This document shows positions 1-62,453 of a stretch of DNA of 62,453 bases, piece by piece. The notes under the pieces are model-generated. The model did not search any database. It was not told the DNA's origin and worked only from the letters and a program-made list of their open reading frames with translations. The stretch covers positions 1 through 62,453 of the forward strand of contig CANSQX010000001.1 in NCBI GenBank assembly GCA_947649225.1. The letters are read 5' to 3'. Within the stretch, counting starts at the first letter, position 1. Every line of letters begins with the position of its first letter. Source of the DNA: an uncultured Flavonifractor sp. (GTDB lineage: Bacteria; Bacillota; Clostridia; Oscillospirales; Oscillospiraceae). The position numbers and the translations under genes were made by a program.

Positions 1-63
1 GATCAGTGGGCGCCCCCTGGCTGCGTTTATGCGGTTTTCAAGCACAACATACCGGGCAATGAG

Positions 64-114
64 CCTTACTGGAGGAGCTGGAGCACGCCCTGGGGCACCT
101 GGTTCGCCTGAGCC
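64..114 (-). repeat. Orphan copy of the flagellin 3' end (last 15 codons + TAA), an exact 51-nt direct repeat of 279..329
   Basis: Base-by-base comparison: 64..114 equals 279..329 (ccttactggaggagctggagcacgccctggggcacctggttcgcctgagcc). The flanking bases differ (63 vs 278, 115 vs 330). Confidence 0.9.
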
Positions 115-280
115 GCGTCGCCGCAAAGTCCGCTAAGCTCCGCTTCCGCCTCGCGGCGAAAGCTGCACACGCTCCCTTGCTCCTCCGCTCCCCACGCGAC
201 CCGCTTCGCTGGGCTCGCGCGGGGGCCCCGCCATGCTGGCTCAGGCAGGGACGGCGCTCACGCCGCCCGCAAGTTCTCCC

Positions 281-2392
281 TTACTGGAGGAGCTGGAGCA
301 CGCCCTGGGGCACCTGGTTCGCCTGAGCCAGCATGGCCTGGGCGGACTGGATCAGGATGTTGTTCTTCGTGTAGGCCATCATCTCCTCGGCCACGTCCAC
401 GTCGCGGATGGTGGACTCAGCGTCCTGGATGTTCTCGGTCATCACGCTCAGGTTGTTGATGGTGTGGTCCAGACGGTTCTGGGTCGCACCCAGGGTGCCG
501 CGGACGTCGGAGACCATGTTGATGGCGGCCTTAATCTTGTCGGTAGCGGCCTGGGCCAGCTCCTCGGTGTTGATCTTCAGGTCCTTGATGCCCAGGGAAG
601 CGGCGTGCATATCCTGCACGGCCACGTTCAGCTGATTGTAGCTGTCGGCGGTGTCGCCGATCTGGAGGGTCAGGCCCTTGCCCAGCACCACGGGAGCCTT
701 GTCTTTGGCCGTGGCAGCGCGGACGGTGACGGTGTTGGTGCCCTCGTCGTACTCGGAACCGCTGATGGCGGCGGCCAGGTTCTTGCCAGCGCCGCCCTTA
801 ATGGCCACGTAGGTGATGTCGCCGCCGGTCTGGGCCAGCTTATCCTTGTCATCGGTGAACTCGTACCGCTTGCCGTCGATGGTCAGGGTGTTACCCTCTA
901 CAACCTTATCGTCGGTGACGGCGATCTTGGTGCCGATGTTCTTGGCGGCAGTGGCGGCGGCCTGACCGGAAATCACAGAGGCCACATCGTTATAAGTCTT
1001 GAGGGCCTTAGTGGTATCGGTGGTGCCGGCAGTCTGGTCGATGTGGATGGTGTCATTACCCGCAGAGGAAATCGTCCACTTACGGCCATTAGCGGTGCCG
1101 CCAGCGTCCTTACCAGTAATTTCATTCTGCTTGGACAGGAGGTCGACAGCCATGTGGATGCGTTCCTCATCGGTTTTGCCCTTGCTGACATCAATGATGG
1201 TTTCACCATTGCTGGCAGTCGGCGCAGTGGCTTCGGTCTGGAACATATACGTGGTGCCGTCGATGGTCAGGGTATTGCCCTGCTTCACCAGATCGGCAGT
1301 CAGTTTGATGTCCACACCGGCCATAGTGCTGGGACTCTTGGCGACGGCGTAGTCAACCTTGGTGGTGTCATGAATCACGTCACCAGTCTGAACCGCGCCG
1401 CCAGCGTTGGAAACCTTAACGCCCTGGCCCATGGCGGTATTAATAGCATCAGCCTGTTCCTTGGTAAACCCATCGGTATCAGTGGCGGTAGGTTTAAAGG
1501 TAGTACCGTCAAACCGTCCGGCATAAGTGAACGAAATCTCCGCGCCGGTTCCACCAACGGTAAACACCATGTCCCCAATCTTGAAGCCGTCATTATTGGC
1601 GGTAGTGGTGCCATCGTGGGTGCCGTCGGCAACCTTCACAGCGTTGGCATCTTTCTGGAGCGCGGTTTTCAGGGCGGTAGCCAGGTCACTGGCGGAGTAG
1701 TTGCCGTCACCGCCAGAGCCGCCAGTGGCGGTCAGTGCAATATCAAAATCCTTGCCCAGAATGTTGATCTTCGCGGTGCCATTAGCAGTTGCTTTCAGCG
1801 CGAGGCTACCAAGGTCAATGGTGAAAGCGGGAGGAGTCTGAGTGGCGACGCCGCTTACCTCCGTGTGCAGATTAGCATTATTCAGGGCCAGATCAGAGCC
1901 AGCGATGGCACCGGTGCTGGCCTCCACAGCCGCAGCATCGGAGAAGCTGAAAGCGTCCTTATTCAGGCCCAGGGAGCCGTCCAGCAGGTTAATGCCGTTG
2001 AAGTTGGAGCTGTCGGCGATACGGTTGATCTCGCTGAGGAGCTGGTCAACCTCCTTCTGCATCTGGGCGCGGTCGGTGGTGTTGTCATAAGTGCCGTTGG
2101 CGGACTGGGTGGCCAGCTCCACCATACGGTTGAGCATGTCGTGGACCTCCGTGAGCGCGCCCTCGGCGGTCTGCACGAGGGAGATGCCGTCCTTCGCGTT
2201 CTTCTGGGCGGTCTCCAGGCCGGTGATCTGGGCGCGCATCTTCTCGGAGATGGCCAGACCGGCGGCATCGTCGCCCGCACGGTTGATCTTGTAGCCGGAG
2301 GAGAGCTTCTCCAGGTTCTTCTTCATCGCGGACACGTTGTTGGTGTAGTTGCGATAGGCACTCATTGCCATAATATTATGCTGAATACGCAT
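281..2392 (-). CDS. fliC: Flagellin, 703 aa, with a very large central variable domain
   Basis: N-terminus MRIQHNIMAMSAYRNY...INRAGDDAAGLAISEKMRAQITGL and C-terminus ...TKNNILIQSAQAMLAQANQVPQGVLQLLQ are the canonical flagellin D0/D1 ends. RBS ggaagga lies upstream of the ATG. Confidence 0.95.
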   Translation of the reverse strand: MRIQHNIMAMSAYRNYTNNVSAMKKNLEKLSSGYKINRAGDDAAGLAISEKMRAQITGLETAQKNAKDGISLVQTAEGALTEVHDMLNRMVELATQSANGTYDNTTDRAQMQKEVDQLLSEINRIADSSNFNGINLLDGSLGLNKDAFSFSDAAAVEASTGAIAGSDLALNNANLHTEVSGVATQTPPAFTIDLGSLALKATANGTAKINILGKDFDIALTATGGSGGDGNYSASDLATALKTALQKDANAVKVADGTHDGTTTANNDGFKIGDMVFTVGGTGAEISFTYAGRFDGTTFKPTATDTDGFTKEQADAINTAMGQGVKVSNAGGAVQTGDVIHDTTKVDYAVAKSPSTMAGVDIKLTADLVKQGNTLTIDGTTYMFQTEATAPTASNGETIIDVSKGKTDEERIHMAVDLLSKQNEITGKDAGGTANGRKWTISSAGNDTIHIDQTAGTTDTTKALKTYNDVASVISGQAAATAAKNIGTKIAVTDDKVVEGNTLTIDGKRYEFTDDKDKLAQTGGDITYVAIKGGAGKNLAAAISGSEYDEGTNTVTVRAATAKDKAPVVLGKGLTLQIGDTADSYNQLNVAVQDMHAASLGIKDLKINTEELAQAATDKIKAAINMVSDVRGTLGATQNRLDHTINNLSVMTENIQDAESTIRDVDVAEEMMAYTKNNILIQSAQAMLAQANQVPQGVLQLLQ

Positions 2393-2407
2393 GGGGTCTT
2401 GACTCCT

Positions 2408-2441
2408 TCCATTTATTAGTGTGCCTCAGAACATCCATTTA
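2408..2441 (-). promoter_or_regulatory. Two TAAATGGA motifs in the flagellin 5' leader, one overlapping the SD; candidate CsrA binding sites
   Basis: Minus-strand reading: ggTAAATGGAtg (2434..2441) and aaTAAATGGAaggag (2408..2415), 26 nt apart. GGA cores, the second inside the RBS. Confidence 0.4.
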
Positions 2442-2556
2442 CCAAGGCACAGGTCTGTGGTGCGCCGTTTCCCGGTATCCGGCCGGGCTGCCAGGGCACA
2501 GCGCGGGACAATATTCCAACCGGCTCGTCAGCCGGGTGAAACCAGGGGAAAACCGC

Positions 2557-2898
2557 TCAGCCGCCCTGCGGCTGCGGGAACATGAGGTTCAGCTTTCTTC
2601 GCAGAATCCGGACCTCCGGGGTGTCGCTCATCTTGTCCAGCGTGGCGCGCATTTCGGCCAGCGCCGCGCTTTTGGCCCGGCTCCAAGGGAGCTGCCTGAC
2701 CGCGTGGGGCGAGGCCCGCGATACGCACTCCGGCCGCTTGCCGCCCTGCCGCTCCAGCACCTCGCCCCGGAGAATGGGGACGGTCTGGGGGGCGTGGACA
2801 GCCAGGTGAATCCGCTCGCCGGTGATCCGGTCAAACTGAACCACGGTGTCGCCGCCCATCGTGAAATAATCGCCCGGTTTGAGGGTGATACAAAGCAT
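2557..2898 (-). CDS. csrA: CsrA-family translational regulator with a long C-terminal extension (113 aa)
   Basis: MLCITLKPGDYFTMGGDTVVQFDRITGERIHLAVHAPQTVPILRGEVLERQ aligns with the CsrA fold pattern (G.D..V......G....L...AP....I.R.E). ATG at 2898 is preceded by aaggaga. The track ORF start at 3009 has no RBS. Confidence 0.8.
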   Translation of the reverse strand: MLCITLKPGDYFTMGGDTVVQFDRITGERIHLAVHAPQTVPILRGEVLERQGGKRPECVSRASPHAVRQLPWSRAKSAALAEMRATLDKMSDTPEVRILRRKLNLMFPQPQGG

Positions 2899-3290
2899 CG
2901 CGCAATCTCCTTCTTGGTCGGACCTCATCCTTTGGGCTGCCCGGCCGCCGCACCGGACGGCGGACAGAACGTCCCCCGGGCCGCAGGCGCACACCCTGCG
3001 CCGCCCCAAAAAGCGCCTCCTTTGGCGTGTAAGCTCCGCGGGCCGTTCACCTATTTATTCGGCGGTACTTCCAAAAAGTTTAGCCATTTCTAAGAATTTT
3101 TTCACATGAACTTCGCCGGGCGGGCCTGAAACCGGAAAATACTCTCTTTTTTATCTGCGGTTTTCCAGCAAAAAGCGCGGGGCGGCCGCCGGTTATGAAT
3201 ACCGGTTCTGAGCAGCTGTGCCAATCGCCTCCGTACGCATCTTTGCGCGCTTCGCCGAATGGTACGGCTTCTTAGAGAAAGACTTGGAGA

Positions 3291-3319
3291 TTGCCATGGT
3301 ACGGTTTCCATGGTAAAAT
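3291..3319 (+). promoter_or_regulatory. Sigma-A-type promoter TTGCCA-N17-TAAAAT with a TGn extended -10
   Basis: ttgcca at 3291..3296, 17-nt spacer, tgg-taaaat ending at 3319. It lies 38 nt upstream of the lipoprotein ATG. Confidence 0.5.
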
Positions 3320-3356
3320 TCCACCGTCCGCCGGACGGCGCTTTGGAGGTATTGCG

Positions 3357-5609
3357 ATGAAACGACAACTGAGACGAATGGGGATCGGGCTGCTGGTCCT
3401 GGCGCTCCTGCTGCCCGCCGCCGGGTGCGGCGGGGATGCGGGGGGCTCCGCCGCCATGGGGCGGTATGTGGAGCGCACCCTCTCCCTGCCCCCTACTGCG
3501 GAAATCCTGGCGCTCCAGGCGGGGGAGGACGGGGTCCTGAACCTGCTGGGCTATGAGAAGGGGGCCGATCACTATGTGGATCTGGCCTGGTACCGCTCCA
3601 GCGACGGCGGCATGAGCTGGGAGCGCGAGGACTGCCCCGCCCTGGAGGAGATCAACGGCGTAGAGGAGCCCCTCTCCGCCGAGGCCGCAGCCTGGAGCGG
3701 GGACGGCCGGCTCCACCTCCTCCTGGGCGACTACGAGAACACCCCCAGGCTCGCCGTGACCGAGGCGGGCGGGACCCTCTCCTATTCGCCCCTCTCCCTC
3801 CCGGACGAGCTCTTCCACCTGTCCGTCCAGCATATGGCGGTCACCGAAGCGGGGGATCTGCTCATCGACAGCGGAGAGGCCCTGAGCCGGGTGGACGGCT
3901 CCACCGGGGCGGTTCTGAACACCTACCCCCTCCCCGATGACACCTGGGTGGACGGCTGGGCCCTGAACGGGGACGCCGTCCTCCTGTCCTGCGGCGATCA
4001 GCTGGTCTTCTACACCCTGGACGGCGCACAGACCGGCACGGTGAGCTGCGCGGTCAACGACGGCAGCACCAGAGCCACCTACACCTACCAGACCGGCACC
4101 AGCAGGCGGGTCCTGGCCCCCGGCCCGGACGGCTCCTTCTACTTTGCCGACGCCGACGGACTGTGCCGGGTCCTCCCGGGCAGCAGCGTGCTGGAACGGC
4201 TGGCCGACGCCTCCCTCACCTCGCTGGGAGCCCCCTCCCTCCAGCGGGTCAGCCTGACCGCAGCGGGGGACCGGCTCCTGCTGCTGGGATACGAGGAGGG
4301 GAGCGGCTACGTCCTGCTAGCCTATGCGTACGACCCCGACGTGCCCACCCTGCCGGGGCAGGCGCTGTCCGTCTGGTCCCTCCAGGACTCCCCCCTGATC
4401 CGCCAGACCATCAGCGCCTTCCACACCGGCCATCCCGACGTCCACGTCACCTACCGCCCCGCCCTGACGGAGGGGAGCGCCGTGACCCGGGAGGACGCCA
4501 TCCGGGCGCTGAATACCGAGCTGGCCGCCGGGCGGGGCCCCGACGTCCTGCTCCTGGACGGCCTCAACGCCGGGGATTACATCCAGAAGGAGACCCTGGC
4601 CGACCTGTCGGACCTCCTGGAGCCCCTGATCCAGGACGGGACCCTCCACCCCGCCGCAGCCCGGTCCTTTGCCCAGGAAGACGGAAGCCTCCCTGTGGTC
4701 CCCGCCCAGTTCCAGGTCCCCATGATCCACGCCCCCGGAAACGCGGCGGACGAGATCACGGATCTCTCCTCCATGCTCGCCTGGCTGAGCGCCCGCCGGG
4801 AGACCTTCAACCACCCCCTGCCCTTTACGGACTGGTCCGAATACCTGGATTTCTTCTACCCCCTGTGCGCCGCCTCCCTCACCCGCGAGGACGGCACGGT
4901 GGACGAGGCGGCGCTGACCGCCTTCCTCTCCGAACTGGCCGCCCTCTATGAGCTGGAGCGCACCCACCCCATCGACGACGCGGCCGGAAACGGTATCTCC
5001 TTCGACTTCGGAGCCCTGCTCCTGTCGGCGGGGGCGTCCGGGCTGAACACAGGCAACCTGTGCGGCTTCGAAAACCTCTATGCCGCCTGGCAGGTGACCC
5101 AGAACCTGGGGGACGGGCAGATCGATCTGCTCTTTGGACAAAACCGCTTCCTGCCGGTCTCGCTGCTGGGGGTCAACGCCCGGAGCGAGGCCGCCGGTCC
5201 GGCCCGGGACTTTGTTCTGGCCGCCCTGTCCGCTCCGGTCCAGTCCTCCCCCCTGGAGGACGGCCTCCCCGTGCGGCTGGACGCCCTCGCCGGAAGCAGC
5301 CAGATCGACGAGGAGAAAAGCCGCCTGTTTGAGCCGGGCGAGCCGGTCCCCTATGCCACCTTCGGCACCACCCTGACCGATGCCGAGGGGGCGGACGCCC
5401 CCATCTGGCTCACCATCGAATACCCACCCGAGGAATTCCGGAATGAAATGCTGGCCCGCATCCAGGCGCTGGATACGCCGGTGCTCTATGACGGCACGGC
5501 CCTCCAGCTCATCAAGGACCACACCGCCGCCCTGGCCAGCGGCTCCGCGCCGCTGGAGGAGGTCCTTCCGGACCTGCTGGAAAAACTGGCCCTCTATCAG
5601 GCCGAGTAG
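3357..5609 (+). CDS. Secreted lipoprotein; N-terminal region with a BNR/Asp-box-like motif, C-terminal half resembling an extracellular solute-binding protein
   Basis: MKRQLRRMGIGLLVLALLLPAAGCGG is a signal peptide with a lipobox. RBS ggaggt. YRSSDGGMSWE is an Asp-box-like motif. GRGPDVLLLDGLNAGDYIQKETLADLSDLLEP is SBP-like. Confidence 0.75.
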   Translation: MKRQLRRMGIGLLVLALLLPAAGCGGDAGGSAAMGRYVERTLSLPPTAEILALQAGEDGVLNLLGYEKGADHYVDLAWYRSSDGGMSWEREDCPALEEINGVEEPLSAEAAAWSGDGRLHLLLGDYENTPRLAVTEAGGTLSYSPLSLPDELFHLSVQHMAVTEAGDLLIDSGEALSRVDGSTGAVLNTYPLPDDTWVDGWALNGDAVLLSCGDQLVFYTLDGAQTGTVSCAVNDGSTRATYTYQTGTSRRVLAPGPDGSFYFADADGLCRVLPGSSVLERLADASLTSLGAPSLQRVSLTAAGDRLLLLGYEEGSGYVLLAYAYDPDVPTLPGQALSVWSLQDSPLIRQTISAFHTGHPDVHVTYRPALTEGSAVTREDAIRALNTELAAGRGPDVLLLDGLNAGDYIQKETLADLSDLLEPLIQDGTLHPAAARSFAQEDGSLPVVPAQFQVPMIHAPGNAADEITDLSSMLAWLSARRETFNHPLPFTDWSEYLDFFYPLCAASLTREDGTVDEAALTAFLSELAALYELERTHPIDDAAGNGISFDFGALLLSAGASGLNTGNLCGFENLYAAWQVTQNLGDGQIDLLFGQNRFLPVSLLGVNARSEAAGPARDFVLAALSAPVQSSPLEDGLPVRLDALAGSSQIDEEKSRLFEPGEPVPYATFGTTLTDAEGADAPIWLTIEYPPEEFRNEMLARIQALDTPVLYDGTALQLIKDHTAALASGSAPLEEVLPDLLEKLALYQAE

Positions 5610-5640
5610 CCGCCCCACACGGCGGGGCGCAGGCGAAAGC

Positions 5641-5682
5641 AAACAGGGAACCGGAGCGCCGGCGCGCTCCGGTTCCCTGTTT
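5641..5682. terminator. Perfect 19-bp stem hairpin between convergent genes (bidirectional terminator)
   Basis: aaacagggaaccggagcgc-cggc-gcgctccggttccctgttt, with A-run and T-run flanks built into the stem. Confidence 0.7.
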
Positions 5683-5718
5683 GTCCCGATCCTGACTCTC
5701 CCCCTGGCCCCGGGCCGT

Positions 5719-6579
5719 CTACGACGCCCCCCGCAGGAACGCCCGGATCTCCGGCAGCTTTGCCGCGGCCTGATCATAGCCGTCCTGCCAGAGGGCCCGG
5801 ATCTTCGCCACATCCCGCTCCGTCCTGGAAAACCCCTGGGTATTTTTCGGGGCCAGAAGCAGCACCCGGCCCTCCCGCTCCAGGCGGAAGAGCTCCTCCC
5901 GGGCGGCGTTGTAGGCCTGGTCCCGGCGGCGGAGGGTGTCGCAGAATTTAGGGTACTTCCGGTACCAGCGGTCGATGAGGGGCTGGAGCTTCTCCGGCCG
6001 GCGCACGTAGTCCCGCTCCCGGGTGAGGATCACCACCACCCGGCCGCACCCCTTCTCGAAGGCCCTCCGGTAGGGGATGGCGTCGGCCGCGCCGCCGTCC
6101 ATACAGGGCATCCCCCCAATGTCAAACACCGGAAACAGAAAGGGCAGGGCACAGGTGGCCTGGAGCAGGTGGAAGTGGTCGTCCCGCTGGGGGACCGGGA
6201 GATAGACCGCCTCCCCGCTCTCCAGATTGGTGACCACCGCCTCCACCTCGCCGGGGAAGGCGGCATAGGCGTCATAGTCAAAGGGGATCAGCTGGTTGGG
6301 GATGGTATTGTAGATAAAATCCAGGCCGAAGTAGCACCGCCGGTTACCCCGGCGGAAAAAATTCCGCGCGCCCATGTAGCGGGGGTCCCCGCCGTAGCGG
6401 GTGAGAATCTCCAGGTTGCGCCCCTTCTGCCTGGACACATAGCTCACGCCGTAGGCGATGCCCGCCGACACGCCGATCACATAGTCGGTCATGACCTCCC
6501 CCTCCAGCAGGCCGTCGCAGGCCCCGCTGGAGAAGATGGTCCGGAAGGCTCCGCCCTCCAGTACCAGTCCGGTTTTCAT
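5719..6579 (-). CDS. Patatin-like phospholipase
   Basis: LVLEGGAFRTIFSSGACDGLL (oxyanion glycine-rich motif) and GVSAGIAYG (GxSxG nucleophile elbow). Confidence 0.85.
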   Translation of the reverse strand: MKTGLVLEGGAFRTIFSSGACDGLLEGEVMTDYVIGVSAGIAYGVSYVSRQKGRNLEILTRYGGDPRYMGARNFFRRGNRRCYFGLDFIYNTIPNQLIPFDYDAYAAFPGEVEAVVTNLESGEAVYLPVPQRDDHFHLLQATCALPFLFPVFDIGGMPCMDGGAADAIPYRRAFEKGCGRVVVILTRERDYVRRPEKLQPLIDRWYRKYPKFCDTLRRRDQAYNAAREELFRLEREGRVLLLAPKNTQGFSRTERDVAKIRALWQDGYDQAAAKLPEIRAFLRGAS

Positions 6580-6663
6580 AGGATTCCCTCCTGTCTGCCT
6601 CCATCATACGCCAAACCAGCCCAAAATGCAACGGCTGCGGCCCCCTGCCGCGCCATTTTCCGC

Positions 6664-6692
6664 TTGACAGCGGCGGGTCCGGGTGGTATCCT
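6664..6692 (+). promoter_or_regulatory. Promoter TTGACA-N17-TATCCT upstream of marR
   Basis: ttgaca at 6664..6669, 17-nt spacer, tatcct at 6687..6692. It is followed by the short dyad tcgtt...aacga. Confidence 0.5.
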
Positions 6693-6734
6693 GTCGTTAA
6701 GTTGAAAATCGAACGATTGAAAGGAGAACATTTT

Positions 6735-7172
6735 ATGCAGACCTATGCCGCCCTGCTGCGGCTGTCCGCCCGGCTCAAGCAGGGCTATGCCGCCGCCCTG
6801 CTGCCGGTGGAGCGGGCCTGGGGCCTGACCCGGAACGAACTGGACGTCCTCCTGTTCCTCGCCAACAACCCGGGCTGCGACACGGCCCGGGACATGGTGG
6901 AGCTGCGGGGGCTCTCCAAATCCCATGTGTGCAAATCGGTGGACCGGCTCACCCGGCTGGGCTATCTGACCGGACAGACCGACCGGGAGGACCGGCGGGT
7001 GGTCCGGCTGACCCTGCTGCCCGGGGCGGAGCCCGCCGTCCAGGCCGCCCAGGCCGCCCAGCGCGCCTTTTTCGAGCATCTCTGCCGCGGGGTGAGTCCC
7101 GGGGAGCTGGCCGCCCTGGACGGCATTCTGGCGCGGTTCACCGCCAATCTGGAGGAGGCGCCCCTATGCTGA
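6735..7172 (+). CDS. MarR-family transcriptional regulator
   Basis: Winged-helix core LTRNELDVLLFLANNPGCDTARDMVELRGLSKSHVCKSVDRLTRLGYLTGQTDREDRRVVRLTL. ATG at 6735 is preceded by aaaggaga. The TTG at 6702 in the track has no RBS. Confidence 0.85.
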   Translation: MQTYAALLRLSARLKQGYAAALLPVERAWGLTRNELDVLLFLANNPGCDTARDMVELRGLSKSHVCKSVDRLTRLGYLTGQTDREDRRVVRLTLLPGAEPAVQAAQAAQRAFFEHLCRGVSPGELAALDGILARFTANLEEAPLC

Positions 7173-7936
7173 TCCAGGTGCTTGTCTGCATCATCGCCGG
7201 GCTGGGGGCCGGGGTGGGGACCGGGCTGGCCGGGCTGTCGGCCGCCGCCGTCATCTCCCCCATGCTCATCACCTTCCTGGGCTTTCCCGCCTATGAGGCG
7301 GTGGGGATCGCCCTGGCCTCCGACGTGCTGGCCTCGGCCGCCTCGGCGGCCACCTATGGAAAAAACAAGAACCTGGACGTGAAAAACGGCCTGGTGATGC
7401 TGTGCGCCGTCCTGGCCTTCACCGTGGTGGGCAGCAAGGCCGCCTCTCTGGTTCCCAACGCTGCGATGGGGGGCTTTTCGGTCTTCATGACCCTCCTGCT
7501 GGGCGTCAAGTTCCTCCTCTGCCCGGTCCTGACCGCCAGGGAGCCGGGGGAGCAGAAGTCCCTGCGCCGGCGGGTGGTCCAGTCTATCCTCTGCGGCGCG
7601 GCCGTGGGGTTCATCTGCGGTTTTATCGGCGCGGGCGGCGGCATGATGCTGCTGCTGATCCTCACCAGCGTTCTGGGCTACGAGCTCAAGACCGCCGTGG
7701 GCACCAGCGTCTTTATCATGGCCTTTACGGCCTTTACCGGCGCGGCCTCTCACATCGCCATCGACGGCTGGCCCGACCCCGTTGCCCTGATCGTCTGTAT
7801 CCTCGCCACCCTGGCCGGGGCGCAGCTTGCCGCCCGCTTTGCCAACCGGGCCAGCCCGGCGGCCCTCAACCGGGTCACTGGCGCGGTGCTGGCCGTCCTG
7901 GGTCTGGCCATGATTCTGGTCAAATTTCTTCTCTGA
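7166..7936 (+). CDS. TauE/SafE (DUF81) family anion exporter
   Basis: Polytopic membrane protein MLIQVLVCIIAGLGAGVGTGLAGLSAAAVISPML... with an internal repeat (...GFICGFIGAGGGMMLLLIL). The ATG overlaps the marR stop (ATGCTGA). Confidence 0.85.
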   Translation: MLIQVLVCIIAGLGAGVGTGLAGLSAAAVISPMLITFLGFPAYEAVGIALASDVLASAASAATYGKNKNLDVKNGLVMLCAVLAFTVVGSKAASLVPNAAMGGFSVFMTLLLGVKFLLCPVLTAREPGEQKSLRRRVVQSILCGAAVGFICGFIGAGGGMMLLLILTSVLGYELKTAVGTSVFIMAFTAFTGAASHIAIDGWPDPVALIVCILATLAGAQLAARFANRASPAALNRVTGAVLAVLGLAMILVKFLL

Positions 7937-7961
7937 GCGAAAACGGCTCTGGCAGAAACGC

Positions 7962-8015
7962 ACAGCCGTGCGCCGGGGCGTCCCCCTGCGGGACCCCGAG
8001 CGCACGGCTGTTTTG
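7962..8015 (+). terminator. Rho-independent terminator after the TauE gene
   Basis: 12-bp stem acagccgtgcgc / gcgcacggctgt enclosing a second small hairpin, followed by TTTTGGCATTTTATT. Confidence 0.6.
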
Positions 8016-8071
8016 GCATTTTATTCCGGGGAGCGCCGGTGCGGGCCGCCGCTGCGGCCCGGGCGGGGGCA

Positions 8072-8779
8072 CTACGTCTCCTCTTCCTTCAAGGGCAGGG
8101 GCTCGGGGACGGCGGGCCCCATAGCGGACTGATAGGTGTGGAGCAGAGCGGCCAAGGCCGCATCCCCCTCGTCAAACTGACCCATCAGCCCGTCCAGGCT
8201 CTTGCGCACCCGCTCCAGCTCGCCGGAGGCGTGGGCAATGGTGGCGTCTACATCGGTGCGCAGGCGGTCATACCCCGCCTGGACCTGGTAGATCCACTGC
8301 TCCAGCTCGGCCCGGGCCTGCCGGGACTTGTCCCGGGCGTCGTCCTCGATCTCCTGGGCCCGGCGGTGGGCCTCCAGCTCCACCCCGGCGGTGCGGTTTT
8401 TGATCCGCTCGTAGGACTCGGCGGCAGGGGCGATCCGGGCAAGATGGGCCCGCAGCTCCCCCAGCTCCCGGTCCAGATCGGCCAGCCGCCTGTCCCGGGC
8501 GTCCCGGTCGGCCCGGGCGTCCTCCAGGTCCTTGGTGCCGGCCGCCAGCTCTCCGGCCAGACGGGCGTTCTCCTGGGCCAGCTCCTCCGCCCGCCGGACG
8601 GCGGCGGCGCACTCCTCTGCCTGGGCGGCCTGGGCGGCCTGGGCGGCCGCCAGCTCCTTGCTCTGTGCCTCCTGCTGCTCGGCATGGCTCCGGGCCGTAC
8701 TCTCCAGGTAGGCCAGTACGTCCTGCTTGTTGAACCCCCCAAAGGTTGCGGTCCTGAATTGCAGCTCCGTGTCGCTCAT
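8072..8779 (-). CDS. DivIVA-domain coiled-coil protein
   Basis: N-terminus MSDTELQFRTATFGGFNKQDVLAYLE is the DivIVA-type motif. The remainder is an Ala/Glu/Arg-rich coiled coil. Confidence 0.7.
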   Translation of the reverse strand: MSDTELQFRTATFGGFNKQDVLAYLESTARSHAEQQEAQSKELAAAQAAQAAQAEECAAAVRRAEELAQENARLAGELAAGTKDLEDARADRDARDRRLADLDRELGELRAHLARIAPAAESYERIKNRTAGVELEAHRRAQEIEDDARDKSRQARAELEQWIYQVQAGYDRLRTDVDATIAHASGELERVRKSLDGLMGQFDEGDAALAALLHTYQSAMGPAVPEPLPLKEEET

Positions 8780-8825
8780 GGCGGACTCCTCTCCGAAAAA
8801 CGGCGTTTTCTACAGTATCATTGCT

Positions 8826-8855
8826 ATTGTACCACATTTCACACCGATTGTACAA
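8826..8855 (-). promoter_or_regulatory. Promoter TTGTAC-N18-TACAAT (TGn extended -10) for the DivIVA-like gene
   Basis: Minus-strand reading: cTTGTACaatcggtgtgaaatgTGgTACAATagc. Confidence 0.45.
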
Positions 8856-9265
8856 GGGGGTCGGGGCGGGGGCCGCCCCCTTCTCACAAACACATGGTAA
8901 ACGGAGACGGTATGATAGCAATAGAAGCACTCCGCGCCAGGCTGACAGACATGGAAGATCAGCGGCATCCAGGTTATGTGAACGATCCGCTTAGGCCTTG
9001 TTTGGAAATGGGCAGAATGCCCAACGGCGAGAGATTGTACCCCAAGGGTATGTGATATCCGCAAGGCAGCAAAGCTGCCAACGGCTATCCAATTCCGCCA
9101 GACAAGGCAAAAATTCGCACCCGCTGTCCACAAAACCGCCTTGCTGCTCCCTGCAAAGAAACTTCCATTAAGGCCAACAGGCTTTCTGTTCGTTTGGATT
9201 CTAATGGATGCCCGCTATTCTTCTCTTTAATTATGAGACGGGCGTGTCCCCAGCCCTACCCACTC

Positions 9266-9294
9266 TTGAAAAGCGGTGTGGACTGTGATAGAAT
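9266..9294 (+). promoter_or_regulatory. Strong promoter TTGAAA-N17-TAGAAT with a TGn extended -10
   Basis: ttgaaa at 9266..9271, 17-nt spacer ending in tga, tagaat at 9289..9294. About 95 nt upstream of the ATG at 9390. Confidence 0.55.
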
Positions 9295-9389
9295 AGCTCC
9301 GTACACTGATCCCGGCCTTGTTAGAGAGAGAAAAGACGCGGGTCCGGCGGTAAGGCTTCGTCTGCCTTGGGTTCGCGCGGGAGGGACCG

Positions 9390-10250
9390 ATGACGTTTCC
9401 GGAACGATGGACCCGCATGAAGGAGGCCTATTTCAGGCACTTACGGGCGGTGCTCTTTTTTGGCAGCATGGCGGTGGGCTTTCTGCTCCTGCTGTTGTGT
9501 CTTCAGCGTATCGAGGCCCCTCCGGCGCCGGAGATCCCTGTCTTCCGCCCCTCCCTCATCCCCCGGCTGGTCACGGCGGAGCAGCTGAACCGGATGGCCT
9601 ACACCGACAGCACGCTGGGCGATCTGCGCTGGGTGTATACCGAGGAATCCCTGCAGGAGCTCAACTATGTGCTGTGGAGCTACGGTATCCGCGATCCGGA
9701 GGCGATCAGCCAGTTTCTGGCTCAGGCTGCCATTGAGACCGGGGCAGGGCGGCGGCTGACCGAGTCGGGGGACGAGGCCTATTTCCAGAGCCGGGGCTAC
9801 ACCGCCGGAACCCGCGGGGCGGGCTATTTCCACCTCACCCATGACTACGGCCAGATGGCTTTTTCGGTCTGGATGATGAAGCGCTATGTGCCCGAGCTGG
9901 CGGACATCGACTATATAAACCCCGCCGCCCACAGCCGGGAGGAGGTGGCCGCATCCTACTATGAGGCGCTTCAGACCGCAGCTAACTTGGGGCTGGACGT
10001 CTCCCGCTACTCCCGGATCGTCTACGCCCCCCAGAGCACGATGATCACTGGGGCCGAGTACATCGCCCAGCAGTTCGCCTGGGAGAGCGCCGGCTACTAC
10101 TGGCAGATGTCAGGCATCGGCGCGGCCCTCTCCCCCGTGCCCGGCGTGGCCAATGCGGACATCGCCTCGGAGCGGGTGGGCGGCAGCAACTGGCAGTCCC
10201 GCCGGGAGGCCTATCTGGCCTTTTACCCGGCGTTGACCCATACCAACTAA
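9390..10250 (+). CDS. Membrane-anchored protein with a GH19/lysozyme-like (predicted chitinase) domain
   Basis: N-terminal TM helix AVLFFGSMAVGFLLLLLCL. FLAQAAIETGAG...GTRGAGYFHLTHDYGQ resembles the FLAQ..HES/GRG.IQLTG.NY pattern of GH19-type muramidases. RBS gggaggga. Confidence 0.55.
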   Translation: MTFPERWTRMKEAYFRHLRAVLFFGSMAVGFLLLLLCLQRIEAPPAPEIPVFRPSLIPRLVTAEQLNRMAYTDSTLGDLRWVYTEESLQELNYVLWSYGIRDPEAISQFLAQAAIETGAGRRLTESGDEAYFQSRGYTAGTRGAGYFHLTHDYGQMAFSVWMMKRYVPELADIDYINPAAHSREEVAASYYEALQTAANLGLDVSRYSRIVYAPQSTMITGAEYIAQQFAWESAGYYWQMSGIGAALSPVPGVANADIASERVGGSNWQSRREAYLAFYPALTHTN

Positions 10251-10302
10251 GAACCTGCATGGAGCCGCAGGTTCCAAAATCAGTCGAAAGGGGAAGAAAA
10301 AC

Positions 10303-10842
10303 ATGGGCCTGTTTGGAGGAACAGCGAAATCAGACTATAAGCCCGAGCCTGCTACGGCAGAGATCCGCGAGGAGCCCGAGGAGGAGCTCCCCAGCCTACC
10401 CAAGCCGCGCAGCAACACCGTGATCGCCAAGGGACTCACCGTGTCCGGCACCATGGAGGGCGAGGGCGTCGTCCAGGTGGAGGGCAATGTGGAGGGGGCC
10501 ATTCACCTCACCGGTTCGGTCATCGTGACCACCACCGGCCACATCAAAGGGCCCGTGGAGGCCGACGTGGTCCGGGTCGCCGGGTTCGTGGAGGGCAACG
10601 TGACCGCCCGGGACCACCTCCGCCTGGAGAAGACGGGCAACGTGGAGGGCGATGTTACCACGGCCTCTCTGGTGGTGGAGGATGGCGGACGGCTGAACGG
10701 CCGCAGCACCATGGTACAGGCGGAGCGCCACGATCCCTTTGTCCCTGCCAGCAGCATCCCTCTGGAGGATCTCCAGTTCGGGCCCAACTACAAGGTGGTC
10801 TCGGACGAGGATGAGGAAGCTGGCGAAAAGAACAGCGTCTGA
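10303..10842 (+). CDS. Bactofilin (polymer-forming cytoskeletal protein)
   Basis: Repetitive beta-helix signature TVIAKGLTVSGTMEGEGVVQVEGNVEGAIHLTGSVIVTTTGHIKGPVEADVVRVAGFVEGNVTARDHLRLEKTGNVEGDVTTASLVVEDGGRLNG. Confidence 0.85.
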   Translation: MGLFGGTAKSDYKPEPATAEIREEPEEELPSLPKPRSNTVIAKGLTVSGTMEGEGVVQVEGNVEGAIHLTGSVIVTTTGHIKGPVEADVVRVAGFVEGNVTARDHLRLEKTGNVEGDVTTASLVVEDGGRLNGRSTMVQAERHDPFVPASSIPLEDLQFGPNYKVVSDEDEEAGEKNSV

Positions 10843-10848
10843 CGCAGC

Positions 10849-10893
10849 GGCCCTGCGGGACGGACCCAGTGTCCGTTCCGCAGGGCCTTTTTT
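10849..10893 (+). terminator. Rho-independent terminator after the bactofilin gene
   Basis: 17-bp stem ggccctgcgggacggac / gtccgttccgcagggcc (one G-U pair), loop ccagt, then TTTTTT. Confidence 0.8.
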
Positions 10894-10936
10894 GCCCTTC
10901 CCCGCTGGAAAGGCTGCGAAAAAATACCTGCAGCGA

Positions 10937-10965
10937 TTGAAACCCGCCGGAGCACGTAGTATAAT
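10937..10965 (+). promoter_or_regulatory. Near-consensus promoter TTGAAA-N17-TATAAT, about 250 nt upstream of the DUF4317-like CDS
   Basis: ttgaaa at 10937..10942, 17-nt spacer, tataat at 10960..10965. Confidence 0.6.
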
Positions 10966-11005
10966 CATAGTAAACGCGCACCGGGCGGGTGCGATCCCGC
11001 AGAGT

Positions 11006-11077
11006 ATGGAAGAAAGACCCGTGAGGAAAGATGCCTATCAGGCGGCTATGCTCCCCCCCCCCCCGCGCCAGCAGTGA
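11006..11077 (+). CDS. Candidate 23-aa leader peptide MEERPVRKDAYQAAMLPPPPRQQ; the PPPP is encoded by the C12 tract
   Basis: ATG at 11006 with only a weak RBS. The stop TGA at 11075..11077 overlaps an in-frame upstream ATG (11077) of the downstream ORF (TGATG). Confidence 0.25.
   Translation: MEERPVRKDAYQAAMLPPPPRQQ
11053..11064 (+). repeat. Homopolymeric C12 tract
   Basis: Counted directly: ct-cccccccccccc-gcg. Confidence 0.95.
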
Positions 11078-11223
11078 TGAACCGGCGGCCGCACGGGCCG
11101 GCGGCGCAGGCGATCGCTCTGAGCTCTTTTTCTTTTTTGAAGCGGGAGCCGGGCGTAAGGCGGCCGCGCTGTCCCGCCCGGAGGGCGGCCATCGACACAT
11201 GCATACATAGAAAAGAGGCAGCT

Positions 11224-12357
11224 ATGAACGAAAAGGAAGTCTCTGAGATCCGCCGCCGGTTCCGGCCGGACAAGACCAACATCACCCATATCCGGGGATG
11301 TTATGTCAATGAACTGGGGGAGATTGTGTCGGAGTTCGACCAGTCCCTGGCCATGATGACCCAGGAGGAGGCCGAGACCTTTCTGGCCATCCTCAAGCGG
11401 GCCCTGTCCGGCGCGCTGGGGCGGAATTTGATCGATATCTCCTTCGCCACCCGTCAGGTGGCCGAGGGGGAGTCCCACCGGCGGCTGATGGACCTGCGGG
11501 GCTCCGGCCTGCGGGACGACGGGGCGGTCCGGGCCTTCTTTCAGCTGGCCATCCAGACCCTTGCGATGGAGGGCAATTACCTGATCCTCCTGGCCCACGA
11601 CACCTATGACGTTCCCTGGCGGAGCGGGGACGGGGTGCGGCAGGACGACGCGGGGGACGGCGTCTACTCCTACCTCCTGTGCGCCGTCTGCCCGGTGAAG
11701 CCCACCAAGCCCGCCCTGAGCTACTACGCCCCGCAGAACCAGTTCCGGACCCGGGCGGCCGACTGGCTGGTGGCCCCGCCTGAGCTGGGCTTCCTGTTCC
11801 CCGCCTTCAATAACCGGAGCACCGACCTGTATCACGCCCTCTACTACACCCGGGACGCGGCGGGGAGCCGTCCGGAGTTCGCCCAGGCGATCTTTGCGCA
11901 GGAGCTCCCCATGCCGGCGGAGGTGCAGAAGGAGAGCTTCCGGGACATTCTGGGCGAGGCCCTGGCCGAGGAGTGCCGCTATGAGGTGGTCCAGACCGTC
12001 CACGACAGCCTGTGCGGAATGATCGAGGACTACAAGGCGGACCGGGAGGCGGATGAGCCACCGGCGATCTCCCGGGAGGACGTGCGGCGTGTGCTCCGGT
12101 CCTGCGGGGTCCCGGAGGAGCACGCAGACCGCTTCGAGGAGGCCTACGGCCAGGTGTTCGGCGAGGACGCCGGGCTCAGCCCCGGGAACCTGGTGGACCC
12201 CAAGCAGCTGGAGGTCCGCACCCCCGACGTGACTATCCGCGTCAGCCCGGCCTGCGGCGACCGGCTGGAGACCCGGGTGATCGACGGACGGAAATACATC
12301 CTAATCCGTGCCGACGGCGGCGTGGAGGTCAACGGCGTGCCCATCCACATCGGCTGA
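11224..12357 (+). CDS. DUF4317-like conserved Firmicutes protein (function unknown)
   Basis: MNEKEVSEIRRRFRPDKTNITHIRGCYVNELGEIVSEF... matches my memory of the DUF4317 N-terminus. RBS aaaagagg lies before the ATG at 11224. The ORF is open upstream to 11074. Confidence 0.7.
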   Translation: MNEKEVSEIRRRFRPDKTNITHIRGCYVNELGEIVSEFDQSLAMMTQEEAETFLAILKRALSGALGRNLIDISFATRQVAEGESHRRLMDLRGSGLRDDGAVRAFFQLAIQTLAMEGNYLILLAHDTYDVPWRSGDGVRQDDAGDGVYSYLLCAVCPVKPTKPALSYYAPQNQFRTRAADWLVAPPELGFLFPAFNNRSTDLYHALYYTRDAAGSRPEFAQAIFAQELPMPAEVQKESFRDILGEALAEECRYEVVQTVHDSLCGMIEDYKADREADEPPAISREDVRRVLRSCGVPEEHADRFEEAYGQVFGEDAGLSPGNLVDPKQLEVRTPDVTIRVSPACGDRLETRVIDGRKYILIRADGGVEVNGVPIHIG

Positions 12358-12447
12358 CCCTCCGGTTCCATGCGGCGATCCTAGGAAAAAGCCCGCAGCG
12401 CGGCGCCGTCCGCCCGGGCCTGGATACAAAAGGGGGCACAGACTGCC

Positions 12448-14295
12448 ATGAGAAAATGGACCTGGCTGGGACGCTTGCTGGCGGGCACGCTGGCGCTGTC
12501 CCTGCTGGCGGGCTGCAGTGGAGGCGGAGCCCCAACGGAGCAGGCCGCGTCGGCAGCGCGGGAGCAGGTCACGGTCGCCTTCTGGAGCGACCAGCTGACA
12601 GAGCGCTATGGGCAGTATCTCCGGGACAGCTTTCCGGAGGTGGAGTTTGAATTTTACGTCATCACCAATTCCACGGACTTCTACCGCTTCAAGGCGGAGC
12701 ACGGGGACCTGCCGGATATTCTGACCGTCCGGCGCTTTTCCCTGAACGATGTTGCCCCCTGGCGGGACGAGCTCATCGATCTGAGCGGCACCGGCCTCGC
12801 CAATACCTTCCACCAGTCCTATCTGCGCAGCTACACCTACAGCGACGGCACGGTCAACTGGCTTCCCGCCTGCGCGGAGGTGGACGGCCTTCTGGTCAAC
12901 CGGGCCCTGATGGAGGAACACCACATCCCCATTCCCTCCACCCGCCAGGAGTTCATGGAGGCCTGCGCCGCCCTGAAGGCGCTGGGCATCCGGCCCTTCC
13001 GCTCCAACTTCAATGCGGACTACACCTGTATGGAGATCCTGCAGGGGCTCTCCATCGCACAGCTGTCCACCCAGGAGGGCCGGGAGTGGCGGCAGCGCTA
13101 TGAGAGCGGCCAGACAGACCAGCTGAGCGAGGCGGTCTGGCTGCCCGTCTTTGAGGAGCTGGAGGCCTTTCTCTCCTATGCCGGCGTGGTCCCGGCGGAT
13201 CTGGAGGGGGATACCGCCGCCGTCTTCGACGCCTACCGGCAGCGCGAGGTGGCGGTGATCCGCGGCACCAGCGCCGAGGCCAGCCGCTACGGCGCAGAGG
13301 GCATATCGGTCATGATCCCCTACTGCGGGGAGACGGAGGAGGACGGCTGGTATCTGACCTATCCGGCCTTTCAGGTGGCGGCCAGCGTCCGGGCGGAGGA
13401 GCGCCCGGAGCGGCAGGCGCTGATCCTGGAGATTCTGACGGCTATGCTGGGGCAGGAGGGGCTGCGGTGCATTGCAACCGGAGAAAACATGATCGCATAT
13501 AATAGGGGGGTGGAGCTGGCGCTCTCCTCCGTCTTGTGTGAGCTGCCCCCCTATGCGGACCGCAACCGGCTGTATATCCGCCTCGCCTCCTCGGACATGT
13601 TTTCGGTCTCCAGGCAGGTGGTCCAGGGGATGATCACAGGGGAATACCCGGACGCACGGTCCGCCTTTGACGCCTTTAACGCAGCCATGCAGGCGCCCGC
13701 CGGGGCAGAGGCGCCCGCCGTTCATCTGGACACCGGCTATTCCTACGCTTTCCGTCCCGACGGCGGCAGTGCGGCTGCCTCCGCCGTCCTGAACTCCCTG
13801 CGGGAGGAGCTGGACGCCGAACTGCTGATCGGCCAGTCGGTCAACGTCGCCGGCAGCGTCGCCGCCGGGGATTACACTGAGGCCGAGCTCCACTACCTGA
13901 CCATGGGCGAGTCCATCGACCTGCTGCACTGCGAAATGACGGGGGAGCAGCTGTACCGCTATGTGGAGCTTCTGCTGGCGGCGGACGGCAGGCAGGGCGC
14001 GGTCATCAACGACTCCACCCTCTATGTGTCCAGCGGCTTCGAGATGGAGATCCGGCGGACGGAGGACGGCTATGCGCTGGAGCGGCTGACGGCCGGCGGC
14101 CAGCCGCTGGACCTGGCGCAGACCTACTCCGTCACGGTGCTGGGCAATGAGCGGATGCTCCAGAGCGAGCTCCTGGCCGGGGCGGGCGTCACAGCCTTCG
14201 GCCGGGAGGAACGCGCCTACAAGCAGATTATCGTGGACCGTCTGCTGGCGGGCCGGCCGCTTGCCGCCCCCACGGACTATATCACACTCCGATGA
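12448..14295 (+). CDS. Extracellular solute-binding lipoprotein (ABC family-1-like) with a roughly 190-aa C-terminal extension
   Basis: Lipobox LALSLLAGCSGG. VAFWSDQ...DLPDILTVRRF...NWLPACAEVDGLLVNRALMEEHHIPIPSTRQEFMEACAALKALGIRPF is SBP-like. It lies immediately upstream of a sensor kinase. Confidence 0.8.
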   Translation: MRKWTWLGRLLAGTLALSLLAGCSGGGAPTEQAASAAREQVTVAFWSDQLTERYGQYLRDSFPEVEFEFYVITNSTDFYRFKAEHGDLPDILTVRRFSLNDVAPWRDELIDLSGTGLANTFHQSYLRSYTYSDGTVNWLPACAEVDGLLVNRALMEEHHIPIPSTRQEFMEACAALKALGIRPFRSNFNADYTCMEILQGLSIAQLSTQEGREWRQRYESGQTDQLSEAVWLPVFEELEAFLSYAGVVPADLEGDTAAVFDAYRQREVAVIRGTSAEASRYGAEGISVMIPYCGETEEDGWYLTYPAFQVAASVRAEERPERQALILEILTAMLGQEGLRCIATGENMIAYNRGVELALSSVLCELPPYADRNRLYIRLASSDMFSVSRQVVQGMITGEYPDARSAFDAFNAAMQAPAGAEAPAVHLDTGYSYAFRPDGGSAAASAVLNSLREELDAELLIGQSVNVAGSVAAGDYTEAELHYLTMGESIDLLHCEMTGEQLYRYVELLLAADGRQGAVINDSTLYVSSGFEMEIRRTEDGYALERLTAGGQPLDLAQTYSVTVLGNERMLQSELLAGAGVTAFGREERAYKQIIVDRLLAGRPLAAPTDYITLR

Positions 14296-14335
14296 GCCGC
14301 AGCGCAAGGGCCGGAGTGAAGAGGAGGCGGGCTGC

Positions 14336-16987
14336 ATGAGTACCAGCCGAACGCGTGCTAATAGGATCGTTCCGGCGGCATTGGCAGCCGCTCTGGTGCT
14401 GTTCCTGCTGATCGGCGGTGCCTACTTTACCCGGTATTTCAAGAGCCAGATCTTTGCCGAACGCACCACACAGCTCAACGAGATCACCGCCCAGGTACGG
14501 GTCAATCTGACGAATGCGCTGGACGCTCACTGGAACTACCTCACCGCCGCGGTCAACGCCCTGGAGCTCCAGAGGCCGGAGACAGCGGCGGCCGCAGTCC
14601 GCACCGTCGGCGATCTGGAGTCCATTCTGGAGACCGGCAGCTATAGTGCGCGGCTGATGCTGCTGGACAGCAGCGGGAACTGTTACGACGCCTCCGGGAA
14701 GCACGGCGTCTGGTCGGATATCGACCAGATCTCCAGCGGAGAGGCGCGGTATACCTTTATCTCGGACAGCTACCTCTATCAGGGCAGCTACTGGGCCTTT
14801 GTACAGAAACTGGACGTCCCCCTCCAGACGGCCGGGGACGGCGTCCGTTTCACCCACGCCGTACTCCTGAAGGACATCCATACGCTGTCTGAATACTACG
14901 ACAGCGCCGCCTACGGCAGCCAGAACGAAACCTATATTCTGAAGAGCAACGGCACCCGGATGCACGACGACATTTCCGGGGAAAAAACCATCCAGGCCTA
15001 TAATGTGCTCAAGGTGCTTGAGGAGATGGAGGGCCAGAACGTCCCCGACATCCGGGCCGCGCTGGCCGAGCAGGGGACCATCAGCACCAATTTTATCCTC
15101 AACGGCGCCGAGTACTACTACTGCCTCACCTCGCTGGAGGAGTATGACACTCTGCTTCTCTTCCTGATTCCGGCGGAGTTTGTGGCCTCCGGGACGGTCA
15201 ACATGGTGGGGACGGTCGTCCGGACGCTGCTGATTCTGGTGGTGGTGCTGCTGGTGCTGCTAATCCTGGCGGCATTCTCCATTATCCGGCAACAGAGCAG
15301 CACCCGCCTGTTCCGGCAGGAGCAGGAGAACCTGCGCCGCCAGGAGGAGATGAACGCCCGGCTGGAGGCATCCAACGCCATGCTGGCCCGCTCCAAGGAG
15401 ACGGCGGAGCAGGCCTTTCAGATCGCAGAGGAGGCCAACCGGGCCAAGAGCTCCTTCCTCTCCAACATGAGCCACGACATCCGCACCCCCATGAACGCCA
15501 TTGTGGGGTTTGCGGCGCTGCTGGCCCGGGACGCGGACCACCCGGACAAGGTGAAGGAGTACACCCGGAAGATCACCGCCTCCAGCCAGCACCTGCTGGG
15601 GCTCATCAACGACATTCTGGACATCAGTAAGATTGAGGCCGGAAAGACCACCCTGAACCTGTCCGCCGAGAGCATCGTGGAGCTCATTGAGAACATCGAC
15701 GCTATCATCCGCCCGCAGATGAAAGCCAAGGGGCACACCTTCGAGGTCCACAGCAAGGATCTCCGGCACGAGCTGGTGGTGATGGATAAGCTCCGCCTGA
15801 ACCAGATTCTGCTCAACCTGCTGTCCAACGCAGTCAAGTACACCCCGGAGGGCGGCCGGGTCGTCCTGACCGTCCAGGAGCTGCCCCAGTACGCCCGGCA
15901 GCTGGCCCACTTCCGGTTCATCGTGGCGGACAACGGCTATGGCATGAGTCCGGAGTACCTGGAGAAGATCTTCCACGCCTTCACCCGGGAGGAGGACAGC
16001 GTGACCAATCAGATCCAGGGCACCGGCCTGGGAATGGCTATCACGAAAAACCTGCTGGACCTGATGGGCGGCAAGATCGCGGTGGAGAGCGAAAAGGGGA
16101 AGGGCTCCACCTTCACCGTGGACCTGGAGCTGCCAATCAGCGAGCAGGCCATCGACCAGGATTTCTGGCAGAAGCACGGCATTGCCCGGCTCCTGGCGGT
16201 GGACGACGAGGAGGTCGTCTGCCAGAACATCCAGCTCGCCATGGAGGGCGCCGGGGTGGCGGTGGACTACGTGCTGGACGGCCGGACGGCGGTGGAGCAG
16301 GTGAAGCAGGCCATGCAGGCGGGCCGCCCCTACCACGTGGTCCTGCTGGACTGGCGGATGCCGGGGATGGATGGCCTGGAGACCGCCCGGCGTCTCCGGC
16401 TGGAGATTCCGCGGGAGGTCCCTATTCTGGTCCTGTCCAGCTACGACTGGCCGGAGATCGAGGAGGAGGCCCTGGCCGCCGGGGTGGACGCTTTCCTCCC
16501 CAAGCCCTTCTTCCTGACCAGCTTCCGCCAGAAGATGGATACCGTGTTGGGCCGCGCCGGTCCGGCGCCCGAATCCGGCGGCGTGCAGAGCAGCTTGGAG
16601 GGCATACACATCCTTGTGGCCGAGGACAACGAGATCAACGCGGAGATCCTCAGCGAGCTGCTGGACATGGCGGGAGCCACCTGCGACATCTGCGGGAACG
16701 GCCAGCTGGTGGTGGAGTCCTTCGCCCACTCCCAGCCCGGGCAGTACCAGCTAGAGCTGATGGATGTGCAGATGCCCGTTATGAACGGCTATGAGGCCAC
16801 CCGGCAGATCCGGGCGCTGGACCACCCTCTGGCCCGGAGCGTCCCCATCATCGCCATGACCGCCAACGCCTTCGCCGAGGACATCCGGGACGCGCTGGAG
16901 GCTGGCATGAACGCCCATGTGTCCAAGCCCATTGACATGGCCGTATTGGAGCAGACCATCCATACGGTCCTCAGTTCTTGTTCTTAA
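14336..16987 (+). CDS. Hybrid sensor histidine kinase (extracytoplasmic sensor domain, HisKA, HATPase_c, two receiver domains)
   Basis: H-box SFLSNMSHDIRTPMNAI. N, G1 and G2 boxes (LLSNAVKYTPEGG, DNGYGM, GTGLGMAITKNL). Receiver 1 LLAVDDEE...VLLDWRMPGMDG. Receiver 2 ILVAEDNEINAEI...LMDVQMPVMNG. ATG at 14336 after gaggagg. Confidence 0.9.
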   Translation: MSTSRTRANRIVPAALAAALVLFLLIGGAYFTRYFKSQIFAERTTQLNEITAQVRVNLTNALDAHWNYLTAAVNALELQRPETAAAAVRTVGDLESILETGSYSARLMLLDSSGNCYDASGKHGVWSDIDQISSGEARYTFISDSYLYQGSYWAFVQKLDVPLQTAGDGVRFTHAVLLKDIHTLSEYYDSAAYGSQNETYILKSNGTRMHDDISGEKTIQAYNVLKVLEEMEGQNVPDIRAALAEQGTISTNFILNGAEYYYCLTSLEEYDTLLLFLIPAEFVASGTVNMVGTVVRTLLILVVVLLVLLILAAFSIIRQQSSTRLFRQEQENLRRQEEMNARLEASNAMLARSKETAEQAFQIAEEANRAKSSFLSNMSHDIRTPMNAIVGFAALLARDADHPDKVKEYTRKITASSQHLLGLINDILDISKIEAGKTTLNLSAESIVELIENIDAIIRPQMKAKGHTFEVHSKDLRHELVVMDKLRLNQILLNLLSNAVKYTPEGGRVVLTVQELPQYARQLAHFRFIVADNGYGMSPEYLEKIFHAFTREEDSVTNQIQGTGLGMAITKNLLDLMGGKIAVESEKGKGSTFTVDLELPISEQAIDQDFWQKHGIARLLAVDDEEVVCQNIQLAMEGAGVAVDYVLDGRTAVEQVKQAMQAGRPYHVVLLDWRMPGMDGLETARRLRLEIPREVPILVLSSYDWPEIEEEALAAGVDAFLPKPFFLTSFRQKMDTVLGRAGPAPESGGVQSSLEGIHILVAEDNEINAEILSELLDMAGATCDICGNGQLVVESFAHSQPGQYQLELMDVQMPVMNGYEATRQIRALDHPLARSVPIIAMTANAFAEDIRDALEAGMNAHVSKPIDMAVLEQTIHTVLSSCS

Positions 16988-17106
16988 AAAACGGGAAGCC
17001 CTTCGTACACACGGCGGGCGCATGGCAGGGAGCTCGGACTTCCCTCGGTGCAAAGACAGAGAGAACCTCCGCTTCCCTGCCAGAGGCGCCAGCCCCTGGT
17101 CCTTTG

Positions 17107-17142
17107 CAAAAAACAGTCCCGGACGCAGATTAAGCGTCCGGG
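17107..17142 (-). terminator. Rho-independent terminator of the minus-strand hybrid kinase gene
   Basis: Minus-strand reading: cccggacgc-ttaatct-gcgtccggg followed by actgTTTTTTg. Confidence 0.7.
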
Positions 17143-17150
17143 GCTGTGCG

Positions 17151-20100
17151 CTACTCCAGGAGCTCTTTCAAGAGCTCCATTAGCTTGGGCACGTCGATGG
17201 GCTTCGCGATATGTCCGTTCATACCGGCCTCCAGGGCCGCCCGCCGGTCCTCGTCAAAGGCATTGGCGGTCATAGCGATGATGGGGATATGGGCCAGGCG
17301 CGGGTCCTCCAGCGCCCGGATCTGCTGGGTGGCCTCATAGCCGTCCATGATGGGCATCTGAATATCCATCAAAATCAGATCGTACCAGCCGGGGCCCGCC
17401 TCCTTCAGCTTCTCCAAGGCAACGGCCCCGTCGCCCACCACGTCGACGGCCAGCCCTGCGCCCTGGAGAATCTCCACGGCGATCTCCTGGTTCAGCTCGT
17501 TGTCCTCTGCCAGCAGGAGGCGCCGCCCGGTGAGGTCTGCGGCTTGCTCCGCGCTGGACTCCGGGCCGGGGGCGGCAAAGGGGGATTCCAGCACCTCACG
17601 CAGCTCAGACAGGAAGATGGGCTTGGAGCAGAAAGCGGTGACGCCCGCGTCCCGGGCCTCCTCCTCGATATCTGCCCAGTCGTAGGCGGTCAGGATGATG
17701 ATGGGCGTATCCCCGCCGATGAGCCCGCGGATCCGCCGCACCACCTCCACCCCGTTCATGTCGGGCATCAGCCAGTCGATGATATAGGCGGCATAGGCGT
17801 CTGTCTGCTCCACGGCCAGCTTGGTGCGCAGCACCGCCTCCTTGCCCGAGGTGGTCCAGTCCGGCCGCATCCCGATGATGGAGAGCATTTTGGTCACGCT
17901 GGAGCACGTATTGAAGTCGTCGTCGGCCACCAGGGCCCGAAGCCCCTGGAGCTGCGGGATGACCTCCTGCCGGACCGGACCGGAACAGATCCGGAATTGC
18001 AGGGAGACGGTGAAGGTGGTGCCCTTTCCCTCCTCGCTGGCCACGGAAATGGCGCCGCCCATCATGTCCACAATGTTCTTGGTGATGGCCATGCCCAGCC
18101 CCGTGCCCTGGATGCCGCTGATGGTGCTGGTCCGCTCCCGCTCGAAGGGCTCGAAGACGTGGGCCTGGAACTCCTTGCTCATACCGATGCCGGTGTCCCG
18201 GACCTGGAACTCATAGGCGGCCCAGCCGTCCGCCGCCGCGCCCTTCTGGATGATGCGCACGCCCACCATGCCGCCGGGCAGCGTAAACTTCATGGCGTTG
18301 CTCAGCAGGTTCAGCAGAATCTGGTTGAGCCGGAGCTTGTCGCACAGCACATGCTCGTTGACCACGTCTGCGGTGTCGATGTAAAATTCCAGCTGCTTGG
18401 AGGCAATATCCGCCTGCACAATGGTTTTCAGGTCGTGCATACACTCGGGGAGGGAGGTCTCCTTCTCCTCGATCTTGACCTTGCCGCTCTCAATGCGGCT
18501 CATGTCCAGCACGTCGTTGATCAGGCTCAGCAGGTGGTTGCTGGAGGTGGTGATCTTGCCCAGATAGTCCTGGACCTGCTCCGGGTGGTCGATGTGCGCT
18601 GCGGCCAGAGAGGTAAAGCCGATGATGGCGTTCATGGGGGTACGGATGTCGTGGGACATGTTGTTCAAGAAGGTCGTCTTGGCCCGGTTGGCGTGCTGGG
18701 CGGCCGCCAGGGCGTCCTCCAGATCCAGCCGCTGGAGATCCAGCTGTTCGTTCATGTTCCGTGCGTCGTCCACGTCCAGGAAGAGACCCACAAAGGAGAT
18801 GGGCGAGCCGTCCTCCCGCCGGGACAGCCGGCCGGCCGCATGGAACCACCGCCAGCCCGCGTGCCGGGTCAGAAGCCGGTATTCCACATCGTAGGTTTTT
18901 TCGCCGGTGTAGTCCATGACCGTGTCCCAGTACGCCCGGAGCACCCGGTCCCTGTCCTCCTCATAGAGGAGATCGGACCAGGACTCCAGCCGGTTGGGGA
19001 AGTCCTCCTCGCTCTCATAGCCCAGCATGTTCCGGAACACGTCGGTCCAGGTGCAGGAGACCATCTCCGCATTCTCGTTGAACTCCATGCTCCACAGGCC
19101 GGAGCCCAGGGCGGCGTGGATGATGTCCATGGCGGTCTGCTCCCGCTCAATCTGGGCGTAGGCGGCCCGGATTCTGTCCCCGTCGGCCTTCTCCTGCTGG
19201 AGGAGGAGGCGGGCGCTCCGCCGGTACTGTCCGATCAGCGCCGCGAATACCCCCAGCATGGCGGCCACCGTGACGGCGATCTGGATGATGCTGCGGCGCA
19301 GCATTCCGGAGCTGATGGAGCTGATCTGTTCGCCCAGCACATTATCCCGGATCAGGATGGTCATCATCCAGTTGGTGCCCTCCACCGGCATATAGCACAG
19401 GTCCTCCTGGATACCCGCATAGCGGAAGGAGGCCTGACCCGGGCGGCCGCTGGTGAAGTCCTCCGTCAGCCGGGCATAGCTGGAGCCGTTCGCCATCTCC
19501 GCCTCCGACAGGGCCGTGAGGAGGTTTTGTCCGGCCATGAGATTGCCGAAGCTGTTGTTGGTCAGGCTGGTCCCGTTGCGGTAGTAGAGGTTGCAGTAGG
19601 TCTCATTGACGCCGGTCTCAAGGGTGAGGGAACTGAGCATCTCGTCAATATTGAGCTGAAGGAAGCAGACCTTCAGCTGCTTTCCCTGAAAGGAGAGATC
19701 CTCCACCGGCATGGCCAGGGTCACCTGCTTCTTTGCCCCATAGAGGTTGGCTGTCCTCACCACCGGTCCGGTCAGCTCTTCGCTCAGGAAGCTGTACCGG
19801 CTCAGCCCCGAGGTGACGCTGTGCTCCGTATAGACGATGCCATCGGCGTCCACCAGCGCGAATTTCTCCACGCCGTACAGCCGCCTGACCCGCCCGAGAA
19901 AGCGGCACAGGCTCTCCTGAGAGGCCAGGTCGGCGGGCTCCAGAATGCCGAGGGCGTTCTCTATGTAAGTAAAGTGGGTGTTCAGCTCCCCGGAGACCAC
20001 CTGGGCCCGCCGTCCGGCCAGCTCCTCCAGGTAGAACTCGCTGATCCGGCCCACCGCCTCCCGGGTACCGGTTCGCGCAGTGCCGGACACCCAGACTGTT

Positions 20101-20222
20101 GTGACAAGCAGGATGGCCGCAATGATCAATCCGCCCAGGATGGCAAACGCGACGGTCTGCCTGTTCTGTGTTCCCTTGGCGCCAGTATACTGTGACCGCT
20201 CCATAGTTCCGTTTCCCGCCAT
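17151..20222 (-). CDS. Hybrid sensor histidine kinase (TM, Cache-like sensor, TM, PAS, HisKA, HATPase_c, two receiver domains)
   Basis: H-box TFLNNMSHDIRTPMNAIIGF. LLSNAMKFTLPGG, DTGIGM, GTGLGMAITKNIV. Receivers ALVADDDFNT...IIDWLMPDMNG and LLLAEDNELNQEI...LMDIQMPIMDG. Confidence 0.9.
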   Translation of the reverse strand: MAGNGTMERSQYTGAKGTQNRQTVAFAILGGLIIAAILLVTTVWVSGTARTGTREAVGRISEFYLEELAGRRAQVVSGELNTHFTYIENALGILEPADLASQESLCRFLGRVRRLYGVEKFALVDADGIVYTEHSVTSGLSRYSFLSEELTGPVVRTANLYGAKKQVTLAMPVEDLSFQGKQLKVCFLQLNIDEMLSSLTLETGVNETYCNLYYRNGTSLTNNSFGNLMAGQNLLTALSEAEMANGSSYARLTEDFTSGRPGQASFRYAGIQEDLCYMPVEGTNWMMTILIRDNVLGEQISSISSGMLRRSIIQIAVTVAAMLGVFAALIGQYRRSARLLLQQEKADGDRIRAAYAQIEREQTAMDIIHAALGSGLWSMEFNENAEMVSCTWTDVFRNMLGYESEEDFPNRLESWSDLLYEEDRDRVLRAYWDTVMDYTGEKTYDVEYRLLTRHAGWRWFHAAGRLSRREDGSPISFVGLFLDVDDARNMNEQLDLQRLDLEDALAAAQHANRAKTTFLNNMSHDIRTPMNAIIGFTSLAAAHIDHPEQVQDYLGKITTSSNHLLSLINDVLDMSRIESGKVKIEEKETSLPECMHDLKTIVQADIASKQLEFYIDTADVVNEHVLCDKLRLNQILLNLLSNAMKFTLPGGMVGVRIIQKGAAADGWAAYEFQVRDTGIGMSKEFQAHVFEPFERERTSTISGIQGTGLGMAITKNIVDMMGGAISVASEEGKGTTFTVSLQFRICSGPVRQEVIPQLQGLRALVADDDFNTCSSVTKMLSIIGMRPDWTTSGKEAVLRTKLAVEQTDAYAAYIIDWLMPDMNGVEVVRRIRGLIGGDTPIIILTAYDWADIEEEARDAGVTAFCSKPIFLSELREVLESPFAAPGPESSAEQAADLTGRRLLLAEDNELNQEIAVEILQGAGLAVDVVGDGAVALEKLKEAGPGWYDLILMDIQMPIMDGYEATQQIRALEDPRLAHIPIIAMTANAFDEDRRAALEAGMNGHIAKPIDVPKLMELLKELLE

Positions 20223-20225
20223 TCC

Positions 20226-21428
20226 TTAAAGAATTTCGCCGTACAGGATCTCCAGCATCGCCGCTGCGCCGTCCTGATAGATGAGGGTGGTAGGCTCCTC
20301 TGTCTTTTCCGGATAGTCCTCCTCCGGCCGCCCGCCGTCCGCGATTTTGACCGCCACCTGGATGGTGTCAAAGCCGATGGAGTAGCAGTCCTGAACGCCC
20401 AGGGCGTAGATGACGCCGCTGCGCAGGTAGCGCAGGGCCTCCTGATCGTGGTCCATGCCCACAATCACAACGCTGTCCGATCGGCCGGCCTCCACCACCG
20501 CCCGGGCGGCCCCCACCGGATTGCTCATATTGCAGCATACAATCCCCGCCAAATCCGGCTGCCGCTCCAGAAAGTCCTGGGTCAGCCGGTAGGCCTTGTC
20601 CACAGAGTCTCCGTCGTAGTCCAGCTCCACCAGCTCCATCTCCGGATACCGGGCCAGCACGTCCTGGGCGCCCCGGGCCCGGTCCTCATGGCAGGGCGCG
20701 CCCTCCGTGCCCACCAGAATGGCCACCTTTCCCCGGAAGCCCAGCTTCTCGCACAGGGCCTCTGTCAGCGCGGCGCCGTCCTCGTAGTTGTGGGTATTGC
20801 CCACATAGGCAATCCGCGTACAGCCGTCCTCCCGCGCCGCGTCGGAGCTGGAGAAGGTCATTACCCGCTGGCCGTCCGCGATCAGGGCGTTGATGGCAGG
20901 GGTCACTGCGGCCACGTCGGCCACGTCCACGCCGATGACGTCAAACTCCCGCCCCGCGGCGTCCTCCAGACGGCGGATCTGGTCCTGGGCCGAGACTGTG
21001 CCGGGGGCCAGGTACTCGTAGTCGATGACGACGCCCATGTCCTCATACTGCCGGGCCGCATCCTCCATCCCCAGCGCCACCGCGTCCCACCAGGGATGGA
21101 CCACCTTATAAGTAAAATAGAAGCGGTACGCACGCTTGTGCGGCTGGTATCCGTCCAGCTCCCGGTCAAACCGGACCGCGCTGGCCGTGTCTCCGCCGCT
21201 GGGGACCGCCACAGACTGCGTGGGCTCCGCCGGCTGGAGATTGCCCCCCGGACTGCCGGTACAGCCGGACAGCCCCAGACCGCACCCGCCAATCAACGCG
21301 GCCAGCAGGAGCGTCCTGCGCCCCGTTTCCCTGAGTTCCCTCAGCCATTGCTCCGACCAACGAAAGGACCGCTTACCACCGGACCTGTGGTCCTGGGACC
21401 GTGAGGCCCCCCGCGCTTTCTTCCGCAT
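20226..21428 (-). CDS. Periplasmic-binding-protein type I (sugar-binding-like) lipoprotein, co-transcribed with the hybrid kinase
   Basis: Lipobox GLGLSGCTGS. PBP1 pattern ...DVIGVDVADVAAVTPAINALIADGQRVMTFSS...VAILVGTEGAPCHEDRARGAQDVL...IVCCNMSNPVGAARAVVEAGR. ATG at 21428 after gggagagag. The stop lies 3 nt before the kinase ATG. Confidence 0.85.
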   Translation of the reverse strand: MRKKARGASRSQDHRSGGKRSFRWSEQWLRELRETGRRTLLLAALIGGCGLGLSGCTGSPGGNLQPAEPTQSVAVPSGGDTASAVRFDRELDGYQPHKRAYRFYFTYKVVHPWWDAVALGMEDAARQYEDMGVVIDYEYLAPGTVSAQDQIRRLEDAAGREFDVIGVDVADVAAVTPAINALIADGQRVMTFSSSDAAREDGCTRIAYVGNTHNYEDGAALTEALCEKLGFRGKVAILVGTEGAPCHEDRARGAQDVLARYPEMELVELDYDGDSVDKAYRLTQDFLERQPDLAGIVCCNMSNPVGAARAVVEAGRSDSVVIVGMDHDQEALRYLRSGVIYALGVQDCYSIGFDTIQVAVKIADGGRPEEDYPEKTEEPTTLIYQDGAAAMLEILYGEIL

Positions 21429-21593
21429 AGCCGCACTCTCTCCCTTCGGATGGATTCCAAGTAATGCCGGTCTGACCTGCTCCGGCAGACCAAGCGGTAC
21501 TATTATATCACAGACGGAGACAGAAAAAAATATCAAACTGTGTTTCTTTCCCGCCAAAAACGCAGCAATCTCCTCTGCGGCGTCCCCGGGCAT

Positions 21594-21716
21594 ACACAAA
21601 CGCCGCAGATTTCCCGTTCAAAAAATCTGCGGCGCTGGAGGGTGCCCTCCCGGGGCGCAGCGCACGCTGCAACTGCGGGTCCCGGTCAGTATATCAGATT
21701 TCCGCCCCGCCGACAA
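21594..21716 (-). ncRNA. Candidate ~90-nt small RNA or 5' attenuator: promoter TTGTCG-N17-TATACT to a hairpin plus UUUGUGU
   Basis: Minus strand: ttgtcg (21711..21716), 17-nt spacer ending in tga, tatact (21688..21693). GC-rich structured segment, then the 12-bp stem cgccgcagattt / aaatctgcggcg (21601..21634), then tttgtgt. No ORF with an RBS inside. Confidence 0.25.
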
Positions 21717-21789
21717 GAGCAAAATGGGAAATATCCGCCCCCCCTCCGGGCCCCGCTCATTTAACCGCTTTTGGCGGGACCCGTCCCCC

Positions 21790-21842
21790 TTGACAAACAG
21801 CCTACAACGTGTTATCTTAGTTTTTGGACTACAATCTGTTAT
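21790..21842 (+). promoter_or_regulatory. blaI promoter TTGACA-N17-TATCTT plus two 14-bp CTACAAnnTGTTAT repeats (candidate BlaI operators)
   Basis: ttgaca at 21790..21795, tatctt at 21813..21818. ctacaacgtgttat at 21802..21815 and ctacaatctgttat at 21829..21842, each holding an ACA-N3-TGT dyad. Confidence 0.5.
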
Positions 21843-21859
21843 GTTAGGAGGTTATCGCT

Positions 21860-22243
21860 GTGATCCCACAGGTTTCGGACTCCGAGCTGGCGCTGATGAA
21901 AATCATCTGGGCGGAGGGCGGGAAAGCCCTGTATGCCGCCATCATGGAGCGCCTGACCGCCTCAGGCCGGTCCTGGCAGAAGAACACCGTGATCACCCTG
22001 CTCTCCCGGCTGGTGGAGAAGGGGCTGCTCAAGACCAGCAAGCTGGGCCGCCGCAACGAGTACGCCGCCCTGGTCTCGGAGGAGGACTATCAGGCGGCGC
22101 AGGCCCGAACGCTTCTGGACAAGCTCTATGAGGGCAGCGCCAGGGGCCTCGTCGCCACGCTGATCCAGGCCGGGCTCCTCTCGGCGGCGGACTGCGAGGA
22201 ACTGCGGCAGTTCTGGGAGGGGGCGTGGCAGGCCGGTGAATGA
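21860..22243 (+). CDS. blaI: BlaI/MecI/CopY-family transcriptional repressor
   Basis: SDSELALMKIIWAEGGKALYAAIMERL...WQKNTVITLLSRLVEKGLLKTSKLGRRNEYAALVSEEDY. GTG start after aggagg. Confidence 0.9.
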   Translation: MIPQVSDSELALMKIIWAEGGKALYAAIMERLTASGRSWQKNTVITLLSRLVEKGLLKTSKLGRRNEYAALVSEEDYQAAQARTLLDKLYEGSARGLVATLIQAGLLSAADCEELRQFWEGAWQAGE

Positions 22244-23996
22244 GCTGTTGAAGCGGGTGCTCTCCCTGTCCCTGTCCGGCTCGCTGGTAATCCTTCTGCT
22301 GGCGCTGTGCCGGCCCCTGCTCCGCACCCGGCTGAGCCGCCGGTGGCAGTCTTACATCTGGCTTGTGGCGGTGGTCCGGCTGCTTCTGCCCGCCGCCCCG
22401 GCGGTCAGCCCCATCGGGGCGCTGTTCCAGGACAGACCGCCGGCCGCCGTACAGCTGGAGGCAGACGGCGCATCCGCCCCCGTGACCCCGGCGGAGACGG
22501 CGATGCCGTCCGGCGCCCGGGGACCCGCCCCGCAGAGCGCCGGGGAACGGCTCCTGGACCACCTCTGGCTGATCTGGCTGGGGATCGCTCTGGCGCTGCT
22601 GCTGCGGAAGCTCACCCTCTATCAGAGCTTTGTCCGCTATGTCAGGGCCGGACAGGAGGCGGTCTCCCAGGTGGAACGGCTGGACGCCCTGGCGGAGATT
22701 GGGGCGGAGATCGGGGTCCGGCGGCCGGTGGAGCTGGCGGTCAACCGGGCAGTCTCCTCCCCCCTGCTGGTGGGCCTCCTCCGGCCCTGCATCGTCCTGC
22801 CCGGCGCCGATCTGCCGGACGCGGATTTCCGGTACACCGTCCTCCACGAGCTCGCCCACTGGCGGCGGGGGGATATGCTCTGCAAGCAGCTGGTCCAGAT
22901 CGCCGTCTGCCTGCACTGGTTCAACCCGCTGGTGTGGTGGATGGCCCGGGAGATGGACCGGGCCTGCGAGCTCGCCTGTGACGAGGCCGTGCTCCGCCGT
23001 CTGGCCGCGCCGGAGCGGCGGGCCTACGGCGACACCCTGCTCCGGGCCATGGAGGCCGGGTGCGGCTGCAAGAGCGCTCCAGGGGCCGTACCCCTCAGCG
23101 GGGGCGCAAAGCTGTTGAAAGAGAGGTTGGATGCGATTATGACATTCCGGCAGAGACCGAAGTATCTCACAGCGCTGTCTCTAGCGCTGGCGGCCGTGCT
23201 GACCGTAGGCGCGGCGGCGGCCGGGGCCTATACCGGACCCGCCGGACAGATTGCCCTTCCGGCGGTGATCGCGGCGAAGCGCCCCGGCCGGACGCCGGAC
23301 CGGAGCCGCCCCGATCCTGCCGCCCAGGCGGAGCGGTTTTACGAGGCGGGCAGCCTCCCGCTGTTCGCAGCGGTATTCGGCGATCTGGACGGGGACAGCC
23401 AGCGCGCCTGGCTGGAGCGGCTCTATGACGGCGGGGATTTTCTCTTCTTCTCCACCGCCGTGCGGAGCCTGGAGGAGGGCAGTCCCCTCCTGGCGGACTT
23501 CGCGGAGCGGGCCTATGCCGACGGGTCGCCCGCCTGGTTCTCCGCCCTGGCCGGCTGCATGGACAGGGCGGCCCTGGAGGACTGGCTGGACCGGGCCCTC
23601 GGGGACGGGGACTTCGCCTTCCAGTCCACGCTGTTCCACCTGCTGGACAAGGATGAGGAGCTGGAAACGCTGGAAAAGGAGCTGGACCGGCAGCTTGCGG
23701 CGGAGTATGCTGCTCACGGCGTCACCCTGGACGGCAAGAACCGCTGGTATCGGGGCGAGCTGGTCCGCATCTTCCTGGACCTCCAGCCCGACAGCGCCTT
23801 TTACTGCCTGGACATCAACCCCAAGGGAACTGTGGATCTCAAAATCGTCCGGGAGAACGGGGCCATCCAGGCCGTGACCGAGATGACCCGGGCCGAGGCG
23901 GCGGAGCTGCTCGACGATTGGATGGACGGGGACGGTAAAGAGCCCGGACCGGACCAGGACGCCGCCGCAGGCGTTTGGGATTGGGACTGGGACTGA
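22236..23996 (+). CDS. blaR1: BlaR1-like M56 metallopeptidase signal transducer with a non-PBP C-terminal domain
   Basis: TM N-terminus. Zinc motif VLHELAHWRRGD and FNPLVWWMAREMDRACELACDEAV. The start overlaps the blaI stop. The C-terminal ~250 aa (DGGDFLFFSTAVRSLEE...DGDFAFQSTLFHLL) is not penicillin-binding-like. Confidence 0.85.
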   Translation: MNELLKRVLSLSLSGSLVILLLALCRPLLRTRLSRRWQSYIWLVAVVRLLLPAAPAVSPIGALFQDRPPAAVQLEADGASAPVTPAETAMPSGARGPAPQSAGERLLDHLWLIWLGIALALLLRKLTLYQSFVRYVRAGQEAVSQVERLDALAEIGAEIGVRRPVELAVNRAVSSPLLVGLLRPCIVLPGADLPDADFRYTVLHELAHWRRGDMLCKQLVQIAVCLHWFNPLVWWMAREMDRACELACDEAVLRRLAAPERRAYGDTLLRAMEAGCGCKSAPGAVPLSGGAKLLKERLDAIMTFRQRPKYLTALSLALAAVLTVGAAAAGAYTGPAGQIALPAVIAAKRPGRTPDRSRPDPAAQAERFYEAGSLPLFAAVFGDLDGDSQRAWLERLYDGGDFLFFSTAVRSLEEGSPLLADFAERAYADGSPAWFSALAGCMDRAALEDWLDRALGDGDFAFQSTLFHLLDKDEELETLEKELDRQLAAEYAAHGVTLDGKNRWYRGELVRIFLDLQPDSAFYCLDINPKGTVDLKIVRENGAIQAVTEMTRAEAAELLDDWMDGDGKEPGPDQDAAAGVWDWDWD

Positions 23997-24152
23997 GGCG
24001 GTCCGGCGGCCGGCGCTCTTTGGGGCTTCCATCATAAAAAATGACGAAAATTGTACAGAAAATAGGGGCAAATTTCGGGTACTCTGTTATACAATGGAGC
24101 AGGAATTCTGAATCAAACCGGCCGGTTCACCCGGCCAGTGGGAGGATGCTCT

Positions 24153-25397
24153 ATGACAGCCCAGGAGACCTATCAGGCCCGCCTGAAGCGGGTGAGCGAT
24201 GCCATCAGCCTCAACCAGCCCGACCGGGTGCCCATTGTGCCCGCGGCCAGCGCCCTGCCCTTCTTCCTCACGGAGGACACCACCTACCGGGACGCCATGT
24301 ACGACTTTCCCAAGGCTTCCCGGGCCATCTACGCCTTCTGCCGGGATTTTCAGCCGGACGCCTTCAACGGCCCCGCCCTGACCAGCGGCCGGGCCAACGA
24401 GCTGGCGGGCTCCACCATGATCGACTGGCCGGGCCGCCCGGGCACCCGGGTGCCCGACTGGTCCACCCACCAGTGCTTCGAGTTTGAGTACCTCCAGGAG
24501 GACGAGTACCCAGAGCTGCTGCGGGATTTTACCGGCTTTATGCTCCGCAAGTACATCCCCCGGGCCTTCCCGGGGCTCAAGGGGCTGGAGAGCGTCCGCT
24601 TTGTGCCCTCCATCGTACTGAGCACCGGGGTGCTGGGGGGCCTGTATACCCCCGGGGCCCTGGCGGCCTATGATACCCTGCGGGAGATCGGCAAACACGA
24701 CGGCGAGGCGAGAGCGGAGTATGCCAGGCTTCTCGCCTCCCTCCAGGAGGAGCTGGGCCTGCCCCTCATGTGGGGAACCTATGGGGAGGCCCCCTTCGAC
24801 ATCCTCAGCGACTACTACCGGGGCACCATGGGGACCTTCCAGGACCTGGCCGAGCAGCCAGAGCACATTGCCGCCACCTGCGACCTGTTCGCCGATCTCC
24901 AGATCGAGAGGTTCCGCAGCCTCACCGAGGCGGAGCTGCCGGTGCGCCGGATCAACTTCCCCATGCACAAGGGCATGGACGGCTTCATGAGCCCCCAGCA
25001 GTACACAGAGCTCTACTGGAAGCCCCTGAAAAAAGTCCTCAACGCCCTGATTGCGATGAATATCACTCCCATCCTCTATACCGAGGGCCCCTACGACACC
25101 CGGGTGGAGCAGCTGTGCGATCTGCCCCGGGGCAAGGTCCTGGTCCACTTCGAGCAGGCCGACATGGCCCGGGCCAAGCGGCTCCTGGGGGACACCTGCT
25201 GCCTCAGCGGCAACGTCCCGGTCTACCTGCTGGAGCACGGCAGCCGGGCGGAGGTGTCCGATGCGGTCAAGGGACTGCTGGACACCTGCGCCCCCGGCGG
25301 CGGCTATATCCTGGACACCGACTGCTGCATCGAGAACGCCAGGCGGGAAAACCTGGAGGCCATGTTTGAAACCGCCCTGACCTACGGCGTCTATTGA
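24153..25397 (+). CDS. Uroporphyrinogen-decarboxylase (URO-D) superfamily protein (methyltransferase/decarboxylase-like)
   Basis: QETYQARLKRVSDAISLNQPDRVPIV... and the C-terminal DTCAPGGGYILDTDCCIENARRENLEAM are typical of URO-D/MtaA-like proteins. ATG at 24153 after gggagga. Confidence 0.75.
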   Translation: MTAQETYQARLKRVSDAISLNQPDRVPIVPAASALPFFLTEDTTYRDAMYDFPKASRAIYAFCRDFQPDAFNGPALTSGRANELAGSTMIDWPGRPGTRVPDWSTHQCFEFEYLQEDEYPELLRDFTGFMLRKYIPRAFPGLKGLESVRFVPSIVLSTGVLGGLYTPGALAAYDTLREIGKHDGEARAEYARLLASLQEELGLPLMWGTYGEAPFDILSDYYRGTMGTFQDLAEQPEHIAATCDLFADLQIERFRSLTEAELPVRRINFPMHKGMDGFMSPQQYTELYWKPLKKVLNALIAMNITPILYTEGPYDTRVEQLCDLPRGKVLVHFEQADMARAKRLLGDTCCLSGNVPVYLLEHGSRAEVSDAVKGLLDTCAPGGGYILDTDCCIENARRENLEAMFETALTYGVY

Positions 25398-25558
25398 TTC
25401 TTGTTCTGATCGTCAACACAGTTGAGAACGAGCCGGTGTTGGGCCCCGCCCAAACCCGCCAGGGCTTTGCCCCGGACCCGCCGCCCTTTGAAACGGGCGG
25501 CCCGAAGCCTGACTCATTTTGAACTGCGGTCCCGATAAAAGAAACGCACTGCGCGCAA

Positions 25559-25601
25559 GACAGCTGCCCGCCCCGGAAACGCTCCGGGGCGGGCAGCTGT
25601 C
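25559..25601. terminator. Perfect 19-bp stem hairpin between convergent operons (bidirectional terminator)
   Basis: gacagctgcccgccccgga-aacgc-tccggggcgggcagctgtc. Confidence 0.8.
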
Positions 25602-25613
25602 GTATCAGGGGGC

Positions 25614-26582
25614 TTACTTGCCCAGGAGGGCCTGGGCGGTATCGGCGATGCCCGCGGCATCCAGATGGTAGTACTTGTAGACCTCCTCAGGGGAGCCCAG
25701 CACGGCAAACTGGTCGGGCAGGCCGGCCCGCTTGAACTTGCAGTCCAGATTGGCCTCGGCCAGGACCTCGGCCACCGCGCCGCCCAGACCGCCGTTGATG
25801 CTGTGGTCCTCCACGGACATGACGGCGCCGGTCTCCTTGGCGCACTTGATCACCTTCTCGGCGTCGAAGGGCTTGATGGTGTGCATATCCACCACGCGGG
25901 CGCTGATGCCCCGGGTCTCCAGCTCCTTGGAGGCCATCAGGGCCCAGTAGACGCTGGGGCCGCAGCCGATGAGGGTGATGTCCTTGCCGTCCCGGACGGT
26001 GATGGCCTTGCCGATCTCGAAGTCATAGTCGTTGTTGGCGTAGACGTCGGGCTCGCCGCCGCGGCTGATGCGGATGATCATGGGGCCCTGGTGGGTCAGG
26101 GAGGCGCGGATGACCTTGCGGCACTGACCGGCGTCGGCGGGAACGCAGATAGTCAGGTTGGGGATGGCCCGGTAGAGGGCCAGGTCGGCGATGACGTTGT
26201 GGGTGGGGCCGCCGCCGGAGGTCACGCCGGAGTGGGTGCCGATGAGGCGGACGTTCACATCGTTATAGGCGGCGTCGGTGTGGATCTGGTCGGCGGCGCG
26301 CAGGGGCAGGAAGGGTCCGAACACCTGGGCGAAGACCACCTTGCCGGAGAGAGCCAGGCCGGTGGCGATCCCCACCTCGTCCTGCTCGGCGATGCCCACG
26401 TTGACGCAGCGCTCGGGGTACTTGGACATCATCTTTCCGGCGGAGCAGGACTCAGGGGCGTTGTCCGAGCAGACAAAGGCGAAGTCAATGCCCTCGTCGG
26501 CAATGGCCATCAGCTCCTCGCCGTAGGCCTCGCGGGCGGAGGAGAGCATCATATCAAAATCAAAGGTCGTTTCAACTGCCAT
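25614..26582 (-). CDS. Transketolase, C-terminal (pyrimidine-binding) subunit
   Basis: REAYGEELMAIADEG...VNVGIAEQDEVGIATGLALSGKVVFAQVFGPFL-LRAADQIHTDAAYNDVNVRLIGTHSGVTSGGGPTHNVIADLALYRAIPNL. Confidence 0.9.
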   Translation of the reverse strand: MAVETTFDFDMMLSSAREAYGEELMAIADEGIDFAFVCSDNAPESCSAGKMMSKYPERCVNVGIAEQDEVGIATGLALSGKVVFAQVFGPFLPLRAADQIHTDAAYNDVNVRLIGTHSGVTSGGGPTHNVIADLALYRAIPNLTICVPADAGQCRKVIRASLTHQGPMIIRISRGGEPDVYANNDYDFEIGKAITVRDGKDITLIGCGPSVYWALMASKELETRGISARVVDMHTIKPFDAEKVIKCAKETGAVMSVEDHSINGGLGGAVAEVLAEANLDCKFKRAGLPDQFAVLGSPEEVYKYYHLDAAGIADTAQALLGK

Positions 26583-26593
26583 GACAGATTACC

Positions 26594-27472
26594 TCACTTT
26601 CTGTTTGCAATCAGCGCCTGGTACTTCTTTTCCACGGAGGCCAGAGCCTGGTCCAGCTGCTCCTTGGCGATGCCGCCGCCGTGCCACTTCCAGGTGTTCT
26701 CCATGAAGTCCACGCCGCAGCCCTTGGTGGTGTTGGAGATAATGGCCAGGGGCTTGCGCTTCTCGATGGTGGAGGGGGGCAGCTGCTCCAGGCAGCGCAC
26801 CACGTCGGCCATGTCGTTGCCCTGCATCTCCATCACGTCCCAGTTGAAGGCGCGGAACTTTTCGTCCAGGGGGTCGATGTTCATGGTGTCGGCGGTAGCG
26901 CCCGACATCTGGAGCCGGTTCTTATCCACGATGCACACCAGATTGCCCAGCTGGAACTGCGCGGCGGCCATGATGGCCTCCCAGTTGGTGCCCTCCTGAA
27001 TCTCGCCGTCGCCCACGACCACGAAGGTCCGCCAGTTGGCCTTCTGCATCCGGGCGCCCAGGGCCAGACCCACCGCGATGGGCAGCCCGTGGCCCAGAGA
27101 GCCGCAGGAGACCTCGATGGGGTCGATGTACTTGCGGTTGGGGTGCTGGCCGAACACAGCGGTATCCAGGGACTCGAAGTGCTCCAGCATGTACTCGGTG
27201 GTGTACATGCCCAGATCGGCGTAGATGGCGTAGAGGGTCTCGCCGCAGTGGCCCTTGCTCAGCACCAGGCGGTCCCGCTCCTCCCACTGAGGATTCTTGG
27301 GATCGTAGTTCATGTACTTGTAGTACAGCGCCACGGCCAGCTCTACGATGGAGAGCTCCCCGCCCAGGTGGCCCATGCCGATGTGGTACACGAAATTCAG
27401 CAGGTCCTTGCGGATCTTGTAGGACTTGTCTTCCAGCTGGGCAACCAGCTTGCTGTCAACATTTGCGCTCAT
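26594..27472 (-). CDS. Transketolase, N-terminal (TPP-binding) subunit
   Basis: GHLGGELSIVELAVALYY...DRLVLSKGHCGETLYAIYADLG...GSLGHGLPIAVGLALG...VVVGDGEIQEGTNWEAIMAAAQFQLGNLVCIVDKN. Confidence 0.9.
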   Translation of the reverse strand: MSANVDSKLVAQLEDKSYKIRKDLLNFVYHIGMGHLGGELSIVELAVALYYKYMNYDPKNPQWEERDRLVLSKGHCGETLYAIYADLGMYTTEYMLEHFESLDTAVFGQHPNRKYIDPIEVSCGSLGHGLPIAVGLALGARMQKANWRTFVVVGDGEIQEGTNWEAIMAAAQFQLGNLVCIVDKNRLQMSGATADTMNIDPLDEKFRAFNWDVMEMQGNDMADVVRCLEQLPPSTIEKRKPLAIISNTTKGCGVDFMENTWKWHGGGIAKEQLDQALASVEKKYQALIANRK

Positions 27473-27487
27473 TTCGTTTCCTTCCTT

Positions 27488-28546
27488 TCAGAGGTTGTTG
27501 CACTGGATCAGCACCTTGGGGTACTTGCCGGACAGGTGGGCGGCAAAGGCCTCCTGGGACTGATCGATGGAGTAGATGTGCTGGATAAAGGGCTTGAGAT
27601 CCATCCGGGGCAGGAGCTGGAGGGCCCGGGGGAACGCATAGGGCGCTACCAGGGTGCCGGTGATGGTGAGCTCCTTCTTATAGCACTTCTGGTACAGGTT
27701 CAGGGGCATCTCGTAGTCGGCGGGGAACATGGCGATGTAGAGCACCTTGCCGCCGCAGGCCGCGATTTCGGTGGGGATGGGGGCGGCGGGGGCGAAGCCG
27801 CTGGCCTCCACCACCACGTCGAAGCCCAGGCCGCTGGTGATGGTCTCACACTCGGCGATCACGTCCTGGCTGGTAGGGTCGATCACGAAGTCGGCCCCGA
27901 AGTCTTTGGCCAGCGCCCGCCGGTCCGCGATTGGCTCGATGAGGGTGAGGGAGGTGGCGCCGTGGAGCTTCATGAGCTGGAGGGTCAGCAGGCCGATGGG
28001 ACCGCCGCCCTGGATGGCCACCCGGCTGCCCACCTTCATGTCCGCCTTGTCCACGATGCGGGTGGCGATGGAGACCGGCTCCAGAAGACAGGCCTCCGCC
28101 AGGCTCACGCTGTCAGGGAGCTTCCAGACCTGTCCCTCGTCCCACACCACATACTCGGACATGCCGGGGGAGTCGGCCTCGTCCTTGGCGTGCTGGCAGA
28201 ACTGCTGCTGGCCGTTGTTGCAGTGGTAGCAGGAGCCGCAGAACCGCAGGAAGTTGCCGGCCACCCGGTCCCCCACCTTCAGGCCCTTGATGCCGGTTTC
28301 GCTGCCCAGCTCCTCCACCACACCGGAGACCTCGTGCCCCAGGCCAAAGGGGGCCACCCGCTGGGGGAAGATCCCCCCCACCAGATGGGGGTCGGAGCCG
28401 CAGATGGCACAGTAGGCCACGCGGATCTTCACATCATGGGGCCCCACGGGCAGGTCGGGCATCTCCAAGGTCTGGACCACGCCGCGCTCCGCCTCGTCCT
28501 TGGCCTTCATGTTGCCGATTTTTACGGCGCAGATGGTTTTCTTCAT
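27488..28546 (-). CDS. Zn-dependent medium-chain dehydrogenase (polyol/threonine dehydrogenase-like)
   Basis: VAYCAICGSDPHLVGG...GLGHEVSGVVEELG...GDRVAGNFLRFCGSCYHCNNGQQQFCQ (catalytic and structural Zn motifs). Rossmann IQGGGPIGLL. Confidence 0.9.
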   Translation of the reverse strand: MKKTICAVKIGNMKAKDEAERGVVQTLEMPDLPVGPHDVKIRVAYCAICGSDPHLVGGIFPQRVAPFGLGHEVSGVVEELGSETGIKGLKVGDRVAGNFLRFCGSCYHCNNGQQQFCQHAKDEADSPGMSEYVVWDEGQVWKLPDSVSLAEACLLEPVSIATRIVDKADMKVGSRVAIQGGGPIGLLTLQLMKLHGATSLTLIEPIADRRALAKDFGADFVIDPTSQDVIAECETITSGLGFDVVVEASGFAPAAPIPTEIAACGGKVLYIAMFPADYEMPLNLYQKCYKKELTITGTLVAPYAFPRALQLLPRMDLKPFIQHIYSIDQSQEAFAAHLSGKYPKVLIQCNNL

Positions 28547-28560
28547 GGGGAAGCGCCTCC

Positions 28561-29346
28561 TTACAGGGTAGTGGTGAAGCCGCCGTCCACGTTGATGGTC
28601 CAGCCGTTGATATAGTTGGAGGCATCGCTGGCCAGGAACACGGCGGTGCCCATCAGGTCATAGGCGCAACCCCAGCGGCCGTCCGGAATGCGGCTGTTGA
28701 TCTTGTCATAAAAGGCCTTGTTGTCCGAGATAGCCTTGTTGATTTCGGTCTGATAGAAGCCGGGCGCGATGGCGTTGGTCTGAATGTTGTACTGGCCCAG
28801 CTCGTTGGCGAAGGTACGGGTGATGCCCACGATGGCGTGCTTGGAGGCCACATAGGGCGGGCAGAGCTTGTCGGCGGTGAAGGACAGGGCGGAGGCGATG
28901 TTGATGATCTTGCCGGAGCGCTGCTTGGCCATCACCTTACCCACCTCATGGCTCAGATAATAGACGGCGTTCATGTTGAGGTTGATCACCTTCTGCCAGG
29001 CCTCGTCGGGGTAATCCAGGAAATCGTGGAACACGCCCATGCCGGCGTTGTTGACCAGAATGTCAATCTTGCCGTAGGCGTCCAGACAGCCCTTCACCAC
29101 GTCGTTGACGTGGTCTTTCTGGGTCAGATCGCCCTTGAGGAAGGTGACCTTGCGGCCCTCGGCCTCAATGAGCTTGCGGATGGTGTCGGTCTCGTCGGTG
29201 AAGTGGGGGATAAACAGGTCGGCGCCCGCCTTGGCAAAGGCTAAGGCATAGGCCATACCCAAGTTCTGGTTTGCGCCGGTGACAATAGCGGCCTTTCCCT
29301 TCAGGGAGAACATGTCCATGGAAAACTCGGTGATTTCGTGGGTCAT
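28561..29346 (-). CDS. SDR-family oxidoreductase (KduD/gluconate-5-dehydrogenase-like)
   Basis: KAAIVTGANQNLGMAYALAFAKAGA (TGxxxGxG-type), NNAGM, and the YVASKHAIVGITR catalytic Y-x3-K. Confidence 0.9.
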   Translation of the reverse strand: MTHEITEFSMDMFSLKGKAAIVTGANQNLGMAYALAFAKAGADLFIPHFTDETDTIRKLIEAEGRKVTFLKGDLTQKDHVNDVVKGCLDAYGKIDILVNNAGMGVFHDFLDYPDEAWQKVINLNMNAVYYLSHEVGKVMAKQRSGKIINIASALSFTADKLCPPYVASKHAIVGITRTFANELGQYNIQTNAIAPGFYQTEINKAISDNKAFYDKINSRIPDGRWGCAYDLMGTAVFLASDASNYINGWTINVDGGFTTTL

Positions 29347-29495
29347 AATGAATCGCTCCTTACTTTTTTAGATAGCAAGGGCTCGGCGGCAGGGTTTCCG
29401 AAGGGAGGCCCGGCCCCCGCCGTCCGGCCCAGGGGAAAAGGCGGACGGCAGAAGCGCAAGCCCTTTGCTGACGGAAGAGAAATAGGGGGTGGGGG

Positions 29496-30875
29496 TCAGG
29501 CGCCGGCGTTGGCGGCGTTGTACTCGTCAATATTTTGCAGCGTCCAGGGGGCCTGGGGCGGGAACTCCTCGTTGGGATCGTAATAGTCCTCCACGTTGTC
29601 CACATTGATACAGCCGGTGGGAGTGAACACATTGGCGGGGAGATTGTTGGCGTCATACCCGTCCAGAATATCGTGGATGATGTCGATGATGCCGCCGCCC
29701 GCGTAGTAGGGCACATTGGTGCCGGTGGCCAGCATTTTGCCCTCCATGATGTACTCCAAAACGTACTTGGCGCCGTCGGCGGCGCAGCAGACGTACACAT
29801 CCTCGCCGGGCGTCAGATTGTGCAGCTCCAGCTCTTGGAGCACGCCGGGGGACAGAGAGTCGGTCTCCACAAAGACCATATCCATGGTGGGGTGGCCAGT
29901 GATGAGGTCGGCGGCCACCTGCTGGCCGGAGCTGGTATCCGTACCGCCCGCAGCCACATAGCCCACCAGGTCCATCGTCCCGTCAATCTGGGCGGAGCCC
30001 TGATCCCGCAGTTCAATCCAGATGTTGTAGCCGTCCAGCACGCCGTCCCACCGGGAGGGATAGGGGTTGCCGTCCAGCTCGGCCTTTTTGACCAGATAGC
30101 CGCTGATGAACCCGCAGGGGCGGCTGTTGGAAAGGCCGTCGCCGGCGCGGCTGATAACGAAGCCCACCTCCATGGGCGCTCCGTTCAGCTCGTCGTAGAG
30201 CTTTTCGGCCACATACTCGCCCACCGCGTAGCCGGCCTCAAAGCTGGAGGAGAGGATGGCGGTGACGATGGGGTACTCCGCGTTGGCCGTGGTGGGGCCC
30301 AGCAGAATGACCGGAATGCCCTGGCTGACTGCCTGCTGGTAGTAGACCAGCGTGGCGTCGATATCCACAGCGTTGACCACCAGGAAATCCACCCCCTGGG
30401 TGAGGAAGGTGTCAATCTGGGTCATCTGGGTGTTCAGGTCAAAGTTGCAGTTCTGGTAGTGGAGGGTATAGCCGTACTCGTCGCACTTGGCCTGGGCGGA
30501 GTCGTACAGCTCGGTGAAGTAGGTGGAGGCCAGGGAGACGCTGGCCCAGCCGATGGTGATGTCGTCGTCGTTGGTCTTGGACATGGGCAGTCCCTTGTCG
30601 ATGTCCGCACGGCTCTCCAGGTGGGCCGCCTGAAGGCCGCCCAGGGGGAGCTTATCCTCCTTGGAGAGCAGGATATCCAACGCCGACTCCGCCGCGCCGC
30701 CGGACGCGCCGGGGGCATCGGGGGTGGGGGCGGCGGGATCGGCGGGCGCAGTGCCGGCAGGAGGTGCGCCGGTACCGCCGGAGGAAGGGGGTTCACTGCC
30801 TCCGCCGCAGGCGGTCAGGCTCAGCGCCAGCACGCCTGCCAGCAGAAGGGACAGGGCTGCGTGGTACGTTTTCAT
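29496..30875 (-). CDS. Sugar ABC transporter substrate-binding lipoprotein (PBP1 type), paralog 1
   Basis: Lipobox ALSLTACGGG, then a Pro/Ala/Gly-rich linker. ITIGWASVSLASTYFTELYDSAQAKCDEYGY...GVDFLVVNAVDIDA...GIPVILLG. Confidence 0.85.
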   Translation of the reverse strand: MKTYHAALSLLLAGVLALSLTACGGGSEPPSSGGTGAPPAGTAPADPAAPTPDAPGASGGAAESALDILLSKEDKLPLGGLQAAHLESRADIDKGLPMSKTNDDDITIGWASVSLASTYFTELYDSAQAKCDEYGYTLHYQNCNFDLNTQMTQIDTFLTQGVDFLVVNAVDIDATLVYYQQAVSQGIPVILLGPTTANAEYPIVTAILSSSFEAGYAVGEYVAEKLYDELNGAPMEVGFVISRAGDGLSNSRPCGFISGYLVKKAELDGNPYPSRWDGVLDGYNIWIELRDQGSAQIDGTMDLVGYVAAGGTDTSSGQQVAADLITGHPTMDMVFVETDSLSPGVLQELELHNLTPGEDVYVCCAADGAKYVLEYIMEGKMLATGTNVPYYAGGGIIDIIHDILDGYDANNLPANVFTPTGCINVDNVEDYYDPNEEFPPQAPWTLQNIDEYNAANAGA

Positions 30876-30930
30876 CGTTCACAGCGCTCCTTCTCTCTGT
30901 AATTTGGGGTTACGGACGCAGGATTGCGGT

Positions 30931-31902
30931 TCAGGGGCAGATCAGGTTCTTCATGCCGCGGGTGCGGAAAGCCGCCTCGCACGCCTCCAGGCTGTACTTC
31001 CGGGTGATCAGGCCGTCGAAGCGGAGCTGCCCGCGGTCCAGCATGTCGATGATCCGGGGCCAGTTCTCCCACAGGCTGCAGTTGGAGCCCTGGACGGTGA
31101 TCTCCTTCTGTACGATGTCGCCAAAGCTGCCGAGGTGGACGCCGCCGGGGGCGGTGAGGGCCAGCTCGATGAGCTTGCCCCCCCGGGCCACCAGGGAGAC
31201 CGCCTGGGCGATGCTCTGCTCGGAGCCGCCGGTCTCGAAGCAGACCCGGACGCCCCGCCCATTGGTGCGCTCCAGGATCGTCTGACGCACGTCGTCCCGG
31301 TCGCTCATAAGGATCTCCGGAATGCCCAGCGCCTTCCCGAGAGCCAGCCGGCCGGCGCTGGTGGTGCGGCCGATGAGGAACACCCGGGCTCCGCCGGCGC
31401 GGGCCACCAGGGCGGCCATCATACCGATGGCCCCCGCACCGATGACGGCGACGTCATCGGCGGGGCGCAGATCGGCGTAGTCCAGGACCGCATGGCCGGA
31501 CACACAGGCGGGCTCAATCAGAGTCCCGTCCTCGAAGCTGATGGAGTCGGGGAGGCGGAAGGTGTACTTCTCCTCCATGCAGACATACTCCGCCATAGCG
31601 CCGTCGCAGTGGACGCCTACAATGCAGAGACTGTCTGCGGTACGGAAGGGCTGGGCGGTGACCCGGTCCCCCACCTGGAAGCGGGTGACCTCGCTGCCCA
31701 CGGCGCACACGGTGCCCGTAAACTCATGACCCGGTATAAAGGGCTTGGTCTCCATGGGGATAACCCCCTGGTAGGCGTGGATATCGGACCCGCAGACGCC
31801 GCAGCAGGCGACCTTAATCTTGACCTCGTCCCGCCGCGGCTCCGGCTCCGGGACCTCCCGGCACACCAGCCGGCCCACGTCCTCCTGTACAACTGCTCTC
31901 AT
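30931..31902 (-). CDS. Zn-dependent medium-chain dehydrogenase (sorbitol/L-iditol dehydrogenase-like)
   Basis: VACCGVCGSDIHAYQG...PGHEFTGTVCAVGSEV...GDRV. Rossmann VIGAGAIGMMAAL. Confidence 0.9.
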   Translation of the reverse strand: MRAVVQEDVGRLVCREVPEPEPRRDEVKIKVACCGVCGSDIHAYQGVIPMETKPFIPGHEFTGTVCAVGSEVTRFQVGDRVTAQPFRTADSLCIVGVHCDGAMAEYVCMEEKYTFRLPDSISFEDGTLIEPACVSGHAVLDYADLRPADDVAVIGAGAIGMMAALVARAGGARVFLIGRTTSAGRLALGKALGIPEILMSDRDDVRQTILERTNGRGVRVCFETGGSEQSIAQAVSLVARGGKLIELALTAPGGVHLGSFGDIVQKEITVQGSNCSLWENWPRIIDMLDRGQLRFDGLITRKYSLEACEAAFRTRGMKNLICP

Positions 31903-31944
31903 AGGTCAGCTCCTGTCTGGTTAGTCGGATCGGTACGGGGACGC

Positions 31945-33321
31945 TCAGTCGTTGGCGTGGGCGGCGTTGTACTCGTCCACGGTCTGGATGTTCCACTCGG
32001 CGGCGGGGGCGAACTCCTGGTCGGGGGAGTAGTACTCGTCGATGTTGTCCACGTTGACGCAGTAGGTGGGGGTGAAGGAGTTGACGGGCAGGTCGTTGGC
32101 GTCATAGCCGTCCAGGATCATGTGGATGAGGTCGATGGCGCCGCCGCCGGAATAGTAGGGGGAGTTGGAGGCCACGGCCAGCATCTTGCCCTCCTTGATG
32201 TACTCCAGGGTGTAGTTGGCGGCATCGGCGCCGCAGAACACGTAGATGTCCTCGCCGGGCTTCATGTTGTGCTGCTCCAGCTCCTGCAGGACGCCCGGGC
32301 CCAGGGAGTCGGTCTCGCACATCACGGCCTCCATGTCGGGGTGAGCGGTGATCAGGTCGGCAGCAGCGGTCTGGGCGGAGTTGGCGTCGGTGCCGCCGGC
32401 GGCCACATAGCCCACCAGGTCCAGCACGCCGTCCACGGTGTAGGAGCCGTTGTTACGGGCGGTGGTCCAGGCCTTGTAGCCGTCCAGAGTGGCCTCCCAC
32501 TTGCCGGGATAGGGGTTGCCGGAGAGCTCGGCATGCTTCTCCAGGTAACCGGAGACGAAGCCGCAGGGGCGGGAGTTGGAGTCGGCGTCACCGGCGCGGC
32601 TGATGACGAAGCCCACCTTCATGGCGTGGTCGCCCATCTCGTCGTAGAGCTTCTCGGCCAAGTACTGGCCCACAGCGTAGCCGGACTCAAAGGAGCCGGA
32701 CAGGATGGTGGTGACGATGGGGTAGTCGGGCTGGGCGGCGGTGGGGCCGCAGGTGATGACGGGGATGCCCTGCTCCACGGCGCGCTGATAGTAGACCACA
32801 TTGGCGTCGATATCGACCGCGTTGATGACCAGGAAGTCCACGCCCTGGGTCAGATAGGTGTCGATGTGGGTCTGCTGGGCGTTCAGGTCGAAGTTGGCGT
32901 TCTGATAGCGCAGCTCATAGCCGTACTCGTCGCACTTCTGCTGGGCGGAGTTGTACATCTCGGTGAAGAAGGTGGAGCCCTGGGAGGCCCCGGCGAAGCC
33001 GATGACGATCTTGTCGTCGTTGGTCTTGTTCACGGGCAGAGCCTTGTTGACGCTGGCGCGGCTGTCCAGATGGGCCGCCTGGAGGCCGCCCAGAGGGAGC
33101 TTATCCTCCATGGCCAGCAGCTGATCCAGGGCGCTCATGCCGCTGGTGTCGCCGCCGCCGGGCTCGGTGGTATCGGCAGGGGGCGCGTCGGGGGTGGTGG
33201 TGTCGGCGGGGGGCGTGTCGGGGGCGCCGCCGCCGGGCTGACCGCCGCTGTTGCAGGCACACAGGGCAACCAGCATGGCGGCTGCCAGGAGCAGGGCCAG
33301 AATTCTTGCGGTTTTCTTCAT
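31945..33321 (-). CDS. Sugar ABC transporter substrate-binding lipoprotein (PBP1 type), paralog 2
   Basis: Lipobox MLVALCACNSGG. A Pro/Thr/Asp-rich linker. Long blocks shared with paralog 1 (EDKLPLGGLQAAHL, KCDEYGY, GVDFLVxNAVDIDA, SNSRPCGFxSGYL). Confidence 0.85.
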   Translation of the reverse strand: MKKTARILALLLAAAMLVALCACNSGGQPGGGAPDTPPADTTTPDAPPADTTEPGGGDTSGMSALDQLLAMEDKLPLGGLQAAHLDSRASVNKALPVNKTNDDKIVIGFAGASQGSTFFTEMYNSAQQKCDEYGYELRYQNANFDLNAQQTHIDTYLTQGVDFLVINAVDIDANVVYYQRAVEQGIPVITCGPTAAQPDYPIVTTILSGSFESGYAVGQYLAEKLYDEMGDHAMKVGFVISRAGDADSNSRPCGFVSGYLEKHAELSGNPYPGKWEATLDGYKAWTTARNNGSYTVDGVLDLVGYVAAGGTDANSAQTAAADLITAHPDMEAVMCETDSLGPGVLQELEQHNMKPGEDIYVFCGADAANYTLEYIKEGKMLAVASNSPYYSGGGAIDLIHMILDGYDANDLPVNSFTPTYCVNVDNIDEYYSPDQEFAPAAEWNIQTVDEYNAAHAND

Positions 33322-33414
33322 TGTTTCCTTCCTCCTAGTAGTTCGTATTTGGTTTCTATTCAGCGCGGTGCCGCGCGGAATAACAGGGGGGGCGGAGCCA
33401 GGGCTCCGTGGCGC

Positions 33415-34455
33415 TTAGTGGTGCTTCTTGCTGGTGACGCTCTTAAGCAGGACGGCCAGGATGATGACGGCGGCCTTGACCACCATCTGGGGGTAGGAGG
33501 CCACGTTCACCAGGTTCATGATGTTGCCGATAACGGCCATAATCAGGATGCCGACCACGCTGAGGAGCACCGAGCCCTCGCCGCCGGCCAGGCTGGCGCC
33601 GCCGATGACCACGCCCGCAATGGTAGTCATGGGGTAGTCCACGCCGGCAGTCAGGGCGGAGGCGTTGCCGGAGCGGGAGGTGATCACCACGCCGGCGATG
33701 CCGCAGAGGATACCGCCGATGAGGTAGACCAGGAAGAGGTACTTCTTGGAGTTGATGCCGGCCAGCTGCACGGCGGACTCATTGGAGCCGATGGCATAGA
33801 CCATCCGGCCGAAAGTGGTGTACTTCATCAGGAAGAAGAAGATGGCGACCACCACGGCGGCGAAGATGACCGCCACGGGCACAGGGCCGATGGAGTTGAC
33901 CGAGAAGCCCACCAGCTCCTTGTAGCCCTCGGTCTTGGAGTCCAGCATCAGGGTGTTGCCCTTGGTGATGATGTAGCAGATGCCCTCGCCGGCCGTCATG
34001 GTGGCCAGGGTGACGATGAAAGCCGGCATCCGGAGCCGGGCAATCAAAAAGCCGTTGACTGCGCCGAAGATGGCGCCCATCAGCACGCCCAGCAGCACCG
34101 CGCCCACAGTACCGATGCCGCCGCCGGACATGCCCCAGTTGATCATGGCGTAGGCGGTGACAATGCTGGACACGCCGGCCACCGAGGCCGCGCCCAGGTC
34201 AATGCCGCCGGTGATGATGATGATCAGCATGCTCATGCCGATGATGATGTACGGAACCTGCTGGCGCAGGGTGGTGAAGATGTTGGTGGGTGTGCAGAAC
34301 ATGGGAGAGATGCAGGACGCCACAATAAAGAGCGCGATAAAGATGATGATACAGTTGTATTTCATCAAAAAGCCGCTGACCGTCAGCTTCTGGGTCCCGC
34401 GGGAGGCGGCCAGGGTGCTCTCCGGCGCGGCAGTGTTCTTTTCTTTTACCTTCAT
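33415..34455 (-). CDS. Sugar ABC transporter permease (RbsC/AraH-like)
   Basis: Polytopic membrane protein. ...TGGIDLGAASVAGVSSIV... and ...GRMVYAIGSNESAVQLAGINSKKY... are signatures of the ribose-type permease family. The start overlaps the ATPase stop. Confidence 0.9.
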   Translation of the reverse strand: MKVKEKNTAAPESTLAASRGTQKLTVSGFLMKYNCIIIFIALFIVASCISPMFCTPTNIFTTLRQQVPYIIIGMSMLIIIITGGIDLGAASVAGVSSIVTAYAMINWGMSGGGIGTVGAVLLGVLMGAIFGAVNGFLIARLRMPAFIVTLATMTAGEGICYIITKGNTLMLDSKTEGYKELVGFSVNSIGPVPVAVIFAAVVVAIFFFLMKYTTFGRMVYAIGSNESAVQLAGINSKKYLFLVYLIGGILCGIAGVVITSRSGNASALTAGVDYPMTTIAGVVIGGASLAGGEGSVLLSVVGILIMAVIGNIMNLVNVASYPQMVVKAAVIILAVLLKSVTSKKHH

Positions 34456-35954
34456 TGTTCCTTTACCCCCATCGCATATTGAATGATGTTCATCTCGGAG
34501 AGCTCATCCCGCTGGAGCTCTCCAACGCTGCGGCCCTCGCGGATCACGACGGCCCGGTCGCACATGCCGATGATCTCGGCCATCTCAGAGGAGATCATCA
34601 CCACGGCGTACCGCTTGGCCACCAGCTCGTTGATGATCTTGAAGATCTCCACCTTGGCGCCCACGTCCACGCCGCGGGTGGGCTCATCCAGGAAGACGAT
34701 CTTGGAGTCGGTGGCCAGGATCTTGGCGATGGCGACCTTCTGCTGGTTGCCGCCGGAGAGGGAGTCCACGTCGTTGTTCACCGAGGCGGTCTTGATGGTG
34801 ACCTCCTTGACGTATTTGTCCACGATGGGGGTCTCCTTGCTCTTGAAGATCCAGCCGAAGGGGGCGATCTTCTTCTGGCAGGACAGGGTGATGTTCTGGT
34901 AGATGGGGCGGCGGAGCAGCACGCCCTGGTTTTTCCGGTCCTCCGGCAGAAAGCCGATGCCGTGGGCATAGGCGTCCTTGGTGGAGCGCAGATGGATCTG
35001 CTCGCCCCGCAGGGTGACGGTGCCCCCCTCCAGCTTATCCACGCCCAGGATGGCCCGCACGGCCTCGGTCCGTCCCGCGCCTACCAGGCCGCTGAGCCCC
35101 AGTACCTCGCCCTCCCGGACCTCGAAGGAGATGTCCTTCACGGCCATGCCGGACTTGATGTGCTCGGCCTTGAAGACCACCTCGCCGATGTCGGGGGTAC
35201 GGGGCGGGAAGAAGGTGGCCATATCCCGGCCGATCATCATGGCCACCAGCTGGTTGCGGTCGATCTCCTTGGTGTTGACGGTGCCCACGTACTGGCCGTC
35301 CTTCAGAACGGTGATCCGGTCGGAGATCCGGAAGATCTCGTCCAGCCGGTGGGAGACGTAGACGATGGACACGCCCTTGTCCCGCAGGCGGTTGATCAGC
35401 ACGAAGAGCTGCTCCACCTCCTTGGTGGTCATCACGGCGGTGGGCTCGTCGAGCACCAGCACCGAGGCGTTGCGGATCAGGGCCTTGCAGATCTCCACCA
35501 CCTGCTGGTAGGCCACGCTCAGGTCCCGCACCACCGTGTTCACGTTGATGTGGCCGAAGCCCAGGTCCTCCAGGCACTGCTTGGCCTTGGCCCGCATCTG
35601 GGACCAGTTGATGATGGGCTTGCCGTCCCGGAAGTCGTCCAGCAGGATATTTTCCGCCACCGTCAGGTGCTGCACCAGGGCGAACTCCTGGTAAATGACC
35701 GAGATGCCGTTGAGAATCCCGTCCTTGGGGTTGGCAATATGTACAGGCTTCCCCTTGAGCTTGATCTCTCCGCTGTCCGCCGGACCCACGCCCGAGAGAC
35801 ACCGGATCAGCGTGGACTTGCCTGCACCATTTTCGCCCATCAGCGCGTGAATTTCCCCGTGGCGGACGCAGAATTCTGCGTCCTGAAGGGCCTTGACGCC
35901 GCTGAAGCTCTTGCATATATGGTGCATTTCTACTTCATACTCGTAGTCAGACAT
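34452..35954 (-). CDS. Sugar ABC transporter ATP-binding protein (duplicated NBD, RbsA/MglA-like)
   Basis: Walker A GENGAGKST, signature LSVAYQQ, Walker B VLVLDEPT. Second NBD LSGGNQQKVAIAK and IVFLDEPTRGVD. RBS ggagg. Confidence 0.95.
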   Translation of the reverse strand: MSDYEYEVEMHHICKSFSGVKALQDAEFCVRHGEIHALMGENGAGKSTLIRCLSGVGPADSGEIKLKGKPVHIANPKDGILNGISVIYQEFALVQHLTVAENILLDDFRDGKPIINWSQMRAKAKQCLEDLGFGHINVNTVVRDLSVAYQQVVEICKALIRNASVLVLDEPTAVMTTKEVEQLFVLINRLRDKGVSIVYVSHRLDEIFRISDRITVLKDGQYVGTVNTKEIDRNQLVAMMIGRDMATFFPPRTPDIGEVVFKAEHIKSGMAVKDISFEVREGEVLGLSGLVGAGRTEAVRAILGVDKLEGGTVTLRGEQIHLRSTKDAYAHGIGFLPEDRKNQGVLLRRPIYQNITLSCQKKIAPFGWIFKSKETPIVDKYVKEVTIKTASVNNDVDSLSGGNQQKVAIAKILATDSKIVFLDEPTRGVDVGAKVEIFKIINELVAKRYAVVMISSEMAEIIGMCDRAVVIREGRSVGELQRDELSEMNIIQYAMGVKEQ

Positions 35955-36148
35955 GTTGAAATGTCCGCCTCCCCCCTAATGTTCAAAATAGATGACAGCC
36001 GGGTGGCCGGAGCGCCCCGTTGATAGGGGCCCGGCTTTCTGTACTAAGCAGTATACATGAACCGTCCGTGAAAAAGGGGCCTTTTTTTGTTCTATTGGTG
36101 CAATTAGTTATGGTGCCTTCCGCTCGAAATTCCATTTTTTTCATATCC

Positions 36149-36197
36149 CGCTGTACAAATCTCCAAACTTCACAGTTTACGCTGTACAAATCTCAAC
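36149..36197. promoter_or_regulatory. Two direct repeats CGCTGTACAAATCTC, 31 bp apart, in the araC/ABC divergent control region
   Basis: cgctgtacaaatctc starts at 36149 and again at 36180. These are exact 15-mers in an otherwise non-repetitive AT-rich spacer. Confidence 0.4.
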
Positions 36198-36245
36198 AGT
36201 TGTGCTATAGTGATTTTCAATCTATAAAATTGTATACATTATTGT

Positions 36246-37865
36246 ATGCGTATAGAAGCAAATTCCCCTGCGGCAAAGAACGGCGGAAGGTGGCGAGAGC
36301 CCTTGGCGCTTCGGCTGGTCACTTATTTGGGCGACATCGAGTTCAGTCAGCTGAACCACGGCGAGACCTACAACATCATTAAAACCGCCTCCTCCTATGA
36401 GGACTGCTTCGCCAACGCGATGGCCTATGGCGCGGACATCATCATGCGGATCACCAACCCGGTCTACCGGGTGCAGGACCTGTTCCTCAGCTTTGAAAAC
36501 TACGAGGATCTGCCCACCGTCCTGGTCTTCTATGTCTATGCGGAGGACACCGTTTTCTTCGCCGTGTCCAACTGCGGACGGCGACGAGAGGAGCTGTGCA
36601 GCCTCTTTTATCAGTTTTTCTCCGATCAGTTCCCCTTTATCTACAATTTCTCCAGCGAGTATACCCAGATCTCGGCCCGGACGGAGGGGACCGTGCAGCC
36701 CCGGATCCTCCAGCTGGAGAAGTCGGAATTTCTGACCGACCTGCTCCGGGGCGGGGACCGGCGGGAGATCGCCGCCTACCGCCGCACGGCGGAGCTGCGG
36801 CTGGCGGAGGGCGGCTACTACCTCTATGTCTGGTTCCTGCGGGACGCCAAGGGGCTGGATTACTCCCACCACCGGCAGCTGAAGGACGTCTATAATTTCA
36901 TCGGGGCCCTGCTCCAGCGGGAGTGCCAGGAGGTCCTGGACGCCCACCGGGGCGGCGAGGTCTTTTACAGCGATCCCCGGCGGCTGTGCGCCCTGATCAA
37001 CGCGCCGGCCAGCCAGGAGGAGGTCCGCCAGATCGCCGGCGGGCTGACCTACGCCATGGGCACCGCCGACGCCGCCCGCTACATGAGCGGCCACTTCAAG
37101 GGCGTGGAGGGGGCCCGGGAGGCCTTTGAGTCCATCAACGAGCTGCGCCGGTACAACTTCTTCTGCCGGGACGCCGAGCTCATCACCGCCCGGCTGATCC
37201 AGTCCCTGACCCGGCCGCCCAAGCCCGGGCAGGTCAACCAGCTTCTGGCACAGATCCAGCGCCTCATCACCTACGAGACCGGCAGCCCCGATCTGCCGGA
37301 GCTGGTCCAGCAGCTCTTTCTCCGGGTCGTCAAGCCCAGCATGGATTACGACCTGTTTTTCTACTGCATGTCCAACGTCAACTCCTTCCTCTATGAAAAG
37401 CTCACGGAGCGGTTCCAGGCCCCGGCGCCCATCCGGATCCCCCGGACCGTCAATCTCCAGCACTCCAACATCGAGATCGAGTGCGGCAACCTGCTTACCG
37501 CCATCCAGCATCTCCAGACCAACGCCCAGACCGGCGTGGCCACCGTCAAAAACCCCCTGGTGGCCAAGGCGGTCAAATATATCCAGAAAAACTACGCCGA
37601 GGACATCTCCCTGCTCACCCTGGCCCAGCATCTCAACATCAGCAGCGTCTATCTGAGCCAGCTGTTCAAAAAGGAGCTGGGGACCAGCCCCATCAAGTTC
37701 ATCATCCACTACCGCATCGACCGGGCCAAGGTCCTGCTCAAGGAGACCGACGACTCCATCTCCAACATTGCGGTCAAGGTGGGCTTCTGGGAGCCCAAGC
37801 ACTTCTCCAAGACCTTCAAGCGCGTCACGGGGATCTCCCCGATGCAGTATAAGAAGAGCCAGTAA
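36246..37865 (+). CDS. AraC-family transcriptional regulator with a large N-terminal sensor region
   Basis: C-terminal HTH pair VKYIQKNYAEDISLLTLAQHLNISSVYLSQLFKKELGTSPIKFIIHYRIDRAKVLLKETDDSISNIAVKVGFWEPKHFSKTFKRVTGISPMQY. Confidence 0.85.
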   Translation: MRIEANSPAAKNGGRWREPLALRLVTYLGDIEFSQLNHGETYNIIKTASSYEDCFANAMAYGADIIMRITNPVYRVQDLFLSFENYEDLPTVLVFYVYAEDTVFFAVSNCGRRREELCSLFYQFFSDQFPFIYNFSSEYTQISARTEGTVQPRILQLEKSEFLTDLLRGGDRREIAAYRRTAELRLAEGGYYLYVWFLRDAKGLDYSHHRQLKDVYNFIGALLQRECQEVLDAHRGGEVFYSDPRRLCALINAPASQEEVRQIAGGLTYAMGTADAARYMSGHFKGVEGAREAFESINELRRYNFFCRDAELITARLIQSLTRPPKPGQVNQLLAQIQRLITYETGSPDLPELVQQLFLRVVKPSMDYDLFFYCMSNVNSFLYEKLTERFQAPAPIRIPRTVNLQHSNIEIECGNLLTAIQHLQTNAQTGVATVKNPLVAKAVKYIQKNYAEDISLLTLAQHLNISSVYLSQLFKKELGTSPIKFIIHYRIDRAKVLLKETDDSISNIAVKVGFWEPKHFSKTFKRVTGISPMQYKKSQ

Positions 37866-37918
37866 CGAGAGCCCGGGCGGCCCGGCGCCGTCCGCCTCTG
37901 CAAACAAACGGGAAAGGA

Positions 37919-38932
37919 ATGACTGCCATGTATACCGAGCGCGAGAACTTTCTGCGGACCCTGTCCGGCGACCACCCGGACCGCTTCGTCAACGAGTGGG
38001 AGCCCTTCGAGCTCATCGGCGACGACCCCCTGATCGTCCACACCCGGGGCGGCGTGCGGAAAAAAGGCACCCACCTCCACGATATCTTCGGCACCTATGT
38101 CATGTTCCCCGAGGACCAGAATTTCGCCATGCCCCATGTGACCGACGGCTGCAAGGCCCTGCCCGACATCACCGCGTGGCGGGACTATGTGAAAAAGCCC
38201 GACCTCTCCCCGGCGGACAAGGATGAGCTGTGGGCCCCGGTCCTGGAGCGGGTCAACGCCGTGGACCGGAACGAAAAGCTGGTCATGGGATTTATGGAGA
38301 CCGGCCTCTTTGAGCGCATGCACTACCTGATGGGCTTTGAGGACACCCTGTGCAACCTGCTGATGGAGCCCGAGTCCTGCCAGGAGCTCCTCCAGCTGCT
38401 CCTGGAGTACAAGCTGGAGTACGCCAAGATCCTCATCGACCGCATCCACCCCGACATCATCCTGTCCCACGACGACTGGGGGGAGAAGATCCGCCTGTTC
38501 ATGAGCCCCGACGTGTGGCGGGAGTTCTTCAAGCCCCTCTATACCGAGCTCTACGGCTACATCAAGTCCCGGGGCGTGCTGGTCATGCACCACGCCGACT
38601 CCCACTGCGCCGACATTGTCGAGGATATGCCCGAGGCCCACATCGACGTGTGGCAGGGCTGCCTGCCCGAGAACGACATCCCCGCCCTCCAGGCGCGCCT
38701 CAAGGGGAAGATGACCCTGATGGGCGGCGTCAACGTGGCCCTGGTGGACACCGTGTACGCCACTGAGGACGTGATCCGGGCGGAGGTGCGCCGGGTCTGC
38801 GCCGAGTACGGCCCCGGCGGGTACTTCATCCCCTGCATCACCTACGGCGGCATCGGCTCCATCTACCCCCAGGTGGACGGCATCGTCAAGGACGAGATCG
38901 CCAAGTGCAGCCCCCTGTATTTTAAGAGCTGA
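37919..38932 (+). CDS. URO-D superfamily protein (second copy in the window)
   Basis: ERENFLRTLSGDHPDRFVNEWEPF... and ...LSHDDWGEKIRLFMSPDVWREFFKPLYTELYGYIKSRGVLVMHHADSHC...GGYFIPCITYGG. The start may instead be the ATG at 37928. Confidence 0.75.
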   Translation: MTAMYTERENFLRTLSGDHPDRFVNEWEPFELIGDDPLIVHTRGGVRKKGTHLHDIFGTYVMFPEDQNFAMPHVTDGCKALPDITAWRDYVKKPDLSPADKDELWAPVLERVNAVDRNEKLVMGFMETGLFERMHYLMGFEDTLCNLLMEPESCQELLQLLLEYKLEYAKILIDRIHPDIILSHDDWGEKIRLFMSPDVWREFFKPLYTELYGYIKSRGVLVMHHADSHCADIVEDMPEAHIDVWQGCLPENDIPALQARLKGKMTLMGGVNVALVDTVYATEDVIRAEVRRVCAEYGPGGYFIPCITYGGIGSIYPQVDGIVKDEIAKCSPLYFKS

Positions 38933-38955
38933 CCGCCCCGCGCCCGCAAAAGCCC

Positions 38956-38984
38956 TTGCCGTCCCGCGTCCGCTTTGATATAAT
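38956..38984 (+). promoter_or_regulatory. Promoter TTGCCG-N17-TATAAT (TGn extended -10) for the GntR gene
   Basis: ttgccg at 38956..38961, spacer ending in tga, tataat at 38979..38984. This shows that the track ORF start at 38956 cannot be the translation start. Confidence 0.55.
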
Positions 38985-39018
38985 AGCCGCAAAGCAACGC
39001 AAGAGAGGACGAGAGCCA

Positions 39019-39732
39019 TTGAGGGAGCAGAACGGCCCCAGCCGGGCGGCGGGGCATACGGAGGGCGTCCCCGATTCCCCGCGGGTTTCGGGCACCTATA
39101 AGCAGGCCTATGCCTACGATCACCTGAAAAACGCCATTATCTCCGGCGTCTTTCCGCCGGAAAAGCTGCTGGTGGAGCGGGAGCTGTGTGAGATGCTGGG
39201 GATCAGCCGCACCCCGGTGCGGGAGGCCCTGCGCCGCCTCTCCAGCGAGGGACTGGTGGAGTCCCACCCGGGCCGGGGGGTCTTTGTGACCCGGCTGACC
39301 GCCTCGGACGCCCTGGAGCTCTACGAGCTCAAGGAGGCCCTGGAGCGCATGGCGGTCCGGCTGTGCATCCAGCGCATGAGCGGCGGGGATCTGGCCGTCC
39401 TGGCCCGCTGCCTGGAGGACCACGCGCAGGCCTACCAGGCGGGCAGCGCCGGGCTGGCGGCCGATCAGGACCTCCAGTTCCACACCCTGCTGGTGGAGTT
39501 CGCACGCAGCCCCCGGATCGAGGAGCAGGCCAAGGCTATCCTGGTCCAGACCCGGCGGCTCTCCCAGCTCTCGGTGTACGACACCTCCCACACTCAGTCC
39601 TTTATTCAGGAGCACCGCGCCATCTACGACGCCATTGAGGCCGGCGATCCCGCCGGAGCCGAAGCGGCCGTCTCCCGCCATATCGCCGCCATCGCCGCCT
39701 TCCAGACCGCCCGGCTGCGGATGTTCCTCTGA
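39019..39732 (+). CDS. GntR-family (FadR/FCD-type) transcriptional regulator
   Basis: LLVERELCEMLGISRTPVREALRRLSSEGLVESHPGRGVFV, plus a C-terminal FCD-like helical domain. TTG at 39019 after gaggacgagag is the first in-frame start downstream of the promoter (start uncertain). Confidence 0.8.
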   Translation: MREQNGPSRAAGHTEGVPDSPRVSGTYKQAYAYDHLKNAIISGVFPPEKLLVERELCEMLGISRTPVREALRRLSSEGLVESHPGRGVFVTRLTASDALELYELKEALERMAVRLCIQRMSGGDLAVLARCLEDHAQAYQAGSAGLAADQDLQFHTLLVEFARSPRIEEQAKAILVQTRRLSQLSVYDTSHTQSFIQEHRAIYDAIEAGDPAGAEAAVSRHIAAIAAFQTARLRMFL

Positions 39733-39809
39733 CACAAAGCAGGCCGCCCCGGATCAGACGATCCGGGGCGGCCTGCTTTGTTTGGGAGGCGCGCTCTTAT
39801 GCTAGAGTC

Positions 39810-39955
39810 GAAGCGGCTGAGAACCGGTAAAGTTCGGCGGGGAAAGCCGCGTGTGGACTGCGTTGTTGTCCTTGGCGGGCGTCAGCCCGCCTGCGTCCTC
39901 CGCCTGGCCACACGCCGTTTTCCCTCGCCTCCTTTTCCCGCTTCTCAACCGCTTC
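39810..39955. repeat. Long imperfect palindrome (~47-nt arms around a GC hairpin) between convergent gntR and lysR genes
   Basis: The left arm gaagcggctgagaaccggtaaagttcggcggggaaagccgcgtgtgg pairs with the reverse complement of the right arm ccacacgccgttttccctcgcctccttttcccgcttctcaaccgcttc. The centre holds ggcgggc-gtca-gcccgcc. Confidence 0.6.
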
Positions 39956-40892
39956 AACTATATTCCGGCCACGGGGCCCCTTCGCCGCCCGCCTGCCGCA
40001 GCAGGCGGAGAAACTTCTGGGCGGTGAGGCTGAGGGGCCGGGTCTTGCTGGTGAGCAGCAGCAGGCGGCGGCTCAGCGGGCAGTTGGCCAGCCTGAGCGG
40101 GAAGAGGCGCCCCTGGCGGATCTTCTCCTCCGCGCAGTGCCGGGGGACAAAGCTATAGCCGAATCCCCGCTCGGTCAGCAGCATCTGAAAGGCGATATTC
40201 GCCGTCTCCACGGCGGGGGCCATGACCAGCCCGTGCCGCCGGTAGAGTTCCTCAAAAAACCGGCGGCTGGCCGTTCCGGGCACCCAGACGATCAGCGGAT
40301 AGGGGGCCAGCTCCCGGAGCGTGATCTCCCGTCCGGCCAGATGGGCGTATGCCTCCCCCACGATGACCACGTCCTGGTACTCATTCAGCACCTGGTACTC
40401 CAGATCGGGGGTAAACTCCTCCGCCTGGCCCGTGGAGGCGTCGGCCAGGATGCAGAAGTCCAGCGTCCCGGCCTCCAGGGCCTCGGTCAGCTCGGCCCCG
40501 TCCCGCTGGACAATGCGCAGCTTGACCTCAGGATACTGCGCCCGGAACCGCTCCGCCAGCGCCAGCATGTAGTCCTGCCGGATGTCCAGATCGTCCGTGC
40601 CGATGCGGACAATGCCGGTGCTGGTGTGCTTGAGCTGCTCCAGCTCCTCCTCGGCGGAGAACATCAGGTCGCAGGCGGTGAAGATGCGCTGAAAAATCAT
40701 CTGGCCCTCGTTGGTGAGGGTGACGCCCTTTTTCGAGCGGTGGAAGAGGCTGCACCCCAGCTGGGCCTCCAGGCTCTGGATGGAGCGGGTGACGCTGGGC
40801 TGGGTCAGGGACAGCGCCTCGGCCGCCTGGGTAATGCAGCGGTATTTGGCCACATAGTAAAACACCTTAAAATACTCGAAGTTGACCGGCAC
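39954..40892 (-). CDS. LysR-family transcriptional regulator
   Basis: VNFEYFKVFYYVAKYRCITQAAEALSLTQPSVTRSIQSLEAQLGCSLFHRSKKGVTLTNEG. GTG at 40892 after ggaggggg. The upstream ATG at 40952 lacks an RBS. Confidence 0.9.
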   Translation of the reverse strand: MPVNFEYFKVFYYVAKYRCITQAAEALSLTQPSVTRSIQSLEAQLGCSLFHRSKKGVTLTNEGQMIFQRIFTACDLMFSAEEELEQLKHTSTGIVRIGTDDLDIRQDYMLALAERFRAQYPEVKLRIVQRDGAELTEALEAGTLDFCILADASTGQAEEFTPDLEYQVLNEYQDVVIVGEAYAHLAGREITLRELAPYPLIVWVPGTASRRFFEELYRRHGLVMAPAVETANIAFQMLLTERGFGYSFVPRHCAEEKIRQGRLFPLRLANCPLSRRLLLLTSKTRPLSLTAQKFLRLLRQAGGEGAPWPEYS

Positions 40893-41262
40893 GGCGCTCC
40901 CCCTCCCTCTTTTCCATACGCGGCGCGCATTTTTGGCATAGAAAACATTCATTATCTTTTTAAAAACGACTATAGTATAATATCATTTATACAAGAGCCG
41001 TCAATCAAAACCGAAACATCTTGCACCTTTTGCATAAAAACCGCCACATCCTGCCGGTGCGAAATGCAGCGTTTGGTGCATAAGGCCGTATGAGCGGACG
41101 GCATTTGCGCGGCTTCCAATCGCCGGAGAGAGGAGGGAAGAGCACCCCCGGCGGAGGCCCGGACGGATTCACCGCTCCGATTGACAGCTGGAGCCTGTCT
41201 CCTCCGGCGGCTGTGTGCGCCGCCCGGACTGAGGCAGCTCCAAAGGGAGGGAGAAAACAACT

Positions 41263-42729
41263 ATGATACCGATTATCATCGCAATCGTCTACTTCGGCTT
41301 TTTCAGCGTCTTTTTCGGCCTGCGGGCCCGGAAAAAGCTGGGGGACAACAGCTCCGAATTCTTCACCGCCTCCGGGCAGATGGGCTGGGTGGCCGTCATG
41401 TGTACCTTCACCCTGGCCCCGCTGGGCGGCGGGCATACCAGCTCCCTGTGGCAGGCCTCGGCCACCATGGGCATGGGCGCGGCCTGGTGGGGCATCTTCT
41501 CCGGCGGCCTGATGGTCCCCATCTTCCTGCTGTGGTTCGGCCCCATGTTCCGCAAGCTGAAGGTCCAGACCTTCCCCCAGGCCCTGGGCAAGGTCTTCGG
41601 CCCCAAGGCCAAGATCTGGAACTCCTGCGTGGCCCCTGCGGGCTGGCTGGGCATCACCATGTCCGAGCTGCTGGGCTCTGCCACCGTGGTCTACTGCCTG
41701 GGCGGCGGCAAGCTGGCCTTCATCCCCTGCGTCTTCATCGCCGCGGCCCTCTTCATTGTGTACATCTGGTTCGCCGGGATGCTCCAGGCCTCCTATATGA
41801 ACATCATCAACGCGGCCATGCTCATCGGCGGCAGCTTCTTCGCGGTGTTCTACCTGGGCACCCAGCTCCCCGGCGGCTATCAGGGCATCTTTGATCTCTA
41901 CGCCTCGGTGGGCGAGGAGTGGCGCACCAACCTGTTCCACATCTCCCCCGACATCGTCTGGGGCCAGATGATCCCCTGTATCATCCTCTGTATCTTCTCC
42001 GTCTCCAGCGAGCACGCCATGTACCAGCCCATGCTGGGCGCCAAGGACACGAAAGCCATCCGCAAGGGCGCCCTGCCCGGCGGCGTCATCAACGTCATGG
42101 CCTGCATCCCCTTCGTCATCATGGGCGTGGTGGCTACCGCCCTGCCCGAGATTACGGGCTCCGACACCCTGCTGATGCTGCCCAACCTGGCCCTGCACTA
42201 CCTGCCCCCCGTGGTGGTGGGCATTCTGATGGTGGCCCTGCTGTGCGCCCTGCTGTCCACGGGCAGCGGCATGGTCATGGCCATCTCCCACGTGGTCTGC
42301 GAGGACCTGATCGACCCCTGCCGCAAGACGCCCGCCAGCCCCAAGAAGCAGCTGTGGACCAGCCGCATCGTCTGCCTCATCGTCACCCTGGCCGCCGCCA
42401 TCCCCGCCCTGAAGGTGGAGGTGGTCATCCAGCTCTTCTTCTGGTGCTTCTCCCTCAGCCTGCCCATCTTCATCTGCTACCTCATCGGCATGGTGTGGAA
42501 GGTCAACCGCACGGCGGCCTGGATCAACCTCTTCGCCTCGCTGGCGGTCAACTTCTGGTGGACCTTTGCCTGTCCCTCCTGGTGCCCGCCCCAGTTCAGC
42601 CTCAGCTTCTACCCCGTCTTTGTGGTGACGGTGGGACTGGGCTTCATTCTCAACCTGATCCTGCCCGGCGAGAAGAGCCTTTTGCGGCAGATCAAGGAAC
42701 AGGAGGCCGGACAGCGGCTCCCCGGTTGA
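41263..42729 (+). CDS. Sodium:solute symporter (SSS) family transporter
   Basis: Polytopic protein MIPIIIAIVYFGFFSVFFGLRARKKLGDNSSEFFTASGQMGWVAV... fits the SSS N-terminal pattern. RBS gggaggga. Confidence 0.9.
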   Translation: MIPIIIAIVYFGFFSVFFGLRARKKLGDNSSEFFTASGQMGWVAVMCTFTLAPLGGGHTSSLWQASATMGMGAAWWGIFSGGLMVPIFLLWFGPMFRKLKVQTFPQALGKVFGPKAKIWNSCVAPAGWLGITMSELLGSATVVYCLGGGKLAFIPCVFIAAALFIVYIWFAGMLQASYMNIINAAMLIGGSFFAVFYLGTQLPGGYQGIFDLYASVGEEWRTNLFHISPDIVWGQMIPCIILCIFSVSSEHAMYQPMLGAKDTKAIRKGALPGGVINVMACIPFVIMGVVATALPEITGSDTLLMLPNLALHYLPPVVVGILMVALLCALLSTGSGMVMAISHVVCEDLIDPCRKTPASPKKQLWTSRIVCLIVTLAAAIPALKVEVVIQLFFWCFSLSLPIFICYLIGMVWKVNRTAAWINLFASLAVNFWWTFACPSWCPPQFSLSFYPVFVVTVGLGFILNLILPGEKSLLRQIKEQEAGQRLPG

Positions 42730-42771
42730 CTTCGCATTCTGTTTGGGATATAGTGTTAAGGAGGTAATCCT

Positions 42772-42885
42772 ATGAATTGGGCATATGCCAGCATCATCCA
42801 ATCCTTGGCCCTGGCCGTGGTGATGAACCTGGTCTGGATCGGCATCTACAAGCTGACCAGCCGGGGCCGGAACAAGGAGGACTGA
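42772..42885 (+). CDS. 37-aa single-TM micro-protein downstream of the symporter
   Basis: aaggaggtaatcct-ATG. MNWAYASIIQSLALAVVMNLVWIGIYKLTSRGRNKED. Too short for the ORF track. Confidence 0.5.
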   Translation: MNWAYASIIQSLALAVVMNLVWIGIYKLTSRGRNKED

Positions 42886-42887
42886 AC

Positions 42888-42995
42888 ATGGTTATTTTTG
42901 TCGCCTGCTATCTCATCGCCGTGATGGTGATCCTGGGCATCTGGGGCGTCATCGCCTACCGCAAACAGGCGGAGCGGGGCGAAATCGATCTCTAA
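42888..42995 (+). CDS. 35-aa single-TM micro-protein (symporter small accessory protein-like)
   Basis: ATG 2 nt after the previous stop, with aaggagga inside the upstream ORF. MVIFVACYLIAVMVILGIWGVIAYRKQAERGEIDL. Confidence 0.55.
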   Translation: MVIFVACYLIAVMVILGIWGVIAYRKQAERGEIDL

Positions 42996-43039
42996 CATAC
43001 CGCGCGGGCCCCGCCTGAGCGGACGCCCCCGCATTTCCG

Positions 43040-43083
43040 CCGCAAAAGCGCCGCATGCACACCGGCATCTGGCGCTTTTGCGG
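43040..43083 (+). terminator. 13-bp stem-loop between the symporter unit and the dehydrogenase gene (terminator or attenuator candidate)
   Basis: ccgcaaaagcgcc-(18 nt)-ggcgcttttgcgg. The T-run lies within the 3' arm. The RBS of the next gene follows at about 43090. Confidence 0.35.
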
Positions 43084-43104
43084 CATAGCAGGAGGTTTTT
43101 TCTC

Positions 43105-44202
43105 ATGAATATTCAAGCTGCCCTGATTGAGGAAAAGGGGCAAGATTTTCAAATGGTGGATCTGGAGCTGGATCCCCCCCAATTCGGGGAGGTTCTGGTC
43201 AAGGTGACGGCCTGCGGCGTATGCCACACCGACGACGTGGCCCGCAATCAGGTGATTCCCGTTCCCCTGCCCGCCGTGCTCGGCCACGAGGGCTGCGGCG
43301 TGGTGGAGCAGGTGGGCGAGGGGGTCTCGGACTTCCGGCCGGGGGACCGGGTGGGCTTCTCCTATGGGTACTGCGGCCGCTGCGAGGCCTGCCGCGCCGG
43401 GAAGCCCTACGCCTGTCAGGAGAACTACCCGCTGAACTTCAGCGGCGTTATGCACGACGGCTCCAGGCGGCTGCGCTACCGGGGGCGGGAGGTCTCCTCC
43501 TTCTTCGGTCAGGCCGCTTTCGCCACCCATGCAGTGGTTCACCAGAACAGCCTGATCCACGCGCCGGAGGACGTGCCGCTGGAGCTGATCGGCCCCCTGG
43601 GCTGCGGGATCCAGACCGGGGCGGGCGCGATTTTCAACTACCTCCGCCCGGAGGCCGATTCCTCCCTGGTGGTGACCGGCTGCGGCGCGGTGGGCCTGAG
43701 CGCCGTCATGGCGGCCAAACTCGCCGGGTGCAGCACCATCATCGCCTGCGACGTGGTGGAGTCCCGTCTGACCCTGGCCCTGGAGCTGGGGGCCACGCAC
43801 ACCGTCCACGCCGGGCAGGTCCCCGATGTCCCGGAGGCCGTCCGTGCCCTCACCGGCGGGCTGGGGACCCACTACGCCGTGGACTGCACCGGCAGCGGCG
43901 CCTGTGTGCGGCAGTCCCTCAACTGCACCCGCTCCGGCGGCACCTGCGTCATTTTGGGGGCCACCCAGGAGCTGACCATCCACGTGGAGTCGGAGCTCAT
44001 GGGGAAGGCCAAGACCCTGGCCGGACTGGTGGAGGGCCTCTCCGTCCCCCAGGTCTTTATTCCCAAGCTGCTCAGCTACTACCGGAAGGGCCGCTTTCCC
44101 TTCGACCGCCTGATCCGGTTCTACGATTTTCAGGCGATCAACCAGGCCTTTGCCGACACCAAGAGCGGCAAGGTCATTAAAGCGGTGCTCAAAATGCCCT
44201 GA
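43105..44202 (+). CDS. NAD(P)-dependent Zn alcohol dehydrogenase, aryl-alcohol (XylB)-like
   Basis: VTACGVCHTDDVARNQ...LGHEGCGVVEQVGEGVSDFRPGDRVGFSYGYCGRCEACRAGKPYACQENYPLNFSGVMHDGS. ATG at 43105 after aggagg. Confidence 0.9.
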   Translation: MNIQAALIEEKGQDFQMVDLELDPPQFGEVLVKVTACGVCHTDDVARNQVIPVPLPAVLGHEGCGVVEQVGEGVSDFRPGDRVGFSYGYCGRCEACRAGKPYACQENYPLNFSGVMHDGSRRLRYRGREVSSFFGQAAFATHAVVHQNSLIHAPEDVPLELIGPLGCGIQTGAGAIFNYLRPEADSSLVVTGCGAVGLSAVMAAKLAGCSTIIACDVVESRLTLALELGATHTVHAGQVPDVPEAVRALTGGLGTHYAVDCTGSGACVRQSLNCTRSGGTCVILGATQELTIHVESELMGKAKTLAGLVEGLSVPQVFIPKLLSYYRKGRFPFDRLIRFYDFQAINQAFADTKSGKVIKAVLKMP

Positions 44203-44248
44203 TCGCCGCCGGTATTCTGACCTTCACCCACAAAGGAGGCATGGTCCC

Positions 44249-44641
44249 ATGGACGACTGTTCCGACCGCATTCTGACCTGCAAGCTGGCGGGGCTCTCCT
44301 GCTCCCAGACCGTGATGAAGCTGGTGGGGCTGGAGCCCCGGGGAGAGGAGGGCGAGGCCCTGATCGCCGCCATGGGCGGCCTGTCCTATGGGATGCTCTG
44401 CCAGCATACCTGCGGGTGCCTCACCGGCGCGGCCTGCGCTCTGGCCCTCTACGCCCCCTCCAAGGAGACGCTGGCCGGATGGTGCCGGGAGCTGGACGAG
44501 TGGTTCACCGGCCGCTTCGGCGCGGCCTCCTGCCGGGAGCTGGTGGGCGAGGGGGCCAAAAATCCCGCCCTCTGCCTGGAATTCATCCGTGAGACGGTGG
44601 ATTACTGCCTGGAGCTCCTGGACGACGCGGATCTCCTGTGA
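44249..44641 (+). CDS. C_GCAxxG_C_C family four-cysteine protein
   Basis: LSCSQTVM...CGCLTGAACAL...ASCRELVG...ALCLEFI fits the C-GCAxxG-C-C pattern. ATG at 44249 after aaaggagg. Confidence 0.8.
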   Translation: MDDCSDRILTCKLAGLSCSQTVMKLVGLEPRGEEGEALIAAMGGLSYGMLCQHTCGCLTGAACALALYAPSKETLAGWCRELDEWFTGRFGAASCRELVGEGAKNPALCLEFIRETVDYCLELLDDADLL

Positions 44642-45297
44642 GCATGGGCGAAAATCCCTACGAGCGTTCCGGCTGGCGGGGGCGGCTCCGCCCCGGCGGA
44701 GACGCTCTGACCGGGCATCTGCTGGAGGAATCCGGGCTCCCTGCGGGGGCCCGGATTCTGGACGTGGGCTGCGGAATGGGGGACTCCTGCGCCCTGCTCC
44801 GGGATCGGGGGTACGAGGCCCTCGGACTGGACAGGAGCGCTCCGCTGATCGCCCGGGGGCTGGCCCGGCGGCCCGATCTCCCGCTGGCCGTGGGGGACGG
44901 GGCCCGGCCTCCCTTCCCGCCCGGCTCCATGGACGCCCTTTTGATGGAGTGCGCCCTCTCCGCCATGGACGCTCCCGCCGTCCTGGCGGGCTGCGTCCCC
45001 CTGCTCCGGCCCGGCGGCCGGCTCCTCCTCGCCGATCTCTACGCCCGGGGGACGGAGGACCTTCGCCGGGCCCCGGCGCTCCGCACCCGCCCGGGGCTGG
45101 AGGCCCTGCTGGCCGCCTGCGGCCTGCGCATTCTGGCCTTTGAGGACCACACCCGGGCCCTGGGGGAGTTCGCAGGCCAGCTGCTGCTGGACGGCGGGGA
45201 TCTGTCCGCACTGCTCTGCCGCCCCATGTCTGAATTTCGCGCCGCCCGGGCGGGCTACTGCCTGCTCTGGGCCCGCCGGGAGGGGGAAGCCCTGTGA
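44638..45297 (+). CDS. Class I SAM-dependent methyltransferase
   Basis: Motif I RILDVGCGMGDS, then LGLDRS, and LRPGGRLLLADL. The GTG at 44638 overlaps the upstream TGA (an alternative ATG is at 44644). Confidence 0.8.
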   Translation: MSMGENPYERSGWRGRLRPGGDALTGHLLEESGLPAGARILDVGCGMGDSCALLRDRGYEALGLDRSAPLIARGLARRPDLPLAVGDGARPPFPPGSMDALLMECALSAMDAPAVLAGCVPLLRPGGRLLLADLYARGTEDLRRAPALRTRPGLEALLAACGLRILAFEDHTRALGEFAGQLLLDGGDLSALLCRPMSEFRAARAGYCLLWARREGEAL

Positions 45298-46637
45298 AAA
45301 CCGTCAAGCTGCGCCCGCTGGAGGAGACCCTGGCCGCCACCTCCGCCCTGTGTCCGGTATGCCTCAAAACCCTGCCCGCCCGCCGGGTCCGGCGGGGGAG
45401 GCAGGTCTTTTTGGAGCGCGTCTGTCCCGATCACGGCCCATTCTCCACCCTGATCTGGAACGGCGCGCCCGCCTATGGGGCCTGGGGCGGCCCCGCCGCC
45501 CGGGAGGGGGTATCCATCGAAGCGGCCGGGGACTGCCCCCGGGCCTGCGGGCTGTGCGGAGACCACCGCCGCCCCACCTGCTGCCTGCTGTTCGAGGTCA
45601 CCCAGCGGTGCAATCTGGGCTGCCCGGTATGCTACGCGTCCTCCGGCCCGGAGGCCCCCGCCGATCCCACCCTGGAGGAGCTGGACCGGTGGTATGACGC
45701 GGTGCTGGATCAGAGCGGGCGGTGCAACCTCCAGCTCTCCGGCGGGGAGCCCACCGTCCGGGACGACCTGAGCGATGTGATCGCCCTGGGAAAGGCCAAG
45801 GGCTTTCCCTATCTCCAGCTCAACACCAACGGCCTGCGGCTGGCCGCCCAGGGGGACTATGCGGCGCAGCTGAAGGACGCCGGGCTGGACTGCGTGTTTT
45901 TGCAGTTTGACGCCGTGGAGGACGCCGCCTATACGGCCCTCCGGGGCCGGCCGCTGCTGGCGGAAAAGCGGGCGGCGGTGGAGGCCTGCGCCGCCGCCGG
46001 GCTGGGGGTGGTGCTGGTGCCCACCCTGGTCCCCGGCGTCAACGACGGTCAGCTCGGCGCGATTGTGGGCTACGCCCTCTCCCGGATGCCCGCCGTGCGG
46101 GGAGTCCACTTCCAGCCTATGAGCTACTTCGGCCGCTGGCCTGCAGGGCGGGACCCGATCCGGCTCACCCTTCCCGACGTACTCCGCCTGCTGGAGTCGC
46201 AGACCGGCGGGCGGATGCAGGCCGCCCACTTCAAGCCGGGGACGGCGGAAAATCCCTACTGCTCCTTCAACGGGGCCTATCTGCTGGAGCCAGACGGGGG
46301 CCTCTCCCCCCTCAAGCCCCGGCAGGGGTGCTGCTGCGGGAGCGGGGAGCCCGGCCGCTCCGCCGTCGCCCGGGCCCAGGGGTATGTGGCCCGCCAGTGG
46401 GGCCGGGACGGCCGGGCGGACAGGCCCGGCCTGCGCCTGCGCAGGCCCGAATCCCTGGACGAATTCCTGGAGCGGTCCCGGCAGTATACCCTGGCCATAT
46501 CCGGCATGGCCTTCATGGACCCCTGGACCGCCGACCTGGCCCGGCTGCGGGAGTGCTACATCCATGTGATGAAGGACGGGGCCCGCATTCTCCCCTTCTG
46601 CGCCTGCAATCTCTTCCACCGGGAGGCACAGCCGTGA
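45294..46637 (+). CDS. Radical SAM enzyme with an N-terminal zinc-ribbon
   Basis: CPVCLKTLPARRV...VCPDHG ribbon. Cluster motif EVTQRCNLGCPVCYA (Cx3Cx2C). LQLSGGEPTVRDD SAM-binding strand. GTGA overlap with the upstream gene. Confidence 0.85.
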   Translation: MKTVKLRPLEETLAATSALCPVCLKTLPARRVRRGRQVFLERVCPDHGPFSTLIWNGAPAYGAWGGPAAREGVSIEAAGDCPRACGLCGDHRRPTCCLLFEVTQRCNLGCPVCYASSGPEAPADPTLEELDRWYDAVLDQSGRCNLQLSGGEPTVRDDLSDVIALGKAKGFPYLQLNTNGLRLAAQGDYAAQLKDAGLDCVFLQFDAVEDAAYTALRGRPLLAEKRAAVEACAAAGLGVVLVPTLVPGVNDGQLGAIVGYALSRMPAVRGVHFQPMSYFGRWPAGRDPIRLTLPDVLRLLESQTGGRMQAAHFKPGTAENPYCSFNGAYLLEPDGGLSPLKPRQGCCCGSGEPGRSAVARAQGYVARQWGRDGRADRPGLRLRRPESLDEFLERSRQYTLAISGMAFMDPWTADLARLRECYIHVMKDGARILPFCACNLFHREAQP

Positions 46638-47884
46638 GGCCCACCCCGCTGGAGCCCTGGATCGCGGCTAAGACGGGGGGGACGTTGCGCCGCTGGCAGC
46701 TGGACCGGCTGAACGAGACTCTGGACCGGGCCCGGCGGAGCCCCTTCTACCGGAGCCGCCTGCCCGCCGGGGTGGACAGCCTGGAGGACCTGGCCGCTCT
46801 GCCCCTGACGGCGGCGGCGGACCTGCGGGCCCAGGGGACCGGGCTGGTCTGCGTACCCCAGCGGGAGATCGCCCGCATCGTCACCCTGCCCACCAGCGGC
46901 TCCACCGGCGCGCCTAAGCGGATCTATTTCTCTGAAGCGGATCTGGAGCGGACAGTGGACTTTTTCCACCACGGGCTGACCACCCTGGTCCGGCCGGGGG
47001 ATCAGATGCTCATCGGCTATCCCTGTGGCACGCCGGGGGGACTGGGGGCGCTGATCGGCACGGCGCTGGAACGGATTCCCGCCCGGTCCATCCCCCACGG
47101 GCCCGTGACCTCCTACCAGGCGGCGGCGGAGCTGCTGAGCCGGACCGGGTGCCAGACCCTCGTGGGCTTTCCGGTGCAGCTGCTGGCCCTGGCGAAGTAC
47201 TGCGCCGCACAGCGCATCCCCTGCCGGGTGCGGGCCGTTCTCCTCAGCGCCGACACGGTGACACAGGCCGTCCGCAGCGGCCTGCGGGCCCTCTGGGGCT
47301 GCGAGGTCTTCGAGCACTACGGCATGACCGAGACCGGACTGGGGGGCGCGGTGGACTGCGCGGCCCACGCGGGGCTCCACCTCCGGGAGAACGACCTGCT
47401 GGCGGAGATTGTGGACGGGGGAGGCCGCCCCGTCTCCGACGGCACGGAGGGCGAGATCGTGATCACCACCCTGACCCGGACCGCCATGCCCCTGATCCGC
47501 CTGCGCACCGGGGACCAGGCCCGGATTCTGCCGGGGGTCTGCCCCTGCGGCTCCCCCCTGCGGCGGCTGTCGCCCCCCCGGCGGCGGGAGAGCGGGCCTC
47601 TCTCCCTGCCGGAGTGGGACGAGGCCCTGCTCCCCCTGGCCGGTCTGGCCGACTTCCGGCTCACCCTGGCGGGGAGCACCGTCATCCTGGAGGCCGAGCA
47701 CCCGGACGTCCTGCCCCCCCTCTCCGCGCAGGAGGTGGAGGAGGCCGTCCGCTCCCTGGTCCCCGGCGGGATGGAGCTGAGAATTGCGATCCTCCAGACG
47801 GGGGATCGCCCGGTGCTGCATCCGGGCTGCAAGCGGCTGATCCGGCGGGAGGGAGGTGGACGGCCATGCGGCGGCTCTATCTGA
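46634..47884 (+). CDS. Adenylate-forming enzyme, phenylacetate-CoA ligase/F390-synthetase-like
   Basis: SPFYRSRL...LPLTAAADLR...TLPTSGSTGAPKRIYFSEADLE...FEHYGMTETG...LIRLRTGD. GTGA overlap with the radical SAM stop. Confidence 0.85.
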   Translation: MRPTPLEPWIAAKTGGTLRRWQLDRLNETLDRARRSPFYRSRLPAGVDSLEDLAALPLTAAADLRAQGTGLVCVPQREIARIVTLPTSGSTGAPKRIYFSEADLERTVDFFHHGLTTLVRPGDQMLIGYPCGTPGGLGALIGTALERIPARSIPHGPVTSYQAAAELLSRTGCQTLVGFPVQLLALAKYCAAQRIPCRVRAVLLSADTVTQAVRSGLRALWGCEVFEHYGMTETGLGGAVDCAAHAGLHLRENDLLAEIVDGGGRPVSDGTEGEIVITTLTRTAMPLIRLRTGDQARILPGVCPCGSPLRRLSPPRRRESGPLSLPEWDEALLPLAGLADFRLTLAGSTVILEAEHPDVLPPLSAQEVEEAVRSLVPGGMELRIAILQTGDRPVLHPGCKRLIRREGGGRPCGGSI

Positions 47885-48513
47885 TCCGGCACGCCCAGCC
47901 GGAGGGGGACGGAGTCCCCCGCTTTCTGGGTCAGGGGAACCCGCCCCTCTCCCCCCGGGGCCGGGCGGAGGCCCGCCGTCTGGGGGCCTATCTGCGGCCG
48001 TTCCCTCCGGAGGCGGTGTACTGCTCCCCGCTGCTGCGCTGTGTGGAGACCGCCCGCTTTCTGACCCCCTCGCCCACCCCCGTCCCCGGCCTGGAGGAGA
48101 TCGATCTGGGGGCTTGGGAGGGCCTGCCCCGGGCGGAGGTCCGCGCCCGCTTTCCGGAGCTCTACGCGGCCCGGGGCCGGGACATCGCCCACTGCGCCCC
48201 GCCGGGCGGGGAGCGCTTCACCCAGGCGGCAGCGCGCGCCTGGGCCGCCCTGTCCGCCCTTCTGGCGTCCACCCGGGGGGATCTGGCGGTGGTGGGCCAC
48301 GCGGGGATCCACCGCACGATCCTCTGTACCGCCTTACACCGGCCGCTGGGGACGCTGCTGGACATTCCCCAGCACTACTGCGGTGTCTCCGTCCTCCGGG
48401 TCACGGAGGACGGACTGGAGCCAGAGACCATCGACGAAATCCTGTGGAGGCCGGGACCCCGGAACGGCGCGCCCGGCCCGCAAAGGGAGGAACACACATG
48501 GAAAAGCTGCTGA
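47866..48513 (+). CDS. Histidine phosphatase family protein (CobC/PhoE-like)
   Basis: RLYLIRHAQPEG...LSPRGRAEA...YCSPLLRCVETA...VVGHAGIHRTIL. The ATG at 47866 overlaps the ligase gene by 19 nt. Confidence 0.8.
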   Translation: MRRLYLIRHAQPEGDGVPRFLGQGNPPLSPRGRAEARRLGAYLRPFPPEAVYCSPLLRCVETARFLTPSPTPVPGLEEIDLGAWEGLPRAEVRARFPELYAARGRDIAHCAPPGGERFTQAAARAWAALSALLASTRGDLAVVGHAGIHRTILCTALHRPLGTLLDIPQHYCGVSVLRVTEDGLEPETIDEILWRPGPRNGAPGPQREEHTWKSC

Positions 48514-49463
48514 ACACCTGCGCCGCGTGGCTGGAGGCCGGAACCCCCCTGGCCCTGGCCCTGATTGTGGAGCGCCATGGCCCGGCCCCCCGGGGCGCGG
48601 GGACCATGATGGCGGTCCGGGGGGACCGGACCATCGCCGGGACCGTGGGGGGCGGCCTTCTGGAGGCCCGGGCCGTGGAGGCCGGACTCCGGGTGCTGGA
48701 GACCGGGGGCGGCGCGATGCTCCCCTTTGACCTCACCAGCACCGACGCCGCCCAGTCGGGCATGATCTGCGGCGGGTCCGGGCGGATGATCGTGCTGCGG
48801 GTCCTCCCCGGGGATCTGCCGGTGCTGGCCGCCGCCCGGGACGCCGCCCTCTCCGGCGGCCGGGGGGCCCTGGCGATCCAGTGGGGCCCGGACGGCGCGG
48901 CCCCCTGGACCCTCTCCTTTGCGGAGGAGGCGGGCCAGGAGGGCCTGCGCGCCCTGCCCGGAGGGGGCGAGGGCTACCTCCTCCCTGTCCGGGGCGGGGG
49001 GCAGCTGCTGATCTTCGGGGCGGGCCATGTCTCCCGGGAGATCGCCGCGCTGGCCGTCCGGCTGGGCTTCCGGGTGACGGTGCTGGACGACCGGGCGGAG
49101 TTCGCCAGTGCCGGACGCTTTCCGGGCTGCACGGTGGAGGTGCTCCCCGATCTGGACCACCCCCCCGCCCGGACGCTGAACGGGGACGACTCGGTGATCA
49201 TCGCCACCCGGGGCCACCTCCACGACCTGAACTGTCTGGCATGGACCCTGCGCACGGGGGCGGGGTACGTGGGCATGATCGGCAGCCGCCGGAAAAAGGG
49301 GCTGGTGTTCGCCGCACTGGAGGCCCAGGGCATCCCCCGCACCGCCCTGGAGCAGGTCCATACCCCCATCGGCCTGGACATCCAAGCCCAGACCCCGGAG
49401 GAGATCGCGGTCAGCATTGCGGCCGAGCTGATCCAGTGCCGGGCCGCCCGCCGTGGGGGCTGA
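48498..49463 (+). CDS. xdhC: XdhC/CoxI-family molybdenum cofactor insertion chaperone
   Basis: ALALIVERHGPAPRGAGTMMAV...GTVGGGLLEA, and the Rossmann-like LLIFGAGHVSREIAALAVRLGFRVTVLDDR...ATRGHLHD...YVGMIGSRRK. RBS aaagggagg. Confidence 0.85.
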   Translation: MEKLLNTCAAWLEAGTPLALALIVERHGPAPRGAGTMMAVRGDRTIAGTVGGGLLEARAVEAGLRVLETGGGAMLPFDLTSTDAAQSGMICGGSGRMIVLRVLPGDLPVLAAARDAALSGGRGALAIQWGPDGAAPWTLSFAEEAGQEGLRALPGGGEGYLLPVRGGGQLLIFGAGHVSREIAALAVRLGFRVTVLDDRAEFASAGRFPGCTVEVLPDLDHPPARTLNGDDSVIIATRGHLHDLNCLAWTLRTGAGYVGMIGSRRKKGLVFAALEAQGIPRTALEQVHTPIGLDIQAQTPEEIAVSIAAELIQCRAARRGG

Positions 49464-50616
49464 GCGCCCCCTGGGGGCCGTCCTGACGGCGGCGGGCCGC
49501 TCCGTCCGGATGGGCCGTTGGAAGCCCCTGCTTCCGGTGGGGGGCGTCCCCCTGCTGGAGACGGGGATCCGGGCCCTGCGGGCCGGGGGCGTCCAGCGGA
49601 TCTATGTGGTCACCGGGCACCGGGCGGAGGAGCTGCGGCCCCTGCTGGCGCGCCTGGGGGCGGAGGAGGTCCACAACCCGGACTACGCCCGGACCGATAT
49701 GTTCGCCTCGGTGCGGCTGGGGCTGGAGCGGGCGGCGCAGGACTGCGGGGCGGTTTTTCTGCTCCCCGGGGACGTGGCTCTGTTCCGGTCCCACAGCGTC
49801 CGCACGATGGAGCAGCTGCGCCGGGCGCGGGGGGCGGAGCTTGTGATCCCCCGCTTCCGGGGAGAGCGGGGGCACCCGGTGCTGCTGAGCCCGGCCTGCA
49901 TAGCCCACGCGCTGGCCTGGAGCGGCGCAGGGGGCCTGCGGGGGGCGCTGGACGCCTTCTCCGGTCCCCGGGAGCATGCCGATCTCCCCGACCCCGGCCT
50001 GCTGCTGGACGCCGACACCCCGGCGGATTTTCAGCGGCTGCTGGACTACCGCCGGGTCCGGGGGATCCCGGATCGGGCTCTCTGTATGGACCTGCTGGCC
50101 TGGGCGGGCACGCCCCCGGAGGTGGTGCGCCACTGTGAGGCGGTGGCGCGGACCGCCCTAGCGCTGGCCGAAGCGGTCAACGCGGAGGGCGGACGGCTCA
50201 GCACCCGGCTGGTGCTGGCGGGGGCGCTGCTCCACGACATCGCCAAAAAAAGCCCCCGCCACGACCGGGCGGGGGCGGAGCTGCTTCGTATGCTGGACTG
50301 TCCGGCGCCGGCGGCCGTCGCGCAGGCCCATATGACCCTGCCGCCCGGGGCGGCGGACCGGCTGGACGCGCGCAGTCTGGTCTACTATGCCGACAAAATC
50401 ACCTGGGGGACCCGCCGGGTGGCGCTGGCGGACCGCTTTGCCGGGCTGGAGGCCCGCTTTGCAGGGGCCCCGGCCGCTCTGGCCGCCGCACGGCGGCGCT
50501 ATGCGGATGCGCGGCGGGTGGAGGATCGGATCCGGCAGGCGGGGGGCTTTCCTCAGTCCACGCCGCAGTTGCACGGGCCGCCCTCGTGGCTGGCGCAGCC
50601 CGTGCCCCCCACGTAG
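49453..50616 (+). CDS. MocA-like molybdenum cofactor nucleotidyltransferase fused to an HD-domain
   Basis: GAVLTAAGRSVRMGRWKPLLPVGG...FLLPGDVALF...GHPVLL (MobA/MocA fold), then ...LLHDIAKK...HDRAGAELL (HD motif). The GTG overlaps the xdhC end. Confidence 0.8.
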   Translation: MGAERPLGAVLTAAGRSVRMGRWKPLLPVGGVPLLETGIRALRAGGVQRIYVVTGHRAEELRPLLARLGAEEVHNPDYARTDMFASVRLGLERAAQDCGAVFLLPGDVALFRSHSVRTMEQLRRARGAELVIPRFRGERGHPVLLSPACIAHALAWSGAGGLRGALDAFSGPREHADLPDPGLLLDADTPADFQRLLDYRRVRGIPDRALCMDLLAWAGTPPEVVRHCEAVARTALALAEAVNAEGGRLSTRLVLAGALLHDIAKKSPRHDRAGAELLRMLDCPAPAAVAQAHMTLPPGAADRLDARSLVYYADKITWGTRRVALADRFAGLEARFAGAPAALAAARRRYADARRVEDRIRQAGGFPQSTPQLHGPPSWLAQPVPPT

Positions 50617-50921
50617 TCCCGGATGAGCGCCAGGCGGTACTGGTCCATAGCCCGGACGGCCTCGGCGGCCGTGAGCCCGGCGGCGTGGTAGCGGGTGATA
50701 TTGTACCCGGCGATCTGCTCGAACTGCTCCCTGCTGTGGATATCGCCGCAGAACAGGACCTCCACCTCCGCCTGCCGCAGCTCCCGGGGGATGTCTGCGG
50801 TGACGTAGCGGCCCCGATCCAGGGCCCCGGTGTCGGCGATGAGGACGCACCGGGCGGCCTCGTAGGTGGGGGCGACGGGGGCGTCCGGAGACGGCCCGGA
50901 GAGCGCTGCTGCAATCATCAT
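50553..50921 (-). CDS. NifB/NifX/NafY-like cofactor-binding fold protein with a Cys-rich tail (assignment tentative)
   Basis: RBS gggagg before ATGATG. A pattern of short beta-alpha units (CVLIADTG..., VEVLFCGDI..., YNITRY...GLTAAEAVRAM) and the C-terminal GGTGCASHEGGPCNCG. It overlaps the 3' end of the convergent MocA-HD gene by 64 nt. Confidence 0.45.
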   Translation of the reverse strand: MMIAAALSGPSPDAPVAPTYEAARCVLIADTGALDRGRYVTADIPRELRQAEVEVLFCGDIHSREQFEQIAGYNITRYHAAGLTAAEAVRAMDQYRLALIRDYVGGTGCASHEGGPCNCGVD

Positions 50922-51090
50922 GAGATTCGTACCTCCCGACAGGCGGGGCCTGGTTCCCTGCCCGCGCCCTATTTGTCCTCATTATAGGGGACCCCGGCGC
51001 AAAAAGCAAGATCCCCAGCACCCGGGCCGGGGCGCTGCGCACCCCGATCGGCCCGCCTGAAATCCCGCGGCAGAGATTCCCCGGTTGCCC

Positions 51091-51119
51091 TTGTCAACCG
51101 GGCGCAGATGTATTATAAT
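51091..51119 (+). promoter_or_regulatory. Promoter TTGTCA-N17-TATAAT of the aldehyde oxidoreductase gene
   Basis: ttgtca at 51091..51096, 17-nt spacer, tataat at 51114..51119. Confidence 0.6.
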
Positions 51120-51131
51120 TGTGCCGTCTGA

Positions 51132-51143
51132 ATTGTATACAAT
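51132..51143. promoter_or_regulatory. Perfect 12-bp palindrome ATTGTATACAAT just downstream of the -10 (candidate repressor operator)
   Basis: The sequence is self-complementary when read directly. The related half-repeat atgtgtacaat follows at 51145..51155. Confidence 0.45.
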
Positions 51144-51213
51144 CATGTGTACAATCCTGTCCCGGATGGCGGACGGCTCCAAATTCAGGTGAGATAGAAG
51201 AGGTGGAGAACCC

Positions 51214-54051
51214 ATGAAAAAGCTTTCCCGGAAATCCCTGGTTATCAACGGCGCGCAGCGGTTCGTCCTGTACGACGCGGAGCACGACAGTCTGGCCCTG
51301 GCCCTGCGCCGCCTGGGTCTGACCGGCACCAAGGTGGGCTGCGGCACCGGCGTCTGCGGCGCCTGCACCGTGCTGCTCAACGGCAAGGTGACCCGGGCCT
51401 GCGTCATGAAGATGAAGCGGGTGCCCGACTTTGCCGAGGTGCTCACCATCGAGGGCATCGGCGCCCCCGGCCGCCTGCACCCCCTCCAGCAGGCGTGGAT
51501 TACCTACGGCGGGGTCCAGTGCGGCTTCTGCACCCCCGGCTTTATCGTCTCGGCCTACGGCCTGCTCCAGGAGAACCAGAGCCCCACCCGGCAGGAGGTG
51601 CGCGCCTGGTTTGAGAAGAACCACAACGTCTGCCGCTGCACGGGCTACAAGCCCCTGGTGGACTGCGTGATGGAGGCTGCCGCGGTCCTGCGCGGCGAGA
51701 AGACCATGGAGGACATCACCTGGAAGAAGGGGGAGGGCGAGGACTACTACGGCAGCCGCCTGCCCCGTCCTACCGCCCTGTCCAAGGTCTGCGGCCTCAC
51801 CGACTACGGCGACGACATCGCCCTGAAGATGCCCGAGGGGGTGGCCTATCTGGCCCCCGTCCTGGCCGGGGTCCCCCACGCCAAAATCAAGGGCATCGAC
51901 GCCTCGGCGGCCGAGGCCCTGCCCGGCGTCATCAAGGTCCTCACCGCCGCCGACGTGAAGGGCTCCAACGACATCTCCTTCCCTGCCGTGGTCCCCCGCC
52001 AGAAAGGCCAGGGCTCCCCCAAATTCCCCATCATCTGCGGGGATACGGTGAACCGCCGGGGGGACGTGGTGGCCGTGGTGGCCGCCGCCACCCACGAGCT
52101 GGCCCGGGAGGCCGCCAGGCTGGTCAAGCTGGACCTGGAGGTCCTCCCCTCCTACATGAACGTGCTGGAGTCCTTTGCCCCCAACGCCCTCCAGCTCTAT
52201 GAGAACATCCCCAACCAGTACCTGTTCGCCCCCCTGTACAAGGGCGAGGATACCGAGGAGATCTTTGAGGACGCCCCCGTAGTGGTAGAGGGCAGCTGGC
52301 ACAGCCAGCACGAGCCCCACCTGCCCATCGAGCCCGACGTGTTCCAGGGCTACTGGGACGAGGACGGGATGCTCACCATCATGAGCAAAACCCACGACCT
52401 GTATGGCTGCCGCGACGAGCTGGCCCCCGCCATCGGCATGGACCCGGAGAAGGTCCGCATGATCAACAACCCTGCCGGGGGCTGCTTCGGCTATTCCACC
52501 ATCTCCAGCGTCTTCGCCATCGCCGGTGTGGCGGTGATGGCCCTGGATATGCCGGTGTCCATGACCCTCAGCTACGAGGAGCATATGCACATGACGGGCA
52601 AGCGCTCGGCAACCTACTCCAACGGCCGCCTTGCCTGCGATGAGGACGGCATAATCCTGGCCGTGGAGTGCGACGTGGCCATGGACCACGGAGCCTACGC
52701 CGGCACCGCCTCTATCGCCTTCGGCAACCTGATCTCGGTGCCCTTCCAGGGCTACAACGTCCCCAACATGAAGATGCTGGCCCGGGCGGGCATCTCCAAC
52801 CACAACTTCACCTGCGCCTACCGGGGCTTCGGCGGCCCCCAGATCTACACCATGAGCGAGGCTCTGACCGACATGGCCGCCGAGAAGGCGGGCATCGACG
52901 CCTGGGAGTTCCGGATGAAGAACGCGGCCCGCCCCGGAGATCTCACCATCAACAGCCGGCCCTACCTGTCCTATACCTATCCCGAGCTGCTCCAGAAGCT
53001 CAAGCCCCACTACGACGCCTTCAAGGCCGAGGCCGAGGCCGCCAAGCAGGCGGGCCGCCATGTGGGCGTGGGCATGGCTATGGGCGGCTTCAACGTGGGC
53101 AAGGGCTTCATCGACCACTGCGAGGACGCTCTGGAGCTCTGCGAGGGCGGCTGCATCAACGTCTACAACACCTGGCAGGACCTGGGCCAGGGGGCGGACA
53201 TCGGCACCCTGACTCACGTGCTCAAAGTGCTCGAGCCCCTGCACGTCACCCCCGAGCAGGTCCGCTTCGTCACCTGCGACACCAAGCTGGCCCCCGACTC
53301 CGGCCTGTCCGCCGCCAGCCGCTCCCACTTCATGAACGGCCGCGCCCTCATCGACGCCGCCAACCAGCTCCTGAACGCCATGCGCAAGGAGGACGGGACC
53401 TACCGCACCTATGAGGAGATGACGGCCGGGGGCATTCCCACCAAGTACATGGGCCACACCGACGAGTCCGGCCAGGGCTACGACCCCTGCCAGAACCCCA
53501 ACACCGGCGAGGGCAACCGCTTCGCCCAGTACACCTACGGCGTCAGCTGCGCCCTGGTGGAGGTGGACGTGGAGACCGGCAAGGTCAAGGTCCTCCGGTA
53601 CGCCATCGCCACCGACGTGGGGGTCATCGGCAACCGCCTCTCGGTGGAGGGCCAGGGCTACGGCGGCATCTCCCACAGCATCGGCTTCGCCCTCAGTGAG
53701 GATTACGACGGCACCGACCGGGCGAAAAATATGGCCTACTGCGGCATCCCCACCTGCGAGGTCATCCCCGACGACATCCGCCTGGAGTTTTTGGAGACCA
53801 ATCCCCGGCCCAACGGCCCCCACGGCTCCGGCGGCTGCGCCGAGGTCTTCCAGTGCTCCACCCACATGCCTATCATCAACGCCATCAACAACGCCTGCGG
53901 CGTGCGCATCTACGACCTGCCCGCCACCCCGCAGAAGATCAAGGAGGCCTGGGAGAAGCGCCAGCGGGGCGAGGATCTTACGCCGCCCAAGTATTTCTTC
54001 GGCTCCGAGTTCGAGGACGAGCTGGAGTACATCCGCGAAAACCCCATCTGA
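51214..54051 (+). CDS. Mop-type molybdenum aldehyde oxidoreductase (2x[2Fe-2S] plus a molybdopterin-binding domain in one chain)
   Basis: GCGTGVCGACTVLLNGKVTRAC and GGVQCGFCTPGFIVSAYGLL...CRCTGYKPLVD (the two [2Fe-2S] motifs), followed by an ~780-aa xanthine-oxidase-family Mo domain (...GGCFGYS..., ...AYRGFGGPQ..., ...GEGN...). Confidence 0.95.
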   Translation: MKKLSRKSLVINGAQRFVLYDAEHDSLALALRRLGLTGTKVGCGTGVCGACTVLLNGKVTRACVMKMKRVPDFAEVLTIEGIGAPGRLHPLQQAWITYGGVQCGFCTPGFIVSAYGLLQENQSPTRQEVRAWFEKNHNVCRCTGYKPLVDCVMEAAAVLRGEKTMEDITWKKGEGEDYYGSRLPRPTALSKVCGLTDYGDDIALKMPEGVAYLAPVLAGVPHAKIKGIDASAAEALPGVIKVLTAADVKGSNDISFPAVVPRQKGQGSPKFPIICGDTVNRRGDVVAVVAAATHELAREAARLVKLDLEVLPSYMNVLESFAPNALQLYENIPNQYLFAPLYKGEDTEEIFEDAPVVVEGSWHSQHEPHLPIEPDVFQGYWDEDGMLTIMSKTHDLYGCRDELAPAIGMDPEKVRMINNPAGGCFGYSTISSVFAIAGVAVMALDMPVSMTLSYEEHMHMTGKRSATYSNGRLACDEDGIILAVECDVAMDHGAYAGTASIAFGNLISVPFQGYNVPNMKMLARAGISNHNFTCAYRGFGGPQIYTMSEALTDMAAEKAGIDAWEFRMKNAARPGDLTINSRPYLSYTYPELLQKLKPHYDAFKAEAEAAKQAGRHVGVGMAMGGFNVGKGFIDHCEDALELCEGGCINVYNTWQDLGQGADIGTLTHVLKVLEPLHVTPEQVRFVTCDTKLAPDSGLSAASRSHFMNGRALIDAANQLLNAMRKEDGTYRTYEEMTAGGIPTKYMGHTDESGQGYDPCQNPNTGEGNRFAQYTYGVSCALVEVDVETGKVKVLRYAIATDVGVIGNRLSVEGQGYGGISHSIGFALSEDYDGTDRAKNMAYCGIPTCEVIPDDIRLEFLETNPRPNGPHGSGGCAEVFQCSTHMPIINAINNACGVRIYDLPATPQKIKEAWEKRQRGEDLTPPKYFFGSEFEDELEYIRENPI

Positions 54052-54087
54052 CTTCTTTTTCTTGAAAGAAAAAGAAGCAAAAAGAAC
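54052..54087 (+). repeat. AT-rich hairpin element directly after the stop codon (family member B)
   Basis: cttctttttc-ttgaaa-gaaaaagaag-caaaaagaac. It has the same layout as 58605..58638 read on the minus strand. Confidence 0.5.
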
Positions 54088-54259
54088 TTCAGCCCGCTCT
54101 GGAGGCTGCGGTTCCCATGACCTGCCGCCCGGTGACGAACGCGGAGCGCAATTGAACGTTTTCGCCCGCCTTTTTTAAAAGGCGGCGGGGTCCAGGGGCA
54201 GAGCCCCTGGCGGGCCGGGTGCGGCAGCGCCCGGCCCTTCGTGAAAGGAGTGTGGCCCC

Positions 54260-56497
54260 TTGACGCGGGAAGAAGTCTTTGCCTATACTGCGGGCTGCTA
54301 CAGCGGCGAGCCCGCCTCCTGCACCTTTGCCTGTCCCTTTCGGGTGGATCTGCGCTCCGTGCTGAAAAAGGCGGGGCGAGGCCGGTGGAACGCCGCCGCC
54401 AAGGAGCTCTCTGCCGCCCTGCCCTTCCCGGCGGTGGTTCACGCCCTCTGCCCCCGGCCCTGCGAGGGGGCCTGCCAGCGGCGCACCGTCCTGGGGGAGG
54501 AGCCCGTGGCCATCGGCCTCATTGAGGCGGTCTGCCTGCGGGCCGGGGTCAAGAAGGAGCGGGCGGCCTATACCCTGCCCCCCCTCCCCCAGCGGGCGGC
54601 GGTGGTCGGCGCGGGACCGGCGGGGCTGGCCTGCGCCCTGGCCCTGGGCCGCAAGCGCTACGCCGTGACCGTCTTCGAGCGGGCGGAGGGCTGGGGGGGC
54701 TCCCTGCGGGCCCACCCCCAGTTCGCCGCCTTTGACGCAGACTTTACCCAGCGGTTTTCCTCGCTCGAAATCAACTTTCAGTATACAACCACAGTCGCTT
54801 CCCTGGACGAGCTGGCGGAGTACGACGCGATCTTTCTCGCCTCCGGGGCGGACGGCGCGGATTTCGGCCTGCTGGCGGGGTGGAACGCCGATCTGGGCTC
54901 CACGGCGGACCCCCGGGTCTTTCTGGGGGGCGGGCTGGCCGGGTTCTCCGCCGTGGAGGGCATGGCCCACGCGCTCCAGGCCGCCCGGGCCATGGAGTCC
55001 TATCTCCAGTCGGGGAATCCGGCCTATGCCGGCGAGGACTGGGACCGGAGCAAGTGTACCCGGTACGCCCCCCACCCGGACGAGCCTCCCCTTCCCCATG
55101 TGGTCCCGGCGGGGGAGGCCTATACCGAGGAGGAGGCCCAGGCCGAGGCGGGACGCTGTATGCAGTGCGACTGCGAGGCCTGCATGGGGGCCTGCGAGCT
55201 GCTCCAGACCTACAAGAAAAAGCCCCCCCGCATTGCCATCGACGTGGCCCAGGACGGCCAGACCCGCAACTCGGTGAGCTCGGCCTGCATCACCCGGCAG
55301 ACCTGGTCGTGCAGCCAGTGCGGGCGCTGCGCCGCCCAGTGCGGCGAGGGGGTGGATCTCCAGGGGCTGTTTGCGCTCTCCCGCCGGGACCGGGTGGCGG
55401 GCGGGGCCTATCCCCCCGCGTTCCACGGCTACCGGCTCCAGGAGCTGGCCCACGCCGCCGGTCCGGCCAGCCTGGTCAAGCCCGCGCCCGGCCGGACGGA
55501 GTGCCGGTACGCCTTTTTCCCGGGCTGCCGTCTGGGCGGGGCCAATCCGGCCTATGTGGAGCGCTCCTTCGCCGTCCTCCAGGAAACGCTGGGCGGGGCA
55601 GGGATTCTGCTCAACTGCTGCGGCGTTCCCGCCCTCTGGGCGGGGGAGGAGGCCCGCTTCCAGGCCCACCTGGAGCGGCTCCGGGCGGACTGGGCCTCCA
55701 TCGGGCGGCCTACTCTGGTCTACGCCTGCGCCGCCTGCCGCCGGACCCTGGCCCGCTTTCTCCCTGAGATCCCCTTGATCTCCCTCTATGAGCTGCTGGC
55801 GCCCGCCGCCGGGGCCCCGCCCTTCCCGGAGCTGGCGGTGTTCGACCCCTGTGCCGGGGCGGACCTGGGGGAGGTCAAGGCGGCGGTGCGGTGGCTGGCC
55901 GCCGGGAGCGGCATCAAGCCAGCGGACTACGACAGCGACGGGAAGTGCTGCGGCTTCGGCGGCCACATGGAGCTGGCCAACCCGGCCCTCTACGACGCAA
56001 TCGCCGCCCACCGCTGCGCCGGGACGGAGCACCCCTTCCTGGTCTGGTGTGTGAACTGCGGCGAGGTGTTCCGGGCCCGTGGCAAGGACTGCGTCCACAT
56101 CCTGGATCTGGTCTTCGGGCTGAGCCCCGGGGCCCTGCCCACTCTGGATGAAAAGAAGACCAACCATCTGAAGGCAAAGGAGGCGCTGCTGCGCATGTAC
56201 TGGCAGGAGGACTTTACCGCCCCGCAGAACCCCTGGGACGCCCTGGAGGTGGCGCTCCCGCCGGAGGTGCAGGAGAAGATGGAGCGCCGCCTGATCCCCC
56301 TCTCCGATGTGAAGGAGACCATCTGGCGCAACGAGGAGGCGGGCGAGGGCTTTGTCAACGAGGCGGGGGACGTGGTGTGCCGCATGGCGGGTCCCTATCT
56401 CACCTGCTGGGTCAGCTACCGGAGAGACGGGGCGATCTTCCGGATCGCCGACGTATATGCGCACCGGATGCACATCCGGGAGGACGGGGAGGGTTAA
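54260..56497 (+). CDS. Fusion oxidoreductase: GltD-like NAD(P)H/FAD module plus 2x[4Fe-4S] ferredoxin motifs plus two HdrD/GlpC-type CCG domains
   Basis: CPRPCEGACQR, AAVVGAGPAGLACALALG, CMQCDCEACMGACE, CSQCGRCAAQCGEG, FFPGCRLGG...NCCGVP, FDPCAGAD...KCCGFGG. TTG start after aaaggag. Confidence 0.85.
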   Translation: MTREEVFAYTAGCYSGEPASCTFACPFRVDLRSVLKKAGRGRWNAAAKELSAALPFPAVVHALCPRPCEGACQRRTVLGEEPVAIGLIEAVCLRAGVKKERAAYTLPPLPQRAAVVGAGPAGLACALALGRKRYAVTVFERAEGWGGSLRAHPQFAAFDADFTQRFSSLEINFQYTTTVASLDELAEYDAIFLASGADGADFGLLAGWNADLGSTADPRVFLGGGLAGFSAVEGMAHALQAARAMESYLQSGNPAYAGEDWDRSKCTRYAPHPDEPPLPHVVPAGEAYTEEEAQAEAGRCMQCDCEACMGACELLQTYKKKPPRIAIDVAQDGQTRNSVSSACITRQTWSCSQCGRCAAQCGEGVDLQGLFALSRRDRVAGGAYPPAFHGYRLQELAHAAGPASLVKPAPGRTECRYAFFPGCRLGGANPAYVERSFAVLQETLGGAGILLNCCGVPALWAGEEARFQAHLERLRADWASIGRPTLVYACAACRRTLARFLPEIPLISLYELLAPAAGAPPFPELAVFDPCAGADLGEVKAAVRWLAAGSGIKPADYDSDGKCCGFGGHMELANPALYDAIAAHRCAGTEHPFLVWCVNCGEVFRARGKDCVHILDLVFGLSPGALPTLDEKKTNHLKAKEALLRMYWQEDFTAPQNPWDALEVALPPEVQEKMERRLIPLSDVKETIWRNEEAGEGFVNEAGDVVCRMAGPYLTCWVSYRRDGAIFRIADVYAHRMHIREDGEG

Positions 56498-56500
56498 GGC

Positions 56501-56698
56501 ATGGAGCAGGAATTGAGCGGCTGGATGTGCCGCAAATGCGGCAAGCCCCTGGTCAAGGAGAAGGTGGTCTTCGACTACCTGGGCCATACCTTCAGCGAGG
56601 CGCTGCTCCGCTGTCCCGTCTGCGGCCGCGCCCTGATCCCCGGCGATCTGGCCGAGGGCAAAATGGCCGAGGTGGAGACCATGCTGGAGGACAAATAG
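56501..56698 (+). CDS. 65-aa zinc-ribbon/rubredoxin-like protein
   Basis: CRKCGKPL...CPVCGRAL (two CxxC pairs). RBS ggaggg. It starts 3 nt after the upstream stop. Confidence 0.6.
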   Translation: MEQELSGWMCRKCGKPLVKEKVVFDYLGHTFSEALLRCPVCGRALIPGDLAEGKMAEVETMLEDK

Positions 56699-56704
56699 CA
56701 GAAA

Positions 56705-56742
56705 CGGGACGGCATACACGATGTATGCCGTCCCGCTTTGTT
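56705..56742. terminator. Bidirectional rho-independent terminator
   Basis: cgggacggcatac-acgat-gtatgccgtcccg followed by CTTTGTT, with gaaa upstream. Confidence 0.8.
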
Positions 56743-56754
56743 CGATGGAGGGAT

Positions 56755-57810
56755 CTATCTGCGGCGGCCCGCGCCGCCGCCCCGGCTGTGTCCGCCGCCG
56801 AAGCCGCCCCGGGCTCCTCCGCCCCGGAAGCCGCCCGAGGACCGCCCCGCGCCGGAGGACCGCCTCACTCCGCCGAAGGAGCCCATGGAGCCTCCCGGCC
56901 TGCGGCCTGCGCCGCCCCCCCGGGTGCCGCCGCCGCCAAAGCCGCTCCACCCGCCGGAGGGCCGCCCGCCGCCCATGCTGCCGAAGCCGCCGGGTCCCCT
57001 AGGGGGAGGCGGGGGCGGACGGCGGTACCGGGGCCGCCCGAAGAGGAACGGCCGGTACACGTAGGGGGGCGGAGGCATCCCGGGCATTAAATAGCGCCGC
57101 CGGTAGCTGCGCCAGCGCAGTCCGTCGCAGAGGCAGACCAGCAGCACCGCCAGAATGATCAGCCCCACCACCGCCATCACGGCAAAGGAGGCCAGGGAGC
57201 CCATCACAGTGGTGACCCGGTCGTTCCGGACCTCCGGCTCGTAGAAAAAGTGCCGGTCCTGGGACGTGCCGCCCTGGGGCGCGCCGGAGCCCGGGGCCTG
57301 GGCTGTGTCAAGGTCCCCGTAAAAGCTCTCGTACCAGCCGTAAAAAGCGTCAAAAACCTTCCGCACACCGGCGTCGTAGTCCCCGGCGGCAAAGCCGTCC
57401 TCCAGGTAGTCCCACAGGTAGCCGTCCAGCTTGGCGGAGGTGAGGGCGTTGGTGATCCCCGTGCCCTGGAGGGCGTAGTAGTCCTCCTCGCCGATGGCCA
57501 GCAGGAGCAGCAGGCCGTTGTCCGCCTCGCTGTCCCCGATGCCCCAGTCGTTGAAGATCTGATAGGCGTAGTCGGCGATGTCCATGCCGTCCAGAAAATC
57601 CACCGTCACCACCACGATGGCCCCGCCGGTGGCGGCGGTGAGGGCCTCGTTCCGGCGGATCAGATAGTCCTCGGTGTCCTGGTCCAGGACATCCGCGTAA
57701 TCGCCCACATAGGTGTTGGCGGGCGGATCTACCACCGCCAGGGCGGAGGTGACGAGCAGGGCTGCGGCCAGCAGGGCGGCCGTCAGCCCGGATAAGCTGC
57801 GATGTCTCAT
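56755..57810 (-). CDS. TPM-domain (YgcG-like) membrane protein with a Gly/Arg-rich C-terminal tail
   Basis: Signal peptide, then VGDYADVLDQDTEDYLIRRNEALTAATGGAIVVVTVDFLDGMDIADYAYQIFNDWGIGDSEADNGLLLLLAIGE. A TM helix follows, then the GGGRPSGGWSGFGGGGTRGGGAGRR... tail. Confidence 0.85.
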   Translation of the reverse strand: MRHRSLSGLTAALLAAALLVTSALAVVDPPANTYVGDYADVLDQDTEDYLIRRNEALTAATGGAIVVVTVDFLDGMDIADYAYQIFNDWGIGDSEADNGLLLLLAIGEEDYYALQGTGITNALTSAKLDGYLWDYLEDGFAAGDYDAGVRKVFDAFYGWYESFYGDLDTAQAPGSGAPQGGTSQDRHFFYEPEVRNDRVTTVMGSLASFAVMAVVGLIILAVLLVCLCDGLRWRSYRRRYLMPGMPPPPYVYRPFLFGRPRYRRPPPPPPRGPGGFGSMGGGRPSGGWSGFGGGGTRGGGAGRRPGGSMGSFGGVRRSSGAGRSSGGFRGGGARGGFGGGHSRGGGAGRRR

Positions 57811-57825
57811 GGCTCTGCTCCTTCT

Positions 57826-58377
57826 CTACCGGAACGCCTCGGCGTCCCGCACGAAGGTGATGCGCTTTAAGAGGTTGGCGGGAAACACCCCCAGCACCGT
57901 CTGATTAAACTGGTCCGCCCGCTGGTTATAGGGGTCCCGGCGGATGGCGTCGGCCCGGCCTGCCAGCTCGGCCCGGAGATTTTCCACGTAGCCCGCGTCC
58001 TTTTCGGTGAGCGCCTGGTCCGCCAGAGCGGCCCGCAGCGCCTCCGTATTCTCCTCCAGCGCCTGGTTCCACACATATTTGTCCGCCGGGCTGTCCGCCC
58101 GCTCCAGTTCCCGAACAGCGGCAGCCACGTCCGCCATAGCCATGTCGCCCTCGTCCAGATAGCGGCCGGCCACCACCAGCAGGTTCTGGGCGGCAGCCCG
58201 GCGCTGATCCAGATCCGAGGCGATGGAGTACCCGCTGCCGTCCGCGCCGGTGTAGAACTGCTCCTCCACAGCGGCCCGGGCGGCGGTGGCCGAGCGGTGG
58301 AACCCGAAGAGTACCGACAGGGCGATCACAAGCGCTGCGATCGCCATGGCTCCCCGGTGGGATTTCAAAAAATTCAT
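57826..58377 (-). CDS. lemA: LemA-like membrane protein (divergent)
   Basis: N-terminal TM. C-terminal RRDPYNQRADQFNQTVLGVFPANLL matches the LemA R..YN..V..YN..I..FP.N motif. It is paired with a TPM gene, as is usual for LemA. Confidence 0.6.
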   Translation of the reverse strand: MNFLKSHRGAMAIAALVIALSVLFGFHRSATAARAAVEEQFYTGADGSGYSIASDLDQRRAAAQNLLVVAGRYLDEGDMAMADVAAAVRELERADSPADKYVWNQALEENTEALRAALADQALTEKDAGYVENLRAELAGRADAIRRDPYNQRADQFNQTVLGVFPANLLKRITFVRDAEAFR

Positions 58378-58459
58378 AGAACATGTTCTCCAAATTGCTC
58401 CAGCCCCTGCCGCCGGGCGGGATCCGCTCGGTATCCAGCGGCTCTGGGGCGGGAGGACT

Positions 58460-58487
58460 GTTCTTTTGGTCCCTTTTCTTCCAAGAA
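58460..58487 (-). repeat. Degenerate copy (C) of the AT-rich hairpin element
   Basis: gttcttttggtcccttttcttccaagaa matches 58605..58632 with one mismatch. The right arm of the hairpin is lost. Confidence 0.6.
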
Positions 58488-58604
58488 ATGACCATAGCTC
58501 CAGCAGGATAGAAAGGCTCGCATAACAGGCTGTCTCGAACCGTGCCGGTCCCCGTTACCGGGCGAAAATCTTACGGTACGCAGCGGCCCGGAAGCGAGAC
58601 AAAC

Positions 58605-58638
58605 GTTCTTTTGGTCCCTTTTCTTTCAAGAAAAGGGG
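58605..58638 (-). repeat. AT-rich hairpin element (A), starting 1 nt after the telA stop codon
   Basis: Minus-strand reading: ccccttttc-ttgaaa-gaaaaggg-accaaaagaac. 8-bp stem with loop and tail as in 54052..54087. Confidence 0.6.
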
Positions 58639-58639
58639 C

Positions 58640-59833
58640 TCAGCCGCGCAGCTCCAGGAGCTTCTGCTTGAGCTCTCCCTCGATGCGGCCCAGCTCCACC
58701 TCGGCCTCCCGGCGCTTCTGGGCGCCGTCCTTCTGGATCTGCATGACCTCGTCCAGGGTGGAGATGAGCTGCTGGTTGGTGTGCTGGAGGGTCTGGATGT
58801 CCACCACGGAGCGCTCTGCCTCCCGGGCGGTCTCGATGGTGCCCATCTTGAGCATGTCGGCGTTCTGCTGCAGGAGCCGGTTGGTCATGTCGGTGACGGC
58901 GCTCTGGGCGGCCGTGGCCTGGCGGGAGTGCTCCAGGCCCAGGGAGAGCACCATCTGGCTCTTCCACAGTGGGATGGTGTTCACCAGGGAGGACTGGATC
59001 TTCTCCAGCATCAGGGTGTCGTTGTTCTGGAGCAGGCGGGTCTGGGGGCCCATCTGAACCGAGATCATCCGGGTGAGCTCCAGGTCGTGGATCTTCTTCT
59101 CGAAGCGGTTGCACAGGTTGGCCATGTCGTTGTACTTCTGGGCGTCCTCCTGGGCGCCGGTCTGGGCGGCCTTCTGGCGCAGGGCCTCCAGATCGTTCTC
59201 CCGGATCTGCTGGAGCCGCTTCTTGCCCGCCAGGATATACATGGTCAGTTCCTTGTAGTACTTGGTGTTTAGGTCATACATCTGGTCGAGCATGGCGATG
59301 TCCTTCATCAGGGTCACCTGATGGCCCTCCAGCACCTGGACGATCTTGTCCACGTTGCCCTCGGCCTTGGTATAGGCCACCTTCATGGCCTCCATCTCGT
59401 TGCGCTTCTTCTGGAAAAAGCCGGCGATGCCCTTCTTGTCCTCCTTGCCGAAGCCCTTGAGCTCCACCACCAGGGAGGACAGGGCCTGGCCGATCTCCCC
59501 CAGGTCCTTGGTGCGCACCGAGTTGAGGGTGTTCTCCGAGAAGGAGGCGATGTTCTTCTGGGCCGCCGCGCCGTACTGGAGCACCATGTTGGAGTCGGTG
59601 ATGTCGATCTTCTGGGCGAAGTCGTTGACCATCCTCCGCTCAGCCTCGGTGAGCTGGCTCTCGTCCAGCTGGACGGCCTGGGCGTCCCGGGCGGCCTGGG
59701 CCGCGGCCTCCCCGGCGGAAGCGGAGGGGTTCAGGGTCAGACTGGGGGCCTCCGGGGGCTGGGCGGCCGCCTGGGTACTATTCAGATCGGGGGTCAGGGT
59801 GAGCTCCGGGGTAAAATCCATCTCATTGGCCAT
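58640..59833 (-). CDS. telA: Toxic anion resistance protein TelA/YaaN
   Basis: ...MVNDFAQKIDITDSNMVLQYGAAAQKNIASFSENTLNSVRTKDLGEIGQALSSLVVELKGF... and the conserved C-terminal coiled regions. Confidence 0.9.
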   Translation of the reverse strand: MANEMDFTPELTLTPDLNSTQAAAQPPEAPSLTLNPSASAGEAAAQAARDAQAVQLDESQLTEAERRMVNDFAQKIDITDSNMVLQYGAAAQKNIASFSENTLNSVRTKDLGEIGQALSSLVVELKGFGKEDKKGIAGFFQKKRNEMEAMKVAYTKAEGNVDKIVQVLEGHQVTLMKDIAMLDQMYDLNTKYYKELTMYILAGKKRLQQIRENDLEALRQKAAQTGAQEDAQKYNDMANLCNRFEKKIHDLELTRMISVQMGPQTRLLQNNDTLMLEKIQSSLVNTIPLWKSQMVLSLGLEHSRQATAAQSAVTDMTNRLLQQNADMLKMGTIETAREAERSVVDIQTLQHTNQQLISTLDEVMQIQKDGAQKRREAEVELGRIEGELKQKLLELRG

Positions 59834-59894
59834 GGGTTGCGTCCTCCTTGTCGTTGCTTTTCTATGCTTCCACGTACTCGGTCTGTGTGCATTC

Positions 59895-60542
59895 CTATTG
59901 CCCCAGCTGCATCCCGCCCAGGCCCTCCTGGGCCAGCAGCTGCTCCATGACGGTGATATCGGTGGTGATATCCAGGGCGATGTCCCCGAACAGGGCGTCC
60001 AGCTGGCGGTCGAAGGCGGCGGTAATGGTGTCCATCACGGTCTCGATACGCCCCATGGCCCCGTCGATGTTGGTCCCGGCCACCCCGGCCTCGTCCATCC
60101 GGTCATAGGCGTTGAGCAGCTTGAGGGTGGTGGGCAGGTAGTAGTTGAGAAAGCGGCTGATCTGGGGCAGCTTCTGGGGATGCTCCACCACGTGGGCGAT
60201 GATCTTCCGGGTGATCGCCTCCAGGTGGTCGATCTGGACGGAGAGGCGGGGGTCCGCGATGGAGTCGTTCAGGCGGCGCATCTCCCCCAGCGCCCGGTCC
60301 CGCTCGGCGATCAGCGCGGCGATGCCCGGGTCCTCCGCCGGCGGGGGCTGGGGCTCCGGCTCCGGCAGGACGATGGTCCGGTCGGGACAGAGCTTCTTCA
60401 TCAGCAGGAAGGCCCCCGCGGACACCGCCGCCGCCAGCAGGAAGTGGTGCAGCCGGTACAGCGGGCCAAAGAGCCCCCACAGCAGCCAGACCGCCGCAAC
60501 AGCGTAGACGGGGACGGGGGATCGCTTGCGGTATTTCGCCAT
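59895..60542 (-). CDS. xpaC: 5-bromo-4-chloroindolyl phosphate hydrolysis protein XpaC-like
   Basis: Two N-terminal TM helices. ...QISRFLNYYLPTTLKLLNAYDRM... is the XpaC signature. Adjacent to telA, as in Bacillus. Confidence 0.8.
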   Translation of the reverse strand: MAKYRKRSPVPVYAVAAVWLLWGLFGPLYRLHHFLLAAAVSAGAFLLMKKLCPDRTIVLPEPEPQPPPAEDPGIAALIAERDRALGEMRRLNDSIADPRLSVQIDHLEAITRKIIAHVVEHPQKLPQISRFLNYYLPTTLKLLNAYDRMDEAGVAGTNIDGAMGRIETVMDTITAAFDRQLDALFGDIALDITTDITVMEQLLAQEGLGGMQLGQ

Positions 60543-60742
60543 TGTCTCAGCTCCTCCTATGGGACCGGTGGATTCCGGCTGTGTCTATTGTACCTTTCGC
60601 CCGGTTGGGTGTCAAGAACACGTTGACTTTACCAGCAAAAGACTTTATGATAAGAGGAAACGAACCGTGCGGCGCGCTTCGCCCCTCCGGCCCCGGGCCG
60701 GAGGGGCGGGAGGGGCGCCCGGAAGGAGAGAAAACCGCCGTC

Positions 60743-61963
60743 ATGCTCACCCTGAACGATTTCAAGACCGCCCGGAGCGTCCTCTCGGGGGTCATTCTGG
60801 ACACCCACCTGGTCTACAGCGCCGCCTTTTCCCGGTCCTCCGGCCACCACGTCTATTTGAAGCCGGAGAACATGCAGGTCACCGGGGCCTATAAGATCCG
60901 GGGGGCCTACTATAAGATCAGCACCCTGAGCGAGGAGGAGAAGGCCCGGGGACTGGTCACGGCCTCGGCGGGCAACCACGCCCAGGGGGTGGCCTACGCC
61001 GCCCAGCAGGCCGGGGTAACCGCCGCCATCGTCATGCCCACCACCACGCCCCTGGTCAAGGTCAACAACACCAAGGACTACGGGGCCAGGGTCATCCTGC
61101 AGGGGGAGACCTTCGACGACGCGGCCGCCCTGGCCGCCCAGCTCTCCGAGACCGAGGGCTATACCTACGTCCACCCCTTTAACGACCCGGCCATCGCCAC
61201 CGGACAGGGCACAATCTCCTATGAGATCTTCCAGGACCTGCCCGACGTGGACGTGATTCTGGTGCCGGTGGGGGGCGGCGGGCTGGCCACCGGCGTGTCC
61301 ACCCTGGCCAAGCTTCTCAACCCCAACGTGAAGGTCTACGGGGTGGAGCCCGCCGGAGCGGCCGCCATGAAGGCCAGCCTGGAGGCGGGCCATGTGGTCA
61401 CGCTGGACCGCCTGGACACCATCGCCGACGGCGTGGCCGTCAAGACCCCCGGGGACCAGATCTTCCCCTATCTCCAGCAAAACCTGGACGGCATCCTCAC
61501 CATTGAGGACAGCGAGCTGGTGGACGCCTTTTTGGACATGATGGAGAAGCACAAGATGGTGGTGGAGAACGCGGGGCTGCTCACCGTGGCCGCCCTGAAC
61601 CACCTGGGGGGCCAGGGGCTCAACGTGGTGCCCGTCCTCTCAGGCGGCAACATGGACGTGATCACCATCGCCAGCCTGGTCCAGCACGGCCTCATCAACC
61701 GGGGGCGGGTGTTCACCTTCTCGGTCCAGCTGCCCGACCGGCCGGGCGAGCTGCTGCGGGTGGCCTCCATCGTGTCGGCGGAGAACGGCAATATCATCAA
61801 GCTGGACCACAACCAGTTCGTCAATATCAACCGCCAGAGCGGCGTGGAGCTGCGGGTGACTCTGGAGGCCTTCGGCCACAGCCATAAGCAGGCTATCCTC
61901 CAGGCCATGAAGGACGCGGGCTACGACGCCCGCGAGGTCCACACCTCGGATTTTTATAATTAG
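60743..61963 (+). CDS. ilvA: Threonine ammonia-lyase (PLP-dependent, C-terminal ACT-like domain)
   Basis: YLKPENMQVTGAYKIRGAYYKI (PLP lysine), TASAGNHAQGVAYAA, VPVGGGGLATG, and a C-terminal regulatory domain. ATG at 60743 after ggaaggagag. Confidence 0.9.
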   Translation: MLTLNDFKTARSVLSGVILDTHLVYSAAFSRSSGHHVYLKPENMQVTGAYKIRGAYYKISTLSEEEKARGLVTASAGNHAQGVAYAAQQAGVTAAIVMPTTTPLVKVNNTKDYGARVILQGETFDDAAALAAQLSETEGYTYVHPFNDPAIATGQGTISYEIFQDLPDVDVILVPVGGGGLATGVSTLAKLLNPNVKVYGVEPAGAAAMKASLEAGHVVTLDRLDTIADGVAVKTPGDQIFPYLQQNLDGILTIEDSELVDAFLDMMEKHKMVVENAGLLTVAALNHLGGQGLNVVPVLSGGNMDVITIASLVQHGLINRGRVFTFSVQLPDRPGELLRVASIVSAENGNIIKLDHNQFVNINRQSGVELRVTLEAFGHSHKQAILQAMKDAGYDAREVHTSDFYN

Positions 61964-62103
61964 CGCAGTTCCTCAAAATATGGATCACAGCCCGGCCGGC
62001 CGGGAAGTATGCGGCGTTCCGGATCTGTTCGCGTCCCAGCGCCTGCGGGCGGTCCGCTCCCGTCCTCTGCCGGAGCGGGTTTCCCGGCGGCGGGAAACCA
62101 CTG

Positions 62104-62133
62104 CCGCCCGCCGGACGGCTGTCCGGCGGGCGG
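62104..62133 (+). terminator. Perfect 13-bp GC hairpin downstream of ilvA (no U-tract)
   Basis: ccgcccgccggac-ggct-gtccggcgggcgg. It is preceded by a second hairpin ggtttcccg-gcgg-cgggaaacc. Confidence 0.4.
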
Positions 62134-62332
62134 CTATCTCAAAGCGGTGCGTCCGCCGGCGCTCCGGCCGGCCGGGCCTGGGGTCCGTGGGGCTGCTGTG
62201 GGGGAGAACCCTCCGGCCGTCCCAGCGGCGTCGATCCGCGTACCGTATCCTATGTGACCCAGGGGCCGCCCGTGACCGGGGCCAGGGTCGTCCCTGCCGC
62301 CTGTCCCCGCCGCCCCGCCCCCGTTACCCCCA

Positions 62333-62378
62333 CCCCCCCCCCAAACGGTGGGGGTCGGACAAAGCCACCCCCCCCCCC
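62333..62378 (+). repeat. Two homopolymeric C tracts (C10 and C11) near the window end
   Basis: Counted directly: 62333..62342 and 62368..62378. The window ends in A9. Confidence 0.9.
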
Positions 62379-62453
62379 GGGCAGGGCGCGGGGGAACCCG
62401 GGGGGCGCAACCAGTAACACCACACCGGGCAAGAAATGGCCCACAAAAAAAAA

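Follow-up and report, generated by a model that had tools for sequence, protein, structure and literature searches.

The locus lies in a 62,453-nucleotide stretch of DNA from an uncultured Flavonifractor sp. (hereafter the window), in which nine open reading frames occupy the minus strand from 35954 to 25614. All nine were present and could be assigned with Pfam and NCBIfam models (Table 1), and their order and coordinates match exactly those given in the initial annotation. Gaps between the genes are -4 to 149 bp, and 13 nt past the stop codon begins a hairpin whose 19-nt arms (25559-25577 and 25583-25601) pair without mismatch, as had been claimed for a perfect 19-bp terminator; the T tract behind it is weak. 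Single RNA contigs run from 25586/25685 to 34763 in four mouse-gut metatranscriptomes, two of them stopping within the hairpin (at 25586 and 25597), with a word depth of 19-139 over the operon against ~0-12 in the flanks, and RNA depth on these contigs is 5-14 times the flanking depth. The nine genes are co-transcribed and strongly expressed by a mouse-gut bacterium, and the operon is made up of two modules, a CUT2 importer with the dehydrogenase MDR-b and a four-gene cassette with a divergent AraC regulator.

Table 1. Genes and sequence features of the operon and its upstream region.
Feature	Position	Strand	Basis or remark
ABC ATPase, CUT2-type sugar transporter, two ABC domains	34452..35954	-	ABC_tran x2
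ABC permease	33415..34455	-	BPD_transp_2
Substrate-binding lipoprotein SBP2, 458 aa	31945..33321	-	Peripla_BP_4
Zn-dependent MDR dehydrogenase MDR-b, 323 aa	30931..31902	-	ADH_N + ADH_zinc_N
Substrate-binding lipoprotein SBP1, 459 aa	29496..30875	-	Peripla_BP_4; SBP2 paralogue
Cassette SDR, 261 aa, KduD / gluconate-5-dehydrogenase type	28561..29346	-	NCBIfam, PDB relatives
Cassette Zn-dependent MDR dehydrogenase MDR-a, 352 aa, DesC-like	27488..28546	-	Best solved relative 4OH1
TK-N, transketolase N-terminal (ThDP diphosphate-binding) subunit	26594..27472	-	Transketolase_N
TK-C, transketolase C-terminal (pyrimidine-binding + C) subunit	25614..26582	-	Transket_pyr + Transketolase_C
Terminator hairpin, perfect 19-bp stem, 5-nt loop	25559..25601	-	Perfect inverted repeat
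AraC-family regulator, 539 aa	36246..37865	+	HTH_18/HTH_AraC at residues 459-537
Direct repeat CGCTGTACAAATCTC, two copies 31 bp apart, candidate operator	36149..36201	.	291-bp divergent intergenic region

The importer is of the CUT2 (ribose) type, with a fused two-domain ATPase, a BPD_transp_2 permease and Peripla_BP_4 binding proteins of the class I periplasmic binding protein fold; the best NCBIfam matches of the ATPase (AraG, XylG and RbsA) all score under their cut-offs. In SBP2 a signal peptide with a terminal Cys is followed by a Pro/Gly/Thr-rich linker and the Peripla_BP_4 domain; the protein shares 64% identity with SBP1 and belongs to a small subfamily (75 clusters at E<=1e-20). Its AlphaFold model (pLDDT 94.6) is matched best in Foldseek by the CUT2 binding protein 4RY9 (TM 0.90 normalised to target), with ribose- and galactofuranose-binding proteins next in rank, and on this model we are confident that the predicted fold is of the sugar-binding CUT2 type.

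Three oxidoreductases are encoded, as the initial annotation held, but not in equivalent roles, two belonging to the conserved cassette and MDR-b being an add-on of the transporter module. MDR-b is 29% identical to MDR-a and has a shortened structural-zinc loop, with 5VM2, (R,R)-butanediol dehydrogenase and sorbitol dehydrogenase as its best solved relatives. The best solved relative of MDR-a is the 20-alpha-HSDH DesC of C. scindens (4OH1, 205 bits; runner-up 157 bits), and none of its catalytic or structural Zn ligands varies. The SDR, 53-88% identical across cassette loci, scores 351.6 bits against the PRK06935 KduD model (cut-off 369) and has 4Z9Y as its best solved relative.

The AraC-family gene is transcribed divergently from the operon, and its long N-terminal domain has no Pfam match. 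The protein shares 63% identity with the cassette-adjacent regulator of a related locus (L009) and, along its whole length, 31% with that of a paralogous cluster in Sporobacter termitidis (L102). The direct repeat CGCTGTACAAATCTC of the intergenic region was not found in related loci, and is therefore put forward as a candidate operator only.

A search for relatives matched 172 species genomes, from which 80 loci were retrieved. The cassette of KduD-like SDR, DesC-like MDR and split TK-N/TK-C (MDR-TKN-TKC-SDR) was present in 55 of the 80; no fewer than 55 anaerobe species genomes carry it. The carriers are Clostridia, Negativicutes, spirochaetes, Planctomycetota and others, including acetogens and termite-gut, rumen and digester bacteria. 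An AraC gene adjoins the cassette in 29 of the 55 loci, and the adjacent transporter is of the GPH/MFS type in 19 and a CUT2 ABC system in five, while other loci have none adjacent. Pfam scans detected no kinase or isomerase domains for sugars in the operon or in the rest of the 62-kb window, in agreement with the absence first noted for the operon. This is no accident of the window, since an FGGY kinase lies within ~10 kb of the cassette in just one of the 55 loci. In Alkalibaculum sporogenes (L079) an FGGY kinase 39% identical to AplK lies two genes past the cassette, and one further locus has a PfkB gene, sited in a neighbouring operon. No kinase or isomerase family recurred among 93 unannotated neighbours, the commonest family being PFK (4/93). 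In Clostridium bovifaecis the genes bordering the cassette encode an Fe-ADH and an aldehyde:ferredoxin oxidoreductase, as would suit a small aldehyde as product.

Our sequence analysis of the transketolase, whose best NCBIfam match is the generic transketolase model, shows that TK-N H35, H75, H110, D155, N185 and H264 (human H37, H77, H110, D155, N185 and H258, respectively) are invariant in 47 cassette members and, with TK-C E66, H117 and H128, complete the canonical ThDP/Mg and catalytic set. The invariant TK-N residues include those that hold the donor C1-OH, so the donor is probably a hydroxymethyl ketone. TK-C also retains the phosphate-site residues R17, S45, H117 and R174 alongside E66 and H128, so one of the two partners is probably phosphorylated, although a phosphorylated donor would account for the retained site just as well. 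At the position of E. coli D469 (human D424), an Asp that in E. coli and yeast transketolase binds the acceptor C2-OH or the donor C4-OH, every cassette member has Gly, whereas DesB has Tyr and AptB has Leu; the TK-C motif reads GGGPTHN in place of the canonical GEDGPTHQ, with GEDG in human TKT and the C. hydrogenoformans enzyme and NDG in a canonical second pair that one genome (L090) carries on the same contig as its cassette. AptB, which acts on phosphorylated substrates, aligns poorly at the phosphate-site positions, which makes residue-based inference weak. When 1.84 billion representatives were searched exhaustively, the TK-C clade was discrete, with one representative left at 65% identity and the next match (47-50%) being a DesB-clade representative, itself 79% identical to DesB; at 50% identity cassette TK-C and the DesB clade have different representatives. 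By sequence, the nearest family of the window transketolase is DesAB, the steroid-17,20-desmolase.

In the desABCD/desE system of Clostridium scindens and its relatives, DesC is a Zn-dependent 20-alpha-HSDH, DesE an SDR-type 20-beta-HSDH and DesD a GPH-type transporter. DesC and DesE interconvert the 20-alcohols and the ketone, and DesAB takes the non-phosphorylated ketol side chain of cortisol as its donor (PMC3735941, PMC12065433, PMC13348027). The window resembles des in that the split transketolase adjoins a Zn-MDR of the same subfamily (MDR-a, TK-N and TK-C are contiguous) and no kinase is present; an SDR is likewise at hand, other cassette members often have a GPH transporter as well, and desC-like genes beside transketolase subunits were described earlier in C. 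leptum, C. ljungdahlii, C. carboxidivorans, Clostridium sp. MSTE9 and Treponema primitia (Ridlon et al. 2013). The chemistry proposed below would also be shared, namely interconversion of alcohol and ketol, after which a ThDP-dependent step takes a C2 ketol unit off a non-phosphorylated donor. However, identity to DesA, DesB and DesC is 42%, 46% and 31%, and the first two values fall below the >50% local identity at which a desA-family screen keeps its best hits (PMC12876203). DesB also lacks the residues equivalent to R17 and S45, both kept in window TK-C, and has Tyr where the latter has Gly; the window SDR is KduD-like, unlike DesE, and its importer is a sugar ABC system rather than a GPH-type DesD. 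Moreover, the cassette is far commoner than des (172 species genomes matched versus 44 operons, the latter in 2.23 million genomes; PMC12876203) and is found in glucocorticoid-free habitats.

A paralogous cluster in Sporobacter termitidis and L009 carries an E3-E1alpha-E1beta-E2-LplA complex at the place of the transketolase, together with the same AraC regulator and homologues of the window SDR (52-60% identity), ABC system (57-75%), binding protein (44-56%) and MDR (40%). The complex scores PDH-like in NCBIfam, and from known complexes in strict anaerobes we take its substrates to be of the acetoin type. Transketolase and acetoin-dehydrogenase-type enzymes both split alpha-hydroxyketones with ThDP. 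Compared as an AcoABCL-type plus butanediol dehydrogenase cluster, the paralogous cluster differs from the window operon just in its ThDP enzyme: in the AcoABCL type the C2 unit goes oxidatively to lipoamide and CoA, whereas in the window it would be passed by transketolase to an aldose. The His pair of the transketolase is conserved, and the window donor would therefore bear a CH2OH group.

Our data suggest, with slightly better than even confidence, that the operon serves kinase-free catabolism of a small neutral (or distally anionic) polyhydroxy compound. The logic of import, oxidation to a ketose or ketol and cleavage by a dedicated transketolase, which the initial annotation had put forward, fits all of the evidence. 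The CUT2 importer and its two paralogous binding proteins would bring in a polyol or rare sugar of monosaccharide size, perhaps two stereoisomers. MDR-a and the SDR would then act on a terminal -CHOH-CH2OH group, oxidizing its penultimate carbinol so that a 1-hydroxy-2-ketone (ketol) results. The two enzymes are probably opposite in stereospecificity, like DesC/DesE or IdnD/IdnO; with an aldose as substrate, one dehydrogenase would reduce it first and the pair would replace an isomerase. The split transketolase would bind the non-phosphorylated ketol, cut the C2-C3 bond and hand the C2 unit on to a phosphorylated aldose such as glyceraldehyde-3-P, which would yield xylulose-5-P, and since the C2 unit would be transferred onto a sugar phosphate, the carbon would enter the pentose-phosphate pathway without ATP. 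The remainder would leave as an aldehyde or ketone, to be reduced or oxidized by MDR-b or by enzymes encoded elsewhere; no gene for the fate of the aldehyde product is found in the operon, which counts against the kinase-free reading. Our preferred substrate class is the C4 polyols, an analogy drawn from the paralogous cluster of the 2,3-butanediol/acetoin type; erythritol or threitol may be converted to L-erythrulose and this to glycolaldehyde and a C2 unit.

A more conventional route, in which a kinase encoded elsewhere phosphorylates the ketose and the ketose phosphate is the transketolase donor, as for AptAB or in an erythrulose-phosphate route, is unlikely but is the alternative that fares best. 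TK-C keeps all four residues of the phosphate site, the AplK-like FGGY kinase of A. sporogenes is close to its cassette, and the kinase scan spans 62 kb of the genome, so that a kinase may sit elsewhere. Against this, no FGGY kinase was found within ~10 kb of the cassette in 54 of the 55 loci, which represent several phyla, whereas aplK adjoins aptAB in characterised apiose clusters, and the nearest family, DesAB, takes a non-phosphorylated donor.

Work by Carter and colleagues in 2018 reportedly established AplK as the FGGY kinase and AptA/AptB as the apulose-4-phosphate transketolase of the D-apiose pathway. The apiose route with its need for a kinase, mentioned in the initial annotation, is real, aplK, aptA and aptB being jointly required (PMC13001218; E. 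coli SE15 locus), and the apiose clusters share with the window the grouping of a split transketolase and a CUT2 ABC importer; the E. coli cluster further has two oxidoreductases and no isomerase. They carry an FGGY kinase and a SorC regulator, however, and the window has neither. When the window was compared with the apiose pathway for an FGGY kinase, AptA/AptB orthology and an apiose-type binding protein by sequence, all three were lacking, and the apiose system is not the nearest relative, DesAB/DesC being closer. A kinase-free variant, in which two dehydrogenases convert apiose via apiitol to apulose and free apulose is cleaved to a C2 unit and dihydroxyacetone, is quite improbable. An oxidoreductase pair in the E. 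coli ST131 cluster has been hypothesised to stand in for apiose isomerase (PMC13001218), the change from Asp to Gly drops the reader of a secondary C4-OH and frees space at C3, AptB and DesB (tertiary C3 donors) likewise lack the Asp, and the carriers inhabit plant-degrading guts and digesters. Yet the transketolase is no nearer to E. coli SE15 AptA/AptB (41%/40% identity, 205/206 bits) than to other split transketolases, the binding proteins are unrelated to that of the E. coli apiose cluster, with 25% identity across 108 residues, and the SDR is just 29-31% identical to the SDRs of that cluster.

Still less probable is a sugar-acid route, in which the SDR and MDR, like IdnO and IdnD, converge from gluconate/idonate-type acids on a 5-keto acid that is cleaved by the transketolase with its carboxylate in the 'phosphate' pocket. 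The SDR is closest to KduD and gluconate 5-dehydrogenase models, the Arg/His pocket is kept in TK-C, and IdnD/IdnO of the E. coli L-idonate pathway is itself a Zn-MDR and SDR pair acting on one ketol; but the transporters are CUT2 ABC or GPH rather than the usual acid carriers, and MDR-a reaches 97 bits against the NCBIfam L-idonate 5-dehydrogenase cut-off of 469. Cleavage of a steroid (cortisol-type) side chain is very improbable: the Des proteins are the nearest characterised relatives and the gene neighbourhood is of the des type, but identity is well under the 78 +/- 15% found within the desA family (PMC12876203), R17 and S45 are kept, uptake relies on a sugar-type CUT2 system whose binding protein folds like ribose-binding proteins, and acetogens and termite-gut, rumen and digester bacteria are among the carriers. 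That the transketolase is an ordinary pentose-phosphate enzyme merely lying beside a polyol operon, as its canonical catalytic residues and generic NCBIfam match would allow, is the least probable of all, given the conservation of the four-gene cassette across phyla, the Asp-to-Gly signature missing from canonical split transketolases (C. hydrogenoformans, human, second pair of L090), the coexistence of a canonical pair with the cassette on one contig and DesB as the nearest family.

For the kinase-free catabolism that we favour, a third system offers a likeness by description, the SqwGH 6-deoxy-6-sulfofructose transketolase of Clostridium sp. MSTE9, a split enzyme of anaerobic Firmicutes that acts on non-phosphorylated sulfofructose with GAP as acceptor to form Xu5P, the aldehyde being reduced by an alcohol dehydrogenase (PMC9594981). 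That pathway requires the sulfoquinovosidase YihQ, the isomerases SqvD and SqwI and DUF4867 (PMC9594981), whereas Pfam scans found none of these families in the window, which is set apart by gene content. The suggestion that a non-phosphorylated transketolase donor would be novel does not hold, because DesAB on cortisol (PMC3735941, PMC12065433) and SqwGH on sulfofructose (PMC9594981) are already known. The principle thus has precedents, whereas the widespread cassette, together with its substrate, has yet to be characterised. Tentatively, and at somewhat less than even confidence, the cassette may represent a widespread, self-contained transketolase shunt by which strict anaerobes activate neutral polyols or rare sugars with no outlay of ATP, transferring the C2 unit of a free ketose straight to glyceraldehyde-3-P. 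It would be the ancestral, sugar-metabolic family of the steroid desmolase DesAB/DesC and would have a modular twin with an acetoin-dehydrogenase-type complex at the place of the transketolase, for methyl-terminated analogues.

The nine ORFs of the operon run in unbroken succession on the minus strand, and their order and domain content are exactly those listed in the initial annotation. Both binding proteins (SBP1 and SBP2, paralogues sharing 64% identity) carry an N-terminal lipoprotein signal (…AC/NSGG and …AC/GGGS) and, after it, a tether rich in Pro, Gly and Thr, suggesting a Gram-positive host. An AraC-family gene (539 aa) diverges from the operon across a 291-bp spacer containing two copies of the direct repeat CGCTGTACAAATCTC (31-bp spacing), a candidate operator for which no conservation was found in related loci. 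The operon ends in a perfect inverted repeat (19-nt arms, 5-nt loop) 13 nt past the stop codon of the transketolase C subunit (TK-C), confirming the 19-bp terminator proposed previously. Genes of the URO-D-like family (PF01208), which includes corrinoid methyltransferases, lie on both sides of the operon, have no NCBIfam match, and also occur near related gene sets elsewhere (e.g., L035, L060, L068, L070 and L094).

Coordinates of the operon, of other genes in the window and of a second split-transketolase type in related loci
Feature	Coordinates	Strand	Description
Operon	35954..25614	-	Two-domain ABC ATPase, BPD_transp_2 permease, Peripla_BP_4 SBP, MDR-b, second SBP, SDR, MDR-a, TK-N, TK-C
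MDR-b		-	Zn-dependent medium-chain dehydrogenase, 323 aa
MDR-a		-	Second Zn-MDR, 352 aa
URO-D-like gene	24138-25397	+	PF01208
URO-D-like gene	37919-38932	+	PF01208
Flagellin	281-2392	-	Unusually long (703 aa), large central insert between conserved N and C helices
CsrA-like gene	2557-3009		Near the long flagellin
Hybrid sensor histidine kinase	14147-16987	+	Two receiver domains
Hybrid sensor histidine kinase	17151-20222	-	Two receiver domains
Peripla_BP_4 protein	20226-21599	-	457 aa, adjoins the histidine kinases
BlaI-type repressor	21860-22243	+	Paired with BlaR1
BlaR1 M56 sensor-peptidase	22236-23996	+	Paired with BlaI
Molybdoenzyme block	45294-56497	+	Radical-SAM protein, AMP-binding enzyme, XdhC, MobA-like/HD protein, 945-aa xanthine-dehydrogenase-family molybdoenzyme, Fe-S/CCG flavoprotein
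Second split-transketolase type, L062	6968-8800		
Second split-transketolase type, L077	7993-9800		
Second split-transketolase type, L083	11093-12900		

Elsewhere in the window, the histidine kinases together with the Peripla_BP_4 protein resemble a module for sensing sugars, located upstream of the operon, and the GC content of the molybdoenzyme block reaches 75%, compared with approximately 63% in the operon.

The window sequence is of mouse-gut origin, and in each of four metatranscriptomes one assembled RNA contig extends from TK-C through the ATPase gene (for example, 25685-34763 in X2 and 26134-34763 in X4). Word depth, with contig depth being a crude measure of expression, was 19-139 over the operon versus approximately 0-12 in the URO-D-like and AraC genes to either side, and the hairpin contains the positions (25586 and 25597) where RNA contigs stopped. 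The step in depth at both ends and the continuity over all intergenic gaps show that the operon is a polycistronic, well-expressed unit with its 3' end at the predicted terminator. At position 33386 (the permease-SBP2 spacer) the RNA contigs of three runs have one base fewer than the window and also share many substitutions relative to it, which implies a slight difference between the expressed strain and that of the window.

Contigs carrying close and distant homologues of the transketolase N subunit (TK-N) contain the same four genes each time, coding for a 261-aa SDR, an MDR of approximately 350 aa, TK-N and TK-C, usually adjoined by an AraC gene, while the remaining surroundings vary; the operon is a composite, and this conserved cassette is its core. 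Relatives of the cassette MDR were present in at least 172 species-level genomes when one genome per species was scanned with an alignment of this protein, an undercount since the scan used two peptide patterns. The scan returned 80 loci, which were mapped with ORFs that we called ourselves and with BLAST searches against references drawn from the loci of this analysis. The MDR adjoins a transketolase in 55 of the 80, and the SDR is also present in 42 of these, many contigs being incomplete. Transporters adjacent to the cassette are of the GPH/MFS type in 19 of the 55 loci and of the CUT2 ABC type in five, the rest having none adjacent. Carriers include acetogenic clostridia (C. ljungdahlii, C. 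drakei, C. magnum, C. thailandense), Propionispira, Lactonifactor, Sporobacter, Faecalicatena, Paenibacillus validus, many rumen, termite-gut and digester MAGs, and Treponema, Sphaerochaeta, Planctomycetota and others. The closest genome in the GTDB scan is a Parasporobacterium MAG (76% MDR identity).

No kinase or isomerase domain was detected in the operon, as first annotated, or in approximately 35 other genes scanned across the whole 62-kb window. The wider search proposed in the initial annotation was run on these 62 kb of the genome and on 93 unannotated cassette neighbours, among which no sugar-kinase or isomerase family recurs. An FGGY kinase lies near the cassette in one locus only (Alkalibaculum), and a PfkB gene, also near it in a single locus, is part of a neighbouring operon. 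The rarity of kinases across cassette loci indicates that their absence is a conserved property of the cassette and not an accident of the window. The commonest family among the 93 neighbours is 6-phosphofructokinase (four loci, all acetogens), which would fit a need to process products of the pentose phosphate pathway. A gene for this enzyme (PF00365) is found directly downstream of the cassette in acetogenic clostridia and Alkalibaculum (L024, L027, L035, L079, L017), followed in L079 by an FGGY kinase.

The ThDP/Mg-binding and catalytic residues of TK-N (H35, H75, H110, D155, N185 and H264) are invariant in 47 cassette sequences, and they include the His pair that in yeast and E. coli transketolase holds the C1 hydroxyl of the donor. 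On this alignment-based reading, as for all residues discussed here, the donor is predicted to be a hydroxymethyl ketone rather than a methyl ketone or 2-oxoacid. In TK-C, R17, S45, H117 and R174 correspond to the phosphate-site residues R318, S345, H416 and R474 of human transketolase and are kept throughout the cassette, whereas DesB, of the steroid-17,20-desmolase DesAB, has lost the equivalents of R17 and S45. The simplest reading of the kept site would be that the acceptor, and hence the product, is a sugar phosphate. Retention of the site is uninformative about the donor, and AptB of the D-apiose pathway aligns poorly there, so the argument from these residues was given less weight. The canonical motif GEDGPTHQ is replaced by GGGPTHN in all members of the cassette. 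The Asp of the canonical motif recognizes two hydroxyls, the one at C2 of the acceptor aldose and the one at C4 of the donor ketose. The Asp position is occupied by Gly in the cassette, Tyr in DesB and Leu in AptB, and its replacement by Gly suggests that the cassette enzyme does not select for the usual D-threo skeleton beyond C3.

Sequence comparisons place the cassette closest to the desmolase system. Among solved structures, MDR-a matches 4OH1 best (205 bits; next match 157 bits); this entry is Clostridium scindens DesC, a 20-alpha-hydroxysteroid dehydrogenase (PMC13348027). Against the desABCD locus, recovered as L020, identities were 42% (TK-N/DesA), 46% (TK-C/DesB) and 31% (MDR-a/DesC). 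When TK-C was searched exhaustively with HMMER against 1.84 billion 50%-identity representatives, one full-length representative of the cassette clade came first (65% identity, 471 bits), followed by a protein 79% identical to DesB (308 bits), with canonical split transketolases (approximately 40% identical to TK-C) ranking after the DesB clade. By this ranking, the DesB clade is the nearest known sequence family, and the cassette forms a separate clade, which also falls outside the published membership criterion for des genes. A sulfo-transketolase assignment was rejected, the accessory genes being absent in Pfam scans. The apiose system was likewise rejected as the closest relative after comparison with the E. 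coli SE15 apiose-cluster proteins, to which identities are low (AptA 41%, AptB 40%, with a much lower C-subunit score). The apiose comparison made initially was a valid analogy, that route needing a kinase, but the DesB clade is closer. Contrary to what had been supposed initially, a non-phosphorylated donor would not be novel, since DesAB (steroid ketol) and SqwGH of the sulfo-transketolase pathway (sulfofructose, with GAP as acceptor) are precedents.

About 50 90%-identity clusters (P0123-P0171) are 59-69% identical to DesC, and a bridging group shares 40-49% identity with DesC and 36-43% with MDR-a, making the DesC-like MDR family a continuum and not two isolated groups. A second, distinct split-transketolase type shares approximately 38-40% identity with the window pair; a cassette-like MDR comes before it, and a DesD-like transporter and a 338-aa MDR come after it (table; also L033 and L045). 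In its C subunit, which reads GTGGGLTSGGGSTHN, two of the four phosphate ligands (those equivalent to H117 and R174) have been lost. Genes similar to desC beside transketolase subunits and a Na+/melibiose-type transporter have been noted in C. leptum, C. ljungdahlii, C. carboxidivorans, Clostridium sp. MSTE9 and Treponema primitia (Ridlon et al., 2013). No experimentally characterised cassette member was found in the searchable literature on erythritol, erythrulose or split transketolases. To our knowledge, and within that literature, nobody has assigned a function to the gene sets noted in those five genomes. The sole find was genome-based speculation for Halanaerobium (PMC10536098).

The subfamily of the operon's binding proteins is small (75 clusters in 5.8 billion), and one member lies in a paralogous gene cluster in Sporobacter termitidis with the order AraC (525 aa)-SDR-ATPase-permease-SBP-MDR-dihydrolipoyl dehydrogenase-E1alpha-E1beta-E2-lipoate ligase. 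In L009, to which the window is most closely related, the same E1/E2/E3 arrangement directly adjoins the transketolase cassette. Identities to the window are 52-60% (SDR), 71-75% (ATPase), 57-70% (permease), 44-56% (SBP), 40% (MDR, to MDR-a) and 31% (AraC, full length), and these shared components make the two systems modular twins that differ in their ThDP enzyme, an acetoin-dehydrogenase-type complex in one and a split transketolase in the other. Both enzymes cleave the bond beside an alpha-hydroxyketone carbonyl. This supports a scheme in which a vicinal diol would be oxidized to an alpha-hydroxyketone that then undergoes ThDP-dependent C-C cleavage, the transketolase version taking CH2OH-terminated ketols.

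The nearest models of the SDR are KduD and gluconate 5-dehydrogenase, and the relatives of the MDR are DesC and sorbitol dehydrogenases, enzymes that all form or reduce a -CO-CH2OH group adjacent to a terminal carbon. A Zn-MDR and SDR pair acting on a single ketol has precedents in DesC/DesE and IdnD/IdnO. The SBP model (pLDDT 94.6) has 4RY9, which we take to be a polyol complex, as its best structural neighbour, followed by ribose- and galactofuranose-binding proteins, a generic CUT2 fold that does not indicate the ligand. Most likely, the CUT2 system would import a monosaccharide-sized polyol or rare sugar, MDR-a and the SDR would oxidize it to a free ketol, the transketolase would move the C1-C2 unit onto a phosphorylated aldose, and the leftover aldehyde would be reduced or oxidized. 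The general logic of import, oxidation and transketolase cleavage suggested at the outset thus stands. In C. bovifaecis the cassette is flanked by an Fe-ADH and an aldehyde:ferredoxin oxidoreductase, which would be in keeping with glycolaldehyde as the product. The C4 polyols erythritol and threitol, via L-erythrulose, may tentatively be favoured as substrates by analogy with 2,3-butanediol/acetoin, where three stereoisomers are handled by an MDR and an SDR. Free apulose, pentuloses, or keto-sugar acids with the carboxylate in the phosphate pocket could also serve.

What is new is a large, discrete and uncharacterised transketolase clade embedded in a sugar-type operon, together with the near-universal absence of a kinase, the Asp-to-Gly signature, the E1/E2/E3 twin and the strong expression in the mouse gut, in a cassette present in no fewer than 172 species-level genomes, those of acetogens and of bacteria from gut, rumen, termite gut and digesters. 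Several of the carriers can be cultured and some are amenable to genetics (e.g., Clostridium ljungdahlii), making the hypothesis directly testable. If true, it would explain the origin of the medically relevant, androgen-forming steroid desmolase, and the cassette would serve as a defined set of negatives when metagenomes are screened for desAB.

Follow-up and report, generated by a model that had tools for sequence, protein, structure and literature searches.

A gene set overlapping upstream of a Mop-type aldehyde oxidoreductase in an uncultured Flavonifractor is likely dedicated to maturation of the Mop system

What do seven mutually overlapping genes upstream of a Mop-type molybdenum aldehyde oxidoreductase do for this enzyme? 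The locus lies in a 62,453-nucleotide stretch of DNA from an uncultured Flavonifractor sp. (the window), and a sequence-only reading had proposed that the genes form an undescribed system that tailors the cofactor of Mop. In agreement with that reading, we found seven plus-strand open reading frames at 44249-50616 that are free of internal stops and overlap at successive junctions by 4, 4, 4, 19, 16, and 11 nt, with GTGA overlaps at 44638, 45294, and 46634. A clear GGAGG-type Shine-Dalgarno sequence is seen at five of the seven starts, and the methyltransferase gene has an alternative ATG start at 44644, 2 bases past the upstream stop. A gene for a Zn-dependent alcohol dehydrogenase, with an in-frame ATG and an AGGAGG Shine-Dalgarno sequence, ends 46 nt before the block and is probably the first gene of its transcript; the same LysR-SSF-ADH-Mop context is found in Clostridium sp. 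SY8519 and in locus L166.

The block had also been described as attached to Mop. It is part of the Mop system but is not contiguous with Mop, being separated from it by a 597-nt interval that contains a conserved minus-strand gene and a promoter-like site (Table 1). Two transcription units are predicted in the window, the accessory block and a Mop-flavoprotein-DVU_1557 unit that has a promoter-like site to itself and is closed by a terminator-like hairpin, and the Mop system extends beyond Mop to 56698. DVU_1557 had been listed among the families of the block; the family is real, but here it is a separate small gene outside 44249-50616. The minus-strand gene product is 54% identical to that of a gene within the cluster of the closest relative and has homologues in 8 other clusters (PF02579 is matched by 6 of 8 members), making this gene a lineage-specific eleventh member of the Mop system.

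Table 1. Features of the Mop locus in window coordinates
Feature	Position	Strand	Evidence or remark
Zn-dependent alcohol dehydrogenase, 365 aa	43105..44202	+	Pfam ADH_N + ADH_zinc_N; context gene
C_GCAxxG_C_C four-Cys protein, 130 aa, DVU_1555-like	44249..44641	+	PF09719 59.6 vs cut-off 27
DVU_1556-family class I SAM methyltransferase, 219 aa	44638..45297	+	NF045667 179.9 vs cut-off 155
Radical SAM TrsS, 447 aa, Cys form, predicted GDGT-MAS/Tes fold	45294..46637	+	NF045646 573.9 vs cut-off 490
DVU_1553-family PaaK-like adenylate-forming ligase, 416 aa	46634..47884	+	NF045666 401.5 vs cut-off 300
Histidine phosphatase (His_Phos_1), 215 aa, CobC-like	47866..48513	+	PF00300 162
XdhC-family Moco chaperone, 321 aa	48498..49463	+	XdhC_C 145.8, XdhC_CoxI 70.5
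DVU_1551-family MocA-like cytidylyltransferase-HD phosphohydrolase fusion, 387 aa	49453..50616	+	NF045665 349.8 vs cut-off 315
NifX/MTH1175/ORP-like small protein, 122 aa, Cys/His-rich C-terminal tail	50553..50921	-	Profile matches PDB 1RDU, 1EO1, 2QTD, 2WFB
Promoter-like site TTGTCA-17-TATAAT	51091-51119	+	11/12 consensus positions matched
Divergent promoter-like site	51139-51112	-	
Perfect palindrome TTGTATACAA	51133-51142	+	Palindrome search; 3' of promoter-like site
Mop-type molybdenum aldehyde oxidoreductase, 945 aa	51214..54051	+	2x[2Fe-2S] + MCD-binding domains (Fer2/MoCoBD)
FeS/FAD/CCG flavoprotein, 745 aa	54260..56497	+	NF045663 595.8 vs cut-off 530
DVU_1557-family 2xCxxC zinc-ribbon protein, 65 aa	56501..56698	+	NF045645 87.7 vs cut-off 60; PF24292 91.6
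Terminator-like hairpin, 14-17 bp stem, closes Mop unit	56705..56735	+	

Profile searches bore out every domain call of the sequence-only reading, including that of the Fer2/MoCoBD oxidoreductase, which matches PDB entries 1DGJ and 1SIJ/1VLB over its full length (~795 bits). The flavoprotein, the probable electron acceptor of Mop, is a fusion of GltD/NfnB-like FAD and [4Fe-4S] domains with an HdrD-like dicluster/CCG domain (Pfam Fer4_20, NAD_binding_8, Fer4_17, and CCG). In the ligase, TSGSTGAPK is present and the top PDB matches are the PaaK structures 4R1L and 2Y27, while the DVU_1553 family consensus retains all adenylation motifs (P-loop, YGxTE, RYRTGD, and C-terminal KR). Among the weak relatives of the methyltransferase are BioC, Mtf2, and Tam, which methylate carboxyl oxygens; the phosphatase scores 125.4 against the CobC model TIGR03162, under its cut-off of 162.9; and the MocA-HD protein contains both NTP_transf_3 and HD domains, with TAAGxSxRMG and GHP motifs.

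We also found that NCBIfam holds nine dedicated models for the proteins of the window, nine consecutive ones built by curators for the "DVU_1551-DVU_1559" neighborhood: NF045645 (DVU_1557), NF045646 (TrsS), NF045663 (diclust_near_Sec), NF045664 (XdhC_rel_AOR), NF045665 (DVU_1551), NF045666 (DVU_1553), NF045667 (DVU_1556), NF045668 (pterin_aldehy), and NF045669 (DVU_1555). The window has one protein per model, six over the cut-off and three just under it (the C_GCAxxG_C_C protein, 82.4 versus 103; XdhC, 308.7 versus 350; and Mop, 1084.2 versus 1100). The neighborhood is therefore already catalogued, so the label "undescribed" has to be dropped, and the DVU_1551, DVU_1553, DVU_1555, DVU_1556, and DVU_1557 names offered by the sequence-only reading are real models that match these proteins. 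The name TrsS for the radical SAM enzyme is that of Haft and Tolstoy (2025, mSystems 10:e0141724), as cited in PMC13188914. A literature search found no experimental work on a neighborhood of this type. The gene set of the window is that of Desulfovibrio gigas and 80 other loci, but its order is permuted, with the accessory block upstream of Mop as its own transcription unit, its TrsS is the Cys form and not the Sec form, and the NifX/ORP-like gene is extra. Its Mop falls in a 945-aa Clostridia clade and is 79% identical to that of Clostridium sp. SY8519, in contrast to just 30 to 37% identity between the accessory proteins of the two.

The association of these genes is far beyond chance. Loci of many phyla, 80 in all, contain this gene set with the order permuted; for example, the set is kept and the order changed between D. 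gigas, Clostridium sp. SY8519, Sporobacter, L165, and L169. Lateral sharing of the set is plausible. Our census sample comprised 49 well-flanked TrsS loci, drawn from about ten phyla. We found Mop in 41 of them, with 2 more having Mop just beyond the locus edge, so TrsS and its partner genes are not usually found without a molybdenum hydroxylase. The ligase and the C_GCAxxG_C_C protein each occur in 46 of the 49, the methyltransferase and DVU_1557 each in 45, the flavoprotein in 44, MocA-HD in 34, XdhC in 33, and the histidine phosphatase in 32. We refer to the C_GCAxxG_C_C protein, methyltransferase, TrsS, and ligase as module A. In the reverse test, on a metagenome sample, the flavoprotein adjoins all eight of eight true Mop orthologues, and module A genes are on the Mop contig in L085, L086, L087, L088, and L091; L092 has the C_GCAxxG_C_C protein as its sole module A gene, and the contigs of L089 and L090 end too early to be scored. 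In the same sample, none of the gene set was found near 72 remote Fer2-MoCoBD enzymes. We consider it very likely that the seven overlapping genes are a dedicated maturation set of the Mop system. They would form the accessory operon of an aldehyde-oxidizing system of ten core genes plus the NifX/ORP-like eleventh, with the structural genes (Mop, flavoprotein, and DVU_1557, the small zinc-ribbon subunit) just downstream in a transcription unit of their own.

The accessory genes are divided into two modules. The phosphatase had been grouped with the radical SAM set, but it is found only where MocA-HD occurs (32 of 32; phosphatase-by-MocA-HD table [[15,2],[0,32]] for the 49 loci, Fisher P = 9e-11), and a phosphatase-HD fusion is present in L029. 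As judged from their families, MocA-HD, XdhC, and the phosphatase (module B), three of the seven genes, supply Mop with its ordinary cofactor. The MocA domain would transfer CMP from CTP onto Mo-molybdopterin to give MCD, and XdhC would hold MCD and then insert it into apo-Mop. A phosphorylated nucleotide, either a by-product or an intermediate of the MocA step, would presumably be hydrolyzed by the CobC-like phosphatase and the HD domain. An XdhC-family chaperone and a MocA-type cytidylyltransferase (TAAG, GHP) beside an MCD enzyme are also features of XdhC/PaoD plus MocA maturation (Escherichia coli PaoABC/PaoD/MocA; Rhodobacter capsulatus XdhC with NifS4; PMC13653126), and a NifS/SclA-like desulfurase is encoded in 17 related loci. 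In contrast to that pathway, MocA is here fused to HD and has a CobC-like phosphatase as its companion, and the four genes of module A are without a counterpart in the described pathway.

Does module A act on the same cofactor? In the original proposal, covalent tailoring of MCD by the radical SAM enzyme, ligase, methylase, and phosphatase leaves Mop with a stably modified pterin or cytosine dinucleotide. Such enzymology is characteristic of pathways that make cofactors, MocA, XdhC, and Mop are found together with the set, and the ribbon domain of TrsS (PF23545) was named for a supposed pterin methylase. However, mop of D. gigas is itself embedded in this gene cluster, and the D. gigas enzyme, purified without its cluster neighbors, carries ordinary MCD at 1.28 Å, where the pterin rings are seen with "amazing definition" (PMC10223205). 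Stable tailoring of the cofactor is therefore unlikely. In addition, the pterin-methylase assignment of MJ0619 was not reproducible and its structure makes that role improbable; MJ0619 is GDGT-MAS, a tetraether lipid synthase (PMC9433317), and the phosphatase tracks MocA-HD and not TrsS. We conclude that module A very probably leaves no stable tailoring on MCD and that covalent modification of MCD by this set is very unlikely. The gene set around Mop is widespread and catalogued, and the product of the four module A genes is probably not a modified cofactor. A pterin-methylase role for TrsS, considered on the basis of the "HMPTM" name of its ribbon, was rejected, as the name is obsolete (PMC9433317).

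The nature of TrsS bears on what module A might make. The radical SAM enzyme had been credited with an N-terminal Zn-ribbon at CNLGCPVC; the ribbon exists, but it is C20xxC23...C44xxH47, and CNLGCPVC is the radical-SAM CX3CX2C motif (C106/C110/C113). These metal motifs are invariant. TrsS matches PDB 7TOL with 255 bits, and its AF2 model (pLDDT 81) gives Foldseek TMq values of 0.76 to 0.78 to 7TOM/7TOL, identifying it at the level of the model as an enzyme of the GDGT-MAS/Tes fold. The match to GDGT-MAS covers the whole length, and the two enzymes share a rubredoxin-like site (C x2 C x20 C x2 H), a His-containing N-terminal motif for the auxiliary cluster, the radical-SAM CX3CX2C motif, and conserved Cys residues near the C-terminus (PFC / xC) (PMC9433317). 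With GDGT-MAS/Tes as its best characterized homologue and structural match, TrsS could be a bacterial Tes-type synthase of membrane-spanning lipids whose closeness to Mop is incidental. However, identity to GDGT-MAS is just 28 to 29%, TrsS scores 305 against the Tes model (cut-off 450) and has an equivalog model of its own, and where GDGT-MAS forms its second lipid pocket (~residues 333 to 450), TrsS has a shorter segment rich in Cys. Its host is a bacterium, and its gene lies in a molybdoenzyme neighborhood, with linkage to Mop, flavoprotein, MocA, and XdhC conserved over about ten phyla and lipid-biosynthesis genes not conserved nearby. A lipid synthase is thus extremely improbable.

The ligase could instead place the set in a substrate pathway, in which Mop oxidizes an (aryl)acetaldehyde-type substrate, the PaaK-like ligase turns the acid into a CoA thioester, and TrsS and the methyltransferase act on the same metabolite, in a catabolic or detoxifying route and not in maturation. 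An aldehyde oxidoreductase followed by PaaK is a known order in anaerobic phenylalanine degradation, the closest characterized relatives of the ligase are phenylacetate-CoA ligases, NCBI names its family "AMP-dependent CoA ligase," and the cluster has alcohol dehydrogenases from more than one family at its flanks (Zn-ADH in the window, L081, L082, and L166; Fe-ADH in 8 loci). However, the ligase is tied to TrsS and not to Mop, lying directly beside or overlapping TrsS in 72 to 74 of the 80 loci and remaining with it where Mop is absent, and in the window it shares one overlapping operon with XdhC and MocA. It scores 103 against PaaK equivalog models, far under the cut-off of 646; thioesterase, beta-oxidation, and ring-reduction genes are not conserved in the set; and stoichiometric cleavage of SAM would be costly for catabolism. 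We regard this pathway as unlikely.

We lean modestly toward a maturation system of two modules, in which module B supplies and inserts MCD and module A matures a non-pterin component of the Mop-flavoprotein-DVU_1557 complex. From the enzyme families we infer that module A would combine carboxylate-directed adenylation and O-methylation with radical activation of a C-H bond on an unactivated carbon, the intermediate being of the C-S(cluster) or C-C type, as for GDGT-MAS. The likeliest target would be DVU_1557, or a group on its invariant acidic ...LEDK-COOH tail, which would dock on, or is fused to, the flavoprotein; naming DVU_1557 or the flavoprotein as the target is tentative. The C-terminus of DVU_1557 is LEDK in 41 of 41 members, at least 6 representatives have it as a fused extension of the flavoprotein C-terminus, and in related loci its gene lies 1 to 3 genes upstream of TrsS, being duplicated directly in front of TrsS in L169. 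However, DVU_1557 may act as an electron carrier of the rubredoxin type, for which no modification would be required, and its match to LysW, a carrier protein, falls short of significance (E = 0.56). In QhpD/QhpC, PqqE/PqqA, and MftC/MftA, a radical SAM enzyme acts on a small subunit or a peptide, which thereby matures into a redox cofactor used by dehydrogenases, and the Hcg proteins of the FeGP cofactor comprise a radical SAM enzyme, a guanylyltransferase, a SAM methyltransferase, and an adenylating enzyme. The window resembles the former in its small protein of invariant C-terminus beside a radical SAM enzyme and a dehydrogenase, and the latter in its radical SAM, nucleotidyltransferase, methyltransferase, and adenylating enzyme classes, but homology is at the superfamily level only, so the likeness indicates a possible working mode and not membership.

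It is also possible, although we judge it somewhat unlikely, that module A acts transiently on Moco or the Mo site or adds a labile ligand, such as an S-, Se-, or carbon-based group built while Moco is on XdhC. Such a ligand would be lost on aerobic purification, so that the crystallized D. gigas enzyme lacks it. That enzyme is anomalous in that the sulfido ligand is missing and "desulfo/slow" signals are seen (PMC10223205), and TrsS and the C_GCAxxG_C_C protein are, per their family names, selenoproteins in some species. However, 11 D. gigas PDB entries and the 1.28 Å structure show MCD, oxo, and water ligands only (PMC10223205), Moco offers the ligase no carboxylate to activate, and in 15 of the 49 loci module A has neither MocA nor XdhC nearby. 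Where the cluster is divided (the window, L060, L072, and L073), TrsS and the ligase are found on the side of MocA-HD and the phosphatase, in line with action on Moco, but such splitting does not discriminate, because accessory genes would cluster whichever subunit they served.

Loci in which the components part speak against the two-module system: TrsS and the ligase occur without DVU_1557, flavoprotein, or Mop within 10 kb in the well-flanked loci L034, L060, L072, and L073, and Mop-flavoprotein-DVU_1557 occurs without TrsS nearby in L092, L166, and L167. Fusions of TrsS are also seen, to the methyltransferase (P0051) and to MocA (P0034), the second of which points away from DVU_1557 and toward Moco. 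The same direction, and with it a labile ligand, is favored by the interleaving of module A in related loci with XdhC, MocA-HD, NifS/SclA-like, MoeA-like (14 loci), and NifX/ORP-like genes.

All seven plus-strand genes claimed in the sequence-only reading are open frames with GC3 values of 0.87 to 0.92, and the overlaps between neighbors measured 4, 4, 4, 19, 16, and 11 nt, as had been read. A GGAGG-type ribosome-binding site precedes five of the seven, and the methyltransferase might start at an ATG at 44644 as an alternative to the overlapping GTG. The domains named earlier were all confirmed with Pfam and NCBIfam profiles, with one correction: "CNLGCPVC," taken for a zinc ribbon in the radical SAM enzyme TrsS, is in fact its radical-SAM CX3CX2C motif, and the N-terminal ribbon is C20xxC23...C44xxH47. 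We also found that the gene system is wider than the seven-gene block, since it continues with Mop (the molybdenum aldehyde oxidoreductase), then a 745-aa flavoprotein in which GltD/NfnB-like [4Fe-4S] and FAD domains are joined to an HdrD-like dicluster/CCG domain, and then a 65-aa protein with two CxxC pairs, DVU_1557. Mop is a single chain that carries two [2Fe-2S] plus MoCo-binding domains and lacks an FAD domain; it gives full-length matches of about 795 bits to 1DGJ and 1VLB and was placed in a 945-aa sister clade.

Positions of the features discussed, with the profile scores of their products
Feature	Position	Strand	Model, score (cut-off), bits	Remarks
URO-D/MtaA-like gene	24138-25397	+
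Near-match to palindrome	36230			upstream of AraC-type gene
URO-D/MtaA-like gene	37919-38932	+
Small hydrophobic ORF	42773-42886	+		37 aa
Small hydrophobic ORF	42889-42996	+		35 aa
C_GCAxxG_C_C protein	44249-44641	+	DVU_1555 family NF045669, 82.4 (103), below; broader Pfam PF09719, 59.6 (27), above
Methyltransferase	44638-45297	+	DVU_1556 family NF045667, 179.9 (155), above
TrsS	45294-46637	+	NF045646, 573.9 (490), above	match over residues 15-445
PaaK-like ligase	46634-47884	+	DVU_1553 family NF045666, 401.5 (300), above; PaaK phenylacetate-CoA ligase TIGR02155, 102.8 (646), and NF041878, 131.5 (700), far under	fold class alone in common with PaaK
Histidine phosphatase	47866-48513	+	CobC alpha-ribazole phosphatase TIGR03162, 125.4 (162.9), below	histidine-phosphatase type; not to be classed as CobC at this score
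XdhC	48498-49463	+	aldehyde oxidoreductase maturation factor NF045664, 308.7 (350), below	both Pfam XdhC domains match
MocA-HD	49453-50616	+	DVU_1551 family NF045665, 349.8 (315); MocA domain, molybdenum cofactor cytidylyltransferase TIGR03310, 119.3 (186)	NTP_transf_3 residues 9-167, HD 225-330
NifX/MTH1175/ORP-like gene	50553-50921	-		122 aa
Promoter-like site of Mop	51091-51119			11 of 12 consensus positions
Palindrome	51133-51142			perfect, 10 bp
Mop	51214-54051		NF045668, 1084.2 (1100)
Flavoprotein	54260-56497		diclust_near_Sec NF045663, 595.8 (530), above
DVU_1557	56501-56698		DVU_1557 family NF045645/PF24292, 87.7 (60)	both CxxC pairs, terminal LEDK

The family names given in that reading (DVU_1551, DVU_1553, DVU_1555, DVU_1556, and DVU_1557) proved to be real NCBIfam models that the window proteins match. 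The matches here are to nine NCBIfam models whose accessions are almost consecutive (NF045645, NF045646, and NF045663-NF045669), six above their cut-offs and three just below; the models are named for these five D. vulgaris loci, TrsS, an XdhC maturation factor, "diclust_near_Sec," and the Mop enzyme. By this numbering the flavoprotein gene of D. vulgaris would be DVU_1558. The system had been called undescribed, but its gene neighborhood was already catalogued by NCBI curators; the window is a permuted new example of it and contributes that one example, and the question of interest lies at the family level. A literature search on the accessory genes, DVU1550-1560, and the family names found no discussion of them, with DVU_1559 appearing, as Aor, in proteome tables only, and an HdrD/CCG partner for AOR was sought there without result.

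A TrsS profile scan of one genome per species gave at least 592 matches, and the best 80 of these loci (45 to 55% identity) come from Bacillota, Desulfobacterota, Chloroflexota, Acidobacteriota, Nitrospirota, Spirochaetota, Actinomycetota, and others. We counted neighbors, with family HMMs built from clustered ORFs, over the 49 loci whose flanks reach at least 9 kb upstream and 6 kb downstream. Mop was present in 41 of the 49, and 2 more have it just past the locus edge; the flavoprotein was found in 44 and DVU_1557 in 45, the methyltransferase in 45, the C_GCAxxG_C_C protein and the ligase in 46 each, and MocA-HD, XdhC, and the phosphatase in 34, 33, and 32, respectively. The proposed co-occurrence of the quartet of TrsS, ligase, methyltransferase, and C_GCAxxG_C_C protein with Mop was therefore borne out, and a quartet usually lacking a molybdenum hydroxylase was not observed. 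In the six TrsS loci without Mop (L004, L022, L034, L060, L072, and L073) the neighbors are unrelated (chemotaxis, PAS/LuxR, serpin, and FtsX genes), and thus no alternative partner enzyme was found there.

The reverse scan, with a Mop profile on metagenomes, gave 80 single-chain Fer2-MoCoBD genes, 8 of which are true Mop orthologues. The flavoprotein adjoins Mop in all eight, and genes of the quartet lie on the same contig in five (L085, L086, L087, L088, and L091); two contigs end too early (L089 and L090), and L092 has the C_GCAxxG_C_C gene alone. Nothing of this set was present around the 72 remote Fer2-MoCoBD relatives (27 to 35% identity). Among eight further Mop loci retrieved by exact protein look-up, those of D. 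gigas, Clostridium sp. SY8519, Sporobacter termitidis, and L169 carry the full set in new gene orders, and the structural trio of Mop, flavoprotein, and DVU_1557 occurs without a nearby TrsS in L166 and, with a C_GCAxxG_C_C gene, in L167. L082 and L168 (the loci of proteins P0173 and P0175) hold a Mop paralogue that shares 63% identity with the window Mop and stands beside UbiD/UbiX/LpdD, CoA-transferase, and Zn-ADH genes; within 10 kb of it, MocA, XdhC, the flavoprotein, DVU_1557, and the TrsS module are all lacking, so the local gene set is not universal among Mop-type enzymes. In 17 loci, of the L006-L017 type (Sporomusa, Negativicutes), a cysteine desulfurase/selenocysteine-lyase-like PLP enzyme is encoded between MocA-HD and TrsS; the example at 8538-9665 of L006 scores 345 bits with TIGR01977 and 259 bits with SclA. 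A gene with a MoeA/MoCF domain lies upstream of Mop in 14 loci, and also in D. gigas.

These counts divide the accessory genes into two modules. Module A, comprising the quartet, constantly accompanies the structural trio. The phosphatase had been read as part of the radical SAM set, but it is present solely where MocA-HD is (15 loci with neither, 2 with MocA-HD only, none with phosphatase only, and 32 of 32 phosphatase loci with both; p = 9e-11), and in L029 (8886-9989) a histidine phosphatase is fused to an HD domain, with MocA a separate gene. We therefore grouped the phosphatase with MocA-HD and XdhC as module B, and the L029 fusion links the HD domain to the phosphatase at least as strongly as to MocA. 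The MocA domain carries "LTAAGRSVRMG" and "RGHPVL," and TAAG/GHP-type motifs reportedly give MocA proteins their nucleotide (CTP) specificity. In module B, MocA, with these motifs, would make molybdopterin cytosine dinucleotide (MCD), XdhC would insert it, and the HD domain and phosphatase would process phosphorylated nucleotide species.

Fusions also occur around module A and the trio. TrsS was found fused to the methyltransferase, to MocA, and to DUF5714. DVU_1557 is fused to the flavoprotein C terminus in at least six representatives (P0421, P0447, P0452, P0453, P0486, and P0488), with a LEDK end every time, and LEDK is the C-terminal end in all 41 aligned DVU_1557/DUF7479 members; many of the best 150 DVU_1557 representatives were eukaryotic zinc-finger repeat proteins, which we took as noise. 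L169 has two DVU_1557 copies, one directly in front of TrsS. The match of DVU_1557 to the LysW-type amino-group carrier 5K2M_E was not significant (E = 0.56) and an ATP-grasp gene is absent from the conserved gene set; the likeness to LysW is an analogy only. Directly upstream of TrsS in Sporomusa-type loci (for example, L006 9655-9966) lies a domain of about 100 aa (cluster 23) with no Pfam or NCBIfam match, and in Blautia and others (P0097, P0099, P0089, and relatives) Cys-rich repeats (CDGTADCC...), which suggest metal binding, join it to TrsS in one fused protein. The C_GCAxxG_C_C protein had no match in a PDB sequence search, and its single-sequence structure model reached a pLDDT of only 58 and was thus left out of the fold search.

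The nearest solved structure to TrsS is that of GDGT-MAS (7TOL, 255 bits), and the AlphaFold model of TrsS (pLDDT 81) aligns to 7TOM/7TOL with a TMq of 0.76 to 0.78, compared to 0.42 for the runner-up, MoaA. The metal sites of GDGT-MAS (PMC9433317) recur in TrsS as a rubredoxin-type C x2 C x20 C x2 H site (invariant C20/C23/C44/H47), an N-terminal auxiliary cluster site of CX3CX2C plus His (invariant C81/C85/C88/H91), and the radical-SAM CX3CX2C (invariant C106/C110/C113); for the C-terminal auxiliary cluster, Cys residues of GDGT-MAS align with C421 and C436. A lipid role is a less likely reading of this fold. Nor is TrsS a Tes protein: it scored 305.2 bits with the Tes/GDGT-MAS model NF045702, where 450 is the cut-off, and the part that would form the lipid pocket appears replaced. 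The alignment ends at residue 318 and picks up at 396, with a shorter insert in TrsS and low pLDDT at 343-353. A pterin-methylase lead through the name HMPTM (7,8-dihydro-6-hydroxymethylpterin dimethyltransferase, a class D radical SAM methylase with MJ0619 as its founding member; "Zn_ribbon_HMPTM," PF23545) was also rejected, as MJ0619 is GDGT-MAS. Lloyd et al. found the pterin-methylase activity once ascribed to MJ0619 not reproducible and the structure to argue against it, and they demonstrated C(sp3)-C(sp3) coupling through a carbon-sulfur(cluster) intermediate (PMC9433317). The name is thus no evidence for pterin chemistry, and it survives just as that of the ribbon domain. PMC13188914 gives TrsS as a selenoprotein family and credits it to Haft and Tolstoy 2025, and the family name in NF045646 leaves selenocysteine optional. 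Selenocysteine was therefore sought as a guide to the catalytic residue. The window TrsS gene has no in-frame TGA, and no credible one was found in the TrsS or C_GCAxxG_C_C genes of the best 80 loci; L043 has the single TrsS among the 80 with an in-frame TGA, at a Gly rather than a Cys position.

The aldehyde oxidoreductase of D. gigas was the first xanthine oxidase family member to be crystallized, and work on it spans about 40 years. We rebuilt the sequence of this enzyme (MOP, 11 PDB entries) from the PDB alignment and traced it through an identical database protein to its locus, where the order is MoCF-domain gene, MOP, nitroreductase, flavoprotein, DUF7479, methyltransferase, C_GCAxxG_C_C, TrsS, ligase, XdhC, phosphatase. 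Its cofactor is defined as MCD, with pterin rings highly defined at 1.28 Å; it needs no sulfido ligand, an absence treated as an exception in a 2023 personal history; and its flavin partner is deemed "missing," with flavodoxin used as a model (PMC10223205). In text searches, radical SAM is not mentioned in PMC10223205 or in the D. gigas genome paper (PMC4287179), nor operon or gene cluster in PMC10223205. Since this enzyme, within the same cluster, has plain MCD at 1.28 Å, a permanent decoration would have shown up, and the stable tailoring of MCD proposed from the sequence alone is unlikely. The observations behind that proposal were confirmed and its interpretation was borne out in part, the association with Mop standing and the stable MCD product being unlikely. 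A modification of the flavoprotein or DVU_1557, which have never been purified, or a labile Mo ligand, would escape the D. gigas structures.

In module A, the ligase, which keeps all adenylation motifs, would adenylate, and TrsS would perform radical C-H activation; carboxyl O-methyltransferases are among the distant relatives of the methyltransferase by profile score. A catabolic role, with the ligase acting as an acid-CoA ligase, is less likely; its PaaK scores lie far under the cut-offs. Our preferred reading, held tentatively, is that module A matures DVU_1557 or some group carried by the acidic LEDK tail of that protein. Its chief competitor, rather doubtful in our estimate, is transient or labile module A chemistry on XdhC-bound Moco; this draws on the MocA-TrsS fusion and on the NifS-like, MoeA-like, and NifX/ORP-like genes that are interspersed in many of the clusters. 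More broadly, though we consider it improbable as a whole, the quartet could make a redox-active group, not seen before, that serves in anaerobic aldehyde oxidation, either a protein-borne or protein-derived cofactor (on the DVU_1557 LEDK tail or the flavoprotein) or a purification-labile Mo ligand. The protein-derived variant would be a further system of the type of PQQ, mycofactocin, and CTQ, and if the redox-group reading is true, the textbook D. gigas enzyme, with no flavin partner and no sulfido ligand, is an incomplete enzyme. In D. gigas and across about ten phyla, mop sits in a fixed gene set that brings a dedicated FeS flavoprotein with an HdrD-like module, a small zinc-ribbon subunit, a ligase, a methylase, a four-Cys protein, and a radical SAM enzyme resembling GDGT-MAS. 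Should the physiological enzyme need module A, it would be a bigger complex, matured in a different way, than that characterized to date, and the Tes/GDGT-MAS fold would have a bacterial, non-lipid function.

Within the 597-nt interval separating MocA-HD from Mop, we found a minus-strand gene of the NifX/MTH1175/ORP (Nitro_FeMo-Co) superfamily, which shares 64 nt with the MocA-HD 3' end and has a divergent promoter-like site of its own. Its product has a Cys/His-rich tail (GGTGCASHEGGPCNCG), is 54% identical to that of a gene within the closest relative's cluster, and has homologues in eight further clusters; its profile matches include the D. gigas Mo/Cu "orange protein" (2WFB), and no homology was detected to the gene in the corresponding SY8519 position.

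The promoter-like site before Mop and a 14- to 17-bp hairpin 3' of the DVU_1557 gene, which follows the flavoprotein gene after a 3-nt spacer, divide the window system into a structural unit (Mop, flavoprotein, and DVU_1557) and an accessory unit of the seven genes, probably with the Zn-ADH. The GC content is 73.4% in the seven-gene block compared to 64 to 66% in the window and 67.8% in the Mop unit, with the excess in codon positions 1 and 2. Between the window and Clostridium sp. SY8519, identity is 79% for Mop but just 30 to 37% for TrsS, ligase, methyltransferase, and MocA, and the two units seem to have different histories. Rfam found no Moco riboswitch or other known RNA across the whole window, and SelD, YqeB/YqeC, and Moco genes are lacking from the remainder of the window. 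The palindrome TTGTATACAA, followed by TCATGTGTACAA, sits just downstream of the -10 hexamer in the promoter-like site of Mop and may be an operator; the near-match listed in the table is the sole other one within the window. The two small hydrophobic ORFs follow a sodium:solute symporter (SSF) gene, as do genes of 34 to 40 aa in L081 and L166, so this Clostridia clade has a conserved LysR-SSF-small ORFs-ADH-Mop context. Two URO-D/MtaA-like genes also lie in the window, and in L166 a URO-D-like gene (12906-13901) is located between Mop and the flavoprotein.
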